A stretch of DNA of 64,000 nt from Nitrosarchaeum sp. (GCA_965223865.1 OZ245020.1:160001-224000), one strand, 5' to 3'; positions 1 through 64,000 are shown, counted from the first letter of the stretch. Notes: generated from the letters alone by a model not told the origin. Translations and numbers: made by a program.

Positions 1-66
1 TAAAAGAGATGTTTTACCAGAGTCTACATGACCTAAAACTGCCACAATGGGCTGACGAATCTGCAA
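1..66 (-). CDS. infB: Translation initiation factor aIF5B/IF-2, N-terminus (runs off window)
   Basis: Manual translation from TTG at 66: MQIRQPIVAVLGHVDSGKTSLL (G1 box GHVDxGKT); follows ndk as in the conserved archaeal operon. Confidence 0.9.
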   Translation of the reverse strand, partial: MQIRQPIVAVLGHVDSGKTSLL

Positions 67-72
67 GCCAGA

Positions 73-474
73 TCACTCAAATGCTACCCTCGATTCGTGT
101 TCAAAACTTTCCTGTGAATCAGACGCATGAATAATATTTTCACTGAATCCCAATCCAAAGTCTCCACGGATTGAACCAGGTGCTGCTTCAAATGACTTTG
201 TTGCACCAATCATAATTCTTGTAGTGGCAATTGCATTGTTTCCTTCAATAACTGCAGCAACCACCGGTCCTGATGTGATAAATGATGTAAGCTCACCAAA
301 GAATGGTTTGTCTTTGTGAACTCCATAAAAGTTCTCAGCTTGCTCCTGAGAAAACGTAAACATTTTTAGTTTTAAAATTTTTAATCCTTTTCTTTCAAAT
401 CTAGATATTACTTCTCCAATTAGATTTCTAGCTACCGCATCAGGCTTTACAATGAATAATGATTGTTCAGTCAA
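73..474 (-). CDS. ndk: Nucleoside diphosphate kinase
   Basis: [16 protein letters not shown] and NIIHASDS motifs. Confidence 0.98.
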
Positions 475-476
475 TT

Positions 477-677
477 CTACTTCTTTTTAATTCCGCCCTT
501 GACGTACTTTTTGGTCCATTTTAATTTTCTTGGATCGCGTTTTAGATCTAATGCATTTTTCTTGCATTTAGAGGAACAAAACCATAAGACAGTTCCATCA
601 TTTTTTGCAAGCATTGTGCCAGAACCTTTTGCTACCGGTCTGTCACAAAAATTACATGGTTTAACTAAAAGACTCAT
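477..677 (-). CDS. rpl24e: 50S ribosomal protein L24e
   Basis: CNFC...FCSSKC...RDPRKLKWT. Confidence 0.97.
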
Positions 678-687
678 CCACTTTCAC

Positions 688-900
688 CTATTTGATTTTC
701 TTCGCTTCTCTTTCTGTTTCTCTTAGCATTAGAATTTCTCCTAATCTAACAGAACCTTTCACATTTCTTGTAAGAATTCTACCTTTATCCTTTCCAGAAA
801 GAACCTTTACTCTAACTTGAATAACTTCACCAGCAATGCCAGTTCTTCCAACAATTTGAATAATTTCAGACTGAATTACTTCGTCAGTAGTAGTGCTCAT
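688..900 (-). CDS. rps28e: 30S ribosomal protein S28e
   Basis: [28 protein letters not shown]. Confidence 0.97.
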
Positions 901-1283
901 TGATCAGTCTTTCCACCTTTAATTTTAGCAATTGATGAGACAACTTGATCTACAATATGTTGTGCATCACCAGCATCCAAAATTGCTGCAGCGGCAGAGG
1001 TAATGTCAATTCCCAGAGATTTTCCTAGTTCCTGTTTACTTGGAACAAATGCATATGATGCGCCCTGTTCTTCACATAAGATGGGAAGATGAGCAACTAC
1101 CTCTGGTGGTTCAACATCTTCGGCAATAACTATTAGTTTGCTTGTTCCACGTTCAATTGCCTTTGTGGCTTCGTTAGTTCCTTTCTTTACTTTACCGCTA
1201 GTAGATGCAACTCTAACGGCCTCCAGTATTGGATTAACGAGGTCCTCTGGTGTCTCATATTTTACATAATAAGCCTTACCCAT
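897..1283 (-). CDS. rpl7ae: 50S ribosomal protein L7Ae
   Basis: [29 protein letters not shown]. Confidence 0.98.
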
Positions 1284-1345
1284 TTTACGTCACCCTTAGG
1301 GATCATTCTCCATTCTCATCATGCAAGTGTTTGGTTTTAAAAGTG

Positions 1346-2707
1346 TTATCGGGAAATAATGGAATTAGCTTTTTCTGTAAATTCTGACATTAAAGAATCA
1401 AGTTTTTGCTGACTTTCAGCTTCGGCATATATTCTAATGATTGGTTCTGTTCCACTTGGTCTAATCATTACCCATTTTTTTTGATCGATTTGAATTTTGA
1501 TGCCATCAGTTGTATCTGAATTAGCATATTCTTCTTTTAGTTTATTGATCAGCTTTTCAGCATCCTTCCTAGAACAAGATATCTTATCTTTAGTAGTAAA
1601 TGATATGGGAAGATTAGAGATTTCTTCAGTTAACTTTCTTTCAGATTTTGCTAAAAGATCTAGCATCAATGCAAGGGTCATACAGCCATCTCTAACCTGG
1701 TTGTATTTTCCATACATGAATCCTCCATTTTCCTCATAACCAATTAGGGCACGAGTCGGAACCATTTTTCGTGAGACCTCAACACTTCCAACCTTTGTTC
1801 GAATGACTTTAGAATCAAATTCTTTTGCCAATAATTCAATGCTTGAACCAGAATTCAAACATGTAATAACAAGGGAGTTTGGATTATTTTTTAAAATATA
1901 TTTTGCCAATACAAGTGCAGATTTGTCACCCGTAAGAATTTCGCCATTATTATCACAAAATATACTTCTATCACCATCCCCGTCAAAAGCTATTCCGAGA
2001 TCAGCATTATTTTTTTTGACAGCATCAGCCAATACAAAAAGATTTTGTGGTGTTGGTTCAGATCCTCTTCCTGGAAATTTTCCATCAATGTTTTCATTTA
2101 CCAAAATAGCATTACACCCCAAATTCTTACAAAGAATTGGTGCAGATACTGCTTGTGCTCCATTTCCCAAGTCTAAAGCAACTTTGAATTTTTTTGATTG
2201 TATATTTTTGGAATCAACTTGTGAAATAACTCCATCAACATATACTTGGATTGCTTTGGTTTCCTTTCCCGTTTTTCCCCAACGTGTTGGATTTTTTATC
2301 CAAGTTTTATCAAGGTAAATACTCTCAATTATAAGCTCGTCTTCTCTTGAAATTTCGACACCGTCCTTTGCTGAAGGCTTGATTCCATTGTATTGGGGAG
2401 GATTGTGAGAAGCAGTGATCATTATGCCACCAGTATAGCCCAATGTTTTAACTACATATTCAAGACAAGGGGTTGGAACAAGTCCTGCATTATTGCAGTC
2501 AAGTCCAATTGAATTTAGAGTAGCGCAAATAATTTTACAGATTAAAGGACTCGAATCTCTTCCATCATATCCAACTAGTATTGGGCCTTCTTTGAAGTAT
2601 GTTCCTATTGCAAGTGTCATGTCATGTAAAAATTCTAATGTAAAATCTTCTTCAAAGACTCCACGAATTCCATTTGTTCCAAAAAATTTTGCCACAAGTT
2701 TGTTCAA
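1346..2707 (-). CDS. glmM: Phosphoglucosamine mutase / phosphohexomutase
   Basis: FGTNGIRG, TASHNP, DGDGDR, GYEENGG, RPSGTEP motifs. Confidence 0.9.
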   Translation of the reverse strand: MNKLVAKFFGTNGIRGVFEEDFTLEFLHDMTLAIGTYFKEGPILVGYDGRDSSPLICKIICATLNSIGLDCNNAGLVPTPCLEYVVKTLGYTGGIMITASHNPPQYNGIKPSAKDGVEISREDELIIESIYLDKTWIKNPTRWGKTGKETKAIQVYVDGVISQVDSKNIQSKKFKVALDLGNGAQAVSAPILCKNLGCNAILVNENIDGKFPGRGSEPTPQNLFVLADAVKKNNADLGIAFDGDGDRSIFCDNNGEILTGDKSALVLAKYILKNNPNSLVITCLNSGSSIELLAKEFDSKVIRTKVGSVEVSRKMVPTRALIGYEENGGFMYGKYNQVRDGCMTLALMLDLLAKSERKLTEEISNLPISFTTKDKISCSRKDAEKLINKLKEEYANSDTTDGIKIQIDQKKWVMIRPSGTEPIIRIYAEAESQQKLDSLMSEFTEKANSIISR

Positions 2708-2742
2708 TAATAGATAAATTTGTGTTTAATGGAAAATCCGTT

Positions 2743-2830
2743 GCGGGAGTCGCCCAGCCTGGTCAAAGGCGTAGGGCTTAGGACCCTATCTCTCAGGAGT
2801 TCGTGGGTTCAAATCCCACCTCCCGCACCA
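2743..2830 (+). tRNA. tRNA-Leu(TAG)
   Basis: GCGGGAG/CTCCCGC acceptor stem, anticodon loop CT-TAG-GA, long variable arm, GGTTCAAATCC T-arm, encoded CCA. Confidence 0.97.
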
Positions 2831-2884
2831 GATCATTTTTCTCTTAATAATTAATAATGAGACAATATTGATCAAAGAAAAGTC

Positions 2885-3733
2885 ATGAGAAAGACAGTCA
2901 TAGGGATTACAGTTGTTGGTAAAGATAGAGAAGGAATTGTTGCTGCATTTACCAATTTTGTTTTTGAAAAAGGTGGAAATATTGAAAAAGTAAATCAAAA
3001 TGTCATCAAAGGACTTTTTGGAATGTATCTTGAAGCATCCTTTACAAAACAAATTGATATCAAAAAATTTGATTCGGAGATTCAATCACTAGCAAAAAAA
3101 GAAAAGATGGATGTTAGTACACACCATGAGACAAATTCTCAGAAAAACATTGCAATATTTGTAACTAAAGAACCACTTTGTATTGAGACAATTTTGGAAG
3201 CTTCAAAAAACAAATCACTAAAAGGAAACATATCAGTAATTGTTGGAACAGAAAAGACACTAGAATCAATTGCGAAAAAAGAAAATATTCCATTTGTTGC
3301 TGTAGAAGAAAAGAATCAAGAAAAAGCAGAGGCAAAGATTATTGATATATGTAAAAAGTATGACATTGATTTGATCGCACTTGCAAGATATATGAGAATT
3401 CTTACCCCTAACTTTGTTTGGAGATATCCCAATAGAATTATCAATATCCATCCATCGCTACTACCAGCATTTCCTGGAGCATTGGCATATGCACAAGCTT
3501 ATGAAAGAGGAACAAAAATTGTTGGAGTAACATCTCACTATGTAACTGAAAACTTGGATCAAGGACCAATTATTTTCCAAGATTCTTTCAAAGTTGATCC
3601 TAATGATACCTTAGAGGAGATAAAGACAAAAGGACAGAAATTAGAAGCTCAAACTCTGTTAAAAGCAGTAAAAATGCACCTAGAAAATAAGCTAGAGGTA
3701 AGATGGAGAAAGGTCCACATAAAATCCAAGTGA
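2885..3733 (+). CDS. purU: Formyltetrahydrofolate deformylase
   Basis: N-terminal ACT domain; LARYMRIL, INIHPSLLPAFPG, LDQGPII. Confidence 0.93.
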   Translation: MRKTVIGITVVGKDREGIVAAFTNFVFEKGGNIEKVNQNVIKGLFGMYLEASFTKQIDIKKFDSEIQSLAKKEKMDVSTHHETNSQKNIAIFVTKEPLCIETILEASKNKSLKGNISVIVGTEKTLESIAKKENIPFVAVEEKNQEKAEAKIIDICKKYDIDLIALARYMRILTPNFVWRYPNRIINIHPSLLPAFPGALAYAQAYERGTKIVGVTSHYVTENLDQGPIIFQDSFKVDPNDTLEEIKTKGQKLEAQTLLKAVKMHLENKLEVRWRKVHIKSK

Positions 3734-3737
3734 TTAG

Positions 3738-4460
3738 ATGGTAGAGATTAGTTCCCATTTTGATCCAAATTTAAGAAAAAAAATAAAACAAAAAAAACTG
3801 GTTGCAGTAATTCCAGTTGGTTCAATTGAGCAGCATGGAGCACATCTTCCAATATCTACAGATTCGGACATTGTAACTGAAGTTGCAAAAAGAGTTGCCG
3901 AAAAAAAGAGATTCTTGCTTTTGCCTACCATCACTTTTGGAGTCTCATATGAGCATGCTCCATTTTTTAATCTAAGTATAAGACAATCAACGCTAAAGGC
4001 AATTCTTATTGATTTGTGTGAGTCTCTATTATCAAATGGAATTAACACCGTTTTTGTAATAAATGGACATCATGGAAATCTAAAACCTATAAAAAATTTG
4101 AATGAAAAACTCAGAAAACTTTCAAAAAATAAGCTAAAGGTATTTCCATTATCATATTGGCATTTTATGAAAACAGATTTTGATCATGCAGGATTTGTAG
4201 AAACATCCCTAATGCTTGTCATATCTAAAAATGTAAAAATGAATCTTGCAAAAAAAGGGTTAACCACCGAAGGAATGAATAAAAAAGAGTTAGAAAATCT
4301 AGGAAGACTAGCATCAAAATCATTTCCAAAAGTTACAAAGAATGGAGTTTGGGGTGATCCAACCAAAGCTAGTAAAAAAGAGGGCCGGAAGATTTTAGAT
4401 GAAATCGTTGAGAATATCTCAAAAAAGTGTCAAACTTGCCTTACTGGGAATAGCTCATAG
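3738..4460 (+). CDS. Creatininase-family amidohydrolase (ArfB-like)
   Basis: GSIEQHGAHLP..TD, NGHHGN, HAG..ETS, GVWGDP. Confidence 0.88.
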   Translation: MVEISSHFDPNLRKKIKQKKLVAVIPVGSIEQHGAHLPISTDSDIVTEVAKRVAEKKRFLLLPTITFGVSYEHAPFFNLSIRQSTLKAILIDLCESLLSNGINTVFVINGHHGNLKPIKNLNEKLRKLSKNKLKVFPLSYWHFMKTDFDHAGFVETSLMLVISKNVKMNLAKKGLTTEGMNKKELENLGRLASKSFPKVTKNGVWGDPTKASKKEGRKILDEIVENISKKCQTCLTGNSS

Positions 4461-4517
4461 TTTCACCAATGAAATTTTAATATAATCCCTCAATATCAAA
4501 GCCAATAAGTGAAATAG

Positions 4518-4754
4518 ATGTCCGTTGATATGGCAGTTAAAGTACTGGATGAGAGTATCAATCAAGTAGTATTGATAAAACTCAAAGGCGGTAAAACAAT
4601 TAGAGGAAATCTACTTGGTTTTGACCAACACATGAACCTGCTACTCGATTCTTCAGAGGAAATTCCTACTGAGGGCGATTCAAAAAGCCTTGGAACCATT
4701 GTGGTTAGAGGAGACAATGTAGTTATGATATCTCCTCCACCAGCAAAAAATTAG
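4518..4754 (+). CDS. Sm/Lsm RNA-binding protein (SmAP)
   Basis: Sm1 [10 protein letters not shown], Sm2 VRGDNV; upstream of L37e. Confidence 0.95.
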
Positions 4755-4763
4755 GTGATTTAG

Positions 4764-4931
4764 ATGGTTAAAGGCACAACTTCAATGGGTGGTTTTACAA
4801 AGAAGAAAGTTCACATTAGATGTAGAAGATGTGGTAAGAATTCTCTTCATAAAAGACACCATTCCTGTGCAAGTTGTGGATTCCCAGAGGCAAAACGCAG
4901 AAAGTATTCATGGATTAAATGGTATACATAG
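4764..4931 (+). CDS. rpl37e: 50S ribosomal protein L37e (absent from ORF track)
   Basis: Manual translation [55 protein letters not shown]. Confidence 0.96.
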
Positions 4932-5900
4932 ATGCAAGAAATTGCCATTCTTCTTAGTTCATTAGCAGGTATTGCTACAGCAGCTGCTGTACGAAAAAGA
5001 TCAGGAAATAAAACTCAACTTCTTAGTCTAGGTGCAAGTTCTCATATCAAGAGCCAGATTAGAACTCTAAATATAGAAAAAGACATTCTAACTAAAACAA
5101 TTTCACGGCTATACCAAGCAGATTCTGAATACTCAAAAATACAGCGTGACAAATTATTATTAAAATATCAGCATCAATTAGGAATTGTTTTAGCTAAACT
5201 AGAAAAGTTAGAACAAGCAAGCCAACATCCTGACTTGGGTCCAGTGGGAGATGGTTTGATTACTTTGATGGATCAAAAATTATCAAAACTTGATGATAAA
5301 CTCTACGAATTATCATCAAAGATTTCAACGGAAGAACCAGCTGTACAAGGAAAAAAACAAGAGACAAAGCCTGAGAGAAAACAAGAAGAGAAGATTGGTG
5401 AAAAGACAATCAAAGAAACATTTAGCTTTGAAAAACCAAAAAAAGTTCAAGAATCTATTGTAATTCCACCGTCAAAACAAAAACAATCATTTGAATTAAC
5501 AACACTTACTAGATTATCAAGAAAAGAACCAAAGTTCCCATTATTTGAAAAACCAGTTGAGCCAAAACATGAAACCAAAGAGATTTTCCATTCAAAAACA
5601 ATTAATTCAGAAGAAGAGATTGTACCTAAATTTGTTCAGTCAAAACCAAAAGTTCAAGAAAAGATTGAGATTATTCAATCAGTTACTACAAAACCCAAAA
5701 TACAGCTAGAGAAAAAGCCTGATCTTAACCAAGAAGTAGCAAAAATTACCAAACATAAAGCATTACCTGAACCTGAAAATAAATCAAATTCAATAACACT
5801 CGATGATGATTTTGACGATGACGATTCAGATGATCTAGACAAAATTAAAGGAGAGATAATGAGTGTTCTCTCCAAACTAGACCAAGCCGAGGTAGAGTAA
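4932..5900 (+). CDS. Hypothetical protein (N-terminal membrane anchor, coiled coil, low-complexity tail)
   Basis: 322-aa ORF tightly coupled between rpl37e and rpiA. Confidence 0.75.
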   Translation: MQEIAILLSSLAGIATAAAVRKRSGNKTQLLSLGASSHIKSQIRTLNIEKDILTKTISRLYQADSEYSKIQRDKLLLKYQHQLGIVLAKLEKLEQASQHPDLGPVGDGLITLMDQKLSKLDDKLYELSSKISTEEPAVQGKKQETKPERKQEEKIGEKTIKETFSFEKPKKVQESIVIPPSKQKQSFELTTLTRLSRKEPKFPLFEKPVEPKHETKEIFHSKTINSEEEIVPKFVQSKPKVQEKIEIIQSVTTKPKIQLEKKPDLNQEVAKITKHKALPEPENKSNSITLDDDFDDDDSDDLDKIKGEIMSVLSKLDQAEVE

Positions 5901-6575
5901 TTGTCTTACGATAATGCCATTGAGGCATTGTCAAATGATGCACTAAAGTTAGTAAAAGATGGTTTTGTTATAGGACTTGGGAGTGGAAGAGCAGCTACTA
6001 CACTTGTAAAATCACTTTCAAAACTAATTAAAATAAAAAACTACAACATCAAAGGAGTTCCAACTTCATTGCAGATAAAACAAATTGCTGAAAAAGGTAA
6101 TATTCCATTAGTAGAGGCTGATCAAATTGATCACATCGATGTTGTGTTTGATGGTGCAGACCAAATTGATTCAGAAAGATATGTAATAAAAGGAGGAGGG
6201 GGAGCACTTTTGAGAGAAAATATTTTGTTTAGTTTAGCAAAAAAAGTGGTAGTGATGGCAGACAAATCAAAATTTGTAAAAAATTTTACTAGTCCTGTTC
6301 CAGTTGAAGTTCATCCTCTTGCTAGAACATCAGTTTCAAATGCACTAAAGAATATAGGTGGGAAACCTAATCTTCGTTTACTAGATAGAGGATATCCATT
6401 CTTTACAGAAAATGGAAACATTATTTTTGATTGTGATTTTGGCACAATAAAAAATCCAAAATCACTTACACAAAAGATCAAACAAACTTCCGGAGTAATG
6501 GAATGTGGAATATTTCTAAGAAAACCAGACGTTATTTACAAAGCAAAAAATGGCGGAAAGTTTGACATTTTCTAA
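5901..6575 (+). CDS. rpiA: Ribose-5-phosphate isomerase A
   Basis: GLGSG, DGADQ, IKGGGGALLRE, TENGN. Confidence 0.96.
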   Translation: MSYDNAIEALSNDALKLVKDGFVIGLGSGRAATTLVKSLSKLIKIKNYNIKGVPTSLQIKQIAEKGNIPLVEADQIDHIDVVFDGADQIDSERYVIKGGGGALLRENILFSLAKKVVVMADKSKFVKNFTSPVPVEVHPLARTSVSNALKNIGGKPNLRLLDRGYPFFTENGNIIFDCDFGTIKNPKSLTQKIKQTSGVMECGIFLRKPDVIYKAKNGGKFDIF

Positions 6576-6577
6576 TT

Positions 6578-7450
6578 CTATTTATGTCTAATAGAATTCA
6601 TAAATCCCTGGTTTTCCAACATTAACTCTATCATTTGTTCTCGAATTTGAGGATCATCCATCATAGGATATAATATTTCTCCCATCATTTGTTCAGACAT
6701 AAGAGCCATATGCTCAGGACTTTTAAGCATGAATTGATGCACATCTTGGTTCATTTGGTTATTAATCCAGATGTGATGCATCAGATCCATTATTCTATCT
6801 GAATGAGAGAAGTGCATAGAATGATCCAGAGAATCATGATGTTCATATTGTGGGCACCATGAGCATTTCTCATGGTGCATTCTCTTGTCCATCCCAGAAT
6901 TCACAGGTTCATGAACGGATTTCATCCATAGGGTGTTTTGTTTTAAGTAAGTCTCCATTGCTGGATGTTTTTTCATTTCTTCAATCATTTTTTCTCGTAA
7001 AATAGGGTCATTTGTCATTGGACCCAAAATATTTTTCAAAAGTTTTGGATTTTCTTTGATTTGTGATATCCAGTTTGACATTGTTTTATTAGTCATGTTT
7101 GGATTTTTTAGCATCATTTCATGCCAATGACTCATAAGATTTTGATTTGATACCATGTTTTCTATCAAAGAGTTCATCATATTCTGACGATTCAGAATTA
7201 ATGTGAAATCAAATTTGGTGAAGTTTCTGTCAATCAGCTTGAGATATGTTGAAGGTGTAACACATGCAGGATAACCATTATTTTTTTGTAATAACAAAAA
7301 TCCATCTTTGCATGTCAACTTTTCAGGATCTGCAAAATGTTTCCATTGTTGTCTAGGAGACAAGTTTTCTGCAAAAGAATCATCATAAAAAATTGGATTT
7401 ATCAAAAAACTGGCAGTCATAATAAAACAAATTGCAAAGGGGATTTTCAA
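6578..7450 (-). CDS. Secreted Met/His-rich hypothetical protein
   Basis: Signal peptide, C..G..L..K..G.PACV module, repeated MM/M..M..P helices, HHDSLDHSMHFSH. Confidence 0.8.
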   Translation of the reverse strand: MKIPFAICFIMTASFLINPIFYDDSFAENLSPRQQWKHFADPEKLTCKDGFLLLQKNNGYPACVTPSTYLKLIDRNFTKFDFTLILNRQNMMNSLIENMVSNQNLMSHWHEMMLKNPNMTNKTMSNWISQIKENPKLLKNILGPMTNDPILREKMIEEMKKHPAMETYLKQNTLWMKSVHEPVNSGMDKRMHHEKCSWCPQYEHHDSLDHSMHFSHSDRIMDLMHHIWINNQMNQDVHQFMLKSPEHMALMSEQMMGEILYPMMDDPQIREQMIELMLENQGFMNSIRHK

Positions 7451-7491
7451 TACTATAAAAATTTAATTTTATCATAAAAACGATTCGTAGA

Positions 7492-8883
7492 TTATGTTAC
7501 AGGTCTTGACACTAGTTTTCCATGACCAATTTTTCCAACAACTTCAAAGTCTTCTGCAACAATCTCTCCTCTAACAATAGTCTTTACAGGCCAACCTTTG
7601 AGAGATCTGCCTTCATAAACAATATAATCAGAAAATCCACCAAAAAGATCATTTGATACCTTATTTTCTTTTTTCAAATTAATCATCGTAATATCAGCAT
7701 CAGAATTTTTCTCTAGCACACCTTTTTTTGGATGCATTCCAAAAATTTGAGCTGCGTTTTGACTGGTAAATTTCACAAATTGCTCCAATGTAATTCTGTT
7801 TTTGTTGACTCCTTCGCTTAGCAAAATAGGAATTACTGTTCCTATCCCAGGAAATCCAGCTAGGGCTCCCCAGACATCATTACCACCTAGTTTTAGTTTT
7901 AATTGATTAGCAACATGATCAGTACCTACTGTATCAATTAGATTATTTGATAATGCATTCCATACAGCCTTGTTGTCCTTTTCAGTTCGAATAGGAGGCA
8001 TAACTTTGGCTAGATATCCTCCTTGTTTTTCATATGACAAAGTCAAATAATGAGGACATGTCTCTACAAAGATTTTTGTTCCTAATTCTCTTTCTTCTTT
8101 AATTTGCTCAAGTGCTCTTTGAGAACCAATATGCACAAAGTAAATTACACATCCAAAGTCTCGACCATACTTACATACAGTCTTGATTGCTTTTGCTTCA
8201 AATTCAGGTGAACGACTTTCAGACCAAGCAGATAAGCCATCTTGGTTTTTTTCTTTGGCTGTTTTTATTTCACATGCACAGGATTCATAGTCTTCTGCAT
8301 GAACTAAAACAGGACAACTTAGAGATGCTGCTTTCTTAACAGTTTCTTTAACTATATTGTCATTAACATCAACTTGAGCTGCAATTAGTTCTGAAGAATA
8401 TGGGGGCATATCCATATAGACATGCCCAACTTCTCCTCCAAGATTCATGTAAATTTTAAAAGATGTAATCCCTTTATCAATACAAAATTGCATTTCATTA
8501 ATTTGTTGTTGATTAAAAATTGATGCATGGATTGTATAATCAACATAGTGGTACTTTGAAGCAGCATCAAGCTGTTCTTGCAAAGTATTTTGAAAAGAGT
8601 TTCCTAATCTTAGCATCCTCATCATGGTTGTGATACCACCAATTGCAGCTGCATGAGATTCTGTTCTTGCAGCATTATCAATTGATGAGTATACTCCATA
8701 ATGAACATGAGTATCAATTGGACCTGGAATAGAAATTAAACCAGTTCCGTTAATTTTGTGATCACACACAGGTGTGTCATTTGTAAATCCTACAATTTTT
8801 CCATCATCAATGAGGATATTTTTATCAATCATTCCATGTGGTAAAATGATGTGTGAGTTTGTGATTATAGTGTCATAGGTCAT
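7492..8883 (-). CDS. Cyclic amidohydrolase (dihydroorotase/hydantoinase/allantoinase family)
   Basis: DTHVH, SFKIYM (carbamylated Lys), VHAED, ETCPHYL, GTDH, GWPVKTIVRG. Confidence 0.88.
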   Translation of the reverse strand: MTYDTIITNSHIILPHGMIDKNILIDDGKIVGFTNDTPVCDHKINGTGLISIPGPIDTHVHYGVYSSIDNAARTESHAAAIGGITTMMRMLRLGNSFQNTLQEQLDAASKYHYVDYTIHASIFNQQQINEMQFCIDKGITSFKIYMNLGGEVGHVYMDMPPYSSELIAAQVDVNDNIVKETVKKAASLSCPVLVHAEDYESCACEIKTAKEKNQDGLSAWSESRSPEFEAKAIKTVCKYGRDFGCVIYFVHIGSQRALEQIKEERELGTKIFVETCPHYLTLSYEKQGGYLAKVMPPIRTEKDNKAVWNALSNNLIDTVGTDHVANQLKLKLGGNDVWGALAGFPGIGTVIPILLSEGVNKNRITLEQFVKFTSQNAAQIFGMHPKKGVLEKNSDADITMINLKKENKVSNDLFGGFSDYIVYEGRSLKGWPVKTIVRGEIVAEDFEVVGKIGHGKLVSRPVT

Positions 8884-9123
8884 TTGAGATTTTTCACGTT
8901 CTTCAGTCTATTATGCGTTAAGAAGATTTTTTAAAAATATTCATCACAAATAGGTGTTATAATTGAAAGGCAAAAATGGAAAAATTTCAAATTAATTTGA
9001 TTCCCAATCTTTTGTTAAATGATATTTATCAAGATTCTTTCCATATTTTCCGTCAAATTTTGATTTTATTTCTAAAATAACACTTAGAAAATGAATAAAA
9101 ACGGATCTTAGAGAGTTATGAAG

Positions 9124-9198
9124 GGGCCGGTGGTTTAGGAGCATAATGCCTCGTTCGCAACGAGGAGGTCAGGGGTGCGATTCCCCTCCGGTCCACCA
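9124..9198 (+). tRNA. tRNA-Ala(CGC)
   Basis: GGGCCGG/CCGGTCC acceptor with G3:U70; CCTCG-TT-CGC-AA-CGAGG anticodon arm; encoded CCA. Confidence 0.96.
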
Positions 9199-9240
9199 CA
9201 TCCAGAAACTATTATACATAAACAAAGATTACAAACCTTC

Positions 9241-9603
9241 ATGAAAGTCTTTGATGGAAAAAAAGCAGCAACTGAGTACATGTCAAAGCACACTCTAGCA
9301 TTTTCAACACCTGAATTGACTTTAATGAGATTTGCCTTTTGGTTAGGGGATTCTGTACCTGATCCAGAAAATAAAGTGGAAGAAGGAATACCTAGAATGA
9401 TGACCTTTATGACAGAACAGGATTTTGCGCCAGTATTGATTGACGATGAGAAATACGAGCCAACAGGAGCAGTTAGAAGTTCTGCAGTATATGGAAATGC
9501 AGTGAAAGATACAAGTACGGATGGAAAGTTTTGTTCTGAATGTGGAACAAGTCTTTCTGCTACAGCAAAGTTCTGCCCTGAATGTGGCACCACTCAAGAA
9601 TAG
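9241..9603 (+). CDS. Zinc-ribbon domain protein
   Basis: ATG after the tRNA; C-terminal FCSECG...FCPECG double zinc ribbon. Confidence 0.8.
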   Translation: MKVFDGKKAATEYMSKHTLAFSTPELTLMRFAFWLGDSVPDPENKVEEGIPRMMTFMTEQDFAPVLIDDEKYEPTGAVRSSAVYGNAVKDTSTDGKFCSECGTSLSATAKFCPECGTTQE

Positions 9604-9648
9604 TATTGCTCTAAGATTTCTTAAATACAAAAAATACGTAATAATATC

Positions 9649-9744
9649 ATGGTTTTTAGAAAATGTACACATTGTGGTAGAGAATATGAGGATGTGTTTA
9701 ACCGAAGAGTATGCTCTGATAAATGCTCGTTAGAAATTTCTTAA
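9649..9744 (+). CDS. Putative 31-aa zinc-finger micro-protein
   Basis: MVFRKCTHCGREYEDVFNRRVCSDKCSLEIS; TTAAATA about 25 bp upstream. Confidence 0.55.
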   Translation: MVFRKCTHCGREYEDVFNRRVCSDKCSLEIS

Positions 9745-9938
9745 TTAGCGTGGGCTGATAGTAATTCCTTTTTGCTTCTTGATCATGCAATTATTATTCC
9801 TCCAACAAAAACAATTGATTTAGAATATTTTTGTAATGATTTTGCAGTTTCTCGATATACCTATACATGTTTGTATAATTATTAACAGGAATTCTATAAG
9901 TGAAATCAATTAAGATGAAAATTAAGATTTGAATTTTC

Positions 9939-10478
9939 TTATAATTTAGTTCCACATTTTGTGCAGAATTTTGCATTTGGTCTTAATTCAGATCCACATG
10001 ATGAACAATTGTTTCCACTTGATTGAATTGTTTGTCTTGGCATTAATGAAGGATCAGGTGAAGGTAGTGTTCCAACGTCGCTAAATGCTTCTTGTGCAGA
10101 AACTATACCTGGTGGACCTCCTACGGGATTCTGTGGAGTACCAGTTCTTGGTGGCATTCCCATTTGTCCTGCCATCATTCCTGGTTGTCCCATTCCTGGC
10201 ATCAATCCTGGAGATTGAGTAGTACCAGAACCAGAGCCCATATTTTTTTTCAGCTCAAATATTACCTTAATTGCAAGAAATTCTAGTGCAGAATATGCAA
10301 CTACATAGTCGCCAAGTCTTTGAAAGAATTCTTTGTCACTGATTTGTCCTTTCTTGTACATATTGTTTGTATCAAGAAATGATTCATAGTACCCTTGAGA
10401 TTCATTAAACAAGCTATCAAGCTTGTCAAATAACATGTTTAGAGTATCTACTTCACCAAATGACATAATCAGACTCAT
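9939..10478 (-). CDS. Zinc-ribbon domain protein
   Basis: Helical N-terminus, G/P/M-rich linker, C-terminal CSSCG...FCTKCGTKL. Confidence 0.85.
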   Translation of the reverse strand: MSLIMSFGEVDTLNMLFDKLDSLFNESQGYYESFLDTNNMYKKGQISDKEFFQRLGDYVVAYSALEFLAIKVIFELKKNMGSGSGTTQSPGLMPGMGQPGMMAGQMGMPPRTGTPQNPVGGPPGIVSAQEAFSDVGTLPSPDPSLMPRQTIQSSGNNCSSCGSELRPNAKFCTKCGTKL

Positions 10479-10666
10479 TTCTTGGAATATTAATTACTTT
10501 AGGATCGCTATTTACAAACATTAACTGTATTACTTACTCTTATAGATGAGATTTTAATAATTAATGCTTTCATTATTTCAATTCATTAAATCTAGGCACA
10601 ATATATGATGAATTTGTTCTTGTAATATGCAAGATAGGAAGTTGTATCAAAGGTAGGAAAGTTCCT

Positions 10667-11194
10667 TTATGATGCTGTCGTTGTTTTGTAAATATCAGAT
10701 ACTTCTCTAATTGTAGCTTTTACATTACTAACTGTTACAGATTTCTTCGAAGAAGCAAAAGTAACTGTCATTTCATTCATCAAGTCTTTAATAGATAACA
10801 GCATTTCTTTAGAGGCTACAGTCACGTCACGAAGATCTTGACCATTTATGCTATCCATTCCACCATCAGAAAATGAATTGATCTTATCTTTAGCAGATTT
10901 CATTAGTTCAGAGGCCTCATAAATTACACCTGTTTCGCTAAGTTGATTTGCGGTATTTTCTATTTTTGTAGATACTTGATTCATATTTTCTGAAATCAAG
11001 CGGAAATTTTCTATGTTCCTTACCATTTCTGGAGTGTTAAGACTTTGTATGATCTCATTAACTATTTTGGCAGTATCTTTAACCTTGTTCAACGATTCAA
11101 GAACTCCAGGGTTTCCAAACTGACGAATTATTTCTGCTGCATCAGAAGCAGTTTCCTTAATTTCACGAATTTTACTGGTTTTTCTATCGTCCAT
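10667..11194 (-). CDS. Hypothetical amphipathic helical-repeat protein
   Basis: 175-aa ORF; resembles 11563-12018. Confidence 0.7.
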   Translation of the reverse strand: MDDRKTSKIREIKETASDAAEIIRQFGNPGVLESLNKVKDTAKIVNEIIQSLNTPEMVRNIENFRLISENMNQVSTKIENTANQLSETGVIYEASELMKSAKDKINSFSDGGMDSINGQDLRDVTVASKEMLLSIKDLMNEMTVTFASSKKSVTVSNVKATIREVSDIYKTTTAS

Positions 11195-11205
11195 GTTCTC
11201 TCAAC

Positions 11206-11553
11206 TCACTTCCCAATACCTAAAAAAGATCTAGAATTGGTTACATTGTAAATGGAATAAAATGGATGGATCTTATTATTTTGAATTAGTTGTGTAAGAA
11301 AAATAAAATTACTAGCTGCAAATAGGGAATTTAGTATTCCAAACTCAATTCTATTTGCTAGAAAATCATTTGCAGCCAACAAAACATTCAAACTAGCCAA
11401 TGAGAGAAAAAGTACTGGAAAATTTCTGCCAATTTTTGTTATTATTTCTAACAGGTAGATCAATGCAATAACCTCTCTGGAATCAGTAATCCCAGTTGTC
11501 CATTGCATGGAATTTTTTCCTATTTTTCTCTCATTAGCATAGTTTGTCATCAT
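11206..11553 (-). CDS. Hypothetical membrane protein
   Basis: Hydrophobic segments; packed between two co-oriented ORFs. Confidence 0.55.
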   Translation of the reverse strand: MMTNYANERKIGKNSMQWTTGITDSREVIALIYLLEIITKIGRNFPVLFLSLASLNVLLAANDFLANRIEFGILNSLFAASNFIFLTQLIQNNKIHPFYSIYNVTNSRSFLGIGK

Positions 11554-11562
11554 ACATCTTAC

Positions 11563-12018
11563 CTAGTTTTTCAGATCTTCTATCATTTTTTCAGTTATCT
11601 GACCAGTTTCCGTTTTTATCAGGTCAAGACTATCTTTTACCACCTTAGTTGTGTTTGGAGATACTTTTCCAGCGTCATTTGTAATTTCTTTTACAGTTGT
11701 TATGGATTCTTTTGCTGAGTTCAAAGCGTTTTCTATAGCACTTGCAGTATCAGTTACGGAACCATTTCTTTTCAGCTCTTGTGTAGTATCATTAAGATCT
11801 TTTACTGTATCACGAACAGCATATGAGCCTTCACGTATTGCTAGAGCCATCTCTGGAATTGCTCCTGTCTCACGAAGAGTTTTCATGGTCTCTCTCATTA
11901 GGAGTGAATACTCTCTGATGTTCTTTGAAACATCTTGTATTGTTCCAACAGTTTGTTTTGCACTAAGTTGATGTCTATCTTTATTCCATGATGGAATTGA
12001 GTTGTTGTATTCTTTCAT
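11563..12018 (-). CDS. Hypothetical amphipathic helical-repeat protein
   Basis: Likely start MKEYN at 12018; helical T/A/K/E-rich repeats. Confidence 0.7.
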   Translation of the reverse strand: MKEYNNSIPSWNKDRHQLSAKQTVGTIQDVSKNIREYSLLMRETMKTLRETGAIPEMALAIREGSYAVRDTVKDLNDTTQELKRNGSVTDTASAIENALNSAKESITTVKEITNDAGKVSPNTTKVVKDSLDLIKTETGQITEKMIEDLKN

Positions 12019-12613
12019 GTTATACTTTATACAAAAAATTCTTAATAATAATCGCGAATAATTCATTCATATCAATGGTTCATTTTTTAAATGATTAAAT
12101 GACATGAATTTTTTAAAATCTTCAGAGTTTTTAGAATTTGAAAAATAAAATTTAGATTTGAGAAAAAAGTTCTAAAATAATTTCAGAGTTTCAATGAATC
12201 ATCTCTAAGTGAATTTTTTACAATTTCTTAAAGAAGTAGATGTTTCATGGGGATCAAATTTTTCTATCATTTTACCTTTTCCTTACAACAAATCATACAG
12301 GATGAGATACATTTTCAAAATATTATCAGTTCACACATACCATGATTTGGTAAATTTCTTAATTGTTAATTCATAATAAAATCAAAAATCTGAATTAAGA
12401 ATATCTTACAAATTATCTTTGGGTTGTATTTTCAGTTTTTATAAAAAGGAGTTTAATTACACCTGAAACCGATTTCAAACTTTGAGGCTAAATCTTTAGA
12501 TTTAGATGTTGATTTAGGAACAAAAATGGATCAATGAAAATCTGAATTTTAGTTTGATGAGATATATGATAATCTGTTATTTTAGGATCAAAAAAGGAAA
12601 AAAACTAAACAGT

Positions 12614-12940
12614 TTATGCGAGTGCTCTATCTATCATATTTTTATATGATTCTTTAGAGGCAGCACCAACTTGTTGGGCAATTATTTCACCCTTGTTTAG
12701 GAGAATTAAGGTTGGAATACTAAAGACATTGTATTTTGATGCCAATTCATTGGCCTCATCAACATTGACCTTGACAAATTTGACTTTGTCTCCATAGTCA
12801 TTTGCGAGTTCTTCCACAACGGGACCAACCATTCTACATGGACCACACCATTCGGCCCAAAAGTCGACGAATACAGGAGTATCTGAGTTGATTACATTGG
12901 TCTCCCATGACTTTGCATCTGAAATTTGTGTTATTCCCAT
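12614..12940 (-). CDS. trxA: Thioredoxin
   Basis: FWAEWCGPC, SIPT. Confidence 0.97.
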   Translation of the reverse strand: MGITQISDAKSWETNVINSDTPVFVDFWAEWCGPCRMVGPVVEELANDYGDKVKFVKVNVDEANELASKYNVFSIPTLILLNKGEIIAQQVGAASKESYKNMIDRALA

Positions 12941-13064
12941 TTCATTGATAATTTATTGACCATCCCTAAAAAGGTTCACCAAAATTTGCACCGTATTTTG
13001 TGGGAGAAAAATTCAAAAAATATAATTTGATATATATTTAATGATGTTTTGGTAAATCTGAGTT

Positions 13065-13823
13065 ATGAGTACCGAACTTAGACTTAAAAAATTAAGAGGT
13101 TCTGGCGGCTACGTCATGGCCAATGTAACTGATGAGCAGCAAATGAAAGGAAATTTAGGAGGTCCAGATCTTTTCTTGGCGCCAATTGGTAGGCTGGAGG
13201 CTGAAAAAATTTCTAAGCACTTTTGCAATACATGTGAAAAAGAATTCGAGGGAGCTCCAAAAATTGAATTTGAAAATCCGAATGAAGAGGTAGCAGAAAA
13301 CTTGATTCTTGCTGAAAGAGGACAATATATCTGCAATACATGTAATTCTACTATTGCAGAATACAGAGAATTCAAAAAACAAGATGAAGCAAATGAAATT
13401 GGAAATGCAAAACCATTAGAATCTACACAAACTATGCAACCACAAGCAGAACCTCAGATTACACAAGCACCACCAACAGTATCTGTGCAAGTCGAAACAC
13501 AAGCGCAAACAACCCAACCAAGTCCTGCAGGTTCAGTTAGTTCTATTGAAGGATTAGCAGTATATGATGAAAATGCAAAGAAGATTGGAAATGCAAAGCA
13601 AGTGGGCATTGATTCTAATCAATCCGTAGTATTACTAATTACAAAAAATGATGGAACTGAAGGAAGTATTCCTTGGAATAGCATAGGAAAAGTTGGAGAA
13701 ATTATTTTATTAGGAAGCCAAGAGGTTGTAAAACAGGCTCCCCAACCAGGAAAATGTTCGAATTGTGGATTTTCAAACAAAGAAGGTTCAAAGTTTTGTG
13801 AAGAGTGTGGAACAAAACTCTAG
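13065..13823 (+). CDS. Zinc-ribbon / PRC-barrel domain protein
   Basis: CNTC pairs, G..VYD..AKKIG PRC-like segment, C-terminal CSNCG..FCEECGTKL. Confidence 0.8.
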   Translation: MSTELRLKKLRGSGGYVMANVTDEQQMKGNLGGPDLFLAPIGRLEAEKISKHFCNTCEKEFEGAPKIEFENPNEEVAENLILAERGQYICNTCNSTIAEYREFKKQDEANEIGNAKPLESTQTMQPQAEPQITQAPPTVSVQVETQAQTTQPSPAGSVSSIEGLAVYDENAKKIGNAKQVGIDSNQSVVLLITKNDGTEGSIPWNSIGKVGEIILLGSQEVVKQAPQPGKCSNCGFSNKEGSKFCEECGTKL

Positions 13824-13863
13824 TTAGCAAATTTAATCAATGACGCTATAGGCGATGAAGTAA

Positions 13864-14538
13864 TTGGCTAAGAGTTCTATTTCAAAAGGTGTTGTCAAGG
13901 ACATATTGATTGTTGCCTTAGGCATTACAATTATCTGGCTTGGTTTATGGATTGCCTTTGGAACTGCAAATCCGTTTTATGTTGTTGCAAGTGGAAGTAT
14001 GGTTCCTGAGCTCCTAGTTTATGACGTATTAATTGTGCAGGGACATGAACCATTTGAAGACATTGAGATTGGAGACATTATCGTTTTTGATCGCCCATCA
14101 GATCATGATAGAGTAATTGTACATAGAGTAGCTTCAATAATTGATGATGACCCAAAGACTCTTAGAACAAAAGGTGATGCAAATCCCGCTTCAATTCCAG
14201 GAACTGATTTTCCTATTACAGAAGAAGAGTACATTGGAAAAGTGGTATTCGTTGTTTCCCAGGTAGGATATGTAACCCAAATTCTCAAGCCACCCACCAA
14301 CTACATTCTCATTGCAATTGTGATAGGAATTATGATTGCAAAGCAGATGGTAAAAAAGAAGAAAGAGAAAGAACTAACTTTTGAGAATCCCTTTGGGGAT
14401 AAAGATGAATCAGAAGAATCATCTGTAGAAATCCCAGGTTTGGACAAATTGAAAAAAGATGATGAATATTCCAAGGATGAAAAAGCAGATTCTGATTCAA
14501 AAGAATCAAAAAAAGAGTCAGAGAAGGACAAAAAATAA
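13864..14538 (+). CDS. Signal peptidase I (Sec11-type)
   Basis: SGSMVP, GDIIVF, IVHRV, TKGDAN. Confidence 0.93.
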   Translation: MAKSSISKGVVKDILIVALGITIIWLGLWIAFGTANPFYVVASGSMVPELLVYDVLIVQGHEPFEDIEIGDIIVFDRPSDHDRVIVHRVASIIDDDPKTLRTKGDANPASIPGTDFPITEEEYIGKVVFVVSQVGYVTQILKPPTNYILIAIVIGIMIAKQMVKKKKEKELTFENPFGDKDESEESSVEIPGLDKLKKDDEYSKDEKADSDSKESKKESEKDKK

Positions 14539-14566
14539 TTTTCTATGTGTTTAGAAATTAAAATAA

Positions 14567-16099
14567 TTAAAGAACAGAGTCTTTTGTCTTGAATACTCGT
14601 TTAAAGTATTCAGTTGATTCTACTGGTTCTTCGATATCATTTGTTATTCCTGCGAGATTTTTTGCAAGATTCTTTTTGTAACCAATTTGCATCTGTCTCT
14701 GAATCTGAATTCTTTGAGCTTGTGGTGAACCAGCTCCATGCATTGATTCAGTAAGATATCCAACTGCATTTCTTCCTAGAGTCATATTTTCAATTAGTCT
14801 TAGTATTCTCATTCTATTTTCAACATCAACTCCCTTTCTTCCTGCAAGATATTTCTTAAGAAGTGGGCCTGCTTCTGGATGTCTAAAGTCTTTTTCAGAT
14901 GGGAGAGTCACAACTAATCCACCTGCTATGTCTTGTGCAAGTCTGCTAATTTCATATGGGAATCTAGTTACGTTATGTTTGCAAACTTGTGCCAGCATAT
15001 CATCATTAAGATAAACTCCTGATTTCATTTCATGTCCTTGATGTGATGATGCAATTCCTGCTGCGAAAATTGTCTCATTGAGATGAGTCATTTCAATAAT
15101 CTTATCTTTAATATGAGATACTTTTGGTACTCCATTATATTCAGCGATTGTAGCTGCTGCACCAATTAGAACATCACCTAATCCTGTCTTACAGACATAA
15201 CTTCTTCTATGATAGCATGTAAATCTTTCAACAAGCATTGATGCAAATTCATATTCACCGTACATGAAAACTTTTTCCCATGGAATAAACACTTTATCTA
15301 AAATGATCAGAGCCTCTTGTCCACCAAACTTTGCGTTACCATCATCTATATCACCTTCTTCCATACTTCTTGTATCACAAGATTGTCTTCCGTAGATGTA
15401 GGTAACACCTTTTGCGTCTGCGGGAATAACTCCTACAACTGCCCAGTCTTTGTCTGCTTCTGTTAATCTAATTGTAGGCATTAAAATAATCCAGTGAGAA
15501 TTGATACAACCTGTCTGATGAGCTTTTGCTCCTGAAACATATATTCCGTTTTCATCCTTGTCTACCACTCTTGTAAACAAGTCAGGATCCTCTTGTTCTG
15601 ATGGACCTTTACTTCTATCACCTTTAGGATCAGTCATGGCTCCACCAATTACTGAATTTTCTCTTTGAACCATCTTCACAAATTCTAAGAATCGTTGATG
15701 GTAATTTGTTCCGTGTTTTTCGTCAATCTCAAAGGTTGTAGAATGTAAAGCATTCATTGCATCCATACCAACACATCTTTGGAAACATGTACCAGTGTTC
15801 TGACCTAGCTTTCTTTGCATTTTATTTTGTAAAACTAAATCTTCTGCACTTTCTGCAATATGTAAGAATCTGTTTACTTGTAGTCCAGTAATTGAGGATT
15901 GTGCAGATGCAAGTGCTTCTTCTCTTACTGCAAGATCATATGTTTCTGCTACTGCATTAATTGATGGTCTAATCATTGGGTGATCGACTGGCTCTTTAAC
16001 TAATTCACCAAATAGATATACTTTGAGGTCTCTACCTCGTAAACTTTGAATATAATCTTCTCCTGTTTTTATAGTCTCAAAACTCTCTACATTTGCCAT
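14567..16099 (-). CDS. abfD: 4-hydroxybutyryl-CoA dehydratase (3HP/4HB cycle)
   Basis: CFQRCVG Fe-S motif, MTDPKGDRS, YHRRSYVCK, ESMHGAGSPQAQR. Confidence 0.96.
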   Translation of the reverse strand: MANVESFETIKTGEDYIQSLRGRDLKVYLFGELVKEPVDHPMIRPSINAVAETYDLAVREEALASAQSSITGLQVNRFLHIAESAEDLVLQNKMQRKLGQNTGTCFQRCVGMDAMNALHSTTFEIDEKHGTNYHQRFLEFVKMVQRENSVIGGAMTDPKGDRSKGPSEQEDPDLFTRVVDKDENGIYVSGAKAHQTGCINSHWIILMPTIRLTEADKDWAVVGVIPADAKGVTYIYGRQSCDTRSMEEGDIDDGNAKFGGQEALIILDKVFIPWEKVFMYGEYEFASMLVERFTCYHRRSYVCKTGLGDVLIGAAATIAEYNGVPKVSHIKDKIIEMTHLNETIFAAGIASSHQGHEMKSGVYLNDDMLAQVCKHNVTRFPYEISRLAQDIAGGLVVTLPSEKDFRHPEAGPLLKKYLAGRKGVDVENRMRILRLIENMTLGRNAVGYLTESMHGAGSPQAQRIQIQRQMQIGYKKNLAKNLAGITNDIEEPVESTEYFKRVFKTKDSVL

Positions 16100-16169
16100 A
16101 CCAGCACTTCCGCTAGGTTATATAAAAATTCTAGATCAGAAAAAGTAAAAAGTTACGAATAGATAGCGA

Positions 16170-18266
16170 TCAGAGACCAATTCTGACATCAAGGATTTTG
16201 CAGCCCTTTCCCTTCTCTAATACCAGAACAGGATTCATATCAAGTTCCTTAATTTCTTTAAAGTCAGTTACCAATTGAGAAAGTTTCTGAATACATTCAG
16301 ACAGTTTTGCAAGATCAGATGGTTTTTCACCTCTTACTCCTTGAAGAAGTTTTTGAGTCTTGATTGAGGCAATCATATCATCTGCTTCTTTGTCAGTTAC
16401 AGGAGCAAGCTTGAATGTTACATCTTTTAGAACTTCTACGTAAATACCTCCCATTCCAAGCATAATTACTGGTCCAAATCCAGGTTCAAGTTTTGATCCA
16501 ATGATCAATTCTTTTCCTCCTTTGACCATCTCTACAATCAAAACTCCTTTAATTTCGGCATTTTTGTTGTATTTTTTAGCGTTTTTAAGTATAGTCTTAA
16601 AGGCGGAACGTATCTCGTTGTCATTTGTGAGATTTACTTTAACACCTCCTGCATCAGATTTGTGAATGATTTGTGGAGATGCAATTTTCATTACTACCGG
16701 ATAACCTATCTTCTTTGCAATCTTGATTGCTTCATCTTCTGTTTTAGCTAGTGCACTATTTGGTAAAGGTAATCCATACGACTTGAGGACTTCATGTCCT
16801 TCTTCTTCTAGAAGATTTGGACGTTTCTCTTTTTTGACCTTGTCAAAAATTTTCTTTACCTTGGTTTTGTTTACTTTGAATTTTTGTATTTTTCCTTCTT
16901 CGGTGTTTACCCAAATCGCAAAATTTTTCATTGCAGCCAAAGCTCTAATTGCACCTTCAGCATATGTGTAATAGGGAACATCTCCTTTGGATAAAATTTC
17001 TCTATTGGTAATTCCCTCATCTAATCCCATTAAACTTGCCAGCATCGTTTTTTTGTATTTCTTTGACATCTCAACAATTACTTCAGCAAGCTTGTCATAA
17101 TTTAGAGTTCCAGAAGGAGTACACATTGTAATAACTGAACCAACTTTTGATTGTTTGAGTACACGTTCCAAAACATTTCTGAATCGGTTAAAGTCAGCAT
17201 CGCCAACAATGTCAACAGGGTTTCTTGAACTTCCCCAAGGGGGAATTACCTCATCAATCTTTGGGCGGATACTATCAATTTTGGCCATTCTAATTCCAAA
17301 TTTAGAGCAGGCATCAGTGGAAATAATTGCAGGTCCACCTGCGTTCGAGACAATAACTAGACCACCTGCTGTTGGAAGAGGTTGTTTTGAAAATGCAGTC
17401 GCATAATCAAATAGCTCCTCCATCGTATCAACTCTAATTGCACCTGATTGTTTTAGTAAAGCATCATAGATTTCATCAGATCCCATCAAAGCACCGGTAT
17501 GAGACATTGCAGCTTTTGCACCTTCAGGACTACGTCCTGATTTTAAAACAAGTACAGGTTTTTTGAGTTTTTTAGTAATATTTTTACAAACTTTGAGAAA
17601 CTCTTGACCATCTCCCATATCTTCAAGATACATGACTATTACTTCGGTTTGCTTATGAGCAGCTAACATCTTTAGAACGTCAACTTCGCTCATTGCTGCT
17701 TTGTTTCCCAAACTAATTACTGCAGAAAATCCAATTCCTTGAGCACTTGCATCTTCTACTAGTGCTGCACAAATAGCACCACTTTGAGATACTAGTGCAA
17801 TCTTTCCTGACTTTGGTGTAACCTTAAGAAAAGTAGAATTCATCATTGTTTTTGGATCAAGATTCATGACCCCAAGACAGTTTGGACCAATGATTTGAAT
17901 TTTGTATTTTTTAGCAATGTCTTTAATTTGTTGTTCTCGTTTTGCTCCTTCTTCATCAACTTCTTTGAAACCTGCAGTGATAATGATTACTCCTTTAACC
18001 TTTTTCTTACCACATTCTTCTAAAACATCTGCGACAAGAGTGTTTTTGATAACTATTACTGCAAGATCAATAGTCTTTGGGACATCTAAAACACTCTTGT
18101 ATGCTTTTTTGTAAAATACGGTATCTCTTGTAGGACTAATTGGATAAACTGTTCCTTTGAATCCGTTCATAATATTTGATGTAATAGTTGCTCCAACACT
18201 TCCTCGTTTGTCAGATGCACCAATAATGGCAATTGATTTTGGAGATAAAAAGACAGATTCTGCCAT
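16170..18266 (-). CDS. ADP-forming acyl-CoA synthetase, probably 4-hydroxybutyrate-CoA ligase
   Basis: CoA-binding GPNCLG, SQSGA, SHTGAL phospho-His, ATP-grasp HKSDAGGV; adjacent to abfD. Confidence 0.9.
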   Translation of the reverse strand: MAESVFLSPKSIAIIGASDKRGSVGATITSNIMNGFKGTVYPISPTRDTVFYKKAYKSVLDVPKTIDLAVIVIKNTLVADVLEECGKKKVKGVIIITAGFKEVDEEGAKREQQIKDIAKKYKIQIIGPNCLGVMNLDPKTMMNSTFLKVTPKSGKIALVSQSGAICAALVEDASAQGIGFSAVISLGNKAAMSEVDVLKMLAAHKQTEVIVMYLEDMGDGQEFLKVCKNITKKLKKPVLVLKSGRSPEGAKAAMSHTGALMGSDEIYDALLKQSGAIRVDTMEELFDYATAFSKQPLPTAGGLVIVSNAGGPAIISTDACSKFGIRMAKIDSIRPKIDEVIPPWGSSRNPVDIVGDADFNRFRNVLERVLKQSKVGSVITMCTPSGTLNYDKLAEVIVEMSKKYKKTMLASLMGLDEGITNREILSKGDVPYYTYAEGAIRALAAMKNFAIWVNTEEGKIQKFKVNKTKVKKIFDKVKKEKRPNLLEEEGHEVLKSYGLPLPNSALAKTEDEAIKIAKKIGYPVVMKIASPQIIHKSDAGGVKVNLTNDNEIRSAFKTILKNAKKYNKNAEIKGVLIVEMVKGGKELIIGSKLEPGFGPVIMLGMGGIYVEVLKDVTFKLAPVTDKEADDMIASIKTQKLLQGVRGEKPSDLAKLSECIQKLSQLVTDFKEIKELDMNPVLVLEKGKGCKILDVRIGL

Positions 18267-18329
18267 GTATGTTTTGGTTAAGGATTTTGTATAATAAAGT
18301 TATTCATAGAAATTTCTGATCTATCAATT

Positions 18330-18686
18330 TTAGCTTCCCATCATTTTTCCTGCGAGATTTTCTTTTCTTGGAATCCAAGATATGGTAAGATTTGAAAATT
18401 TTCCAATCAATTTCCAGGCCTCGCGAGCTAATTCACGTAACTTTTCATTATTTATGGCAAATTCATGATTCAGTTGTGATACTGTATTTTTGGAATCACT
18501 AAATATTACAAGATCATCATTAAAGTCTACAAATTTTTCTAATGCTGAAATTATTGCCATATATTCAGCCTGATTATTGGTGATGTCAGGTCTTTTTTCA
18601 TAAAATGATTCTCCAGTCTCCTTTACAAAGAATCCATATCCACCGTTTGGGCCTCCAGAACCATCAACATAAACACTAATCCCCAT
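18330..18686 (-). CDS. Ribonuclease HI-family protein
   Basis: YVDGS, TNNQAEY, SDS, WIPRKEN. Confidence 0.88.
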   Translation of the reverse strand: MGISVYVDGSGGPNGGYGFFVKETGESFYEKRPDITNNQAEYMAIISALEKFVDFNDDLVIFSDSKNTVSQLNHEFAINNEKLRELAREAWKLIGKFSNLTISWIPRKENLAGKMMGS

Positions 18687-19128
18687 CTTTGTACAACCTC
18701 GTCATCTTTACACTAAGATTTACTACTATCATATAGACTACAGTGGATATAACTTGTGATACAATAGATGCCAAATATGCATCATAATCAAATGTAAGCA
18801 GGTAATATTGTAACATCCACCTGATAATTGTGTAAATGATCTCAGCGATTCCAAGTGAAGTTAGAATTTTTACTAAATCATGGCGTAGTCTCGATTTATC
18901 AGTTTGGCCGGATTTAAGCAGGTATTTTTTCCGATTATCAATATAATACAATCCTCCAAATGTGGAAAAGTAAACTATGTAATCTACAATCAAAGTATAT
19001 GTTGTGTTAAGATAATCAGCTTGTTCAGATAATATCTGAGCAACTATTGCAGATATTGTTATTGATGCTGCAAATGAAATCAGGATGTTTTTGTTTAGTT
19101 TGAAATACTCACGATATTTTTGACGCAA
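18676..19128 (-). CDS. Hypothetical membrane protein (GtrA-like, 4 TM)
   Basis: Four hydrophobic helices. Confidence 0.7.
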   Translation of the reverse strand: MRQKYREYFKLNKNILISFAASITISAIVAQILSEQADYLNTTYTLIVDYIVYFSTFGGLYYIDNRKKYLLKSGQTDKSRLRHDLVKILTSLGIAEIIYTIIRWMLQYYLLTFDYDAYLASIVSQVISTVVYMIVVNLSVKMTRLYKDGD

Positions 19129-19164
19129 CGAAAAGGATACTTTTTTGTTACAATTAAACTAAGA

Positions 19165-19449
19165 CTAGTCCATTGTAATCTTCAAGAAGATTAAAAGGCC
19201 TGCTAGTTCAGCAATTCCAACTCCTAACATATATGGGAAAATTTCATGTGAAAACAGTTGATCCATTGAAAAGTAAGCTAGGGAACTGATGATATTGTGA
19301 AGAAATAACATTCCAGCTACGACTATCATTCCAAGTGGCAATTGTGCTCTTGTCTTTGTATACATTTTTCCAAAAGTACCTATTAAAATTCCCAGAACTA
19401 CCATGTTTGCAATAGATACTACGGATAACACTAAGGATGTGGATTCCAT
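19165..19449 (-). CDS. Small 3-TM membrane protein
   Basis: Hydrophobic ORF downstream of ArsR gene. Confidence 0.75.
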   Translation of the reverse strand: MESTSLVLSVVSIANMVVLGILIGTFGKMYTKTRAQLPLGMIVVAGMLFLHNIISSLAYFSMDQLFSHEIFPYMLGVGIAELAGLLIFLKITMD

Positions 19450-19474
19450 TTAGTGATGAACACCTCCGGAGCGT

Positions 19475-19777
19475 TTATTTACTTTTGTCCAATTTCTTTT
19501 CAACTTCTTCAAATGTCTCCATATTAGCTTCTAAAAATGTAGAAATGAAGTATGTGATTCCATATTTTTCTCCAACTGAAGTAATAAGATTATTTTTTTC
19601 AAGTATTCTAATGTGATGTTTTATTGCTTTGTAATCTAATTCTAGCTTCTTTGCTAGCTGGTTTGTGTTCAGTGGATTTTCTATTAATTTAGATATAATT
19701 TTTAGACGATTTAATCCTCCCCGTGAACCTGCAAAAATAAACCATAAGAGTCTCTTTACATCAGGGTCATTTGCCAT
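19475..19777 (-). CDS. ArsR-family winged-helix regulator
   Basis: GSRGG.NR.KII, NTNQLAKKLELDYKAIKHHIRILEKNNLI. Confidence 0.88.
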   Translation of the reverse strand: MANDPDVKRLLWFIFAGSRGGLNRLKIISKLIENPLNTNQLAKKLELDYKAIKHHIRILEKNNLITSVGEKYGITYFISTFLEANMETFEEVEKKLDKSK

Positions 19778-19868
19778 CAGTCACGAAATTCTTGAGTATC
19801 TGCAATAAAAGGTATTTTGGGATTTTACCATAACTAGAAAGTATAAAAAACATACCAGACTATTATCT

Positions 19869-20762
19869 TTGAAAATAAAATTGATGTTAAATTATGATGC
19901 ACCATTATACAGACCACCGTCTGAAGCTAGATCATTGATTTTTCAGGTGACTTTAGGTTGTTCATTTAATGAGTGTTCCTTTTGTGATATGTATAGATCA
20001 AAAGAATATGCAGAAAGATCTTGGGATGAAGTTAAACTTGAAATTGATTTAATGGCAAAACACCTTCCAAAAACTAGAAGAATATTTTTAGCTGATGGTG
20101 ATGCATTGAATCTGGATGCACAGTATATTGTTAAAATAATAAAATATCTTAAAGAAAAATTTTCAAATCTTGAGAGAATATCTTGCTATGCAATGCCAAT
20201 GAATATTCTAAAGAAAACTCCTGAGGAGTTAAAGATAATGCATGATGCCGGTTTAGATATGCTATATCTAGGAATTGAGAGTGGCTCCGATATTATTCTA
20301 AAGAAAGTCACAAAAGGCGCGGTTGCAAAAACCATAGTCAAATCGGTAAACAAAGCAAAGGATGCAGGATACATCATGTCATGTATGGTAATTTTGGGTT
20401 TAGGTGGTAGAACATATTCTAAAGAACACATCAAAGGAACTGCAGAGGTAATTAGTGCGTGTTCTCCCCATTACGTAGGAGCATTAACATTGTATCTTGA
20501 AAATGGGATAAAACAGGAATTTCTTGACAAGTTTGGAGAACCATTCATAAGAATCAACGATGATGAAGCATTAGAAGAACTTTATGATTTAATTAATCAA
20601 ATAGAGACTAAAGAAGAGATTATTTTTAGGGCAAATCATGGATCAAATGCATATACCATAAAAGGTACTTTCCCACGAGATAAAAAAGAGATGCTTGAGA
20701 AAATAGAATGGATGAAAAAGCACCCAGAAATTATGCGTCCTCAAGGACTACGAGGATTTTAA
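19869..20762 (+). CDS. Radical SAM protein
   Basis: RPPSEA, CSFNECSFC (CxxxCxxC), LADGDAL, GIESG. Confidence 0.9.
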   Translation: MKIKLMLNYDAPLYRPPSEARSLIFQVTLGCSFNECSFCDMYRSKEYAERSWDEVKLEIDLMAKHLPKTRRIFLADGDALNLDAQYIVKIIKYLKEKFSNLERISCYAMPMNILKKTPEELKIMHDAGLDMLYLGIESGSDIILKKVTKGAVAKTIVKSVNKAKDAGYIMSCMVILGLGGRTYSKEHIKGTAEVISACSPHYVGALTLYLENGIKQEFLDKFGEPFIRINDDEALEELYDLINQIETKEEIIFRANHGSNAYTIKGTFPRDKKEMLEKIEWMKKHPEIMRPQGLRGF

Positions 20763-20827
20763 ATTAGATTTTATAGACTAGATACCATTATTTTGGCATG
20801 TTTGAATAATTACTTCCACTAGATTTG

Positions 20828-21079
20828 TTAAAGTGACTCAATTACTTGTTTTAGATTATCAGGTAAATCAGGAAGTTCTGTGTGACTCTCATTGTTTTGG
20901 ATTATTTCAGGGCCAATTCTTCTAACTTTTTGAGTTCCAATAAGAGTATCGATCGTTCTTTGAATATCTTTTTCAGGTAAAATAGATTTTAGTTTTTCAA
21001 TAACTTTCTCTTCATTTTCAAATTTTTTAATTGTATATTGAACAATGATCATTTTTTCATTTGTTGAATAGTCTGTCAT
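20828..21079 (-). CDS. Hypothetical protein
   Basis: 83-aa ORF with normal composition. Confidence 0.7.
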   Translation of the reverse strand: MTDYSTNEKMIIVQYTIKKFENEEKVIEKLKSILPEKDIQRTIDTLIGTQKVRRIGPEIIQNNESHTELPDLPDNLKQVIESL

Positions 21080-21510
21080 TTAAAAATACACGTTTGCTCT
21101 TTGTAAAAAACATTTTCTGCTATTTGCTAAATTCTCGTTTTTAATTTATTTAGTAACTTCTTTAATTTCAAATTTTTTAGTTTTTTCTTTAACTGATAAT
21201 GGCAATAGTTCTTTCATTATTGATTTAATTTTCAATTTTTTAACATTTTTTTCTTCCTCAGATAACGACTCTCCCACTCTGCTTTCATAGTAATAAAATG
21301 CATTATCATTTTTGCTCTCTCATCAAAGACATGCAAAAAATGTATTTTTGTCTTCACCCCATTGTTGTTTTTTTAGCTCTCTTTCCTCTGGAGTTAGGTT
21401 AGCATACGGCCATTTCAAGTATTTTTGTAGTCTATTAAAAATAAAAATTGAGTTAAATTCTATGATTTTTTTATTATAATTATTAATAGATGTGTACTAG
21501 AGGGATACCT

Positions 21511-21894
21511 ATGTCTAATGAGGAATATTACAAGTTATCAGAGAATATCTTAAGTCTTGATTCAGGAATAAGATTTGTAACAATTCTTGGAAATCAAGGA
21601 CAAATAATCTATGGAGGAAGTAAACAGGGTGTAGAAAATTATTTAGATCCCCATGATCAGAGACTCTCCGCAGAGCATATCTTAAGGGCATGGAAACTTA
21701 GAAAAGAATTCGAGGATGCCATTGGTGAAAGCAAATATGCAATGGCTCAATATGAAAAAATAAGAAGGTATACTGTTCCCATTGACCAAAATCGTCTATT
21801 ATTTATCACCACAGAATCTACCCTATCAAATCAATCATTCATAGAAAATATACTGGAATTAGTAGAGACATTCAAAAAAACCTCTTCAATCTAA
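21511..21894 (+). CDS. Roadblock/profilin-like thaumarchaeal protein (DUF6659-like)
   Basis: IRFVTIL...G, IGESKYAMAQYEKI pattern; paralog at 28268. Confidence 0.7.
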   Translation: MSNEEYYKLSENILSLDSGIRFVTILGNQGQIIYGGSKQGVENYLDPHDQRLSAEHILRAWKLRKEFEDAIGESKYAMAQYEKIRRYTVPIDQNRLLFITTESTLSNQSFIENILELVETFKKTSSI

Positions 21895-21963
21895 ACAAAT
21901 ATGGAACAAATAACTTGTTTGAATGCAATTTTAGACATGAAGTGATATAAAAGAAAATTTGAG

Positions 21964-22758
21964 TCACTCTTTTTCATAAAGATTAACTTTAACTTTAGTT
22001 GTCCAAGGGTTTAGTTCATCAGGAAAGACTACCAATAAGCCACCATCTTTTTGAATATTTTCACAAGTACCACTGTAGCTTTGTTTGTTTTGTCCATAGC
22101 AACTTGAATTGGAATAATAATTAAATTCATTGTTTGAGAAATATTCACGTTGTATAGATGATGGAACAAAGTATACATCAAATCCTAAATCTGTGTTATC
22201 AGTTTTGATACTATAATCATATGATGTAATTTCCTTTGATGTACATATAGGGAAAAATTGTGCAAATCCATTTTTAATTCTTAATTGTTGTTCTATATTA
22301 TCATAATTTTTATTTTCCATATCTGGATATACAGAAATTTCAGGATTTGTGCTCAGTTGTTTTCCCTGTACGTATTCTATTTCATGACGTACTGTATCTA
22401 CCGCCTTCCTGTATAGCATAGGCTGCCATTCTTCTTGGCAGTCACTAAATTCGTGCTTTAACTCGACGTAAGATTTGTCATTGATTTCTTGAAGTTGATT
22501 ATAATTGTATTTTTTGGATTCTGCATTTAATACAAGATTACTATTGTTATCATTTTTTGATTTATACCATGAATTAGTTACTTCAAAGATTATATTCTTT
22601 GAATCGCTGTTCCAATCTGGCAGTAAATGCACATATACAGAATATTTGTTTATGACTTGTTCAGTTTCTGATGCAAGAATCAAATGTCCAAAAAATGCAT
22701 TAATAAAAATTATAGAAAATGCAAAAACAGGAATTATTACATAGAGAATTCTTTTCAT
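21964..22758 (-). CDS. Secreted/membrane-anchored hypothetical protein
   Basis: N-terminal hydrophobic helix, Cys-containing soluble domain. Confidence 0.75.
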   Translation of the reverse strand: MKRILYVIIPVFAFSIIFINAFFGHLILASETEQVINKYSVYVHLLPDWNSDSKNIIFEVTNSWYKSKNDNNSNLVLNAESKKYNYNQLQEINDKSYVELKHEFSDCQEEWQPMLYRKAVDTVRHEIEYVQGKQLSTNPEISVYPDMENKNYDNIEQQLRIKNGFAQFFPICTSKEITSYDYSIKTDNTDLGFDVYFVPSSIQREYFSNNEFNYYSNSSCYGQNKQSYSGTCENIQKDGGLLVVFPDELNPWTTKVKVNLYEKE

Positions 22759-22952
22759 TGAGAGGATCCTCCATAAAACCTAATACCAGTTTCAGGTTCT
22801 TGAAGTTCTTTTTTTCTATTTTTTATTAGCATATCTTTTTTGATGGTTACTCCAAGATTATTACAAGAAAGAAAAAAATATGTTTTTAGTTTTCATAATA
22901 TTGCTAGATAAGTTTGATAAATAGATAGGCTGGACCAAATTCTACTATATTA

Positions 22953-23018
22953 TGTCCAAATTGGACAGGATATCACGTCTAAATTGATACATTTAACGAA
23001 AAATGTCCAGCCTGGAAA
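22953..23018. promoter_or_regulatory. Putative operator pair TGTCCA-N3-TGGA(C/A)A
   Basis: Perfect TGTCCAAATTGGACA at 22953-22967 and imperfect TGTCCAGCCTGGAAA at 23004-23018 upstream of the Lrp-GAF gene. Confidence 0.45.
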
Positions 23019-23049
23019 TAGATATTATCTTGTTTTACCTAGATTACTA

Positions 23050-24048
23050 GTGCAAGATAAGATAGACAGGATTATTCTGGCACAATTAGGAAAAAATGCT
23101 CGATTATCATCACAAGAGTTGCAAAAAATTCTTAAAAATTTAGGGCATACAATTACAGATAGAGGAATAAGACATCGGTTACATAGATTAGAAAAGAATA
23201 ATGTGATTTTGGGTTATTCTGCAATTCTAAATCCAAATATAATTTCAGAAAAAATAAATCGAATTATTCTAATGAAATTTAAGTTCGGAAGATCTTCTCA
23301 AGAAAAAATTAAATTATTAACCGATTATGTGAATCAATCAACATTTTGTACATATTCTAATAGACTAAGTGGAGATTATGATTGGATATGTAATTTTATT
23401 TTTGACTCCATTGAGCAATACGAGTTGGAGACAAATAATTTTCTAAACAGATTTTCTTCCCTTATTGCAGATTATAGATCTTATGAATCAAAGATGATAA
23501 AATCCTCACCATATGTTGTGTTTGATGAAGAAGGGATACAAGAGAAAAAAGAAAAAGCATTTCAAATTTTAAGCTCAATTAGAAAATATAATACACTCAA
23601 TGAGAGATTACAAGCAATTGTTGAGAGTATGGTGAGATACTTTAATGCTACATTTGCAAGAGTATGGTTTGTCGATAAGGATAGAAAGAATCTAATTCTA
23701 AAATACAGTGCAGGTAAGTATATTGGAATTAAAGGCGAGTTTTCCAAAGTATCGATTAATTCCTTGAAGATTGGATCTGTAGCTAAAACCAAAAAACCAG
23801 TTGTAACAAATGATGTCATAAATGATCCTAGAATAAAACATCCAGATTGGGCAAAAAAAGAAAAATTGAAATCATTTGGAGCTTATCCTCTAATCTATAA
23901 AGGAAAAGTTATTGCAGTTTTAGCGATGTTTAGCAAAAAGGAGCTTAGTCATGTTGATTTTGAAATTTTAGGATTGTTTTCTGAACAACTCTCAAAGGAG
24001 CTAGTGGGATTTTTTGAGGCTAAAGACTTTCTAGATAGAGCAGATTAA
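23050..24048 (+). CDS. Lrp/AsnC-family regulator fused to C-terminal GAF domain
   Basis: DKIDRIILAQLGKNARLS HTH, LSGDYD RAM domain, GAF (NDVINDPR..HPDWAK, SFGAYPLI); likely GTG start at 23050. Confidence 0.85.
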   Translation: MQDKIDRIILAQLGKNARLSSQELQKILKNLGHTITDRGIRHRLHRLEKNNVILGYSAILNPNIISEKINRIILMKFKFGRSSQEKIKLLTDYVNQSTFCTYSNRLSGDYDWICNFIFDSIEQYELETNNFLNRFSSLIADYRSYESKMIKSSPYVVFDEEGIQEKKEKAFQILSSIRKYNTLNERLQAIVESMVRYFNATFARVWFVDKDRKNLILKYSAGKYIGIKGEFSKVSINSLKIGSVAKTKKPVVTNDVINDPRIKHPDWAKKEKLKSFGAYPLIYKGKVIAVLAMFSKKELSHVDFEILGLFSEQLSKELVGFFEAKDFLDRAD

Positions 24049-24240
24049 ATTTTAGAGATTTTCAGTGCCGTAATAATGGGCCTACGTCAATTCGCCTACT
24101 AGATTGGGGATAAAATTGGAAGTATTTACAAATAAAAATAAAATAATTTCAAATCAAACAAGATGAACTGAATTTTTAGTACAATTCCTTGAATTATTTT
24201 AAAAAAAATTGTTAAAAACTCAAATTTATAAAAAAAGAGT

Positions 24241-24561
24241 TTAAGGTTGAACAGCTGCTACTCTGTCCTGAACCTTGTCATAATAGCCGTTTATCTCCAT
24301 TGCTGGAATATTAAACGATGCTGAAACCACGTCACCAACTTGAGCAGTACACTCAGGAACGACTACACTTACGCCATGCTGAGATTCAGCAACACAACCG
24401 TGTTCTGTAATTGCAATTACTGTCACATCTTCAGTTACCTGTGTTGGAACGAAATTCCATGGGGTTAGCAAGAAAATAAGAATCACTGCGGTTCCTGCAG
24501 CCATCAATGCAATTGCTGCAATTCGTGGTGGTTTCTTTTCTTTTTGTGTTTTAGTTATCAT
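24241..24561 (-). CDS. Membrane-anchored small protein (paralog of 25619)
   Basis: TM helix followed by VIAITEHGC...ECTAQVGD. Confidence 0.75.
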   Translation of the reverse strand: MITKTQKEKKPPRIAAIALMAAGTAVILIFLLTPWNFVPTQVTEDVTVIAITEHGCVAESQHGVSVVVPECTAQVGDVVSASFNIPAMEINGYYDKVQDRVAAVQP

Positions 24562-24778
24562 TTCTCCTCACTACAATTTACGTCAAATTCGGATAAAAGG
24601 GACAGGATTACATTGTATTCAATTGCAATCATTTTTTTGCTAAGAAATTCTTTCAAATCAAACCAGATTCAAATCTTTAGAATGCATTAAAAGAAATGGA
24701 CAATTTACCACACGATTTCCATTGTTGAAAACCATATTCAGAAAATGTGTATACATAATTTATCATACCCTGTCAAGT

Positions 24779-25114
24779 ATGTTCATGCAAGAGTTGCAAT
24801 CTGTATTCAAAATAGAGGAAGACATTACAAAAGATGCAATACTCTCAGTTGTCTCAGACAAATATTGTCGCTCCATCATAAAAACAATTTTGACTGTGCC
24901 AAAATCGGCATTGGAAATATCTACAGAAACTCAAATTCCAATCAGCACAGTATATAGGCGAATACAAACACTTCATGACAACAAACTGCTCCGAACATCT
25001 GGCATGTTAAATGAAGATGGAAAGAAATTTTTCTTGTACAAAAGCAAGATAAAAGAAATTCGAAGCCAATTCAATAACGGTCAGATGAATGTAGAATTAT
25101 TTTTCAACCAATAA
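24779..25114 (+). CDS. ArsR-like winged-helix regulator
   Basis: SDKYCRSII, KSALEISTETQIPISTVYRRIQTL, DGKKFFLYKS. Confidence 0.85.
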   Translation: MFMQELQSVFKIEEDITKDAILSVVSDKYCRSIIKTILTVPKSALEISTETQIPISTVYRRIQTLHDNKLLRTSGMLNEDGKKFFLYKSKIKEIRSQFNNGQMNVELFFNQ

Positions 25115-25198
25115 ATGATCAATTCAATTATTTTTCTCCAAATTAATTTTACAAACGTAAAATAAAAGCAAAAAAACTATGTTAATTGTAATTAAATT

Positions 25199-25372
25199 TC
25201 AAGTGCGAGGTTTTGTTCGTAATAATGCTTTACAGCAAGGACATCTAATTTCTGTTACTTCTAAAAATAGACCACAAAACGTACATCGTTTTTGCCCATT
25301 TTGATATCTTTTACTGTTACTCATAGGAATTGCCTTTGATTCAATGCATATTCCTCTACAGGTTCTGGCCAT
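25199..25372 (-). CDS. 57-aa Cys-rich zinc-finger protein (absent from ORF track)
   Basis: MARTCRGICIESKAIPMSNSKRYQNGQKRCTFCGLFLEVTEIRCPCCKALLRTKPRT. Confidence 0.75.
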   Translation of the reverse strand: MARTCRGICIESKAIPMSNSKRYQNGQKRCTFCGLFLEVTEIRCPCCKALLRTKPRT

Positions 25373-25618
25373 ACAGTAGATGTTGGTAGAATTTGATATA
25401 ATGGATCAGTTTACAATGTGTTCAACTGCAATCATATATCATGATTTAAAACAAGACTGCTAAAAAATAATTTTATTCTGTTAACTGAAACGTTCAGACT
25501 TGAGGTATCATAAGAATTAGCTTTTTTTTATTTAGTTTCAAGATCTGATTTTCATGTACGAAAACCACTATTAGATAATATCTATTCCAATTTTATCTGG
25601 GTCTCACGTAAGAAAAAC

Positions 25619-25921
25619 ATGTCAGCAATTAATAACAGGCAATCAAAAAAGTCAGGCATGAACTCAATCGTTTTGGTAGGAGGTATCATTGCTGCAGGCG
25701 CCATTGTGCTATTTGCATATTTGATGTTTTTTACTGCTCCAGAGGAAAATATTGAGAGAGTCAAGATAATAGCAATAACTGATGATGGATGTATCGGAGA
25801 AACCGTAGATGGTTTTTCAGTCAACATAGGTGAATGCCAAGCACAGCCTGGCGATTCCATTATGGCTCCAGTTGATCAAAAAGCAAAAGAGCGTGCAGCC
25901 GCAATGAATCCAACAAGCTAA
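25619..25921 (+). CDS. Membrane-anchored small protein (paralog of 24241)
   Basis: TM helix followed by IIAITDDGC...ECQAQPGD. Confidence 0.75.
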   Translation: MSAINNRQSKKSGMNSIVLVGGIIAAGAIVLFAYLMFFTAPEENIERVKIIAITDDGCIGETVDGFSVNIGECQAQPGDSIMAPVDQKAKERAAAMNPTS

Positions 25922-25947
25922 TTTTTTTCTTTTTTTACTTTTTGTTT
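25922..25947 (+). terminator. Oligo-T archaeal terminator
   Basis: TTTTTTTCTTTTTTTACTTTTTGTTT immediately after the stop codon. Confidence 0.5.
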
Positions 25948-26170
25948 CTAGTCAAATCTCATGTTCATGTTAACATGAATTACCTTCTATTGTTAGATGT
26001 TAATCTTTAGAGGCTCATCTAGTTTATTTCCTATTCTTCTGGTTCAAGTCGTCCTAGATTCAGGTATTATTTTGGAAATAAAATAGACCGGATGGGATTC
26101 ACCTACTTACTTGGGGATAATTTTAGATCCATTTGGATAATTCATTCTGAATACTAGTCTGAAAAGAAAA

Positions 26171-27593
26171 TCAACTAGGCATTAATGGAATCTGTATAAA
26201 CACAAGTATTGCTGCAAGTATCATTGTAGGAATAGAGATTACAGCACCTGGCTTTATCCATTCCTTTAGTGAAATGTTTCCACGTTTTCTTCTTTCAAGC
26301 ATTCCTATTGCCACAATGTTTGCAGTACTTCCAATCAGTGTAAGATTACCAAAGAAAGTACCTCCAAACAACATTGCCCACCAAAATGGATAGTTATCTA
26401 CACCCATGTCTCCAAACTCATGGACAACTGGAATGAAAGTTGCAACTGCTAGCACATTGTCCATCAATGCACTAAGGATGCTGGTAACTGGAACAAAAAG
26501 AAAGTAAAGATTTGTCTCGTCATTTCCACTAAGATCATACATTCCTTCTGCAATAACAGTGGTCACTCCCAACATCTTCATTGTGCCAACCGATGCAAAC
26601 AAGAAGATAAAAAATGCCAGTGTCCACCAGTCTACACGTCTTTCTACCATCTCTCTTGCCTTTTTGTGATTTAGGAACAAAACAATTCCTGCAGCTGCAA
26701 ACGCAACTCCCGGAAGCAACACATTCTTCTCAAGATCTAGAGCCTCTTCTAAAGGACTGTGTGCAACAAGGGCAGCAATTGTTCCTATGAAGATTATCCA
26801 CGAAATTTTGAAGCTCTCTTTATGCACAGATACCTCCACTCCTGATGATGAGGATGAGGCTGATGTACTGTTGTCACCTAGCACATCTTCTGGCCTTTGA
26901 GAGCGAAGGGCATTACCCATCTGAGAGATGTATTTCCTAAAGTAGAGCAGTGATAGAGGAATTGCAACTCCTAAACCTGCAATGGATATTGGAGTTGCCC
27001 ATCTTAAAAATTCCATGAAAGTAAGTTCTGCCCGCATCGCAATCAATACGCCCACAGGATTTCCAACGACAGTTGCACTGCTTCCAATATTTGTGGCAAA
27101 TACTGTCATCATTACTAAGGGAATTGCACTGATTCTTAGCTTTCCAGTGAGATGCAGTACAGTTGCAGTCATAAACAGAATTGAGGTCACCTCATCTACC
27201 AATGCTGCAAATAATGCAGACATTAACATCAAAACAACTACAAGCTTGATAGGGTTATTTCCAACTCCCTTCATTATTTTTCCGAGTAGATGTTCAAAGA
27301 ATTTTTTTCTCTTCTAAAAATCCTACTACAATCATCATTCCTACCAAGAACAATATCATGTCAAATCCAGCAAACTCTATCATCGTATCTGTATCAAGTA
27401 GTCCCAATCCAAGCATTGCCGCGATTCCAACAAGTGCAAATGCAAGTCTGAATCGCCAGAAGAGTAAAGTTCCTACAATGAGTGATGCAAATATTGTTAC
27501 AGATGCAATCTGTTCTGCATTGAGTCCTGCAAAACTGACAGTTACTGAGATGCATCCAAGTATAATTGGATATAGGATATACTTTGGAATCAA
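26171..27593 (-). pseudogene. ArsB/NhaD/CitMHS (ion transporter superfamily) permease split by a +1 frameshift
   Basis: ORFs 27294-27593 and 26171-27274 join as ...FLEEKKFFEHLLGKIMKG if the A7 run (T7 at 27302-27308) is A6; motifs DEVTS, NIGSSATVVGNP, DNV, GNLTLIGSTANIV. Confidence 0.85.
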
Positions 27594-27596
27594 TTA

Positions 27597-27797
27597 CTAA
27601 TTTACCTCAGGTTTTGACATTACCTGTATGTGAGAATTTTTCTTGTCAATCCACACCTGAAATCCAGAATCCAGAAGAAGTGAGAACACCTCTACCCAAG
27701 GGAATTTTTCATTGTCAATTACGGTTATCTCATATCCTCCGTAATCTTCTACTATGTTGGCAGTAGAACCAATAGTTTTTTTGAGGATTAGAAACAA
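27597..27797 (-). CDS. Small hypothetical protein
   Basis: 66 aa, tightly coupled between Usp and transporter. Confidence 0.65.
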   Translation of the reverse strand: MFLILKKTIGSTANIVEDYGGYEITVIDNEKFPWVEVFSLLLDSGFQVWIDKKNSHIQVMSKPEVN

Positions 27798-28266
27798 CTA
27801 TTTTTTCTCCCCATCAATAAGCATGACAGGACAGGATATTTTCTCAAGTACTTTTCTTGATATGCTTCCTAGTTTCAGTATTGCCTTGAATCCAGGAAGT
27901 TTACGCCGTTTTGCCATTACGACAATATCGTAAACCTTGTTCATTGGCAATTCTGGTTATTTCCTCATCAGGATAGCCATGGACAACCTTTACGGAAACT
28001 GGAATGTTGTCTTTTTTTAAGGAGATTACCTGCTTGGTGAGTTTTTCATGCATTTCAACTTTCAGGTCTCTTCTGGCAGCCTGGATTTCCTTTGCCCATT
28101 TCCTCCTCTCAGGACTGAATCCAATTGATGGCGGTATGGGAATGTTTTCAACTACATGCAACACAGTCACGTTTGAATCATGCTTTTTTGCCATTTCTCT
28201 AGCATGCTCTAGTGCCCTGTCTCCTGCGTTTGTTCCTGCATGTGGTACCAAAATTTTCTTATACAT
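27798..28266 (-). pseudogene. Universal stress protein (UspA family), frameshifted
   Basis: MYKKILVPH...VLHVV...VVHGYP; removing one base at 27932-27934 restores YDIVVMAKRR...LGSISRKVLEKISCPVMLIDGEKK*. Confidence 0.85.
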
Positions 28267-28267
28267 T

Positions 28268-28666
28268 TCATTCGCCACCTGAAAGAGCATCATCATTTAG
28301 CCCATCATTGATTTTTGAAACAATTTTTTGAATTTCTGTCTCATGCAAAAATGATACTATTATTACATATTCATAAAATGGCACAGATATCATCAAACCT
28401 TTTTCCCTGTATGATATGATATAGTTAATAGGCCCCAAAGAAGAATTGAATTCTTTTCTCATTGTGATTTCAAGAACCATTTGCATGTAAAGCATGCGAC
28501 GTTTTGCATCATTCTCAAATGGAACCACACCATCTCTGAATTTCTCTGAGACAATATTTCCCATTTTGTCAATAATTCCTACAAATTGAACCTTATCAAC
28601 ATCAAATATTTTTTCACACAATTTCTGCATGTTCAAATGAACCTTGTTTTCCATGACAGAAATCAT
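28268..28666 (-). CDS. Roadblock/profilin-like thaumarchaeal protein (DUF6659-like)
   Basis: VQFVGIIDKMGN, MRKEFNSSLGPINYIISYREK. Confidence 0.75.
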   Translation of the reverse strand: MISVMENKVHLNMQKLCEKIFDVDKVQFVGIIDKMGNIVSEKFRDGVVPFENDAKRRMLYMQMVLEITMRKEFNSSLGPINYIISYREKGLMISVPFYEYVIIVSFLHETEIQKIVSKINDGLNDDALSGGE

Positions 28667-29015
28667 ATTCTTTAAAATGGGTTTGAAGTATTTAATAACA
28701 AAATAAAAAAGTGCCTAGTGCCAATTATATGAAAAAAATATTCCTTTTGGTAATCTTAACAAAATGCAAAACATATGTTAATTATTGTTAAAACGATTTA
28801 CAAAATATTCACTATTCAAAGAAATTTTGTCGAGACAAATATCGTAAACAATGAAACTAATGCAATTGCTATAAAATTAGACACAAGTCCATTTTTTACT
28901 ATGTCCTTTATTATTACCTTCGCATTCTCATATACGAGTGCATTGTGTTGAATTAATTTTCTCTACTCAAAAGGGATTCGATTTTCCTTATCACTAAAAA
29001 AATAAACTCCCGGAG

Positions 29016-29108
29016 CTATTTTCTAAACAATATCCAAATTCGTGATCCAACAAAAATTCCAACTGCTGAAGCAATTAATATTGATACTACAAACTGACCC
29101 TCGTTCAT
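29016..29108 (-). CDS. Putative 30-aa single-TM peptide
   Basis: MNEGQFVVSILIASAVGIFVGSRIWILFRK. Confidence 0.4.
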   Translation of the reverse strand: MNEGQFVVSILIASAVGIFVGSRIWILFRK

Positions 29109-29427
29109 CAATCATATTAGTAATTTTTAGTATTAAATCATGAGCAAATAATTTTCAAGTTACCACTAGATGCTTTACTTTCTAAAATTATTTTCATCTC
29201 ACAATTAATTCGGCCAGTAAGAAGTTTCTATTATCTATTTTTTATTTTTTTACCAAAAAGAAATTATTTATTCTTCAAGCTTTGTTAAGTTGCCTTTGAT
29301 ATCTTTCTAGATTCAAATCTTTAGAGATTTGAACTCTTTTAGGAATAATTTGCGATTTATTGCTTATTATTAAATGAAAATTTAGATCATTAAAGGTTTT
29401 ATCAAAACAATAAGAAAAAGACGGAAT

Positions 29428-29541
29428 CTAAAATTCATTACCACATTTAGTGCAATGATATTTTCCATCTGATTGGGTATGATTCCTACACTTACGACAC
29501 CAATTTGTAGACATTTCAAGAATCGATCTTGCATTTTTCAT
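29428..29541 (-). CDS. Putative 37-aa zinc-ribbon micro-protein
   Basis: MKNARSILEMSTNWCRKCRNHTQSDGKYHCTKCGNEF. Confidence 0.55.
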   Translation of the reverse strand: MKNARSILEMSTNWCRKCRNHTQSDGKYHCTKCGNEF

Positions 29542-29754
29542 TTATAAAAACAAGTTGAAATGTTTTGTTTTAGAACTCAAACAATTCAAAAATTAATGTG
29601 GTTTGTATTCTAATGGTTAGTCATTATTTTTGCTTCTGAAAACTTAGTTAAGTATCTACAAATCTTTGATATGCGACGTAAATATACTATTTTCTTGACT
29701 GTGATAAGTTAAAATGTTCAAAATGAGGATTGCATGAAGTACTATGGTTAGGAT

Positions 29755-30192
29755 TTACTCTCGGCTAGAATAGTTAGAAGATAAAATAATACAAACAAAA
29801 ATACCACTACCAGAAAGAGCTTGTGCACTGTGTTGTAATCCCTTTGGTATAAAAATTGTCGAAGGAGAAGATACTGTGTATTTTTCGTGGTCAAGTTGGA
29901 TCTCATAAGTTAGTTTTGAATGTTCAGAAAGAATTAGGTTGATCTCATCATAATTATGTTGATGTAGTTGACTGTATTGCGGAAGTTTCTTTGATGTATC
30001 TACAAAATGAACTGCAACATGAGTATTAGATTCAGGGATTAAAGATTTGTCAAGCATGGATAATCGTCGTATTGAAGCTTTTTTATGAAATGGGACTTTA
30101 TCAAGAGGCTCAGTTATTCCTCGCTTGATGAATTTCTTATATTTTCCCATCATATAGTTATAGTTCATTCTATTAAATAACTCTCTAAACAT
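29755..30192 (-). CDS. Cupin-domain protein
   Basis: HQHNYDE and IFIPKGLQH cupin motifs; true start probably downstream of 30192. Confidence 0.8.
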   Translation of the reverse strand: MFRELFNRMNYNYMMGKYKKFIKRGITEPLDKVPFHKKASIRRLSMLDKSLIPESNTHVAVHFVDTSKKLPQYSQLHQHNYDEINLILSEHSKLTYEIQLDHEKYTVSSPSTIFIPKGLQHSAQALSGSGIFVCIILSSNYSSRE

Positions 30193-30227
30193 TTTTCATA
30201 TAAACAATGAAGACTAACTAAAGATCA

Positions 30228-30920
30228 TTGTCGGATAGAATGTCAGAATGGTTTGTTCCAAAATTTGGCTCTCAAAAATTCAGAAAGAGTATTGGGATTT
30301 TGTATCTACCATATACTGCCATAGTTACTTGTTTTGCAATACTTGGTGCAATAACAGAACACATGGATATTGAGAGAATAATAGCAATTGCAGTAATTTA
30401 TTTTATGTCACTTGGCATCAGTGCACATCTGCTTGATGCCATAGGAGGAAGAACAAAACCTTGGGGTGATCTTCCAAAATTAAGACTTTGTGCAATTGCA
30501 CTATTTGTATTAGGCATAGCATTTACCATTGGACTCTATTATGCTTTTTTGGATTCACCATTACTTTTTCCAATTGGAATAATTGAAGGGTTTTTTCTTT
30601 TTGCATATAACTTGGAATTATTTGGAGGTAAATTTCATAATAAAAAATCGACCATCTTTTCATGGGGAGTATTACCAGTATTTGCAGGTTCTGCAATCCA
30701 AACAAATTCAATCACAATTGAGGCATTAATAATTTCAGGAATTGCTGCAGTAATCACATATATTTTAATCAAAAACTCTAGACCATACAAAATTCTAAAA
30801 CAAAAAAACGGTGACATTAATGAAATCAAAAAGAAAGAAATTATTCTAAAACTATTATCAATTGGAGTAGTTGTTGGAACTCTGATATTTTTTATAATTA
30901 GATATTTTTTCAGCATGTAA
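30228..30920 (+). CDS. Polytopic membrane protein (UbiA-like)
   Basis: AH.LD, AYNLE.FGG.FH; multiple TM helices. Confidence 0.7.
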   Translation: MSDRMSEWFVPKFGSQKFRKSIGILYLPYTAIVTCFAILGAITEHMDIERIIAIAVIYFMSLGISAHLLDAIGGRTKPWGDLPKLRLCAIALFVLGIAFTIGLYYAFLDSPLLFPIGIIEGFFLFAYNLELFGGKFHNKKSTIFSWGVLPVFAGSAIQTNSITIEALIISGIAAVITYILIKNSRPYKILKQKNGDINEIKKKEIILKLLSIGVVVGTLIFFIIRYFFSM

Positions 30921-31574
30921 TATTACTGAACAATTCCAAGTAAGATTCTGTTGTGTTACTGTAAAACCATGTTTCTCAAGCTCCTGTTTATATTGTTCAA
31001 CCCACTTGGTTTTTTGTATTAATTTTGGTAGTTCAGTAAATGCATACTTCCAAGGAGGAATAAAATTTCCTATACAGTTCAATAATAAAAAATACATTCT
31101 CCAAAATGCGTTAATCAGTTTATTATTTGGATATACAAAATCATGAAGAATAATAGAACCTCCTGAATGAAGATGAGCAATACATCTTTCAATCAAAATT
31201 TCTGAATTACAATATTTTGGAATATAAGATGAGCAAATGCAATCAAATTTTTGTTTAAGATCCATCTTTTCTGCATCTTCATGTATATAGGATATATTTG
31301 GAAAGGGATTTTTATTGGCTTGAGCTAAGTAGTTTTTTGATATATCTATTCCAACTATTTTAGTTTGAGGTAGTTTGGAAGCAATCATGCGAGTCAATAT
31401 TCCTGTACCACATGCAAGATCTAACACGGAATTAACATTGTTTATCTTGTTTACAATCTTTTTTTTCCAGTATCTATCTTTTCCAAAAGTAGTCCATGCT
31501 ACCACTCTTTCATATGTTTTTGCGGTTTCATCAAAAAAGCGCGGAACCAAATCTTTTGGAGATTGTATCATCAA
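30858..31574 (-). CDS. UbiE/MenG-like SAM methyltransferase
   Basis: FFDETAKTYE...TFG.D..WK, VLDLACGTG. Confidence 0.85.
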   Translation of the reverse strand: MMIQSPKDLVPRFFDETAKTYERVVAWTTFGKDRYWKKKIVNKINNVNSVLDLACGTGILTRMIASKLPQTKIVGIDISKNYLAQANKNPFPNISYIHEDAEKMDLKQKFDCICSSYIPKYCNSEILIERCIAHLHSGGSIILHDFVYPNNKLINAFWRMYFLLLNCIGNFIPPWKYAFTELPKLIQKTKWVEQYKQELEKHGFTVTQQNLTWNCSVILHAEKISNYKKYQSSNNYSN

Positions 31575-31607
31575 TTAATCTATATGATAATACTTAAACA
31601 AGTTATC

Positions 31608-31811
31608 TCATGAAAATTCAAATGTATCAAGCAGAATTGAAAACACTACGTAATATGCACCATAAAATGCTAATAGAAAGATACCAACCCATAAACAGTT
31701 TTTGGCCATTGAAGGATCTTCTTTTCTTAGAATAAAATAGGCTATGATACCTCCAAATATACTAAAGATGAGTGGTAGTCCATACCAAAAAGGACTCTTT
31801 GTCATGTTCAT
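31608..31811 (-). CDS. Small 2-TM membrane protein
   Basis: WYGLPLIFSIFGGIIAYF...DP..AKNCLWVG. Confidence 0.7.
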   Translation of the reverse strand: MNMTKSPFWYGLPLIFSIFGGIIAYFILRKEDPSMAKNCLWVGIFLLAFYGAYYVVFSILLDTFEFS

Positions 31812-31992
31812 CCATTATCCTTTTTTTCTCTTAAGTTTATGATTAAAAAATAAAATTCATAGTAGCATTTTCTCGTATCATTCTCTTATTGAAAGGATAT
31901 GGATTCACTGGAACTGCTATCATTTTGGGGTTAAAAATAGACGCAGATAGGCGTGAAAATACTTATCTGAATTGAATTTATGAAATTCTGTT

Positions 31993-32748
31993 ATGGGTTT
32001 GTTGGATAGATTTAGTCGTACGTTTGACAAGCATGGATATGACCTAGACGGGTATGACAAAAAAGGATATGACAAAAAAGGATATGACAAAAACGGGTAT
32101 GATAAGGATGGATACAACAAAAACGGGTATGATAAGGATGGATACAACAAAAACGGGTTTAACAAAAAAGGATATGACAAAAAAGGATATGACAAAAAAG
32201 GATACAAAAATGGGTATGATGAAAATGGATTTGATTTCAAGGGTTACAATAAAGATGGGTTTAACAAAAAAGGATATGACAAAAAAGGATATGACAAAGA
32301 CGGGTATGACAATCGGGGTTTTTCTATAGATGGAATTCACATCGATACAAAAATTGCTTTTGATAAAGATGGGTTTAACAAAAAAGGATATGACAAAGAC
32401 GGGTTTAACAAAGACGGGTATGACAAAAAAGGATACAACAAAAACGGGTTTAACAAAAAAGGATATGACAAAGACGGGTATGACCTAGACGGGTATGACA
32501 AAAAAGGATACAATCAAGACGGGTTTAACAAAGACGGGTATGATGAAAATGGGTATGATAGTAATGGGTATGATGAAAATGGGTATGATAGTAATGGGTA
32601 TGATTTAGACGGATATGATGAAAATGGGTATGATAGTAATGGGTATGATGGACTAGGATATAATCACCTAGGTTACGACAAAGAAGGATACAATCAAGAA
32701 GGATACAACAAATTCAATAAAAAGAAAAATGAAGTACACAGTGATTAA
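31993..32748 (+). CDS. G(Y/F)(D/N)xx pentapeptide-repeat protein
   Basis: About 40 tandem GYDKK/GFNKD/GYDEN units. Confidence 0.85.
   Translation: MGLLDRFSRTFDKHGYDLDGYDKKGYDKKGYDKNGYDKDGYNKNGYDKDGYNKNGFNKKGYDKKGYDKKGYKNGYDENGFDFKGYNKDGFNKKGYDKKGYDKDGYDNRGFSIDGIHIDTKIAFDKDGFNKKGYDKDGFNKDGYDKKGYNKNGFNKKGYDKDGYDLDGYDKKGYNQDGFNKDGYDENGYDSNGYDENGYDSNGYDLDGYDENGYDSNGYDGLGYNHLGYDKEGYNQEGYNKFNKKKNEVHSD
32035..32715 (+). repeat. 15-bp coding tandem repeats (e.g. GGATATGACAAAAAA, GGGTATGATAGTAAT)
   Basis: Directly visible; no unique spacers. Confidence 0.9.
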
Positions 32749-32936
32749 AACAAATTTTTTGTATGAATACATTCAACAAAAATGTGCATCCTCATTGCTA
32801 GTCTATTTGCTGAATCTGAAGAAGATAACAGTATGCATAAAAAATAATTTCAAATTTACAGAGTCAGGTCGTACTAGAACCGTTTTTGGGTAGAAATTTC
32901 AAGGAGGATTTGAACCATTTAAGGTTCAAGTCCAAA

Positions 32937-33011
32937 TGGGCCCACGGGGATTTGAACCCCGGATCTTCGCCGTGTAAGGGCGACGTCATAACCGATCTGG
33001 ACTATGAGCCC
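32937..33011 (-). tRNA. tRNA-Val(TAC)
   Basis: Reverse complement GGGCTCA...TGGGCCCA; TCGCC-CT-TAC-AC-GGCGA anticodon arm; GGTTCAAATCC. Confidence 0.96.
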
Positions 33012-33090
33012 AGAAACCTACCTTGTTAAAAACCATTTAAACTTTGAGACGATAAACAATCTAAAAATTTGATTACTATTTGGAAAGGTT

Positions 33091-34107
33091 ATGGTAGAAT
33101 TGGATTTTTTTTGTAGTCCCATTGGATTAGGTCATGCAACAAGAGATATTGCCATAGCAAACAATTTCACAGATTTTACATTCAAATTTGTGACAGGCAG
33201 TGGAGCAGCCAAAATAATTAAAAATTCAAATTTTAAGGTAGAAGATCTTTACAATCCACCAAATTTTATAATAGAAAAAGGCTCTTTAAAAAGTCCAGCA
33301 AGATGGCTTTGGAATTACTATAAGTATTACAAGGCGTGTAAAAAAATTTCAAACAAGGTAATTCAGAGTGATAATCCTAATCTAGTTGTTAGTGATGAGG
33401 ATTTTGCTTCACTTACAATAGCACAAGAAAAAAAAATTCCAACTGTTCTAGTTACCGATATTTTGGAAACACATTTTGTAAAAGGTTTTGGCTCATTTAT
33501 TGAAAAAAAGATGAATAAATCAATGCAAAATATTATTCAAAAGTGTGATATTGTTATAATTCCAGAATTGGGAGATGATGAAGAAAACATAAAAAGAGTA
33601 GGACCGATTGTGAGAAAAACACAACATACCAGAGAGGAATTGAGAAAGAGTTTTTCATTTGAAAAGAAAACAATCTTAGTATCTATTGGTGGAACAGATG
33701 CAGGATTATTTTTAATTGAAAAAACACTTGAAATCATTCCTAAACTAAAACAAGATGTTGATATAGTAATAGTTTCAGGACCCTCATTAACAAAAAAATT
33801 TAGTGGGAATATTAGAAATTTGGGTTTTATTGATAATCTTCATGAAGCAATTTTTGCAGCTGATGTTTTGATTTCACTTGCTGGAAAATCAACTATTGAT
33901 GAGGCTAAAGCATATGGAACGCCAAGCATATTCATTCCAATTAAAGGACATTTTGAACAAGAAGATAATGCAAAAGAAGAGGGTTTTACATTTGAGGATA
34001 TTTTTAAATTAGAAAAACTAATTGATGAGAAATTAGATCAAGGAAGAGCTCCCATAGTAAAAGATGGAGCAGGAAGAGCATCAGAATTAATAAAAAAATT
34101 GATTTGA
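33091..34107 (+). CDS. GT-B glycosyltransferase (GT28/MurG-like)
   Basis: GLGHATR, SIGGT, AGKSTIDE, GHFEQEDNA. Confidence 0.88.
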   Translation: MVELDFFCSPIGLGHATRDIAIANNFTDFTFKFVTGSGAAKIIKNSNFKVEDLYNPPNFIIEKGSLKSPARWLWNYYKYYKACKKISNKVIQSDNPNLVVSDEDFASLTIAQEKKIPTVLVTDILETHFVKGFGSFIEKKMNKSMQNIIQKCDIVIIPELGDDEENIKRVGPIVRKTQHTREELRKSFSFEKKTILVSIGGTDAGLFLIEKTLEIIPKLKQDVDIVIVSGPSLTKKFSGNIRNLGFIDNLHEAIFAADVLISLAGKSTIDEAKAYGTPSIFIPIKGHFEQEDNAKEEGFTFEDIFKLEKLIDEKLDQGRAPIVKDGAGRASELIKKLI

Positions 34108-34161
34108 CAAGTTTTTAATCCAATGCTTAATAGATGGCCGATAATTTTTTCTTGATATATC

Positions 34162-35577
34162 ATGGCAAAAATGATTGTAACAAAGTTTGGCGGTAGCGCT
34201 ATTGGTCCTAATGGCAATACCATTCCCACTATTATTGATAGAATTATTGAGTTGAGAAAAGATTCCAAGGTTCTTGCTGTATTTTCAGCACCACTTACAA
34301 TGGATAATGAAAAGAAGCGTTCTTTGACTGATGTGGTTTTAGAACAGGGAAAAAAGGCAGAAAATGGCATAAAAGCAAATCTCGAGCTTGTAAGATCAAC
34401 CTATGAGAAAATTTTGCAATTGATAAATGACGAAAACAAAGAGAAATGCGAAAAGACAATAGAATCATACCTAGAAATGGCTCAAAAAGCTCTTGATGAG
34501 GCATATGATAAAAGAAATTTTGCAGATGAAATAAGATCACGTGCATTGGCTTTTTCGGGGGAGATTCTAATGTCGCATGTTATGAATTACATTCTAAGAA
34601 GTAAAGGCTTGAAGACAAATGCAGTAAGCTATGATGAATGGCCGATAATTACTGATCATAATATAGAATCAACAAATTTTCTTGCAGCAAAATCTCGTGA
34701 AAGATTAGAAAAAACAGAAGAATTGGTCAGAGAAAATGATATTGTAACTATTGGAGGGTTCATTGGAAAGACAGTTGATGGAGTAACTACGACATATGAA
34801 CGTGGAGGTTCAGATAGAACCGCAGCTGACTTAGGTATTCTATTTCACAAAAAATATGATACTAGTATAGATTTTGAAAAAGATAGTTCTGTAGTCTCAG
34901 CTGATCCCAAAATTATTGACAATGGATTGACTGAAATTAATCAATTGTCATACAATGAGGCAAGATTAGCTGGAATGTTCGGTATGAAGATATTGGATCC
35001 CATTGCAATTAAAGAAATTGTTGAAAATGGAGTAGACATACCAATAATTGTTACCAATATGACAGATCCTTCAAAAACTACTACAATAAAGAGGAATCCA
35101 GATAATAAAGAAGGTCATCCCATAAAAATTGTAACAGGAAAAGAAAACTGTGCAATCTTCAGAATTGAAACAGCTAATGTTCAAAAATTGCTAACATCAC
35201 TTGATAAAGATAAAAGATACAGTGAATTCATTATTTTGTCTCCATTTACTAAAGATGGGATGGAATTTTCAAGAATACTCTTTCTTGATGGCGACTATGT
35301 AAAAAGAAATGAAAAGTATTTTCTAGGATTTGATTCTCTTGCGAAAATAACATACAACAGAGGAGTCATTACCTTAATCGGAGATGAAATGTGGAGAGTT
35401 CAACATGTTGCATCAAGAACAAGTGCAAAAATTGGTGAAGCAGGTCTTAATATATTGAATATGGACGCACAAGAAGAAACATCAAGAATAATAATTGTTG
35501 TTGAAGATTCGGAAGGAAATATCAGAAAAGCAATTAGTGCTGTACATCAAGAAAAATCAAAAATTAATTTTATTTAA
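34162..35577 (+). CDS. lysC: Aspartate kinase
   Basis: VTKFGGS, RGGSD.TA, SADPK, LSYNEA, C-terminal ACT. Confidence 0.9.
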   Translation: MAKMIVTKFGGSAIGPNGNTIPTIIDRIIELRKDSKVLAVFSAPLTMDNEKKRSLTDVVLEQGKKAENGIKANLELVRSTYEKILQLINDENKEKCEKTIESYLEMAQKALDEAYDKRNFADEIRSRALAFSGEILMSHVMNYILRSKGLKTNAVSYDEWPIITDHNIESTNFLAAKSRERLEKTEELVRENDIVTIGGFIGKTVDGVTTTYERGGSDRTAADLGILFHKKYDTSIDFEKDSSVVSADPKIIDNGLTEINQLSYNEARLAGMFGMKILDPIAIKEIVENGVDIPIIVTNMTDPSKTTTIKRNPDNKEGHPIKIVTGKENCAIFRIETANVQKLLTSLDKDKRYSEFIILSPFTKDGMEFSRILFLDGDYVKRNEKYFLGFDSLAKITYNRGVITLIGDEMWRVQHVASRTSAKIGEAGLNILNMDAQEETSRIIIVVEDSEGNIRKAISAVHQEKSKINFI

Positions 35578-35581
35578 TTGA

Positions 35582-35677
35582 GTGTAAGAGGCGTTACCGA
35601 TTTTCATCAGTAGCACCGCCGTGGGTTTGTTCTTGGACCTTTATCTAGATTCAGCCCGGCGTTACCCAAAACACGCG
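35582..35677 (-). ncRNA. Candidate structured non-coding RNA
   Basis: GC-rich intergenic island; minus-strand UACUGAU-GAAA-AUCGGUA hairpin, CGCCG/CGGCG stem, two ACA triplets, TATAAA at 35699-35694. Confidence 0.55.
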
Positions 35678-35728
35678 ATAATTGTAATTGTGATTTATAG
35701 TATTTAGAGTTGATCTATATAGATCCAA

Positions 35729-35935
35729 TCACATACGTTCAGCTAAATACCACAAAAGAATTCCCAAACCGATTATTGCATACCACTTGAAGTTTTTCTT
35801 GTTCATGAAAATGTTTGGTGAGGCTAATTCTTCATCCTTGTATGTAGCAAACCTAATTTTTCTCATTTCAAAACCCTGACCAACCAGACCTATTATTAGA
35901 AGGGCAATCGCTGGAAACCCCAAGAACCATTCCAT
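35729..35935 (-). CDS. Small membrane protein
   Basis: MEWFLGFPAIALLIIGLVGQGFEM...KWYAIIGLG. Confidence 0.75.
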   Translation of the reverse strand: MEWFLGFPAIALLIIGLVGQGFEMRKIRFATYKDEELASPNIFMNKKNFKWYAIIGLGILLWYLAERM

Positions 35936-36033
35936 GCTAAAAGTGGTATTTTCATTGAATATGTAGTTTGCAGGTTTTAGTAAAGGTATTTTCAAAGATA
36001 ATTCTTTAAATTGGTAGAGTTTTTTTGTGTCTT

Positions 36034-36948
36034 ATGAAAGAAGTTGGAAAAATTTGGATGAATGGAAGACTGGTACCATTTAAAGATGCCAAAGTTCATG
36101 TTTTAACTCATGCATTACACTACTCCACATCAATTTTTGAGGGAATAAGATGCTATGATACATCAAAAGGTTCAGCAATTTTCAGATTACCAGAACATGT
36201 TGATAGATTCTTCAACTCAGCAAAATTATATTCAATGAAGATGCAATTTTCCAAAAAAGAAATTTCGAATGCAATTATTAAAACAGTAAAAACAAATGGT
36301 TTGAAGGAATGTTATATCAGGCCTTTGGCTTACTATGGTTATGGAACAATGGGATTGACTCCAACACCAAACAAGGTAGATGTTTCTATTGCATGTTGGG
36401 AGTGGAAAATGGGAGAATCAAAGGCTGGAAAATTTTCAGGGGCAAAATGCAAGGTTTCTAGTTGGATTAAGATTGATTCAAGATCTCAACCAATGCAAGC
36501 AAAAGCAGCATCAAATTATGCAAACGCAGCTTTAGCTAGAATGGAAGCACTTGATAATGGATATGATGAAGCAATTATGTTAAACAATTATGGCAAAATT
36601 GCAGAAGGAAGTGCAGAAAATATCTTTGTTGTAAAAGACAATATTATTCAGACACCACCACTTTCGGCTGGAGGATTAGAGGGAATTACCAGAGATAGTG
36701 TAATTCAAATCATTGAAGAGAATGGAGGTTTTGTTATTGAAAGAGATCTTGAAAGAGAGGATCTTTATTTAGCTGATGAAATTTTTATGACAGGTACAGC
36801 AGCTGAGGTAAAGTCTGTCACTCAAATTGATAAGGTCAAAATAGGAAGTGGTAAGATGGGGAAGATCACAAAATCGTTGCAAAAATCATTTTCTGATGCA
36901 TCTTTAGGCAAAGACGAAAGATTCTTGCCTTGGTTGACATTCATCTAG
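36034..36948 (+). CDS. ilvE: Branched-chain amino acid aminotransferase
   Basis: HALHY..IFEG, AKAASNY, EGSAENIF, LEGITR, TGTAAEV. Confidence 0.95.
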   Translation: MKEVGKIWMNGRLVPFKDAKVHVLTHALHYSTSIFEGIRCYDTSKGSAIFRLPEHVDRFFNSAKLYSMKMQFSKKEISNAIIKTVKTNGLKECYIRPLAYYGYGTMGLTPTPNKVDVSIACWEWKMGESKAGKFSGAKCKVSSWIKIDSRSQPMQAKAASNYANAALARMEALDNGYDEAIMLNNYGKIAEGSAENIFVVKDNIIQTPPLSAGGLEGITRDSVIQIIEENGGFVIERDLEREDLYLADEIFMTGTAAEVKSVTQIDKVKIGSGKMGKITKSLQKSFSDASLGKDERFLPWLTFI

Positions 36949-36989
36949 ATTTCAAGAAGTTTTTTACCTCTAAATGTTCTCATTTTATC

Positions 36990-37169
36990 ATGGAATCATG
37001 CTCAACTGGTGATGCTCAAGAGATTTGTTGGTTTTGCAGAAAGGGACGCCACGAAGATTGTATGAAAGAAATTCCAACAGATGGGAGATCTGATGGACCA
37101 CATGACTGTACATTTGATACAAAGCTGATACCATGTAAGTGTCAACACAAGACAGTTAGTAACAATTAG
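36990..37169 (+). CDS. Small Cys/His-rich metal-binding protein
   Basis: CWFCRKGRHEDC...HDC...CKCQH. Confidence 0.65.
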   Translation: MESCSTGDAQEICWFCRKGRHEDCMKEIPTDGRSDGPHDCTFDTKLIPCKCQHKTVSNN

Positions 37170-37189
37170 AATAGTTTGGGAAAGAAATC

Positions 37190-37744
37190 GTGAGTTATGA
37201 TAAGGAATTTTGGGACAAATATGCTTCTAAAAATGAAGAAAAATACAATGAAGAATTTGCAAAGTTTGTAAGAGATTTGGCAATATCGCTTCGTTGTAAC
37301 AGCGTACTTGAAATTGGATGCGGGACCGGAATTGATTTAAGATTATTTCCTGAATCTTTTCAAATTTATGGAATGGATTTAAATGATAAGGCACTTGATA
37401 TTGCAAAACAAAAACTTCCTTCGGGTAAATTCAAAAAAGCTACAATTACAGATATTCCATTTGAGGATTCTTCAGTAGATTTTGTTTTCACTCATCAATT
37501 GTTAAACTATCTTGATGACCAAACCCTAGAGAAAGGAATTTCTGAAATGTACAGAGTTACTGGAAAATATATTATGAACTGCGAAAAGTTTGAAGAGTCT
37601 GAAAAACAAATTAGTAAAAATCAAAAATATAGAAATATGAAACAAAGATGGATGGACTATAAGGTAAAAATTGTTAGTAATGTTGACATGCATGAAGAAA
37701 TTGATCCTGATAAAACTAGATTTACATTACTCAAGAAATTATAA
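37190..37744 (+). CDS. Class I SAM-dependent methyltransferase
   Basis: VLEIGCGTG, IPFEDSSVDFVF. Confidence 0.9.
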   Translation: MSYDKEFWDKYASKNEEKYNEEFAKFVRDLAISLRCNSVLEIGCGTGIDLRLFPESFQIYGMDLNDKALDIAKQKLPSGKFKKATITDIPFEDSSVDFVFTHQLLNYLDDQTLEKGISEMYRVTGKYIMNCEKFEESEKQISKNQKYRNMKQRWMDYKVKIVSNVDMHEEIDPDKTRFTLLKKL

Positions 37745-37885
37745 AATAGCTACTTTGTAAGATATTTTCCCAATAATTTTGAGATTTTCTATTTTAGGAT
37801 AAAACCATTTCAAAATTTTTTAAATAAAATAATTTAAAGAAATTTTTTGGAAAGATCTATAAACATAATCCAAATCTAATCTATC

Positions 37886-37969
37886 ATGACAAATAATTGG
37901 TGGAAAGGAATGCCAAAAGAGATTGAAATGGATTTAGAAATTTTATCAGAGTTTGAATCATTGAAATAA
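37886..37969 (+). CDS. Putative 27-aa leaderless micro-protein
   Basis: MTNNWWKGMPKEIEMDLEILSEFESLK; TATAAA at 37858-37863. Confidence 0.4.
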   Translation: MTNNWWKGMPKEIEMDLEILSEFESLK

Positions 37970-38032
37970 TTTATAAAATTATTTTTTAAAAATTAATAAA
38001 ATGAAAATAAATAATCATAAATCCAAAAATAT

Positions 38033-38470
38033 TTAATTTATCCTCATTAGGATTTGATCACATATTCGTCTCATCTCTGAATCTGAACTTTGGCTAGAAA
38101 TTTTTACTAGATCAGAATTAGTGATTATTCCTACTATTTTTTTATCTTTAATTACGGGAAGTTTGTGAATATTGTGAATTTTCATCAATTCTGCGGCTTC
38201 CCAAATGGTGTCACTTGGATCAATGGTAATTAGTGGCGTTGTCATTATGTCCTCAACTGGATTTAAAAGACTAACTCCCATTACTGCGTATCGTCTAACA
38301 AAATCTCTTTCTGTGATTATGCCTATGGGTTCATCATTTTTAGTTACTAAGATACTTCCTATATTGGCCTCATCCATCTTCTTTGCAGCATTTTTTATCG
38401 ATGAAGATTCTTCGATAGTAATTACATTTTTTTCCATAAAATCATCAACAAAAACATCTTCTCCTGACAT
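38033..38470 (-). CDS. CBS-domain protein
   Basis: Two CBS repeats (GIITERD, LPV..GIITNSD). Confidence 0.92.
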   Translation of the reverse strand: MSGEDVFVDDFMEKNVITIEESSSIKNAAKKMDEANIGSILVTKNDEPIGIITERDFVRRYAVMGVSLLNPVEDIMTTPLITIDPSDTIWEAAELMKIHNIHKLPVIKDKKIVGIITNSDLVKISSQSSDSEMRRICDQILMRIN

Positions 38471-38797
38471 TACGTGTTTTTGTTTTCATTTAGATGTTAA
38501 AAGAATCATCAAGAATTTCAAAATTGATAATTAAATATTATTAAACAATCTCAAAAATACTATTTTTAAATAAAGAATTCAGGTTGTTACTTCTCTGAAT
38601 TTAGTTTGTTTTCAGATTTTTATCAATAATTTCAATATGAATTGCTCTGCAAAGAAAGAAGATGCTAATGATAGTGATTTTTGAAGTGTAAATCAGTATT
38701 GCTTCTTTAATTTATTGTTAAAAATGGTGTGAAGAATTAAAGCTAAAACAACATGCAATAGACTAATACCACTTAAGAAAGAAGATTCCAAGAAAAT

Positions 38798-39613
38798 ATG
38801 ATGGTAAAAAAATACAAGCCAATCATTTCATACAGACTAAGAGAAATTCCCATAAAGGAAATTAAAATTTGGAAGGAGGCACAGGCCAGAAAACTAGACA
38901 GAGAGGGAATATCTGAACTTGCAAAATCAATAAAAAATGAAGGATTGTTAAATCCACCACTTGTACAAAAGCAGGATAAAAATACGTATTTGCTAATGTC
39001 AGGTCAAAGACGACTTGCTGCCATGAAGCGTTTAGGTGCAAAAAAGATCCCAGTTCATTTACTTACCAAAAAAACAGAATATGATCTAGAGAATGCAAAA
39101 GCAGCGTCTGTTATAGAAAATATTCACAGAAATGACATGAATCATAAGGATATTGCGGAGGCCTGTAAGTTTTTGACAGAGCAAGTTGGTAAATCAGCAG
39201 CGGCAAGATCAATGGGAATGTCAATGCCTACATTAAAAAAATACTTGGGATTTGCTGGTGTTCCTGACAACTTAAAGTCGTTAGTGCCCAAAATGATTTC
39301 AAGAGATGAAATGACTAAACTTTACTTTGTTGTACCAAATATTACCAAGGCGCAAAAAATTGTGCAGAAAATATCAAATTTTGATTCCAATCTCCGTAAA
39401 AAATACATTACTGCCCTTATGCGTTCACCAAAATCATCTCACGCTAAATTGTTACAACGTGCAAAAGCAATGCAAATAAAACAAAATGTATCCATTCACT
39501 TATCAAAAACTGCAGCAAAGAAGCTTGCAAGAGAATCAAACAAACAAGACATTACAATTGATGAGATGGCTGCTAAAATAATATCTACTTATCTAAAACG
39601 TAGAAAAAGATAG
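38798..39613 (+). CDS. ParB/Srx N-terminal domain protein with HTH
   Basis: ELAKSIKNEGLLNPPLV, SGQRRLAA, ENIHR. Confidence 0.87.
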   Translation: MMVKKYKPIISYRLREIPIKEIKIWKEAQARKLDREGISELAKSIKNEGLLNPPLVQKQDKNTYLLMSGQRRLAAMKRLGAKKIPVHLLTKKTEYDLENAKAASVIENIHRNDMNHKDIAEACKFLTEQVGKSAAARSMGMSMPTLKKYLGFAGVPDNLKSLVPKMISRDEMTKLYFVVPNITKAQKIVQKISNFDSNLRKKYITALMRSPKSSHAKLLQRAKAMQIKQNVSIHLSKTAAKKLARESNKQDITIDEMAAKIISTYLKRRKR

Positions 39614-39891
39614 AACGAAGTAATTTCAATTATAAAAATATACAAAGATTCAAGTGATTCTAATGATGTGAAAATAAACAACATTACTCATTTTGTCTTT
39701 CAAAAAACTACTAAACAATAAATTCAAAATCTTTAATTTGTAAGAAGAGAAGGTGATATGTCGAACACAATTCGGCTGGTGGACGGGTTATGATTAGGTA
39801 AAGACCTGGTTATTACTTGAAATTCATTATCAAATATATTCAAATCATAATCCTAGATTTGTACCTTTTTTGTACAAAGATAGATCTTGAT

Positions 39892-40635
39892 TCAGAGCAA
39901 TATCTCATTTTCAGAGTATTGTGGATTTTTTTTAGGAATATCAAAAATTTTCAGAGATTCCAAATATTCAAGATGTTTTGAGGTTGATTTGAGATCTCCA
40001 AAAGAGACCATTATTCTGTCATTATGTTCAGGGACGTATTTAGAAATATCTGAAAGATATCTTTCTCCATTAACATAAAAAACGAGAAATTTATTATCTT
40101 CAGTACAAAATCTACCATTATTGACCGATGAATTATAGTTGTTTATTATTATGCAGTTTGGTGTAACTTTCATTTCCAATGATGTGAACAGCATCTCTAA
40201 TGGAACTCCAGTTGCATGTCTATGAATTAGATACGGATTGTGATTCTCAAAGTGGATGTATTTACTTGACATCTGAAATTGTTTCAGACCAAAGTTTAAT
40301 TGTACATCATCTATAAAAATTGCAATTGCAGCATGTGCGTGGTCACTTCCATATTCTCCAATATTATATTGATTCTTCAAACTTCTCTCAGGATCTAATT
40401 GTATTGCATTTTGAATTATTTTTGAATCAATCTCATTTTGGTTAATAAAATAATATGAAAAGAAACTCAAGGTAATAATTACAAAAGATATTGCTATTAT
40501 TACAAATACTCTGTTTGTTGAATTAGATTGGATTGGTTCTGTATCAAAATATTCTAAATTACTCTCCTGAATACGACCAGGTAGGCTGTAATCTGAAAAG
40601 TCCTTAGGAATAGTTTTGTTATCATCTTCAGGCAA
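39892..40635 (-). CDS. Membrane-anchored hypothetical protein (HAH/IHFE/IHRH)
   Basis: TM helix then His-rich motifs and YVNG. Confidence 0.75.
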   Translation of the reverse strand: MPEDDNKTIPKDFSDYSLPGRIQESNLEYFDTEPIQSNSTNRVFVIIAISFVIITLSFFSYYFINQNEIDSKIIQNAIQLDPERSLKNQYNIGEYGSDHAHAAIAIFIDDVQLNFGLKQFQMSSKYIHFENHNPYLIHRHATGVPLEMLFTSLEMKVTPNCIIINNYNSSVNNGRFCTEDNKFLVFYVNGERYLSDISKYVPEHNDRIMVSFGDLKSTSKHLEYLESLKIFDIPKKNPQYSENEILL

Positions 40636-40730
40636 CAGTTAATCCACAAAATTTAATTCTATAAATTTCCTAGACATCCTAGAATATTGAATCTTTTAAA
40701 ATTTGGATCAATTTTGTTTCAAAATATTAA

Positions 40731-40744
40731 AGCGGGTCTAGAGG
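40731..40744. repeat. att direct repeat (copy of tRNA-Lys 3' end)
   Basis: Identical to 50201-50214. Confidence 0.85.
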
Positions 40745-40918
40745 TCTGCATGCTGCCAGCGGTTTCTAAGAATTGGCTCTCATTATAATATAGACAGTAT
40801 AATTTTAAAACATATTGAAGGGTGCGAATCCTTTCAGATTTGAGCTTAATTTCGACTCAATTTTCAGGGTTCAAATTTGATTGGTTTGCACACCAAATAC
40901 TGTTTACCGAGTATTGGT

Positions 40919-42130
40919 TTAGTCGATTCTTTGAGATTCTGAGATTTTCCAGCAGTGATCATAAGTAAACAAATCAACACCACCAAGTCTGTCAATCCAT
41001 TTAGGAACTACTTCATCAGTGCATTGTTGTGTTATTGTATCAGCATAGATTTGGAACACTAGCCAAGGATTAGAGAATCCAACTTCTTGTCCTATTGCCA
41101 TAAAAGATACTTCTTGGTTGGCTTTAGCTGCACTAGCTTGAATGTCTTGGAAGTATTCTTTTTGGATTTGAACATCTTCAGGAGTTCCAAGACGTGTCAA
41201 GTGTCCTCCAACTAATATATCAAAGTCATATTCTAGAACTTTGTCATGTGCTGCAAGAAATTCTGGAACATCTTGTGCCATTGCCAAATCTTTGAATGGT
41301 GTCCATCCAGGGAAGATTACATCAATTAACATCAGAACTTTTTGGTTTGGAGCATAGATGAAGATGTTTCCTGGTTCATGCATTGGTCCATGATATGCCA
41401 ATTCTAATCTTTGAGTTCCAACTTCAAGCGTGTAAGTATCCTCAAATGTTACAGTTGGTATTGGTCTATTAGGATCATTTCTTTTTGAAAGCGTGTCAGC
41501 TGCTTCTTGATGTGCTATGTATACTACATCATCAGGAAACATGTTCATTGCTCCTACATGATCATTGTGAGTATGGCTGTAAATTACATGAGTAATTGGT
41601 TCTTCAGTAACTTCGGCAATTGCTTTGAGATAGTTTTCTCCAATTGATGGAGGAGCATCAACTACAATAACTCCTTTTCCAGTTGTAAGAAACATTGCCT
41701 GGTATGCACCTTCAGTAACCCAGTAAAGTCCATCTTTGATTTCTTCAACCAAATATCCTTTGGAGTAATCAATTTGAGGACCTATTGATGTTTCAGGAAG
41801 TGGTGCTGCTGTTCTCATCTTTTCAGGATGTACCTCAAACATTGAGGCTAAAACTTGCATATTTGCAGAGTCTTCAAGAATTGTTCCCCATCCACGTTCA
41901 ACTAAAGCAGATGCAGTGGAGGGAGTCACACATGCAATTCTTCCATGAGTGCTTTCCATCCAAATTTTGTCAACACAAATTGGAGAGGAATCAGCATTTA
42001 CATCTAAGATAGAATTTGAGAAAATGATTCCTGATGTTAAAATTAACAATGACAAAAACACGTAATCAGATTTCAAACTATTTGAAATTGTGTTTAGTAT
42101 CTTAAAAGTCAATTCTTCCCATCTCCCCAT
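40919..42130 (-). CDS. Secreted MBL-fold metallo-hydrolase
   Basis: YSHTHNDH, H..GN, VGGH; signal peptide and ACVTP...ERGWG module; start uncertain. Confidence 0.88.
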   Translation of the reverse strand: MGRWEELTFKILNTISNSLKSDYVFLSLLILTSGIIFSNSILDVNADSSPICVDKIWMESTHGRIACVTPSTASALVERGWGTILEDSANMQVLASMFEVHPEKMRTAAPLPETSIGPQIDYSKGYLVEEIKDGLYWVTEGAYQAMFLTTGKGVIVVDAPPSIGENYLKAIAEVTEEPITHVIYSHTHNDHVGAMNMFPDDVVYIAHQEAADTLSKRNDPNRPIPTVTFEDTYTLEVGTQRLELAYHGPMHEPGNIFIYAPNQKVLMLIDVIFPGWTPFKDLAMAQDVPEFLAAHDKVLEYDFDILVGGHLTRLGTPEDVQIQKEYFQDIQASAAKANQEVSFMAIGQEVGFSNPWLVFQIYADTITQQCTDEVVPKWIDRLGGVDLFTYDHCWKISESQRID

Positions 42131-42998
42131 TTTGAAAATCCTTGATTGCTTGCTGTAATTCTTCTTCAGTATTCATCACAAATGGACCGTATCGTTTTAC
42201 TGGTTCTCCAATTGGAGTTCCCCCTAACAAAAGTAATTCCAAAGATTCTGTTGCGTCACTAGGGTTAGAGAAAGTAATCTCGTTTCCATTGTTTTCAAAG
42301 AATACAGCTTGTTCCTTTTTTGCAAGTTTTTGTTCAATACCAAATAATCCCTGACCTTGTGCAATGTATGCAAAGGTGTTGAAATTATTTGGAATTTCTT
42401 GTTTAACTTGAGCTCCTGGTTGCAATGAAAAATGCAAATACATTATGGGAATTTTAGTATCAATTACTGCCTTTTTTCCCATTGATTGACCAGCAATTAC
42501 CTTTACACGAACTTTACCGTCTTTACTTTGAGAGACAGGAATCTTATCTGATGGAATCTCTTGATAACGTGGCTTTGTCATCTTATCTTTTTTTGGTAAG
42601 TTAACCCATAATTGGAATCCATGTAGTCTCCCACCTTTTTGTGCAAATTTGTTTTCTGGCATCTCAGAATGAACAATACCAGATCCTGCAGTCATCCATT
42701 GCACATCTCCAGAATGAAGTTTACCTGAATGTCCTTTGGAGTCTTTATGCTCAAAAGAACCATCAATTACGTATGTTACAGTCTCAAATCCGCGATGAGG
42801 ATGTGCTGAGGCTCCTTTTGCTTCTCCTTTTTCTAATATTACAGGTCCCATCTCATCTAATAACAAGAAAGGATCAAAATCTCTTAAAGCATAATTTGGG
42901 ATTGGTCTATGTACAGTAAAGCCATCGCCTTCAAGAGTAGTTTTAGCAGTAACTATCTCTGAAACATTTCTTTGGTTGGATTTCTGAACTTGTGTCAT
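42102..42998 (-). CDS. Pirin-family protein
   Basis: DPFLLLDE, HPHRGFETVTY, QWMTAGSGIVHSE, GFQLWVNLP, GPFVMNT. Confidence 0.96.
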   Translation of the reverse strand: MTQVQKSNQRNVSEIVTAKTTLEGDGFTVHRPIPNYALRDFDPFLLLDEMGPVILEKGEAKGASAHPHRGFETVTYVIDGSFEHKDSKGHSGKLHSGDVQWMTAGSGIVHSEMPENKFAQKGGRLHGFQLWVNLPKKDKMTKPRYQEIPSDKIPVSQSKDGKVRVKVIAGQSMGKKAVIDTKIPIMYLHFSLQPGAQVKQEIPNNFNTFAYIAQGQGLFGIEQKLAKKEQAVFFENNGNEITFSNPSDATESLELLLLGGTPIGEPVKRYGPFVMNTEEELQQAIKDFQNGEMGRIDF

Positions 42999-43073
42999 GA
43001 GAAAAATTACGTATTTTATTATATAATCAGGCTGTCTACTTTGTATTGCAAAGCTTACCCCTAGGAGATTATC

Positions 43074-43616
43074 ATGCCAACTAAAAATACAGAGACTGCT
43101 TCGTTTAGGTTGGATTCAGATAGTTTAGAGAAGCTCAGAAAAGAAGCTGAAGACAACGATTTGAGTCTCAATCAATTGCTAAATCAAGTAATTGGAAATC
43201 ATGTGAATTTTCGCTCTGTTGCAAAATCAGCTGGTTTTATGACAATCCCAAAACCTGTTCTCAAAAGAATCATGGGAAAATTCTCTGAAGAGGAAGCAAG
43301 AGAAATCGGAAGAGAACATTCTGAAAAAGATGCAGAATCTATTCTTTGTATGCTTAGAAATGAATTCAATGTAGATGATTTTCTAGACACAATGGAATAT
43401 TGGGTCAAGGATGCAGGTTTTTCAATTAGACATGACGTTGAAAATGATATTCACAAGTATGTAATTCAGCATGAACTTGGAAAAAACTGGTCATTATACA
43501 TGTCAGAGTTTATCAGCCAAACAATAGAAAAAATGACTCGAAGAAAAGTAGAATCACGAATTACAGACAATACAGTTGCATTTACTGTCGATAAATCAAA
43601 AGTGGTTGAAGGATAG
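43074..43616 (+). CDS. Ribbon-helix-helix regulator with C-terminal sensor-like domain
   Basis: TASFRLD...LRKEAE..SLNQLLNQV RHH; IQHELGKNWS; divergent from pirin. Confidence 0.75.
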   Translation: MPTKNTETASFRLDSDSLEKLRKEAEDNDLSLNQLLNQVIGNHVNFRSVAKSAGFMTIPKPVLKRIMGKFSEEEAREIGREHSEKDAESILCMLRNEFNVDDFLDTMEYWVKDAGFSIRHDVENDIHKYVIQHELGKNWSLYMSEFISQTIEKMTRRKVESRITDNTVAFTVDKSKVVEG

Positions 43617-43897
43617 GCTCACAGGCCAATAGTCGTTTTGCAAATATTGGCATAATAATCACTGCTTGTTGTTAATTGAAAATCTGTGATTCTACTTTCT
43701 TAAATTTGATTTTTGAACCAGAAACTGTAATGTTGGTGAAGAAAAAAGGCCTACTCCTATAATCACAGCACAACATGTATGGGGTATAGATAAGGACCCA
43801 AAAAGTGGTATAACGTTACAGTTTATAGATTCATACTTGTTTGGAAACTAATGAAAGTTTAGCTATACAGTTTTACGCATGGTTTATGGATTAGAAT

Positions 43898-44233
43898 CTA
43901 CTCAAATTGTAAATTCCATTGCTTTGACCAACGTCTTATTAGAAAAATTGCAAACAATATCGTTCCTATTTGAACTCCTACTGAAAATATGAATTGGTTA
44001 TCATCTACTCCATAGTAAAAAATCATGACATTTGTGAATCCTTCCACCAAATCTTCATCTTCTGTGGGCAAAAAAACAGATGATGCAATTGATACTGGTA
44101 TTGCTACAACAAGAATCATTATCATCAGATATTTTCGTAGTTTTTTTACTCGATATGCTGCATACATGTCAAGAATCGGAATTATGCAGAAAATTGTTTG
44201 AATCGTCAGGTCTACTTTTCCTTTTGCAGGCAT
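43898..44233 (-). CDS. Hypothetical membrane protein
   Basis: QTIFCIIPILD.YA.YRVKKLRK; 3 TM. Confidence 0.75.
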   Translation of the reverse strand: MPAKGKVDLTIQTIFCIIPILDMYAAYRVKKLRKYLMIMILVVAIPVSIASSVFLPTEDEDLVEGFTNVMIFYYGVDDNQFIFSVGVQIGTILFAIFLIRRWSKQWNLQFE

Positions 44234-44350
44234 GGTTTTATGAAAATATGATGATTAATTATACTTGCTACTCAAAAACAGTTCAGGCCTATGTGGAATT
44301 GAACTCAAAAAGAGGATACTTTATGAATATCTAATTTGGAGACGAATAAA

Positions 44351-44998
44351 ATGAAATTTTTTATTATGATACTTCTTGCAATTTTGGTTTCAGGTACTTT
44401 TCTTATATCTAACATAAGTGCAGAAAAACAATTAGAACTCTTGGTAAGTCCAATCATCCCAAAACTTGTCCATTCTGATGAACCTGTTGATTCTCTGATA
44501 ATTCGAGATGTTAACAACAGCCCTGTTTGGGATGGTGCACTATATCCGATTGTTGGGATTGATTTTGTTGAAGGAAATGCATATCACATTATTGCAAAAA
44601 AATCTGATGATTTTCAATTTCCTGAAAATAAAAAATATGAATTGATTGAAATTAAACATATTTTCAAACCTCATAAACCATATTCTTGGAAGAGTCTTTG
44701 TGCTCCTGGGTATCTCATAGATCCTCATGGCGATGATTGTGTGTTTGTTTTTAGGTGTAGTGAAGATGCATATCCAGGAAGACCATGTATCATAAATTGG
44801 ACAGAACAAGATTATCTTAGACCGTTACACCAACAAAAAGTAGGAATATTGCCCGAAGATACAATTTGTTTGGAAAATTTACAATTAATTATTGACAATG
44901 ACAACACTCCGGTTTGTGTAAAACAATCCTCTGTTGAAAAATTGTTGGAACGTGGTTTCATACTTGGAAAAAATAACAATGATTCACCATACGATTAG
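44351..44998 (+). CDS. Secreted hypothetical protein (array member 1)
   Basis: MKFF signal peptide; C-terminal PVCVK..SVEKLLERG module. Confidence 0.75.
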   Translation: MKFFIMILLAILVSGTFLISNISAEKQLELLVSPIIPKLVHSDEPVDSLIIRDVNNSPVWDGALYPIVGIDFVEGNAYHIIAKKSDDFQFPENKKYELIEIKHIFKPHKPYSWKSLCAPGYLIDPHGDDCVFVFRCSEDAYPGRPCIINWTEQDYLRPLHQQKVGILPEDTICLENLQLIIDNDNTPVCVKQSSVEKLLERGFILGKNNNDSPYD

Positions 44999-45006
44999 TC
45001 TAGAAA

Positions 45007-45759
45007 ATGAAAACTAGAGTTCTAATCGTTCTTGGTATAATTTTGGCAGCAACCACTATGACTGCTTTTTTTATTTTTCCTGGTGTTTCCCACTTTGTAT
45101 TAGGCAATGATACTCTGACAAATCAAAATCTGGATGTACATCTGAATGTTACTGGAATCAAATCTCACTATGAAATTGGTGAGCCTATTGCATTTTCTGT
45201 TCAAGTAAAATCACTGGGAAAAACTGTGCCCTGGCCGCAATATCGCATTTACCAAGATTACGTGGACATTTCCTCCGAACCAGTCTATTCCAGAATGTAC
45301 ATGACTCCAATAGAGCCAGAAGACAGACAAAACTCATTTGAATGGAGAGAGAAAACCTGGAATTTTCCTCTAGAGGATGATGACCCAATCAGGTTTTCTG
45401 ATAAAGGAAACTATACTCTCCGTGTAGACGTTGATGCAAAAAAACATGCTTTGGTTGATTTTCAGATAGTTGATTACAAAAATCCAGAAAGAGATGCCAA
45501 ACTGGATGCTGGATACAAGCTGTATCCTGGTGTTGGTTGGGTACCTCCTGATGAACTAGAAAATCAACAGCCGCTCTACAGGGTCAATCCAGACAATCCT
45601 GGAGAACTAATTTTAGATGTTGATGCGATGCAACAAGTTCAGGAGATTTTAGATTATTGTGGTCCTCCAAAATATCAGGGATTTGCATATGGTCTGGAAT
45701 ATTCCAATGGAACGCATGTCATTGACAACAATTCTTGCGAATGGAGAAAAATAAAATGA
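45007..45759 (+). CDS. Secreted hypothetical protein (array member 2, MKTR start)
   Basis: MKTRVLIVLG signal; Ig-like GIKSHYEIGE segment. Confidence 0.8.
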   Translation: MKTRVLIVLGIILAATTMTAFFIFPGVSHFVLGNDTLTNQNLDVHLNVTGIKSHYEIGEPIAFSVQVKSLGKTVPWPQYRIYQDYVDISSEPVYSRMYMTPIEPEDRQNSFEWREKTWNFPLEDDDPIRFSDKGNYTLRVDVDAKKHALVDFQIVDYKNPERDAKLDAGYKLYPGVGWVPPDELENQQPLYRVNPDNPGELILDVDAMQQVQEILDYCGPPKYQGFAYGLEYSNGTHVIDNNSCEWRKIK

Positions 45760-46148
45760 AAACCAGCAAGCTGATCATGACAGGAATTTTGGGAGTCATA
45801 CTGTATGTTGTTGTGATGTTTTCTTTTCTGATATTTGTTGCCTCGCCGCTCCAGCAACAGGCAATGATGAAATACGAATCAACTGATCTTGCAAAACAAT
45901 TTCTGGAAACCTATCCTGAGTCGGGAATAGTGGCAACTTCTGGCGATTTTTTTGAGAAGCATACGAGTTTTACATATTCTAAAAATGCCAGATGGGTTTC
46001 GTTGACATTTTCTGAGGGAATTGATGGTCAAAAAACAGTCTACAAGTGTGAAAGAATCACCTCCTCACAGGAACCAGCAGAGATATTCTACTTCGAGGAC
46101 CCCTCTCCTGAAACCATCAAAAACAACGTATGTGGAGAATATGATTAG
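45756..46148 (+). CDS. Membrane-anchored hypothetical protein (array member 3, MKTS start)
   Basis: ATGA overlap with previous stop. Confidence 0.75.
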   Translation: MKTSKLIMTGILGVILYVVVMFSFLIFVASPLQQQAMMKYESTDLAKQFLETYPESGIVATSGDFFEKHTSFTYSKNARWVSLTFSEGIDGQKTVYKCERITSSQEPAEIFYFEDPSPETIKNNVCGEYD

Positions 46149-46151
46149 AAA

Positions 46152-47228
46152 ATGAAAACCAGACTCTTGATACTCCTTGCATCTGTTGGATTGTTGGTTT
46201 TGATTCCACACGCATTTGCCTCCGAATCATTCCATGGAACCTCAAGTTTTGAGAATGCCCCTTTAGAACTAACCCCGGGAAAACCGACAAAGTTTGAAAT
46301 AAAATTCCGATACACAGAGGGCCCATACGCCCTAAGCAATCTTTCTCCAATAATTGATGTCAGTCCTGCCAGTGCCATCCCAACGGTTCGAATTGATACA
46401 GAACCGCTTGAAGGAATTACACAAGGTCAAGTTGCAAGGATTCCTGTAACAGTTACAGTAAACCCAAACATAGACCATGAAAAGATATTTCTCAGCATTT
46501 CTTTTACTGGGAATCATTTTTCTAGTCGCTCTGATGCATTTTACAAAAGCTCTTGGACAGATTCAATTGCATTTGATATTGCTCCAAAAGACAAGGCGGA
46601 TATTTTTGTAGACTATGAAATCATTCCATGGGAAGATTTTGAATATGAAATCATAGGAAAGGGCGCAATATTCAAAAATGATCTAATGGGACTGGCAATT
46701 CTGGAGGCAGGAACACAATATTTTGCTATCGTAAAGGCTGAATTTACAGAATCAAGTTTCGGGGACAAACCAACAGCAGTTGATGCAACAGCAGGATACG
46801 CAATCAAGAAAGGTGACCACATACCACGCCCGCCAATGCATGAAAATGCAACAGATAAGGAGCATATGGAATTTTCAATGAAACAGCAAAAACTAATTGA
46901 AGAATTTCCTAAACAAAGTTCAATAGAAGACTCGTATGACTTTGTAGTTGACGTTAAAAACCCATTTTACATCAAATTTCCATTTGTAGTTGAGGAATCC
47001 GGACAGTACACAAGACAGTTCTATAGGACAACTCATATCTTTGAAGGTCCTAGTGGATCTGCTATGGGCGGTCTTGTTGTAGTTGACAAATTCAGCAAGG
47101 CAGTTGATGAAAACAGCGTATGCAAAAATGAAGATTTTAGGCGCCTGATAAAACATGATTATTCCACAGTAGTATGTGTTACGGGAGAAACGGCTTGGAA
47201 ATTAATAGGGCGTGGGTGGGGAATATAA
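46152..47228 (+). CDS. Secreted hypothetical protein (array member 4, MKTR start)
   Basis: MKTRLLILL..AFA signal; C-terminal VCVTGETAWKLIGRGWG module. Confidence 0.8.
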   Translation: MKTRLLILLASVGLLVLIPHAFASESFHGTSSFENAPLELTPGKPTKFEIKFRYTEGPYALSNLSPIIDVSPASAIPTVRIDTEPLEGITQGQVARIPVTVTVNPNIDHEKIFLSISFTGNHFSSRSDAFYKSSWTDSIAFDIAPKDKADIFVDYEIIPWEDFEYEIIGKGAIFKNDLMGLAILEAGTQYFAIVKAEFTESSFGDKPTAVDATAGYAIKKGDHIPRPPMHENATDKEHMEFSMKQQKLIEEFPKQSSIEDSYDFVVDVKNPFYIKFPFVVEESGQYTRQFYRTTHIFEGPSGSAMGGLVVVDKFSKAVDENSVCKNEDFRRLIKHDYSTVVCVTGETAWKLIGRGWGI

Positions 47229-47836
47229 AAACTAGAACTCAAATCATATTACTTTCAATTATTTTCATTGTAGGTTCTGTATCGATACTTTATGCAGTTC
47301 AGATTCCTCACTATTCTTTGGAGATTAAAGGAATGAAAGATACGTACCATATTGGGGAACAATACTCATTTTACTATACATTATCAGGATTTGGACACAC
47401 ATGTCATTCTTGGATCGTGTCTTATCCTGATCAGAATGGAGAGTTTAATCAAGCTGGAGAAGCTATTGATTGTTCTAGACCTACCAACAAAGAACTTTCT
47501 TATGATTCTAGAAAAGACTCTAGAATATTTTCATCCAAAATTCCAGAAATTGAAGGCAAATATAATGTTACAGTATCACTAGAAGATTTAGAACCTGTAA
47601 TTTATGAATTCAGAGTTATATCTTCCTCTCAGAATGCCTATGAATTAGATGAAGCGTTGTGTATAGGAGGAAGAGGTTACATTGTTAATGACGAATGTGA
47701 ACGAATTGGAAAATATGATTCTGTTACAGGACTTCCAATAGTTGAAAACAAAGAACAATGTGACATGTTAGAGGGCAAGTGGGATGAAAAACAAAAAACT
47801 TGTGATTCAAAATATGGAAAAGAAAATGAAAATTAG
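47225..47836 (+). CDS. Secreted hypothetical protein (array member 5; start codon ATA instead of ATG)
   Basis: ATAAAAACTAGA = (I)KTRTQIILL; Ig-like GMKDTYHIGE; ends ENEN*. Confidence 0.65.
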   Translation: MKTRTQIILLSIIFIVGSVSILYAVQIPHYSLEIKGMKDTYHIGEQYSFYYTLSGFGHTCHSWIVSYPDQNGEFNQAGEAIDCSRPTNKELSYDSRKDSRIFSSKIPEIEGKYNVTVSLEDLEPVIYEFRVISSSQNAYELDEALCIGGRGYIVNDECERIGKYDSVTGLPIVENKEQCDMLEGKWDEKQKTCDSKYGKENEN

Positions 47837-48029
47837 ACTCTTGATTGTTGCAGGGATTGTTATTTTCTTGGTTGGGATTTCTGTATTGGCATATGAGATA
47901 TTTGGAGATTTGAATTTTAAACTTAGTTCAGACATAGAAGTTTCAATAATATTTTATGTGATAGTTCCGGGATTGGCAATTTCTGGCATAGGCATTGTTT
48001 TAGAGTTTGCAAAAAAGGAGTGTGATTAA
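47826..48029 (+). CDS. Small 2-TM protein (array member 6, MKIR start)
   Basis: GAAAATGAAAATTAGACTC junction. Confidence 0.7.
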   Translation: MKIRLLIVAGIVIFLVGISVLAYEIFGDLNFKLSSDIEVSIIFYVIVPGLAISGIGIVLEFAKKECD

Positions 48030-48491
48030 TGAAAACATATCCTATCCCTATAATTATCTGTTACTGTTCTAGTGGCATATTTTTCTATTTCATCAACAGC
48101 TATGCAAGAAAATAGTTTATCAAAACAATGCGACATTCCATATGATGTAAATTTTATAGAAAGAAGAGGAGTACCTTCAGCACCCAATGATGGAAAGCCA
48201 CACTATTCAATTGCAGAAGAATTTTCAATTTTCTATACTGTTCCAATTGGAGAATTTAGTGTAGATGATGTCTCTCATTCTTTAATATTGAAACCAGTAC
48301 CAACTTCGCATGGTTACATCATAATGTGTGATCCTTTACCTGTTTTAGAAAAAAGATTTGAGACAAAAATGCATGGATTGTTCGTTCTTGTAGACAACGA
48401 AGAGATTGAACCCAATTTGGTAAATAATGTGTTAAGAATTGATGTTAGTGGCAACACTAGCGTGGAGATTATAGGATTCAGGTTTGTTTGA
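48029..48491 (+). pseudogene. Secreted hypothetical protein (array member 7), MKT start out of frame with body
   Basis: TAATG overlap MKTYPIPI; body ORF 48072-48491 is 1 nt out of frame; VLVDNEE motif. Confidence 0.55.
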
Positions 48492-48560
48492 AAATGAAAA
48501 CTATGATTTTTGTCATTTCAATTATTCGCGAAATTAAAAAAATAAAAAAGAACAGATATG

Positions 48561-49610
48561 TTATTCCTCTACTATGAACAAACCTATCATCCCTGCATCT
48601 GCATGGCCAACCACATGGCAATGGAACAACCAAATTGCGGGTTTGTCGGGCTTGACAATGAATGACTCTAGCGTTCCCTGAACTAGCGGAAATGTCTGCG
48701 AAGTTATTGTAGTACCTCTCTCGTTTGTGCTTGAAATCATCTTGTTTCCGTGCAGATGAAATGAATGAATTTGCTCACCAAGATTTGTAACGTGAAACTC
48801 AACTGTTTCTCCAACCTTTGCCTTGTAGACTGGCAGTGTATAATTGAACTGCTCAACAACGCCATCCAGTCCTTCTTCTGCAAAGATTTCTTCAAGAGCC
48901 TTTTCTCCGCCTGGTACACCCATTCCGTTCATGATATAGTATGGCACGGGTCCCTTCTCCATTCTTTCAACGTCATGGCCTATTTCTGCCATCACGATTG
49001 GAATGTGTCTGTCAATGTATGGTCTTGGGGGATTTCTTTCGATTATGATATTTCCATAAAGACCCTGCAAAATATGGTCCTTGATTCCAAGGCCCTTAGA
49101 TGCTGCATGGTCATGGAAAAATGTCGTTCCCCAATCATCTACATTGTATTCATACGTCCATTCCCCTCCTGGTGGAATCATTGAGCCTGCTCCAACTCCC
49201 GTGATTACGTTTACTGGGGATCCGTCATGTTTAGGATCATAGTCACTCATGTGGGCATGGAAGCTGTGAGTCACGTCATGATTGTTGATTACCCTGACTC
49301 GCAGCAGGTCTCCTTGGCTTGCCAATAGAGTCGGTGCGGGCACTGTTCCGTTGTATGTCCAAGCGTGCCAGACTGCGTTGTCTGATACTTGAATGTCTGT
49401 CTGCTCAATTATCAACGTATACTCCCTGACTGGCTGTTCCTCAGCTTTGGCAACCTGTGGATGTAAATCAGATACGCCTTGCGTCTGAACATCAGAGACA
49501 TTATGTGTTTCTGCGTTTAGGTTTGGCAAGAACTGAATGTTTCCTGTTGCTGCTACAATTAAAATTGCAAGCAGGATTGGAATTCCTATCAAACCAATTT
49601 TTTTCTGCAT
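48561..49610 (-). CDS. Two-domain multicopper oxidase
   Basis: Signal peptide; WTYNGTVPAP, HSFHAH, FHDH; HSFHLHG, WLFHCHVVGHADAGM. Confidence 0.92.
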   Translation of the reverse strand: MQKKIGLIGIPILLAILIVAATGNIQFLPNLNAETHNVSDVQTQGVSDLHPQVAKAEEQPVREYTLIIEQTDIQVSDNAVWHAWTYNGTVPAPTLLASQGDLLRVRVINNHDVTHSFHAHMSDYDPKHDGSPVNVITGVGAGSMIPPGGEWTYEYNVDDWGTTFFHDHAASKGLGIKDHILQGLYGNIIIERNPPRPYIDRHIPIVMAEIGHDVERMEKGPVPYYIMNGMGVPGGEKALEEIFAEEGLDGVVEQFNYTLPVYKAKVGETVEFHVTNLGEQIHSFHLHGNKMISSTNERGTTITSQTFPLVQGTLESFIVKPDKPAIWLFHCHVVGHADAGMIGLFIVEE

Positions 49611-49804
49611 AATGACTTTCTCTGTGTTGTTAAATTAAATCAAAAGTTGTTTCTCCGTTTTAGCAATTAACAGATGGATTCTTATGGGATTTCATATCTC
49701 TGAACTGTAACAAACTTTTCTTAGTTCTTGATCCTGCGAATAAACTAAACAATGAAACCTGAACTGATGTCCATGTTGTCTAATTTAGATTCAAATTCTT
49801 ATAT

Positions 49805-50152
49805 TTACAATAGCATATTATCGTCTAGTTTTCCTATTATTTCATTTCTTTTCTCATTATCGTTAATTCGTTTGATAAATTCTTTAATTGATCTTCTGAC
49901 ATATTCTGCAATTTCTCCACGTTCTACTCTTTCTTTATGAAATGACAGAAACCTCATCACATTTGCTGTAACCCAACTGTTTCCGTTCTTTTTTGATTTT
50001 GAGATGAACTGTTTTGCTTGCTCTGCTAGGTTGCCTTGCAGTTCTAGAAAATCAAAAAAGTTTCGCATCCTTCTTTTGTATCGGTCTTTAGTAGCATCGC
50101 TCTTCATTGCATACAGGAACAATTCCAATGGTTCTGATTCGTATTCTGCCAT
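49805..50152 (-). pseudogene. Truncated tyrosine integrase (N-terminal domain only)
   Basis: FLYAMKSDATKDRY.RR...FFDFL...ERVERGEI resembles thaumarchaeal integrase N-termini; next to tRNA att; no catalytic R-HxxR-Y domain. Confidence 0.75.
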
Positions 50153-50202
50153 TTTTCTGCCTTCTGTTACACTTGGAACCAATAAAAGAACCACTAAAGG
50201 AG

Positions 50203-50276
50203 CGGGTCTAGAGGGATTCGGACCCTCGACAGCAGGATTAAGAGTCCTGTGCGCTACCTGGCTGCGCCATAGACCC
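50203..50276 (-). tRNA. tRNA-Lys(CTT)
   Basis: Reverse complement GGGTCTA...TAGACCCG; CAGGA-CT-CTT-AA-TCCTG anticodon arm. Confidence 0.96.
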
Positions 50277-50335
50277 ACGAAAATAAAACTGCCTAGAGTT
50301 GTTATTAACCTTAAGATTGTAAAATAAAGGAAAAT

Positions 50336-50938
50336 TTAGTTCTGAGCTTTAGCTTCAATTTCACTGTACTTCTCTAGAATTGCTGTAAGTGCAGTTGAAA
50401 CTGGTACGTCATTCATTTTTTTCTTTTCGGCAAGAAGTTTCTGGTATGCATCTAGTGTGATATATACTGGAATTGAACCATTTCCTTCAAGAAGTCCTCT
50501 AACGTTATAGAGTGCTGTTTCCATTCCTCTTTCAGCAGACTTGGCAAACTTTGCCTTATCCATAATTGCTCCTAATGGACCAAATGGCATTTCATAATCC
50601 ACTGTCATAGTAACTCGCGTAAGATTATCACCAAGTGATTTGAATTCATTGGTTATTTGCCAGTGTTTGAATGGTCCTTCAATTTGCTTTGCAGAAATCT
50701 TTTCATTTCGAACAAATTCGATTGTTTCACAGTCCCATTCTAGGCGTTTACCGCTAAAGTCACCAATAATTCTAAATGTTGTACCAACACCCATTCCTTC
50801 TTTGATATCCATTGGAACTACTGTCATTCCTACTGCATCAGTTTTAATTTGATCAGAAACATGCTCTGGTCTTGCAAAGTAGGTAAAAACATTCTCTACG
50901 GGGGTTTTAACATCGATTGATTTTGTTACGACGGTCAA
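50336..50938 (-). CDS. SRPBCC/polyketide cyclase-family protein
   Basis: SIDVKTPVENVF, EGPFKHW, VDYEMPFGPLG. Confidence 0.87.
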   Translation of the reverse strand: MTVVTKSIDVKTPVENVFTYFARPEHVSDQIKTDAVGMTVVPMDIKEGMGVGTTFRIIGDFSGKRLEWDCETIEFVRNEKISAKQIEGPFKHWQITNEFKSLGDNLTRVTMTVDYEMPFGPLGAIMDKAKFAKSAERGMETALYNVRGLLEGNGSIPVYITLDAYQKLLAEKKKMNDVPVSTALTAILEKYSEIEAKAQN

Positions 50939-51033
50939 CGATTCAATGTCTTGCCAATAAGGATTTAAAGGTTTTGAAGATTTTCCTATGTAAATTGATT
51001 AACACTATATTATTCTTAGAATATGGTTAATTT

Positions 51034-51555
51034 GTGAAAAAACTGCGATCAACTATTTTTTTGGTTTTTTTAGCACTAACTTCAATTCCAATATTTTCAG
51101 ATGCATATGGCCACTCTATGTTTAATTCAGCAGAGCAATATTATGGTGGATATAGAGTTCAAGTTGCAACATTACCAGAATTCCCACAGATTGATGAAAA
51201 GTCTCAGATTTTAGTAAGGATAACTGATAGAGATTTGGAGGAAGTTGATCGCTTTACAATGGGAATTAGATTTTTCTATAATGATCAACAAATTGATGCA
51301 TTTCAACCAAGTTCCTTTGAAGGAGGGCACTCAGATCTTGATTATGTTTGGAGAAATTCAGGAAATCATATTGTGAAAATAGATTTGTATGATATGGCGG
51401 GAAATCCTGGCATTCTTACCTATACCTTTAACATGGGTACACAGAGTCCTTTTGGAGTAATTTTTTTCATATCGATAATTATCGGTGTTTTGACATTAAC
51501 AGTTGTTGTAATTTACGTCTACATTCCAAAGAAATTCAAAAAAGCTAGATCTTAG
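51034..51555 (+). CDS. Exported protein with C-terminal TM anchor
   Basis: Signal peptide ending AYG-H; C-terminal TM and basic tail. Confidence 0.75.
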   Translation: MKKLRSTIFLVFLALTSIPIFSDAYGHSMFNSAEQYYGGYRVQVATLPEFPQIDEKSQILVRITDRDLEEVDRFTMGIRFFYNDQQIDAFQPSSFEGGHSDLDYVWRNSGNHIVKIDLYDMAGNPGILTYTFNMGTQSPFGVIFFISIIIGVLTLTVVVIYVYIPKKFKKARS

Positions 51556-51988
51556 ATTTTATAGGCATTTTTGCAATTCTAAAAGCAAACAAGGTTGTTA
51601 AAAGTACCATTGAGAATAACAAAATACCTATCCCTAAATGGATTGCAACAAGTACAGCATGAAGCTTTAGATCAATTACTAATGCACCTAATGTGATTTG
51701 TGTAATTACAAATATCGTTGCAAGAGTACTCGTAATTTTGATTTTTTTGTCTGCATTCTTGTTAATCCAACTAGCTACCATAGTTGCAATTACTAGTGTA
51801 CCAGTAGTGGCAGCTGCTAGCCTATGTATCCATTCAATTAGATATTCTTCAGAAGGCATTACTCCATTTGGGCATAGAGGCCATTCTGGACAGGTTAGTC
51901 CAAGTCCTGCAGCTGAGATATATCCCCCAAGAAACATTAACGAATACAAAATAATCATTGTTGATAAGGCAAGGTATTGAATTGCCAA
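51545..51988 (-). CDS. ctaA: Heme A synthase (short CtaA/Cox15)
   Basis: GLTCPEWPLC, EWIHR, HLG; end of cox operon. Confidence 0.88.
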   Translation of the reverse strand: MAIQYLALSTMIILYSLMFLGGYISAAGLGLTCPEWPLCPNGVMPSEEYLIEWIHRLAAATTGTLVIATMVASWINKNADKKIKITSTLATIFVITQITLGALVIDLKLHAVLVAIHLGIGILLFSMVLLTTLFAFRIAKMPIKSKI

Positions 51989-51990
51989 AA

Positions 51991-52953
51991 TTATTCAACT
52001 ATGAAACTGCCTTGCATCCCTTGTAATGCATGGCCTGGAACAGTACAGATGTAGTAGTAATTACCTGGTGCACCAGCTGTAAACGTGACTTCGCCACTTT
52101 CATTTGCTTTAAGTGGACTTGATGGTGAAGCAATTTCAGAACCCCATAATACATTACCAAAGTCTTCAGGATTTGCAACTACTCCAAATGCATGAAATGA
52201 TTTGCCTAAATTAGCAGAGGTAACTGTTACTGAATCTCCAGAATTTACACGGATTTCAGGATTGTTTCCTTCTTCTCCTGGCAATGCATTAAATGCCAAA
52301 GTTCTAAAGTCATCAGATTCTACAAAGTCTAGCTGAAAGCTGTGAGATACTCCTGTTGGGGCTGCAGCTTCTGCAGATCCACCTCCTGCTTGTGCAGGAC
52401 CTACAATAATTTCACCTACCATGCCTTGTTCTCTGTGTCCGGGAACGGTACAGATGTAGTAGAATGTTCCTTCTTCTGTTGGAACCCATTCAGATGTTCC
52501 ACTCTCACCTGCTTTTAATGGACTCGATGGACTTGCTACTTCACTTCCTGCAAAGATCCCACCAAATCCTTCCTCATCAGCAGTTACACCAAATGCGTGA
52601 AATGATACTCCACCATTTTCTACATTAAAGATTATCTTATCACCAACATTTGCATTAATTGTTGGATTACTTCCTTCTTCTCCAGGTAATGCATTAAAGG
52701 TTAATACTCTAAAGTCAGAAGACTCAACAAACACCAAGTCTGCGGTAATTGTCTTACCTGTAGCAACTGCAGGTGCACCTGTTTCTTTTGCCCCACTCAT
52801 CATTGCTACAACTGGGGCAGGTTCAGAGATCCAGTAATCCCACATACCAAAGAATATGGCACCACCAACTATGCAAATACCTAGCATGATTATCATCATC
52901 TTACCGGTTCTTGCGGTGGTTGTTCTGTAAATTGTATCTGTGTCTTGACTCAT
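51991..52953 (-). CDS. Membrane-anchored double blue-copper (cupredoxin) protein
   Basis: Two H.F...YYICTVPGH..QGM type-1 Cu sites. Confidence 0.92.
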   Translation of the reverse strand: MSQDTDTIYRTTTARTGKMMIIMLGICIVGGAIFFGMWDYWISEPAPVVAMMSGAKETGAPAVATGKTITADLVFVESSDFRVLTFNALPGEEGSNPTINANVGDKIIFNVENGGVSFHAFGVTADEEGFGGIFAGSEVASPSSPLKAGESGTSEWVPTEEGTFYYICTVPGHREQGMVGEIIVGPAQAGGGSAEAAAPTGVSHSFQLDFVESDDFRTLAFNALPGEEGNNPEIRVNSGDSVTVTSANLGKSFHAFGVVANPEDFGNVLWGSEIASPSSPLKANESGEVTFTAGAPGNYYYICTVPGHALQGMQGSFIVE

Positions 52954-52965
52954 TTCATTTCTCTC

Positions 52966-54492
52966 CTAGTGATGCGGGTTCTTTTGTTCGAATGGATAAT
53001 AGTATTTGCCTCCAAGTTCAAATGGATCGTGTTGATCCACTGGTTTTCCTTTACCAGCACAGTAAATCATATTTCCTAAGAAGATTACCATAGACACTCC
53101 AATTATCATTGCACCAACAGTAATAATTTGGTTCATTGCAATCCATTCTGGGATAGGCGGATAATCAAATATTCTTCTTGGCATTCCATACAAGCCTAAT
53201 ACATGTTGGGTATAAAATACAAGTACTGTTCCTATAAGAGACATGAAAAAGTGAACTTTTCCTAAGGCCTCATTATACATTCTTCCAGTAACATATGGGA
53301 ACATGTAGTAGAGATATGCTATAGAACCAAATGCAATAGTTCCCATTACAAACAGGTGGAAGTGGCCAACAACCCAATAGGTATCATGGGTTGTAAAGTC
53401 TAAAGGCATTGCAGCGTTTGCAACACCACCTGCTCCTGCTGAGAAGAATAATGCTATGCCTCCGACAGACCACATCATTGGTGTACTAAATCTAATTCTA
53501 CCATTCCACATTGTAGCAATAAAGTTAAAGACGTGCATGGCAGACGCTGGAACTGCACCAAGTGTTCCTACCATGAAAACTGTTTTTTCTGTAAATGACA
53601 TTCCTGTGGCATACATGTGATGTGCCCAAGATGAAAAACCAATAATGGTTAGTAATACAAATGCAAAGATACCAGAATTATAGCTAAAGATTGGTTTTCT
53701 TGAAAATCTTGGTATGATTTCATACATCATTCCAATTGCAGGAATTACCAAAACGTAGACCTCAGGATGGAAGGTAAACCAGAATAGATGTGCATATGCA
53801 ATTGGGTCACCACCCATTGCAGGGTTAAAGAAACCAGTAACACCCAGTCTATCGGTAAGTAACATCAACAAGGCTGCTGCAAAGGTTGGGATTGCAACAA
53901 GAATAATTAAAGAAGAAGATAAGAATGACCAAGCCAACAATGGCACTTGACCTATAGACATGTCTGGATGTTTACATTTTAGAATCGTCACAATGAAGTT
54001 TATAGCGCCTAATACCGATGAAATACCTAGAATTTTTAGTCCAAATATCCACATGTCTGCTGCTGGGCCAGGTGCACTAATAATGGAGTAAGGAGGAGTT
54101 GCATACCAAGTAAAGTCGGCAAATCCCAACCAGATTAAGGCACCTGCTGGAGGAATCATCCAGAATGCTATTGCATTTAACTTTGGATAAGCCATATCCT
54201 TGTATCTGACCATGATTGGAACAAAGTAATTTCCAACTGCAGATGCGAATGGAATGATGAATAGGAAAATTAACGTTGTACCATGAACTGTAAAAATTCT
54301 GTTAAATGTCATGGCATCTGTAATTATTTGTGCGCCAGGCAAGAATAATTCTGCTCTAATTATAAGTGCTAACGCACCACCCAAGAATAAGAATCCAAGT
54401 GACATGATTAGATAAAGTAGGCCTACATCAGTATGATGTGTAGAAAACATGATTTGCCATATTGGACGTGGTTTTTGCAGTTCTAGAACCAT
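52966..54492 (-). CDS. coxA: Heme-copper oxidase subunit I
   Basis: HGT, WFTFHPEVY, WAHHM, HFH, GMPRR. Confidence 0.96.
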   Translation of the reverse strand: MVLELQKPRPIWQIMFSTHHTDVGLLYLIMSLGFLFLGGALALIIRAELFLPGAQIITDAMTFNRIFTVHGTTLIFLFIIPFASAVGNYFVPIMVRYKDMAYPKLNAIAFWMIPPAGALIWLGFADFTWYATPPYSIISAPGPAADMWIFGLKILGISSVLGAINFIVTILKCKHPDMSIGQVPLLAWSFLSSSLIILVAIPTFAAALLMLLTDRLGVTGFFNPAMGGDPIAYAHLFWFTFHPEVYVLVIPAIGMMYEIIPRFSRKPIFSYNSGIFAFVLLTIIGFSSWAHHMYATGMSFTEKTVFMVGTLGAVPASAMHVFNFIATMWNGRIRFSTPMMWSVGGIALFFSAGAGGVANAAMPLDFTTHDTYWVVGHFHLFVMGTIAFGSIAYLYYMFPYVTGRMYNEALGKVHFFMSLIGTVLVFYTQHVLGLYGMPRRIFDYPPIPEWIAMNQIITVGAMIIGVSMVIFLGNMIYCAGKGKPVDQHDPFELGGKYYYPFEQKNPHH

Positions 54493-54541
54493 TACTTTCT
54501 AACCTCCATTGTTGCTTTTGAAAGCAAATATAAAATTTTTA

Positions 54542-54973
54542 TCAAGATGATGGTTCCTCCACAATCAATTTTCCACGCATGTTATAGTGAATTAACCCAC
54601 AGTATTCTCTGCACTGTATATCATGTTCGCCAACATCAGTGGGTGCAAACCATACAGTATTTACTCTACCTGGAATAGCATCCATTAAAACAACGTAATC
54701 GTGAATATTAAATGAGTGACTAACATCTGTTGCTGTTATCTCAAATTTGTAGGCCTTTCCTTTTTCAACGTGTAACTCACCTATTTCTTTTGTTCCATCT
54801 TCATGTTCAAATGTCCAGAACCACTGTTGTCCTACTACTTTAATTATTTCGGCATCTTCTGGCACATGTTCAATTAATCTCTCAACTTCCCATGCTTCTG
54901 CGCCTACCCATAACATTAGAGCAACAACAACTCCAACGTAAATCCATTCAGGCCAGTTGGAATGTCCACCCAT
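54542..54973 (-). CDS. coxB: Heme-copper oxidase subunit II (CuA)
   Basis: GQQWFW, DVSHSF, CREYCGLIHYNM. Confidence 0.94.
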   Translation of the reverse strand: MGGHSNWPEWIYVGVVVALMLWVGAEAWEVERLIEHVPEDAEIIKVVGQQWFWTFEHEDGTKEIGELHVEKGKAYKFEITATDVSHSFNIHDYVVLMDAIPGRVNTVWFAPTDVGEHDIQCREYCGLIHYNMRGKLIVEEPSS

Positions 54974-54976
54974 ATT

Positions 54977-55240
54977 CTACCAAACTCCTTCCTTTTCATA
55001 TGGGGTGGGTTTAGCCTTTGGATGAGATTCTCTAAACCTCCAGCATTGCCAAATAAGAGTACCAGATACTACGGCTCCTACTACAAAGGCAACTGCCATC
55101 AATCTATAGAATAAATTCCAAATCAATACCCTGCGATCAAGATATTCGCCAGGTTCGTCGCCTGCAGCAAAAGCATAATCAGCTGCCGGGATTATTACAA
55201 AAGTTGCCAATACTAAGAATAGACCGACCACACTCTTCAT
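54977..55240 (-). CDS. Small membrane subunit of cox operon (split subunit II N-terminal helix)
   Basis: Signal peptide plus IWNLF...WRFRE helix resembling CoxII TM1. Confidence 0.7.
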   Translation of the reverse strand: MKSVVGLFLVLATFVIIPAADYAFAAGDEPGEYLDRRVLIWNLFYRLMAVAFVVGAVVSGTLIWQCWRFRESHPKAKPTPYEKEGVW

Positions 55241-55294
55241 TAGCGTGACAGACGTGACCTTTGATTTCTATTTAAGGGTTTTCAAGATTATTGA

Positions 55295-55918
55295 CTACCA
55301 ATCTTGATCGAATCTAGATGGATGCATTACATTAAGTCCTGATACTGAAAATTTGCGTTTGTATTCTCGAAATATGTTTAGTGACGCATTTGCTATTATT
55401 AACTCAAATAGATTCTCAGGAGTCAGATCCACTATAGTTGATAGCATTGCCTTTATCGGGTCCATATGGGTAACTAAAACAATATTTTCATCGGGATGAG
55501 TCTCAAGCACATATTCTACAATATCAAGAATTCGTTTTTTCACTTCTTCAAAAGTTTCAACACCGTTGTGTGCAATCTCCAATTCGCCATTATAGAACTT
55601 CATAAAGACATTTCCGTGACTAGAAAAAATTTCATCGTATGGCATCCCAGTAAATTTTCCCATGTCTAATTCAATTAGTCTCTCATCAATTGTAACATCA
55701 ACCGAGTTTTGTTTTCCCACAATTTCTGCTGTATGTTTTGCACGTTCTATTGGACTAGAATAAATTCTAGAGATGTTCATTTGTTCTAAGAATTCAGCAG
55801 CCTTTTGTGCCTGATCGATTCCTTTTTCGGTTAAAGGAATACCTGGAGTCCTTCCTGCCAGAATTCTTTCGGTATTGTTTTTTGCCTGTCCATGTCTTAG
55901 AAAAATTATTGATCCCAA
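55295..55918 (-). CDS. Histidine phosphatase family protein
   Basis: LRHGQ, SSPIERA, VTH. Confidence 0.92.
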   Translation of the reverse strand: MGSIIFLRHGQAKNNTERILAGRTPGIPLTEKGIDQAQKAAEFLEQMNISRIYSSPIERAKHTAEIVGKQNSVDVTIDERLIELDMGKFTGMPYDEIFSSHGNVFMKFYNGELEIAHNGVETFEEVKKRILDIVEYVLETHPDENIVLVTHMDPIKAMLSTIVDLTPENLFELIIANASLNIFREYKRKFSVSGLNVMHPSRFDQDW

Positions 55919-55969
55919 CTAAATCGCATGTCAAATAGAGATAATAATAACATTGTCAGATCAATTACC

Positions 55970-56641
55970 ATGAAAGTAGGTATAATTGGTGGAACTGGCG
56001 GAATGGGAAAAGGTTTTGCCCTAAGATGGTCTCAGAATCATGATGTGGTTGTTGGGTCCCGAGATGCAGCAAGAGCATCAACATCAGCTGAAGAATATAC
56101 AAATCTTGCAAAAGAGGCTTTTGGACAAATAAGTGGGACTATAACTGGAAATGATAATGTTTCAGTTGCAAAAGAAAGTGATGTGTTAATTTTATCAATT
56201 CCATATAGTAACATTGATGCTGTTTGTTCTGAGATTTTACCTCAAACAAAAGATAGTTGTGTTGTAGTATCACCAATTGTTCCAATGACTAAGACAGATG
56301 TTGGTTTTGAATTTATTCCAATAAAAGAAAACAAACCATTTTCATACCAACTTATTTCAAAATACATCAAAGACAAATCAAAACTTGTTTCTGCGTTCCA
56401 TGTAATATCTGAAAAGAAGCTTGTCAATCCTACACTAGAATTAGATTATGATATCTTTGTATGCGGTGATGATAAGGAATCGGTAGAAATTGTAAATGGC
56501 CTGATAAACGAAATTAAGGGCTTAAGACCAATCTACTTAGGACCTGGAGAATTATCGTATATGGCTGAAATTTCAACGCCTTTGTTGCTAAATGCAATGA
56601 TTAGAAATAAGATAAAAAATCCAGGTATCAAAATTATCTAA
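55970..56641 (+). CDS. npdG: F420H2:NADP+ oxidoreductase
   Basis: GIIGGTGGMG.G.A.R, VGSRD, VSAFH, VCGDD. Confidence 0.88.
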   Translation: MKVGIIGGTGGMGKGFALRWSQNHDVVVGSRDAARASTSAEEYTNLAKEAFGQISGTITGNDNVSVAKESDVLILSIPYSNIDAVCSEILPQTKDSCVVVSPIVPMTKTDVGFEFIPIKENKPFSYQLISKYIKDKSKLVSAFHVISEKKLVNPTLELDYDIFVCGDDKESVEIVNGLINEIKGLRPIYLGPGELSYMAEISTPLLLNAMIRNKIKNPGIKII

Positions 56642-56659
56642 GTATAATTTTGTAATATC

Positions 56660-56893
56660 ATGAGTCACGAGTACTATAGACGGGGTAGAAATTGGTATAC
56701 GGCTATTGGTGCTCTATTTCTTATTATGTCAGGGATTGTTCTGATAAGACAATTATTGATTTGGGGACCAGAATTTATGATAGATTTTTTATTAAATTCT
56801 GAAGTAACAAATGAAAAGGTTTCAGTGGGAATGATTGGATTTGGTCTTTTTATGATAGCATTAGGATTTAGAAGACATGAACAACCGAGATAA
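56660..56893 (+). CDS. Small 2-TM membrane protein
   Basis: Two hydrophobic helices. Confidence 0.7.
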   Translation: MSHEYYRRGRNWYTAIGALFLIMSGIVLIRQLLIWGPEFMIDFLLNSEVTNEKVSVGMIGFGLFMIALGFRRHEQPR

Positions 56894-57278
56894 ATTTTTA
56901 AAATCTCAAAAAATTTTGCGTCTAACAACTATAGATGATAAAAGGAATTTACATATTGTTCCTGTCTGGTACTTGTACAGCTCAAAAAAAATCTTTATTG
57001 GTACAAACACCAAAACTCAGAAAGCAAAAAATGCAAAGAAGAACAAACGTGTCAGTTTTTGCGTTGATGTTGGAATAAACTCACCTGATATCTATGGCGT
57101 AATGGGACAAGGAAATGCAAATATTATTTTAGAAAATTCCAAAGTAAAACGAATCGCAAAAAAAATTCTTCTTAGGTATTTTGATACTATGAAAAATAAA
57201 TCAGCAATAGAATTACTGGATGACACTGACTGTATTATTGAAATTACTCCAGAAAAATGGTCAGTATGGAGTTATTGA
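56877..57278 (+). CDS. Pyridoxamine 5'-phosphate oxidase-like (PPOX) protein
   Basis: LRLTT...HIVPVWY, K.KN...N.RVSFCVD, ITPEK. Confidence 0.85.
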   Translation: MNNRDKFLKSQKILRLTTIDDKRNLHIVPVWYLYSSKKIFIGTNTKTQKAKNAKKNKRVSFCVDVGINSPDIYGVMGQGNANIILENSKVKRIAKKILLRYFDTMKNKSAIELLDDTDCIIEITPEKWSVWSY

Positions 57279-58447
57279 GTGACAAACTCTTCAATTTTGT
57301 TGAGTGCTGAATCCAAGGTTTCAACACTAGGAAGATAAACTAATCGGAAGTGTCCGCTTCCATATTGTTCTCCAAATCCTGAACCATGAACGGTCAAAAC
57401 ACCCTTTGATTCTAGGAGTTTTGTAACAAAATCTTTATCATTTCCAAACCTATTATCCTCAATTTTAGGGAATGCATAAAATGCTCCCCTTGGATTTGGA
57501 CAAGACAATCCAGGAATTTCGTTTAATCGTTTTACAACTAGATCTCTTCTCTTTTTTATTTCTGAGACAAATTCTGATACATAGTTCTGTGGTCCTCTTA
57601 GGGATTCAAGTGCAGCATATTGTACTGGAAGGTTTGTTGCAATTCGTACCCTTGCAAGCTTTGGTAGATTTTCACGTAAATCATCCAACTTAGATGAATT
57701 ATTAAATGCAATATATCCAATTCTCCATCCAGACATCAAGTGGACTTTGGAAAATCCATTAAGTATGATAACAGGAGAGTCGCCTGCAACTTTTCCAATT
57801 CCTACAAATTTCTCATCAAAAATTATCTGATCATAGATTTCATCACAAATTATGTAGAGGTTGTGTTCATTTGCAACACTAACTAATTCTCTTAATGAGT
57901 TTTCATTGAAAACAACACCTGTGGGGTTATTTGGACTGATTAGACATATTGCCACAGTCTTTGATGTAATCTTTTTTCTAATGTCCTCAATATCAGGTGT
58001 AGAGTTTTCCAAGTCTACTGCAAATTCTACAGGAATGCCTCCGTGCAATCTAACATATGAGGCATATGGTGGATAGTAAGGACCTGGTAACAATATCTCA
58101 TCTCCCTCTTCAACAATGGAAGATATTACCATATCCAGTCCTTCAGATACACCGTTTGTAACTAAAATATCATCAGATAAAATTGATAAGCCCTTTGCAT
58201 TTTCTTTTTTTGCTATTTCTGTTCGAAGATCCAATAGACCCTCTGATGTTGAATAGTAGTTTTCGCCTTTGTTAATTGCATCAATCAAAGCTTGTTTTAC
58301 ATTTTCTGGTGGTTGAAAACCAAACTGAACAGGGTCACCAATGTTAAGATAATCAACTTTCATTCCTTTTTGTTGAACTTTTCTTGCAGCTAGAACAATA
58401 TCTCTAATTGCATATTCAACACCTGCAACTTTTTTTGATACTTTCAA
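57272..58447 (-). CDS. Class I/II PLP aminotransferase (AlaA-like)
   Basis: YAIRD, LNIGDP, SPNNPTG, DEIYD, SKVHLMSGWRIG; likely TTG start at 58447. Confidence 0.92.
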   Translation of the reverse strand: MKVSKKVAGVEYAIRDIVLAARKVQQKGMKVDYLNIGDPVQFGFQPPENVKQALIDAINKGENYYSTSEGLLDLRTEIAKKENAKGLSILSDDILVTNGVSEGLDMVISSIVEEGDEILLPGPYYPPYASYVRLHGGIPVEFAVDLENSTPDIEDIRKKITSKTVAICLISPNNPTGVVFNENSLRELVSVANEHNLYIICDEIYDQIIFDEKFVGIGKVAGDSPVIILNGFSKVHLMSGWRIGYIAFNNSSKLDDLRENLPKLARVRIATNLPVQYAALESLRGPQNYVSEFVSEIKKRRDLVVKRLNEIPGLSCPNPRGAFYAFPKIEDNRFGNDKDFVTKLLESKGVLTVHGSGFGEQYGSGHFRLVYLPSVETLDSALNKIEEFVTQ

Positions 58448-58491
58448 AGTATCTAGACAGATATTTAGGCCTGTTAAATTCCTACTTGTTT

Positions 58492-58566
58492 GGACTCGTA
58501 GCACAGTCTGGATAGTGCGGGCGGCTTCGAACCGCCAGGTCGAGGGATCGAAGCCCTCCGAGCCCT
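58492..58566 (+). tRNA. tRNA-Arg(TCG)
   Basis: GGCGG-CT-TCG-AA-CCGCC anticodon arm; GAGGG-ATCGAAG-CCCTC T-arm; one acceptor mismatch. Confidence 0.92.
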
Positions 58567-58592
58567 TTAGTTTATTTTATTAGGCAAATAAT

Positions 58593-59099
58593 TTGTCAAT
58601 AGTTGAATTGAAAGTTTCTCTATTCAAAATTGGAATTATACTTAGCATCTCAGCAATGATATGGATTTCAATGGTATTTCTTGAAGGAGATAGGATTTCA
58701 GAAGAATTTTTGCTTAAATCATCAAATTCCCACAGTTTAAAATTCAATTTTCTAGGTGAAGATATAGGCTATTACAAAGTTTTCATGCCTGAATTTAATG
58801 GAGAAGAGATGTATGTCCAAATTTTAGACCATAATAATAACATAATTTCTGAACAAAGTGTTCAGACAAAAATGTCAGTTGGGTATTTTGACTATGAAAA
58901 AAATGGAAAATATTCAATGAGGATTACAAATATTTCTGAAAATTCAGTTAATCTTCAAGTTGAATTTGGTGATACCAATTCTCAAAATATGATTCCCGGA
59001 GGAGTGATTTTGGTTGTTGGAGCATTAATAATAATAGTTTCATCATACATAAAATTAAAAAACTACAAAATTGCACAGCCTGATGAGAATATTTCATAG
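58593..59099 (+). CDS. Hypothetical protein, two TM helices flanking a beta domain
   Basis: N- and C-terminal hydrophobic helices. Confidence 0.75.
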   Translation: MSIVELKVSLFKIGIILSISAMIWISMVFLEGDRISEEFLLKSSNSHSLKFNFLGEDIGYYKVFMPEFNGEEMYVQILDHNNNIISEQSVQTKMSVGYFDYEKNGKYSMRITNISENSVNLQVEFGDTNSQNMIPGGVILVVGALIIIVSSYIKLKNYKIAQPDENIS

Positions 59100-59656
59100 A
59101 CTGGAATGCACTGAATTGTATGGCCAAAAATTAAGACTAAATTGAATGCAAGCCAGGTTGTAAAAAAGATAAATGAAATTATTGAGAATGGAAGTAATAT
59201 GTGGAGTTTTGTGTGTTCTCGATTTTTTAATATCAAAAGTCCACCTAACGAAGCCAAAACTAAACCTAGCTCAAGTGGTTGATGTGACCAAGAAATCAAT
59301 CCATCAATTCCATAAATTTCATGAGATAAAGAATCTCCAAATCCAGAAAAGATTTGAATTATTGTTCCAATAATTACGAGTTTAATTCCTGTTTTTAGAG
59401 AATTCCGTACAGATTTCTTAATTAAAAGAACAGTTCCCAAAATTGCAGCGGATGAAATCAAAGTTACGCCTGAATAAACTGTGATGTGTTGAATGGTCCA
59501 AAAGAATTCCGGCTCTTTTAATAGATGAGAAATTGCATCCCAAAATCCACCAGAGACTGTAATTACTGGTCCCAGAACCGCTAGAATGGAAATGATGGAT
59601 ACTAATGTGGAGGTTTTTGTAAGTGTAGAATTTGAAAATCTTTGAATAAGTTTCAT
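59063..59656 (-). CDS. Polytopic membrane protein with two D-x3-H-x12-H motifs
   Basis: WDAISHLLKEPEFFWTIQH and GDSLSHEIYGIDGLISWSH. Confidence 0.8.
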   Translation of the reverse strand: MKLIQRFSNSTLTKTSTLVSIISILAVLGPVITVSGGFWDAISHLLKEPEFFWTIQHITVYSGVTLISSAAILGTVLLIKKSVRNSLKTGIKLVIIGTIIQIFSGFGDSLSHEIYGIDGLISWSHQPLELGLVLASLGGLLILKNREHTKLHILLPFSIISFIFFTTWLAFNLVLIFGHTIQCIPVYEIFSSGCAIL

Positions 59657-59763
59657 TTTGTGTAGTCTTTTTTGGACTAATATTTGAAATCTTGTAAATT
59701 TATCAATTAGAAAAATTGAACTTTGAGAGTAATTTTCTTAATTAAATATATTAGAACAAAGGT

Positions 59764-60033
59764 ATGACAACAATCATGAGTCCTGGAATAGGTCTAATGA
59801 AAAGACGACTTGAAAAGGAAAAGGATGCCATATCTCTTGCAGTATCAGGTATTGCAAAAAAATATGATGTCAAACCAGAATCCATCCATACATTGGAGAC
59901 AAAATATCATGAGGATGCAGGGGATTGGTACGTTGCTTTAGGATGGGGTGAAAAAAAAGCCATTATAAAAATGGATTCTGTACAGGGAACCATCACAGAG
60001 ATTAAAGAAATAGAAGAAGAAAATTCTAATTAA
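59764..60033 (+). CDS. Hypothetical protein
   Basis: 89-aa ORF, WYVALGW. Confidence 0.75.
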   Translation: MTTIMSPGIGLMKRRLEKEKDAISLAVSGIAKKYDVKPESIHTLETKYHEDAGDWYVALGWGEKKAIIKMDSVQGTITEIKEIEEENSN

Positions 60034-60082
60034 AAATTATTTTAGCAGAAATCATTGAATTATTGTCCACTTTTGGTATCAT

Positions 60083-60448
60083 TTATTTTTGTTTATTTAG
60101 ATGGAAAGGTTTTGCAATAGAGATTTGATGATTATCTGGATCACGAATGTAGAAAAATCTCTCACCCCAAACTGCATCAGATGGTATTGTTTCAATTCTA
60201 TCAGAGAATAGAGATTTTTTTATATGATAGTATATTTTATCAACATCTTCTACGTGAAAAATTATTCTTCCAAAATCATGGATTCCATTTTCATTATATT
60301 CCAAGTTAAGGAATTGATCTCCAACCTTGAAAGTAACAAATGTGGTTTGTGAATTACTATAAACAAGCTCAAATCCTGGAATGTTTGAATAAAACTTAGT
60401 TGCTAAATCCATATTTTTTACAAAGAATGTTACTGCAGATATCTTCAT
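60083..60448 (-). CDS. VOC/glyoxalase family protein
   Basis: VKNM..A.KFY, WGERFFYIRDPDNH. Confidence 0.9.
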   Translation of the reverse strand: MKISAVTFFVKNMDLATKFYSNIPGFELVYSNSQTTFVTFKVGDQFLNLEYNENGIHDFGRIIFHVEDVDKIYYHIKKSLFSDRIETIPSDAVWGERFFYIRDPDNHQISIAKPFHLNKQK

Positions 60449-60513
60449 TATAGTTCCACAATTAATTTTAGGTATTTTACTAATACATGTTCAGAAAGGA
60501 AACTGAAAGTAAA

Positions 60514-60828
60514 CTATGTATTTTTTGGGGTGTTTACTTTTTTTATTGCGTATGCTATAAGGACAGTAATACCAATAAAGATTGTTAACATTGTAACTAA
60601 AATCGCTATATTGTCATTAGGATTTTGAGCAATACAATCTTGAATTTGACGATGAATTTCATAATATTGAAACAATTCTGGATCATCGTTAATGTTGAAA
60701 TTGTTTTCTTCCAAATAATTTATCCTATGTTGAATTTGCCATTGAACAATTTCTAATTGTTCTTTATCGTTATTCCCACAGATATGATCCGTTAATTGCA
60801 TGAAAATAATATCTAAAAATTTGAACAT
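60514..60828 (-). CDS. Hypothetical protein with C-terminal TM
   Basis: 104-aa ORF. Confidence 0.55.
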   Translation of the reverse strand: MFKFLDIIFMQLTDHICGNNDKEQLEIVQWQIQHRINYLEENNFNINDDPELFQYYEIHRQIQDCIAQNPNDNIAILVTMLTIFIGITVLIAYAIKKVNTPKNT

Positions 60829-60971
60829 TTTTCATTGTTAGTTAATATTCAATAAATTTAAACCACCTTTACTTTTTTTAATTTTTGTAAGATTATCTCA
60901 TTAAAATTGCCTAGAGTTACAAGGAATTTTTCCACCAAAGAAATTTAATTGCAATTCTGGTTTATGTTTAT

Positions 60972-61618
60972 ATGACTAAAGCAATTGTTCTTGGTGGTTC
61001 AAGAGGGATCGGTAAGCAATTTCAGATTCTCTTAAATCGATTGGTTGTGATGTGTTTTCAGCATCAAAAAATGATGTTGATACCTCAGATTTACAGAGCG
61101 TAAAAAATTTTTTAGCATCTAATATTGAAACTGACATTTTAGTGCTCAATACAGGTGGGCCCACAGCAAAACAGTTTGCAGAAATAACAGAGGATGATTG
61201 GAAGAAATATCACAATCAATTATTTTTGGGTTTTTGTCAGATTTTACAAAATATCAAAATCCATGAAGATGGGTACATATTTCTAATCAGTTCAAGCGTA
61301 ATAAAAGAACCAAACCCAAAATTAATCATATCATCAGCTTATCGTGCAGCATTTAGTGAAGTGCTAAAGATCCTAAGTAAAGATTATGCAAAACAAAACA
61401 TTAGTTGTATTAACATTGCACCAGGTCCTATCAATACAGATAGAACACAAGAATTGATAGAAAATGTAGAGGAATACAAAAGGTCTCTTCCAATGAACCG
61501 ACTAGGTGAACCTGAAGAGATTGGAAACTTTGTGAAATCAATTGTTGAAAATAAGATAAAGTATCTATCGGGCGTTACAATAAACTTTGATGGTGCAAAT
61601 TCAAACTATGTATTCTGA
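60972..61618 (+). pseudogene. Short-chain dehydrogenase/reductase, frameshifted near N-terminus
   Basis: MTKAIVLGGSRGIGK at 60972; one base missing near 61014-61017; continues AISDSL...NTGGP...NIAPG..NTDR..PMNRLGEPEE. Confidence 0.85.
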
Positions 61619-61620
61619 GA

Positions 61621-62259
61621 TTATTTCTTAAAATCTACATTTGGTGTATCAGGTTGATCTGGGATAACAATTAAGCCACCATCACGTAATTGTTGTAGTA
61701 ATTGCATTACTTCTTTTTCAACCTGTTTTCTTTGAAGACCAGTTTCTTTTGCAAAAATTTCAACTAATTCAGTTACTTTGCGTTGTCCGTTGCATGACTT
61801 CCAAAAGTTAACAATAGCTTGATTTACCATGAATCCTTGATCATGTTCGTTTGCCAAAACCATAGAACCATCTTCTTGTTGAACTAGTTTTCCTACTCCT
61901 TGAGGTAATGCAGATTCATAATTAATGGGTGCAGGAGTATTCATTCCAGCTCCCATGTTTTTTATTTTGATTTTTGCCTCTTCAGACATTTTATCCATTG
62001 ACCAAGGAGGGTCCCATACAATGTCTATTTTGACATTATTTACTCCTGGTACTTTTTTCACATATCTTGTGGCATCTTGAACCAGAGTTTCATGAAGTGG
62101 ACAACCTTGAGTTGTCATAGTCATTTTGATATTAACATCATTATTGTCTTCAACATCTATTCCATAAATCAAGCCCATCTCTACAATGTTTAGGGGAACT
62201 TCAGGGTCCATACATTTTTTTAAAGAATCTTCTACAGCTTCCGCAGTAACTATACTCAT
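61621..62259 (-). CDS. DUF59/SufT Fe-S assembly protein fused to PqqD-like domain
   Basis: DPEVPLNIVEMGLIY, MTMTTQGCP, WDPPW; C-terminal N.....FWKSCNG..V.EL...L.QL...GLI. Confidence 0.87.
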   Translation of the reverse strand: MSIVTAEAVEDSLKKCMDPEVPLNIVEMGLIYGIDVEDNNDVNIKMTMTTQGCPLHETLVQDATRYVKKVPGVNNVKIDIVWDPPWSMDKMSEEAKIKIKNMGAGMNTPAPINYESALPQGVGKLVQQEDGSMVLANEHDQGFMVNQAIVNFWKSCNGQRKVTELVEIFAKETGLQRKQVEKEVMQLLQQLRDGGLIVIPDQPDTPNVDFKK

Positions 62260-62298
62260 ATTGTTTAGGGCAGTCTGAAAAACAATAAAAACTTTCTA

Positions 62299-63360
62299 TT
62301 AATTAGCTTCAAATAATTTTCTAATTGATTCCTCAAAAGGAGGTTTTGCCACACCTTTTTCTGTGATAATTCCAGATATTAATTCTGGAGGTGTCATATC
62401 AAATGCTGGATTTATGACATTAATATCATCAGGAGCGGTTTTTTTATCACCAATTCCAGTGACCTCAGTTCCTTTTCTCATTTCAATGGTAACTTCTTTA
62501 AAATCACTTTCCATATCAAAAGTTGATAACGGTGCTGCAACATAAAATGGAATTCCATGTTGTTTTGCCATAGTTGCTACTTGATAGGTTCCAATCTTGT
62601 TAAAGACGTGTCCAGTTTTAACAATTCTATCAGCTCCTACAACCACTTTGTCAACTAAACCGTTTGCCATACTATATCCCACAGCTGTATCTGGAATCAA
62701 GCTAACATCAAATCCATCATGTTTTAATTCAAATGCAGTTAATCTTGAACCCTGTTGAACAGGTCTTGTTTCTGTGGCAATGACTTTAACATTTTTTCCA
62801 CTCTCTTTTGTTGCTCTGATTACTCCTAATGCTGTACCGTAGGCTACTGTAGCTAGAGCACCAGCATTACAATGAGTCATTATCGTATCATTATCATCAA
62901 ATAATTCTGAACCATTTTTTCCCATTGTTTTATTTATTTCAATATCTTCGTCAGCCATTCTTTTTGCTTCATTAATTACACCTTCTTTGATTTTTGCTAT
63001 AGAGTATTCAGAGTTTGCAACTTTCATTATTTGGTTCAAACCCCAAGCAAGATTTACTGCAGTAGGCCTAGTTGCAAAAAGAATTTTTCTTGCTTTTTCT
63101 AAATCTGAGATCAATTCATCTTTTGTTATTGCCCTGCTTTGTAATGCAGCCAAGGCTAATCCAAATGCTCCAGAAACACCTATTGCAGGAGCCCCTCTTA
63201 CCACTAGAGTTCTAATTGCTTCTGCAACTTGATTAAAGTCATCATATTCTACAAAAACAAGTTTGTTAGGAAGTTTAGTTTGATCAATCATTATCACTTT
63301 GTTATTCTTCCATTCTACAGTCCTTAACGATGGATGAATTTTGATGTCAATCTTTTCCAT
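62299..63360 (-). CDS. mtnA: S-methyl-5-thioribose-1-phosphate isomerase
   Basis: VRGAPAIG, RPTAVNL, THCNAGALAT, ETRP..QGSRLTA, NKIGTY. Confidence 0.93.
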   Translation of the reverse strand: MEKIDIKIHPSLRTVEWKNNKVIMIDQTKLPNKLVFVEYDDFNQVAEAIRTLVVRGAPAIGVSGAFGLALAALQSRAITKDELISDLEKARKILFATRPTAVNLAWGLNQIMKVANSEYSIAKIKEGVINEAKRMADEDIEINKTMGKNGSELFDDNDTIMTHCNAGALATVAYGTALGVIRATKESGKNVKVIATETRPVQQGSRLTAFELKHDGFDVSLIPDTAVGYSMANGLVDKVVVGADRIVKTGHVFNKIGTYQVATMAKQHGIPFYVAAPLSTFDMESDFKEVTIEMRKGTEVTGIGDKKTAPDDINVINPAFDMTPPELISGIITEKGVAKPPFEESIRKLFEAN

Positions 63361-63449
63361 TTATGTTAAAAATTTTTAGAACTATATTAAAATCAACTTG
63401 AAGAAATTTTTCCCAAGTATTATATCCTTAGTTGATTTTTAAAAAATAC

Positions 63450-64000
63450 TTGCTTGATTTACAAACATTACAAAAATTTGATAGTTACGGCATGTATGAA
63501 ATTTATGATAAATGGTCAGAAATATCTCAAGAATCATTTGATGCACCTTTAGAACCAGTGAAATATCAAGATGTTGATCATATAGTATTTGCTGGAATGG
63601 GTGGATCGGGGGCTATAGGTTCAATTTTTTCCTCAATTCTATCAAAGACCAATGTTCATGTTTCAATTGTGAAAGGGTATATTTTACCAAAAACAGTTGA
63701 TTCTGAGACCCTAGTTGTAACTACTAGTGTATCTGGCAATACTGATGAAACATTAACAATACTAAATTCTGCAAGTAAACAAGATTGTAAAATTATTTCT
63801 TTATCATCTGGAGGAAGAATGGAAAAATTTTGTTTAGAAAATAAGATTGAGTTTAGAAAAATTCCCAAAATACATTCACCTAGAGCATCATTTCCTGGAT
63901 TTTTGTATTCTATGTTAAAAATTTTGAATCCAGTAATACCAATTCCTGAAAACGAAATTTTAGAATCAATTACTGAAATGAAGAAATTGTCTAGCAGTAT
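63450..64000 (+). CDS. SIS-domain phosphoglucose/phosphomannose isomerase (partial, runs off window)
   Basis: From TTG at 63450: ...VFAGMGGSGAIG...SVSGNTDET...SSGG...SPRAS. Confidence 0.88.
   Translation, partial: MLDLQTLQKFDSYGMYEIYDKWSEISQESFDAPLEPVKYQDVDHIVFAGMGGSGAIGSIFSSILSKTNVHVSIVKGYILPKTVDSETLVVTTSVSGNTDETLTILNSASKQDCKIISLSSGGRMEKFCLENKIEFRKIPKIHSPRASFPGFLYSMLKILNPVIPIPENEILESITEMKKLSSS

Follow-up and report, generated by a model that had tools for sequence, protein, structure and literature searches.

An intact tRNA-Lys(CTT) gene lies on the minus strand of the window (the whole stretch of 64,000 nucleotides that was analysed, from the genome of a Nitrosopumilaceae-type archaeon, G000). 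A 14-bp sequence, AGCGGGTCTAGAGG, forms its 3' end and recurs exactly at 40731-40744, with mosaic accessory genes and the remnant of an integrase gene between the two copies and further inserted DNA beyond the distal one. The features are as follows.

37886-37969, plus strand: 27-aa ORF (MTNNWWKGMPKEIE...), conserved in relatives, marking the chromosome to the left of the integration site
37985-40730, no strand: segment A, 2.75 kb of inserted DNA, putatively the older part, absent in G006 and G005 and present in G004
38033-38470, minus strand: CBS-domain protein, 145 aa (Pfam CBS, 112 bits)
38798-39613, plus strand: partition-type protein of the ParB/RepB/Spo0J family, 271 aa (TIGR00180, 89.1 bits against a cut-off of 58.45)
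39892-40635, minus strand: membrane protein, 247 aa, one hydrophobic segment (TM-like window, residues 38-65)
40731-40744, plus strand: distal att copy, duplicate of the tRNA-Lys 3' end (repeat search)
40745-50200, no strand: segment B, tRNA-proximal island of mosaic accessory cargo with the integrase stump, bounded by the 14-bp repeat
40919-42130, minus strand: MBL-fold hydrolase, 403 aa, N-terminal hydrophobic segment (Lactamase_B, 61.2 bits)
42102-42998, minus strand: pirin, 298 aa (Pirin, 120 bits; Pirin_C, 101.8 bits)
43074-43616, plus strand: probable ribbon-helix-helix (RHH) regulator of 180 aa, oriented away from the pirin-MBL pair (PHROG Arc-like repressor, E 1.6e-5)
43898-44233, minus strand: small membrane protein, 111 aa (two hydrophobic windows)
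44336-48491, plus strand: seven same-strand ORFs with a repeated start region and, in six, hydrophobic N-termini (44336-44998, 45007-45759, 45735-46148, 46152-47228, 47174-47836, 47784-48029 and 48072-48491)
48561-49610, minus strand: two-domain multicopper oxidase, 349 aa, signal-like N-terminus (Cu-oxidase_3, 85.2 bits; Cu-oxidase_2, 67 bits)
49805-50152, minus strand: integrase stump, 115 aa from its ATG (protein comparison, tblastn)
50201-50214, plus strand: proximal att copy, within and forming the tRNA 3' end (repeat search, ARAGORN)
50202-50276, minus strand: tRNA-Lys(CTT), intact, the integration target (ARAGORN)

The repeat and its tRNA target

The window holds exactly two copies of the 14-mer, and identity between them ends at once, with zero bases of extension on either side. 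With up to one mismatch allowed the count in the window stays at 2, while 100 dinucleotide-preserving shuffles average 0.00, and allowing three adds just two, which is the chance level (0.96 expected). Genome-wide (2,012,789 bp, up to one mismatch) there are three matches, two of them the exact copies; the third (C1:89876-89889, 1 mismatch) lies in sequence that shares 91% identity with the tRNA-Lys gene, and the copy at 40731 is the sole non-tRNA copy in the 2.01-Mb genome. The right-hand copy spans the 3'-terminal nucleotides of the tRNA and one base past the ARAGORN call; the visible part of the tRNA gene reads identically in G005. The exact repeat described in the initial annotation is therefore confirmed as non-random, and its proposal that the 3' end of tRNA-Lys(CTT) served as a tyrosine-integrase target is supported.

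The integrase stump and its family

The integrase fragment noted beside the tRNA is real, and corresponds to about the first 100 residues of a tyrosine recombinase of ~430-445 aa. The ORF aligns with the N-terminal ~84-103 residues of such proteins before a divergent tail and a stop codon; it matches full-length proteins of 407-445 aa, the best being P0001 (76% identity), and 19 longer homologs were found at E<=1e-3 among 133 candidates. When full-length homologs were used as tblastn queries, just residues 1-103 had a counterpart in the window and the catalytic domain was absent from it. The stump itself has no match in Pfam, the R..HxxR..Y catalytic region of Phage_integrase (PF00589) being missing. 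Full-length homologs are themselves divergent from this model: of five compared, one passes (28.1 against 27.1 bits), three fall below the cut-off and one has no match. P0001 is likewise below the cut-off for archaeal XerA (40.6 against 220 bits). By eye, its sequence contains HGLRK and a later SYY stretch, which by analogy with the family are putatively catalytic.

At E<=1e-20 this family occurs in 81 of the 201 family genomes that were searched, a set that includes G000. At 15 of 23 loci scanned the integrase match is closely preceded by a tRNA gene on the same strand (14 of 21 once the unpublished genomes G109 and G095 are left out). The target seems to switch quickly within the family, because integrases 64-69% identical to P0001 adjoin other tRNAs, Lys-TTT and Arg-GCG. 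No close full-length homolog was found in the G000 genome, where the other matches are a piece of 52-61 residues (35-38% identity) and a stretch of 195 residues matching at 25.6%. With roughly one quarter of the integrase left, the description of the element as decayed is supported.

Cargo of segment B

Pfam scores bear out the names MBL hydrolase, pirin and multicopper oxidase given in the initial annotation, whereas its RHH regulator stands less firmly, with RHH_1 (E 0.049) and CopG_antitoxin (E 0.011) both below cut-off; this ORF has five paralogs elsewhere in the genome. The hydrolase also shows a partial match to WING-49. A resistance metallo-beta-lactamase was considered and rejected, the best NCBIfam beta-lactamase (subclass B1/B2) score being 67.7 bits against a cut-off of 750, and that of the core domain 53.9 against 100; from its sequence the protein is best described as an MBL-fold hydrolase with no substrate assigned. 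The small membrane protein has zero family matches in Pfam. The seven ORFs previously called the 'MKTR array' have a repeated start region among them (34 nt in three copies, 14 nt in four) and show only weak mutual similarity (E 0.003-0.01). An N-terminal hydrophobic segment is present in six of them, which are putatively secreted or anchored. Two carry a WING-49 domain (cut-off 22), 44336-44998 with 59.7 bits and 46152-47228 with 28.3 bits. A gene start at 48494, signal-peptide-like, extends for just 28 codons up to the oxidase module.

Several modules recur elsewhere in relatives. G004, the closest relative, has a counterpart of the MBL-pirin-RHH block (40886-43638) with 92% identity; it occupies another variable segment, ~55 kb from the G004 tRNA-Lys gene, and is flanked on either side by conserved sequence. 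In G006 a counterpart of the multicopper-oxidase module (48533-49752), 86% identical, lies on a different contig. At the protein level the oxidase has orthologs in G006 (91%) and G086 (87%), both in other genomic contexts; that of G086 is flanked by two genes which in G000 have 9 bp between them. As a block, segment B was not found outside G000 in the 121 family genomes searched, G000 included. For annotation, this marks the multicopper oxidase and the pirin/MBL/regulator unit of G000 as flexible and island-borne rather than as core metabolism, a status relevant to copper-enzyme inventories compared between strains of ammonia-oxidising archaea.

Comparison of 16 ORFs with PHROGs, and with Pfam, gave zero matches to capsid, replication or conjugation families, and the absence of such genes, already noticed, is borne out. 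The only PHROG matches were to ParB, the Arc-like repressor and two families of unassigned function. ParB, the sole classic mobile-element gene, lies in segment A, to the left of the element as first delimited.

Extent of the island and its state in relatives

The inserted DNA is 12.2 kb and not 9.5 kb, because the empty sites of two congeners, G006 and G005, join window position ~37984 to ~50195 (in G006, 37984 to 50195; in G005, 37978 to 50201, with 9 bases interposed). It has two parts, segment A (37985-40730) and segment B (40731-50200), and the 9.5-kb unit first proposed is only the tRNA-proximal part of a composite island. The empty site first expected, with the gene at 39892-40635 beside the tRNA, was not found; given this gap, that gene is itself within the inserted DNA, and in G005 and G006 the 27-aa ORF adjoins the tRNA-Lys 3' end instead. 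Contiguity of these genes across both repeat copies, the arrangement named beforehand as contradicting the proposed element, occurs in no relative among the genomes searched. The earlier reading of the locus is thus partly supported, the island being larger and more of a patchwork than first thought.

Segment A is found at the same place in G004 with 92% identity, and no tRNA-like repeat is recognisable at its left junction. Its partition-type protein also matches ParB_N (54.8 bits) and a PHROG ParB-like family (E 1.4e-26). The membrane protein 39892-40635 has DUF4430, below threshold, as its sole family match, and a 91% ortholog at the same locus in G004, the only relative with this gene there. 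Base composition separates segment B poorly from its surroundings (GC is 0.32-0.44 within B; the left and right flanks have 0.33-0.35 and 0.33-0.42), and segment A lies below B at 0.27-0.32.

The position of segment B is taken in G004 by 4 kb of different sequence, which encodes a TFIIB homolog and a 239-aa ORF and separates the 39892-40635 ortholog from the tRNA. Homology between G004 and the window breaks off at 40729, no more than 2 nt from the outer edge of the repeat, and picks up again at 50040, within the integrase stump. The two genomes share 160 bp of the stump at 95% identity and nothing else of B. At the junction of segment A with the G004 insert the att copy is absent, although the breakpoint falls no further than 2 nt from the start of the G000 repeat. 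A third congener, G003, carries at the same tRNA position an unrelated 11.6-kb element with defence genes, an intact integrase (a full-length 491-aa recombinase ORF beside the tRNA) and a 15-bp direct repeat, TCCCACTAGACCCGC (L005, 943 and 12524), which covers the same tRNA positions as the G000 repeat within 2 nt; the 27-aa ORF adjoins its distal repeat. Occupancy of the tRNA-Lys(CTT) site thus varies between the congeners examined in the genus: it is empty in G005 and G006, holds this element in G003, and holds different decayed islands sharing an older piece in G000 and G004.

Proposed history of the island

The locus is most probably a composite, immobilised island of 12.2 kb (37985-50200) at a tRNA-Lys(CTT) hot spot. 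We infer site-specific integration followed by loss of mobility, with events in the following order. Segment A (CBS, ParB and membrane protein) would be an older insertion, inherited together with G004. Segment B or a forerunner would then have landed between A and the tRNA, as in tandem re-use of a regenerated tRNA site. Its non-split tyrosine recombinase gene would have lain beside the attachment site, reading away from the tRNA, and the attP of the element would have recombined with the terminal ~12 nt of the tRNA and 2 nt downstream. The element-borne copy would now complete the tRNA (50201-50214), and the displaced original would lie at the far end (40731-40744). The integrase gene would later have been cut down to its first ~100 codons, by subsequent decay or recombination and not by integration itself. 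Segment B is presumably no longer able to excise, because its integrase is truncated and the genome has no close full-length copy. Its cargo (multicopper oxidase, MBL-fold hydrolase, pirin, RHH regulator and secreted WING-49-type proteins) would circulate among variable loci of relatives.

The intermediate state, with segment A directly beside the tRNA, was seen in no relative examined, and for this reason the independent arrival of B is something that we infer. Because G000 and G004 share just the stump of B, one integration followed by cargo replacement is as possible as two integrations, and because paralogs or orthologs of the B modules lie at non-element loci, part of the cargo may not have entered with the integrase. 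The breakpoint lacking an att copy in G004 is left unexplained by the composite-island account, against which the lack of a left att copy in segment A and the indistinct base composition of B also weigh.

Piecewise accretion is a less probable but serious contender. Here the original element would have left just the stump and the 14-bp duplicate, with most of the cargo added by recombination at the hot spot. This is consistent with the MBL-pirin-RHH block of the other G004 variable segment, the oxidase modules at other loci in G006 and G086, the start at 48494 that gives way to the oxidase module after 28 codons, and a stump common to G000 and G004 where the cargo is not. However, the 14-bp copy lies exactly at the outer edge of B, as would be expected if the leftmost DNA were the attP arm of the original element. 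Between this copy and the MBL block, 141 bp (40745-40885) match nothing in the 120 other genomes searched and are therefore assignable to neither delivery nor accretion. Moreover, elements of this class are described as swapping genes, so a mosaic cargo would also be expected before integration (PMC6563490).

It is doubtful, though conceivable, that the tRNA-Lys(CTT) site and a few variable loci form a shared exchange platform, on which small modules move without a recombinase of their own. The single multicopper-oxidase gene and the regulator-pirin-MBL unit may be such modules, and they might move by way of residual att copies or integrase remnants, in a manner loosely resembling that of gene cassettes. 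Both in G004 and at the left end of segment A, the breakpoints lie within 2 nt of the expected att start, yet are without att; on an exchange platform they would be footprints of exchange and not of random decay.

Entry of A and B together as a single 12.2-kb element, with the outer att since lost and the copy at 40731 an internal relic or secondary site, is improbable. The empty sites define nothing but the 12.2-kb gap, and the ParB of segment A would supply the mobile-element function missing from B. Yet A and B behave as separate units, because G004 shares A but has other DNA for B, with the breakpoint at the repeat edge; a tRNA-derived 14-mer inside one element would be unexpected without a second integration, and A is lower in GC than B.

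Continued mobility, through excision in trans by an integrase of the same family with the 115-aa fragment as a DNA-binding helper, is very unlikely. Although the two att copies agree exactly, the stump reads through 115 codons from an ATG of its own and the family is widespread in related genomes, G000 offers only the distant partial matches given above, and P0001-like integrases sit at other tRNAs. It is scarcely credible that the repeat is coincidental and the region ancestral, with deletions in relatives: base composition is not sharply unlike the flanks, but the shuffles gave no chance matches, the genome has no further non-tRNA copy, the repeat takes the same tRNA positions as that of the G003 element, the stump is in the canonical place, and G003, G005 and G006 all keep the 27-aa ORF beside tRNA-end sequence.

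Relation to known elements

The composite island shares features with bacterial tRNA-linked 'fitness islands', which have degenerate integrases, a tRNA 3'-end target, direct repeats and accessory metabolic cargo. Integrase decay fixing the island and serial accretion at one tRNA are common to both; the archaeal host, the very short repeat and a divergent integrase family barely at the Pfam threshold set this case apart. Among archaeal tyrosine integrases, those of the pNOB8 type are non-split and those of the SSV type are 'suicidal', being split on integration. An SSV-type self-splitting integrase was rejected here: the att lies outside the ORF, 49 bp upstream of the stump ATG (50152), a C-terminal integrase fragment is missing both from the far end and from the rest of the window, and the G003 integrase is whole after integration. 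The upstream att and the whole G003 gene resemble the pNOB8-type arrangement, in which integration would leave the gene unsplit, although here decay or recombination cut the gene short at a later stage. An integrative-conjugative element was also rejected, the ORFs of 37985-50200 having zero Pfam or PHROG matches to VirB4/VirD4-type ATPases or pilus genes.

Judged against the survey of Thaumarchaeota cryptic integrated elements (Krupovic et al. 2019, PMC6563490), the island is a further example of that class; it is of an ordinary, already described kind and raises no new question. The class is recognised by inserted DNA absent at the same site in relatives, a short repeat with the tRNA 3' part, an integrase, and a lack of virion, casposase or conjugation genes. 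Here the site is empty or otherwise occupied in relatives (G006 and G005; G003 and G004), the repeat is present for segment B only, the integrase is a remnant (residues ~1-103 of ~440) and no longer a working gene, and the 16 ORFs gave no PHROG or Pfam match to the excluded gene classes. According to the same survey, integrated elements of Thaumarchaeota have short att sites (median 17 bp, minimum 8), 57% target tRNA genes, all but one of these the 3' part, and the majority are 'cryptic'; multicopper oxidase, CBS, CopG/RHH and TFIIB are frequent cargo families, ParB-like genes are reported for the ICEs, and the elements exchange genes among themselves (PMC6563490). Of the seven tRNA-Lys rows in its table, none is from the genus Nitrosopumilus. 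At tRNA-Lys(CTT) it lists NitClo-E1 and the adjoining NitAQ6f-E4 and E5 of Ca. Nitrosotenuis sp. AQ6f; by coordinates E4 ends where E5 begins, which gives two elements at one tRNA (PMC6563490). These elements are 16-34 kb, against 9.5 kb here (12.2 kb with A); here the integrase is a stump and one of three expected att copies is missing. The likeness, which draws on the published descriptions and att strings (PMC6563490), lies in the short att, an XerC/XerD-type integrase beside the tRNA (here just its remnant), the absence of virus and conjugation genes, the multicopper oxidase, CBS and CopG/RHH cargo, and the target itself, since att sites such as TAGCGGGTCTGGTGGGAT overlap the same positions of the tRNA-Lys(CTT) 3' end.

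The tRNA-Lys(CTT) site and its occupants

The features that bear on the insertion at the tRNA-Lys(CTT) gene are as follows.

37985-40730: segment A, with a CBS-domain protein, a ParB/RepB/Spo0J-family protein and a membrane protein
40731-50200: segment B, bounded by a 14-bp repeat
40731-40744 and 50201-50214: exact 14-mer att copies, AGCGGGTCTAGAGG
44336-48491: run of seven ORFs on one strand, with no Pfam family
50152 (ATG) to 49805, minus strand: integrase stump ORF of 115 codons
50202-50276, minus strand: tRNA-Lys(CTT), located by ARAGORN

The exact 14-bp repeat overlapping the tRNA-Lys(CTT) 3' end, reported in the initial annotation, is confirmed. The ARAGORN position of the tRNA means that the right copy covers the tRNA 3' end, spanning the 3' acceptor strand, four T-stem bases and 1-2 bases beyond (stems read by eye). 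With at most one mismatch, the 14-mer matches twice in the window and not at all in 100 dinucleotide-preserving shuffles, while allowing up to three mismatches adds two window matches, which is chance level (0.96 expected). Extension of the repeat by even one base fails on both sides. In the whole 2,012,789-bp assembly of the window's genome (G000), the sole further near-match (C1:89876-89889, one mismatch) sits within a stretch 91% identical to the tRNA-Lys(CTT) gene, so that no copy other than the one at 40731 lies outside tRNA sequence in this genome.

A 9.5-kb insert had been proposed, with an empty site expected in relatives; empty sites were found, but the gap that they define is larger. 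Two genes, the SRPBCC gene of the right flank (50336-50938) and the gene at 39892-40635, originally taken as the left flank, were located in 40 relatives, and the neighbourhoods of seven of these (G003, G004, G005, G006, G007, G011 and G018) were compared by BLASTN. In G006, a member of the same genus with 84-86% identity, window positions 32936-37747, 37835-37984 and 50195-52427 are contiguous, and the empty site reads as a 27-aa ORF, then about 20 AT-rich bases, then the tRNA 3' end. An equivalent empty junction, with 37978 joined to 50201, is present in G005, also of the same genus. These two empty sites delimit the inserted DNA as 37985-50200 (12.2 kb), and the 39892-40635 gene lies inside the DNA that both lack.

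The tRNA-Lys(CTT) site is a hot spot. In G003 (same genus), an 11.6-kb element (L005 958-12538) lies between tRNA-Lys(CTT) and the 27-aa ORF, with a 491-aa full-length recombinase ORF adjoining the tRNA and a 15-bp direct repeat, TCCCACTAGACCCGC, at its edges (L005 943 and 12524). This repeat and the 14-bp repeat of the window occupy the same tRNA positions, within 2 nt. The G003 element carries a HerA-type ATPase, a Cas4-like PD-(D/E)XK nuclease, a receiver-domain protein, a 740-aa protein with two GHKL ATPase domains, a type II/III-like DNA methyltransferase, a ParE toxin and a DUF5615 protein. This intact-looking element is a candidate defence island. In G004, the closest relative (92-95% identity), homology covers 32936-40729, breaks, and restarts at 50040 within the integrase stump; the intervening 4 kb are unrelated DNA that encodes a TFIIB homolog and contains an ORF of 239 aa. 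G018, from another genus, has about 2.5 kb of unrelated DNA at the same place. In G011 and G007 the left side is not syntenic, and these genomes are uninformative.

The 27-aa ORF (37886-37969, MTNNWWKGMPKEIE...) is conserved beside tRNA-Lys in G003, G005 and G006 and falls within the stretch common to G004. The G006 version is distinguished by a 3-nt indel that keeps the frame, so this ORF is probably a genuine small gene. A further variable spot lies about 100 bp to the left of the island, where G005 (L003 14223-16570) and G018 (L006 13989-16454) have 2.3-2.5 kb, absent from G000, G004 and G006, between the methyltransferase gene (37190-37744) and the tRNA-Lys side.

Two segments and their inferred order of arrival

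The inserted DNA forms a composite island, linked to a tRNA and decayed, that belongs to an archaeal class already described. The decay and the tRNA link originally proposed both hold; the single 9.5-kb unit does not, and is replaced by a composite of segments A and B. Segment A, whose ParB/RepB/Spo0J-family protein scores 89.1 bits against a cut-off of 58.45, has a lower GC content (0.27-0.32) and is shared, in place, with G004. No tRNA-like repeat or left att copy for segment A is found near 37985-38030, and in G004 a left att copy is likewise absent, the 14-mer being present once in its locus L004, in the tRNA. The left junction of segment A and the junction between A and the insert in G004 both fall within about 2 nt of the expected att start, yet without an att copy.

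Read from the left, the locus runs small ORF, A, att, B and then att plus tRNA, the arrangement that repeated integration at a restored tRNA site would produce, with the newest arrival adjoining the tRNA. From this we infer that A is the older segment and B, beside the tRNA, the newer. G000 and G004 have 160 bp at the start of the integrase stump in common, at 95% identity, but no cargo. The cargo may have been replaced after one old integration, or two related elements may have arrived by separate integrations.

Cargo of segment B and its occurrence elsewhere

Three of the cargo names given in the initial annotation, the MBL-fold hydrolase, the pirin and the multicopper oxidase (two-domain), are solid family assignments. 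The fourth, an RHH regulator, is only probable for the 180-aa protein concerned, which matches the Arc-like PHROG at E 1.6e-5 and has Pfam matches below cut-off. An N-terminal hydrophobic segment is present in six of the seven ORFs of the 44336-48491 run, and a 34-nt start region is common to three of its gene starts, although the proteins are barely alike. This run had been named the 'MKTR array'; a tandem duplication array is ruled out in any strong sense, since the similarity is only at signal-peptide level (BLASTP E 0.003-0.01). The NCBIfam model 'WING-49' (NF058652.1; cut-off 22 bits) matches the products of 44336-44998 (59.7 bits), 46152-47228 (28.3) and, partially, the MBL gene 40919-42130 (29.7). 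The C-terminal part of 44336-44998 has seven further tblastn matches elsewhere in the genome. The 46152-47228 protein has no match in viral contigs and one, on a 1.4-kb contig, in metagenome contigs. As stated originally, no capsid, replication or conjugation genes are recognisable: the 16 ORFs compared with PHROGs match none of these families, nor terminase. PADLOC detects no defence system in the island, with three weak matches in the ParB region only.

The cargo of segment B is a mosaic. When its DNA was searched against 121 family genomes, G000 included, B was absent as a block from every other genome, and the matches were to pieces only, with no intact parent; relatives carrying the same genes contiguously, the observation named at the outset as counting against the element, were not seen. 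G004 has a version of the MBL-pirin-RHH block (40886-43638) at 92% identity, but about 55 kb away from the G004 tRNA-Lys. There it occupies part of a variable segment of 5.75 kb, and the sequences on either side of that segment match G000 C1:276180-283036 and 288466-295732. A counterpart of the oxidase module (48533-49752) with 86% identity is carried by G006 on a different contig. The G086 oxidase gene is flanked by homologs of two G000 genes; in G000 itself, these genes are separated by 9 bp.

Elsewhere in G000, C1:988322-989760 encodes a paralogous pair, with an RHH-type regulator at 36% identity and an MBL-fold protein at 30%, and the G004 copy of this MBL-like gene (DNA 94% identical) is right beside its MBL-pirin-RHH block. 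A gene start of the 'MKTR' type (ATGAAAACT...) at 48494-48580, where the 14-nt start motif occurs for the fourth time, leads into a frame of only 28 codons, which runs into the oxidase gene 3' end. As the G006 oxidase-module homology starts at 48533, this stretch may be a recombination scar.

The integrase stump and its family

The integrase fragment noted beside the tRNA is the N-terminal piece of a family of about 407-445 aa. A homolog search limited to longer proteins (E<=1e-3) returned 19 homologs among 133 candidates, most of 407-445 aa, and the best of these, P0001, shows 76% identity across 82% of the query. Five full-length homologs were scanned against Pfam: P0017 passes Phage_integrase (28.1 bits against a cut-off of 27.1), three fall below the cut-off and one has no match; with the archaeal XerA model, P0001 scores well under the cut-off. 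In tblastn, only homolog residues 1-103 have a counterpart in the window, with close identity stopping near residue 84, and these homologs have no match at E<0.5 elsewhere in the window. Outside the window, the G000 genome yields only a 52-61-residue piece (35-38% identity) and one 195-residue match at 25.6%. The catalytic domain is gone from the window, and the G000 assembly (99.98% complete by markers) lacks any close copy that could act as a helper.

Of 201 family genomes, counting G000, 81 have a match to P0001 at E<=1e-20. In 15 of 23 loci scanned, the integrase match is closely preceded by a tRNA gene on its own strand; without L030 and L033, which come from the unpublished genomes G109 and G095, 14 of 21 show this. 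The tRNAs are Arg-GCG and Val (four loci each), Leu (three), and Lys-TTT, Ser, Met and an odd call (one each). The layout in the window (tRNA, about 50 bp, then an integrase start reading away) is the normal layout of the family. The closest full-length integrase among genome contigs, L037 (69% to P0001), sits at tRNA-Arg(GCG) on a contig with no repeat of at least 10 nt, and besides the integrase has only weak CBS and WING-49-type matches to island ORFs. Another N-terminal-only piece is found in G005 (C1:919531-919764; residues 1-78 of P0001, 55% identity, 121-aa open frame), and short stumps of this kind may be common in the family.

Comparison with described thaumarchaeal elements

Krupovic et al. 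2019 (PMC6563490) describe 74 integrated elements from 20 thaumarchaeal genomes, mostly 'cryptic', with att sites of median 17 bp and minimum 8 bp; 57% of integrations target tRNA genes, all but one of those in the 3' part. Frequent cargo there includes multicopper oxidase, CBS, CopG/RHH and TFIIB proteins, with ParB-like proteins in ICEs, and tyrosine-recombinase elements are described as re-using one site. Seven rows of the table in that paper concern tRNA-Lys, none from Nitrosopumilus, and three elements, all from Nitrosotenuis, are listed with tRNA-Lys(CTT) as target: NitClo-E1 and the adjoining pair NitAQ6f-E4 and E5. Compared by the att strings in that table, these three overlap the same tRNA-Lys(CTT) end as the window repeat. 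The island adds another example to this known archaeal class of integrated elements and is of low general interest.

A neighbouring block at tRNA-Val(TAC)

A second variable block (21115-32935) adjoins the 3' end of tRNA-Val(TAC) (32936-33012, minus strand), measuring 11.8 kb in G000 against about 1.4 kb in G005; synteny with G004, G006 and G018 also ends at 32936. No direct repeat of the tRNA-Val end is found within two mismatches, and the integrase family studied here has no match in the block. In G004, 49 bp at L009 7485-7533 (C1:1533485-1533533), 1.6 kb from the MBL-pirin-RHH block, are 92% identical to window 32905-32953, which takes in 18 nt at the 3' end of tRNA-Val and the island-side DNA next to it; they may be a relic of a tRNA-Val-targeting element.

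Follow-up and report, generated by a model that had tools for sequence, protein, structure and literature searches.

A start-codon leader shared by gene arrays of Nitrosopumilaceae as a probable patch of homology for gene shuffling

Why would consecutive genes whose products have little in common begin with the same stretch of DNA? The question is raised by a gene array in the window (the term used here for the whole 64,000-nt stretch analyzed) of an ammonia-oxidising archaeon, in which, as in its relatives, unrelated genes for secreted or membrane proteins carry the same start DNA and appear to be swapped exactly there.

Layout of the array and its genes

All eight starts of the original prediction were recovered by ORF reading of the window. 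Seven tightly packed genes, g2 to g8 (45007-48577), follow a head gene, g1, and have a common start junction with the consensus [T/A/G]AGAAA ATG AAA ACT AGA CTT TTG ATA ATT, encoding MKTRLLII, in a leader of roughly 40 nt. From g1 to g8, successive genes are spaced by 8, -4, 3, -4, -11, -1 and 2 nt, negative values denoting overlaps. A single junction type had been proposed for all eight genes; it applies to g2 to g8, with g1 bearing a head-of-array leader and g5, g7 and g8 being degraded or orphan.

The head gene (44351-44998, forward strand, 215 aa) opens with the signal peptide MKFFIMILL, an instance of the other, head-of-array leader type, MK[YF][FL]. A promoter-like TATA stretch, cTTTATGAATAT (44319..44341, forward strand), was read from the sequence about 30 nt 5' of g1 and is regarded by inference as a putative operon head, the promoter scan having used a bacterial consensus only. 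GGAG is present at -13..-10 of g1, and the TATA/g1-type layout recurs at 37966-38006 (repeat family D2). The C-terminus of g1 is a WING-49 domain (NCBIfam NF058652, 59.7 bits versus a curated cut-off of 22 bits), and its homologue in the related genome G004 (57% at the amino acid level) precedes a leader and a 39-aa stub.

The full 17-mer junction, TAGAAAATGAAAACTAG, lies at 45001-45017 (forward strand; repeat family D1), at the start of g2 (45007-45759, forward strand, 250 aa, leader MKTRVLIVLG). As predicted, it holds stop codons across all three frames (TAG, TGA and TAG) as well as an ATG. Domain scans assigned no family to the body of g2, and no homologue was present in the fetched loci; its Atlas matches to Ig-like clusters scored below 0.9 and are leads only. 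An ATGA overlap joins g2 to g3 (45756-46148, forward strand, 130 aa, MKTS), which has an N-terminal membrane anchor, and DNA similarity to paralogous and orthologous g3 cassettes ends at the g3/g4 junction TAGAAAATGAAAACCAGACTCTTG... (46146..46179, forward strand). After a TAG and a 3-nt gap, g4 (46152-47228, forward strand, 358 aa, MKTR) combines a cleavable-looking signal peptide (…AFA/SES) with a pair of beta-sandwich domains and, at the C-terminus, a WING-49 domain (NF058652, 28.3 bits versus the cut-off of 22). Its homologues (n = 96) are hypothetical proteins of Nitrosopumilus spp.; the AF2 model has a mean pLDDT of 67.8, and Foldseek returned only generic Ig-like or adhesin matches with a TM of about 0.2.

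The start predicted for g5 (47225-47836, forward strand, 203 aa) falls at the leader position, where the codon is ATA, not ATG (IKTRTQIILL). An alternative in-frame ATG lies at 47174, inside g4, and in a metagenome the sequence after a g4 homologue is ATGATGAAAACTATA, in which the ATG is intact. The body of g5 is a mosaic, residues 29-120 and 128-198 matching portions of two different proteins, and its C-terminus, ENEN*, is the junction read in the +2 frame, 11 nt into g6 (47826-48029, forward strand, 67 aa, MKIRLLIVAG, two hydrophobic segments). Upstream genes do end in different frames, as had been claimed: with TAG and a gap, with an ATGA overlap, or with ENEN*. At g7 (48029-48491, forward strand), the leader ATG AAA ACA at 48029 (TAATG) opens a 28-aa ORF and the body ORF lies at 48072-48491 in the +1 frame; g7 is probably a gene interrupted by a single frameshift. 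Its homologue in G002 (71% at the amino acid level) has a masked N-terminal region. The array closes with g8 (48494-48577, forward strand), an orphan leader with a 27-aa stub that overlaps a convergent multicopper oxidase gene. Stubs of 52 and 37 aa likewise end two other arrays of the same genome (G000), and array-end stubs are also present in G004 and in one metagenome contig.

In an own-genome search, no mutual BLASTP similarity was detected among array bodies, g1 and g4 included. The claim of largely unrelated bodies thus stands with one exception, the C-terminal WING-49 domain found in both g1 and g4 by profile search, and that of secretion stands for some products, g3 and g6 appearing membrane-anchored. 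Because dN/dS ranges from 0.03 to 0.44 across 10 array gene pairs, the array ORFs are, by this sequence-based measure, real genes under purifying selection.

Conservation and distribution of the leader

Within the window, five matches to the junction with at most one mismatch were found versus 0.38 expected, and 0 of 100 shuffles reached five. The 2.0-Mb genome contains nine exact copies of AAAATGAAAACYAG (reversed control, 0), all nine of which are gene starts, distributed over four loci (205, 1028-1035, 1050.9 and 1685 kb); a fifth array, at 1974-1977 kb, has AAG or AAA leader variants. These counts bear out the shared junction as real. All 18 hits of an nhmmer leader profile at E<=0.01 belong to the 21 seed sequences, and no non-seed hit was obtained at E<0.05.

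In the alignment, the conserved positions cluster around the start codon, with none upstream of -6. The frequencies of T, A and G at -6..-4 are.68/.79/.84 in 19 array-internal genes versus.31/.46/.14 in the 336 other close-coupled genes of the genome. A 3-nt spacing occurs in 8 of the 19 versus 10 of the 336, other array distances being -4 nt in six cases and various in the remainder, and all three frames are closed by stops within -9..+11 in 9/19 versus 19/336 (Fisher p = 1.7e-6), and in none of the 63 other coupled genes starting with MK. Threonine codon 3 is ACT in 17 of the 21 array leaders, versus 36% of threonine codons genome-wide and 6 of 20 MKT genes outside arrays. Synonymous positions are hence conserved beyond what MKTR requires, and the reading of the motif as a by-product of Lys-rich signal peptides fails. 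MKTR is the commonest 4-mer of signal-peptide-like N-termini (8/224), and the MKTR genes with such N-termini, as listed, all lie within arrays.

Conservation over -6..+12, including positions not dictated by the encoded peptide, would also suit a shared cis-regulatory target through which a small RNA or RNA-binding protein switches all array genes together, and genes for RHH regulators adjoin arrays in G000, G153 and G004. This explanation is nevertheless quite improbable: no non-coding copy complementary to the leader was detected, all nhmmer hits at E<0.05 being gene starts, the junctions have no conserved structure, and breakpoints within leaders (see below) would be left unexplained.

The search of 151 genomes of the family yielded 107 matches in 33 genomes (reversed control, 16), with co-oriented clusters in G153 (17), G133 (11), G145 (11), G109 (9) and G096 (7). 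Among 185,579 species genomes, the 18-mer was found in 75 stretches, 51 of them in records titled Nitrosopumilus, Nitrosarchaeum, Nitrosotenuis, Nitrosopumilaceae/-ales or Thaumarchaeota. All three junction forms were found again in other genera, where the counts of MKTR (35/65) and ACT (48/50) are biased upward, the loci having been fetched for holding the motif. The motif is thus clustered in arrays, here and in other genera, rather than randomly dispersed, and the leader is best read as a DNA module specific to the Nitrosopumilaceae.

Breakpoints and genomic setting

Among diverged paralogues, similarity ends at gene boundaries regardless and every boundary is a leader. Only near-identical comparisons discriminate, and the discriminating events are therefore three in number: a clean indel, a translocated block and a cassette of 95% identity. 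These clean events all lie outside the window's own array, which contributes variation in the context of g1 and g3 only. G004 matches G000 1026422-1052732 collinearly, at 98.5-99.1% identity, save for one 3,637-bp block of four genes, present in G000 and not in G004, with a crossover inside agaaaATGAAAACTA. On G004 the two flanking alignments have 37 nt in common, and the junction there takes its upstream side from the left leader and its downstream side from the right leader; the event is a presence/absence difference, either a deletion or an insertion. Three of the four block genes have a 93% copy at another G004 locus, its limits lying at leader positions -1 and +65, and dS between the extra block and its G004 copy is about 0.2, versus 0.015-0.08 in the flanks. 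A 250-aa gene common to G153 and G109 is 95% identical over an interval that opens at -3 of its own leader and closes at +14 of the following one, amid unrelated neighbours, one backbone gene of these two species being 83% identical. In two more alignments (90-94% identity), similarity breaks off at leader positions +24 and +11.

The cassette with the widest distribution is g3, with a 64% (amino acid) paralogue at G000:C1:1028350 and homologues of 60-65% in G003, G004, G133 and G153; it is found in six different neighbourhoods, similarity beginning at about -6 and extending to between +12 and +25 of the following gene. The similarity of the g1 homologue stops at +7 of the g2 leader. Two counter-cases were identified: the G000/G004 breakpoint at G000 1052732, which is inside an ORF and away from a leader, and one G133 boundary within a gene body. 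Gene-breaking rearrangements would be purged by selection, which alone enriches breakpoints at boundaries. Overall, the comparisons support the placement of gene gain, loss and exchange breakpoints in the junction. Collinearity of the arrays is lost from one genome to another, the breaks falling at the junction; a dispersed motif with collinear arrays, the outcome named in the original prediction as contrary to it, was not found.

The same data can be set against ordinary paralogous operons, in which a single ancestral gene for a secreted protein was multiplied by tandem and segmental duplications. On this account the leader is retained only because it serves as a specialised signal peptide and couples genes well, and recombination at leader sites is incidental and plays no part in its maintenance. 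Duplication of whole array segments between loci, purifying selection on array genes, a lysine wobble (AAA.68, AAG.26) at genome codon bias, and g4 homologues of 45-76% identity that mostly retain the leader as protein (MKT start in 16 of 23 aligned sequences) all agree with this account. It is unlikely, though to be taken seriously, given neighbouring bodies without detectable similarity, conservation beyond codon bias at -6..-1 (non-coding or alternatively read) and at the ACT wobble, upstream ORFs that read the same DNA in three different frames, and the 95% cassette amid unrelated neighbours in two species with a backbone at 83%.

The array is held in a variable island (37985-50194, no strand assigned) that also contains CBS, ParB-N, MBL, pirin, RHH and multicopper oxidase genes and abuts a tRNA-Lys(CTT) gene (50202-50276, reverse strand). 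On contig C45 of G006, window position 37984 is joined to 50195 and the island is absent; the same site holds about 2.5 kb in G005, about 4 kb in G004 and about 11.6 kb in G003. Of the tRNA-integrated element originally proposed, the variable island beside tRNA-Lys is retained; no direct repeat of at least 18 nt between the island ends and no att repeat were found, the 131-aa ORF beside the tRNA matched no Pfam or PHROG family, and no integrase was found at the island. In G000, PF00589 (Phage_integrase) occurs only at 860-866, 1627 and 1856 kb, none within 50 kb of any array (205, 1028-1058, 1685 and 1974 kb), and no recombinase family was found in 37 distinct flanking or array-region proteins (Pfam; five also PHROGs). 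No conserved hairpin, inverted repeat or attC-like structure was detected in 22 junctions (-30..+40; mean fold z = 0.01, sd 1.1).

These results bear on a true site-specific system, in which an unlinked or unrecognised recombinase would cut and join at the 17-mer through circular cassettes, in the manner of integrons. In its favour, the cassettes are co-oriented and nearly or entirely without spacers, the orphan leaders that end arrays look like an empty insertion site, the exchanged single gene has the motif at either end, and the arrays lie in variable islands, one adjoining a tRNA. Such a system is nonetheless extremely improbable, given the recombinase and fold results, the 0 matches of the 19-mer in viral contigs, and crossover points and similarity ends that spread over about -5 to +65 with no single position. 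The modular cassette recombination site originally predicted is consequently upheld in its breakpoints and not in its integron mechanism.

Proposed roles of the leader and comparison with known systems

The explanation that we favour as fairly probable is that the Nitrosopumilaceae possess polycistronic arrays in which a leader made of signal-peptide and stop/start sequence doubles as a portable patch of homology that shuffles whole genes. The window array would be one member of this class, its internal genes encoding unrelated secreted or membrane-anchored proteins. At the sequence level, the leader encodes the charged n-region of a Sec-type signal peptide or anchor together with its first hydrophobic residues, and array products are predicted to be exported. 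It is also a compact stop/start, with TAG at -6, TGA in ATGA, and TAG (or TAA/TGA) after ACT. All three frames are closed within 11 nt of the ATG, and therefore an upstream ORF ends as '*', '...RK*' or '...ENEN*' in any frame. Termination-reinitiation coupling in archaea works at such distances (here -11 to +8 nt), according to the consulted parts of PMC6728339 and PMC10666635. Translational coupling of array genes, and likewise a single transcription unit, is predicted. Finally, recombination between two leaders, within a genome or between species, would delete, insert or swap whole genes and would always restore intact, terminated, start-equipped genes. The leader would constitute a portable homology patch because neighbouring genes share no other sequence, and recombination is presumed to be driven by homology rather than by a dedicated site-specific enzyme. 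The arrays are best read as acting like cassette arrays without an integrase, located in flexible islands and with orphan leaders at their ends.

The resemblance to integrons (IntI, attI, attC) is one of outcome, not mechanism. Both have co-oriented, tightly packed unrelated genes in flexible regions that are gained, lost and exchanged gene by gene at a short conserved junction (here the four-gene indel and the G153/G109 gene). Unlike in integrons, the arrays have no nearby integrase, and an imperfect palindrome of the attC type is absent from the junction. The junction is part of the coding start of each gene, to which it provides the ATG and signal peptide, and crossovers vary in position. 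Another analogue is the upstream homology sequence (UHS) of Borrelia hermsii, which spans the start codon. For the vmp genes of that organism, the consulted part of PMC6011951 describes the UHS as a short conserved 5' sequence of surface-protein genes that differ in the remainder, and as the predicted crossover point of homologous recombination. In both systems a short start-spanning sequence on unrelated genes would be used for crossover, but Borrelia draws on an archive of silent copies, converted during infection into a single expression site, on linear plasmids, whereas the array genes of these free-living archaea each have their own ATG and an intact ORF. As judged from sequence, neither a single expression site nor a promoterless silent archive is evident in the arrays.

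Coupled gene pairs of archaea are co-directed, with ATGA and TAATG overlaps or gaps of a few nucleotides, in the consulted parts of PMC6728339 and PMC10666635. Array genes are likewise co-directed and overlap or sit a few nucleotides apart; the three-frame stop and conserved -6..+12 core set them apart, the 336 other coupled genes lacking the leader sequence. In the consulted part of PMC8416519, the VARTIG loci of Thermococcales are hypervariable, encode secreted Ig-like proteins, and show shuffled downstream genes and inter-species recombination; their variability resides in the C-terminal Ig domain of one large protein, and that part reports no counterpart outside Thermococcales. Unlike in VARTIG or polymorphic-toxin-like cassette loci, the exchange point here is the N-terminal leader common to all genes. 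Signal peptides with YSIRK-type motifs are a further case in which one type heads many unrelated exported proteins; in contrast to these, conservation in the arrays includes non-coding and synonymous positions as well as gene order (for internal genes only), and recombination breakpoints coincide with it.

Organization of the array and its island

Eight co-oriented ORFs (g1 to g8) make up the array; on one side of them lies a small reverse-strand membrane-protein gene (window 43898-44233), on the other a multicopper oxidase gene (48561-49610) that is convergent with the array. The head gene, g1 (44351-44998, forward strand), starts with MKFF and follows non-coding DNA containing a TATA-like stretch and GGAG. 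From g1 to g8, successive genes are spaced by 8, -4, 3, -4, -11, -1 and 2 nt, negative values denoting overlap, and six of the seven internal genes (g2-g8) start with ATG AAA AC[T/C/A], with ATT in g6. Gene g5, with ATA at the start position where other members have ATG, was counted as degraded, together with g7, in which one frameshift separates leader from body, and g8, a stub of 27 aa. The original prediction of an eight-gene array with a common start junction was borne out. None of the eight bodies belongs to a Pfam family, and no mutual similarity was detected among them apart from the WING-49 module (NCBIfam) at the C-terminus of g1 and g4; searches of array proteins against Pfam and NCBIfam returned nothing beyond WING-49 and sub-threshold matches. 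Genes were called throughout by a crude longest-ORF, first-ATG rule, and some starts are miscalled. Fragmentary short unitigs from four sequencing runs, partly covering 42000-51000, end near the leaders at 45796, 47837 and 48478, and also within gene bodies at 45304, 46907, 46926 and 46058; in one X5 variant from the same fragmentary data, 18 letters stand in place of 47814-47940. A search for RNA runs containing the stretch returned none.

The array lies within a 12.2-kb variable island (37985-50194) adjoining tRNA-Lys(CTT). A tRNA-integrated element had been proposed here: the variable island beside the tRNA, missing at this locus in the related genome G006, upholds part of that proposal, whereas neither an integrase in the island nor att repeats at its borders were found. 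Two other arrays in the genome of the window (G000) are also located in segments missing from relatives. Besides the array, the island carries CBS-domain, ParB-N/ParB-like, MBL-fold, pirin, ribbon-helix-helix (RHH) and multicopper oxidase genes. A WING-49-like stretch occurs at the N-terminus of the MBL-fold gene, and the pirin-RHH part is located 56 kb away in another family genome, G004. Ribbon-helix-helix (Arc/CopG-like) genes beside arrays in G000, G153 and G004 (window 43074-43616 and, with L numbers denoting array loci, L028:7569-8093 and L029:62-619) are possible array regulators. A 131-aa ORF (49805-50200, reverse strand) beside or overlapping the tRNA has no Pfam or PHROG family and shows a 69% DNA relative adjoining a tRNA-like stretch in G005; that it derives from the N-terminal part of an integrase would be bare conjecture.

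The junction against chance and codon bias

Allowing one mismatch, the junction 14-mer AAAATGAAAACYAG is present five times in the window versus 0.38 expected. Its nine exact instances in the 2.01-Mb G000 genome all fall at gene starts, in four loci (205, 1028-1035, 1050.9 and 1685 kb), and the reversed control yields none; a fifth array, at 1974-1977 kb, bears AAG or AAA leader variants. The consensus derived from 24 starts at G000 array loci is [T/A/G]AGAAA ATG AAA ACT AGA CTT TTG ATA ATT GTT GGA, and a search with a nucleotide profile of 21 of these starts identified no further member elsewhere at E<0.05, all matches at E<=0.01 being seeds. Array-internal genes (n = 19) were then compared with 336 other close-coupled genes of G000. 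Positions -6 to -4 relative to the leader ATG are TAG-like in the array-internal genes, sharply unlike the other coupled genes, and the two sets differ in the frequency of a 3-nt spacer (8/19 versus 10/336) and of stops in all three frames (9/19 versus 19/336, p = 1.7e-6), the latter being absent from the 63 other coupled genes starting with MK. Threonine is encoded by ACT in 17 of the 21 leaders from arrays, against 36% genome usage and 6 of 20 non-array MKT genes, whereas the lysine wobble position is in line with codon bias. The window and genome counts, the ACT excess and the 336-gene contrast reject an origin of the junction by chance or by the codon bias of Lys-rich signal peptides, and the differing control genes likewise reject the notion that it is a general trait of coupled genes.

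Upstream ORFs read the junction DNA in three ways: as a direct stop (TAG AAA ATG); as ...RK* (AGA AAA TGA), typically following a C-terminal membrane anchor with a WRKRK end; or as ...ENEN* (GAA AAT GAA AAC TAG). The reading frame therefore varies more than the junction DNA itself. ATA replaces ATG in three leaders (G000:C1:1053782, G000:C1:1057482 in L017, and window 47225), two of which head ORFs of only 16-21 codons, and one database homologue of g4 reads IKSRLL, with an alternative upstream start; start-codon loss is a recurrent event in this family.

Among 151 family genomes, the 14-mer matched 107 times, versus 16 for the control, the matches falling in 33 genomes that represent 11 of 27 genera. 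Several genomes, belonging to three genera, contain it in dense, co-oriented clusters, in agreement with the predicted clustering in arrays here and elsewhere in the family. The 18-mer form was found in 75 stretches across 185,579 species genomes, with 51 in records titled Nitrosopumilales or Thaumarchaeota and the remaining 24 spread, chance-like, over unrelated taxa; the 19-mer had no matches in viral contigs. Arrays in G003, G004, G096, G109, G133, G145 and G153 are built alike and include each of the three junction forms; these loci were selected by the motif, and frequencies in them are biased upward. Under the crude gene calls, internal genes start with MKT in 62 of 91 cases, and head genes tend toward MK[YF][FL] starts after non-coding DNA; the 22 heads tallied by the first-ATG rule include about ten M[KR][YF] or MYLKHF starts, two MKTR and about seven start miscalls. 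At array heads, after non-coding DNA such as tttcatattgt, another leader recurs, M[KR][YF][FLV] (e.g. window 44351; L015:16424; L021:15394; L025:1897, 3410 and 5554; L027:58), the MKTR leader being mostly on internal genes in the same crude calls.

Evidence for gene exchange at shared leaders

G000 and G004, two species representatives, are collinear over ~26 kb (98.5-99.1% identity) except for a four-gene block of 3,637 bp (G000 1028350-1031986) that lies between two leaders and is absent from G004. The alignments flanking this block overlap by 37 nt, and the G004 junction corresponds to the left leader on its upstream side and to the right leader on its downstream side, which places the crossover within 15 identical bases, agaaaATGAAAACTA. 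Three of the four block genes have a 93%-identical copy 27 kb away in G004, ending at -1 and +65 of leaders, and its dS of ~0.2, versus 0.015-0.08 in the flanks, indicates that the block copy is older or foreign. A 250-aa gene common to the Nitrosopumilus genomes G153 and G109 is 95% identical over a stretch extending from position -3 of its leader as far as +14 of the following one, its neighbours showing no similarity even at 7-nt words and a backbone gene being 83% identical. Two further alignments, at 90-94% identity, also terminate in leaders, at +24 and +11. Relatives of g3 occur in five other places, each with different genes on either side, and their similarity starts at about -6 and fades out 12-25 nt into the next gene; after the g1 relative in G004, a leader and a 39-aa stub take the place of g2-g8. 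The four-gene indel, the G153/G109 single-gene exchange and the g3 contexts support recombination of modular genes at the junction. Several points speak against it: a G000/G004 breakpoint and a G133 boundary, one of each, fall within ORFs, boundaries at gene ends are expected anyway for old paralogues, and selection purges gene-breaking events. As a separate observation, the array region itself (G000:C1:1026422-1052732 versus G004:C1:109392-132068; L016, L017, L029, L013) is 98.5-99.1% identical, versus 92-94% for the backbone flanking the window, suggesting that the whole 26-kb region was recently exchanged.

The integron-like mechanism of the original prediction fared differently. No tyrosine recombinase was found near any G000 array, 37 distinct scanned proteins matched no recombinase family, and scans of array regions and flanks yielded no integrase or recombinase. 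Junctions show no conserved fold, so a conserved RNA or DNA hairpin was rejected, and the ends of similarity are scattered over tens of bases. The likeness to integrons hence resides in the outcome, the exchange of array genes, and not in the machinery, no enzyme for which was found here. Homologous exchange at the shared signal-peptide and stop/start leader is the most likely mechanism, rather than an integron-like enzyme. A scan for bacterial-type promoters and terminators, with a bacterial consensus in an archaeal host, gave counts at or below those of shuffles and was discarded.

It is possible, if somewhat doubtful, that the leader itself is a selected exchange device, i.e. a recombinase-free cassette system. 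The ~40-nt module would combine an export signal with a start codon and three-frame stops, such that a gene placed between two leaders would automatically be terminated, re-initiated and exported. Nitrosopumilaceae could then swap single surface-protein genes between species from a common pool, for example under viral pressure, and a leader kept for enabling exchange would give free-living archaea a simple counterpart to integrons and antigenic-variation systems. Ammonia-oxidising archaea rank with the most abundant microbes, yet, to our knowledge, what their flexible islands contain and how they change is for the most part a matter of uninterpreted "hypothetical proteins". The 17-mer provides a concrete, readily searched marker for a large class of flexible-island genes, and homologous exchange at the leader offers an explicit mechanism by which single exported-protein genes may be gained, lost or transferred from species to species with no mobile-element enzyme devoted to the task. 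The leader also lends itself naturally to tests of translational coupling, in a phylum for which we know of no genetic system. A limited literature search (Nitrosopumilus islands, signal peptides and pangenome) found no description of the junction, nor did passages of 10.1101/2024.04.23.590705 contain an account of it.

Encoded proteins and other repeats

Members of the g4 family (45-76% identity) are hypothetical proteins from Nitrosopumilus species, and the MKT leader is retained in most of them. Full-length relatives were found in only 2 of 151 species genomes, five more harboring the N-terminal domain fused to other C-termini, and a g4 search of metagenomes recovered a single 1.4-kb contig with a homologue followed by an 8-aa leader stub. 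In the g4 model, which is of moderate quality (pLDDT 67.8), WING-49 accompanies two beta-sandwich domains, and Foldseek returned only generic Ig-like/adhesin, tandem beta-sandwich matches at TM ~0.2. For g2, all scores in the Atlas search were below 0.9, providing leads only. Ten pairs of array genes have dN/dS of 0.03-0.44, reflecting ordinary purifying selection, and the array products are predicted to be exported or membrane-anchored.

WING-49, a module of ~49 aa with the pattern C-V-x-P-S-x-x-x-K-L-x-E-R-G-W, is placed N-terminally, internally or C-terminally in many G000 proteins predicted to be exported (window 44351-44998, 46152-47228 and 40919-42130, and at least 13 others); no papers were found under its name. 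Small Cys/His-rich (zinc-ribbon-like) non-secreted proteins recur, in several genera, within arrays or immediately upstream of them (L013:10730-10942, L019:11436-11651, L024:4038-4253; L017:6353-6697, L013:1690-2034), and one of them ends with ...HQGL* directly on the TAGAAAATG junction.

Outside the window, two other short G000 repeats contain ATGAAAAC[CT]AG and are not gene starts (ORFs of 10-38 codons): a ~45-nt repeat, aactggactttgtcaacctg.taaattcag+ATGAAAACCAGATT, in four places (G000:C1:745761, 751552, 1610107 and 1886988), and an identical pair (G000:C1:1405387 and 1846307). Also outside the window, two 377-aa ORFs 18.7 kb apart (G000:C1:1164835-1165968 and 1183588-1184721) share equal length, identical upstream 12 nt and identical first 40 residues, which suggests a segmental duplication.
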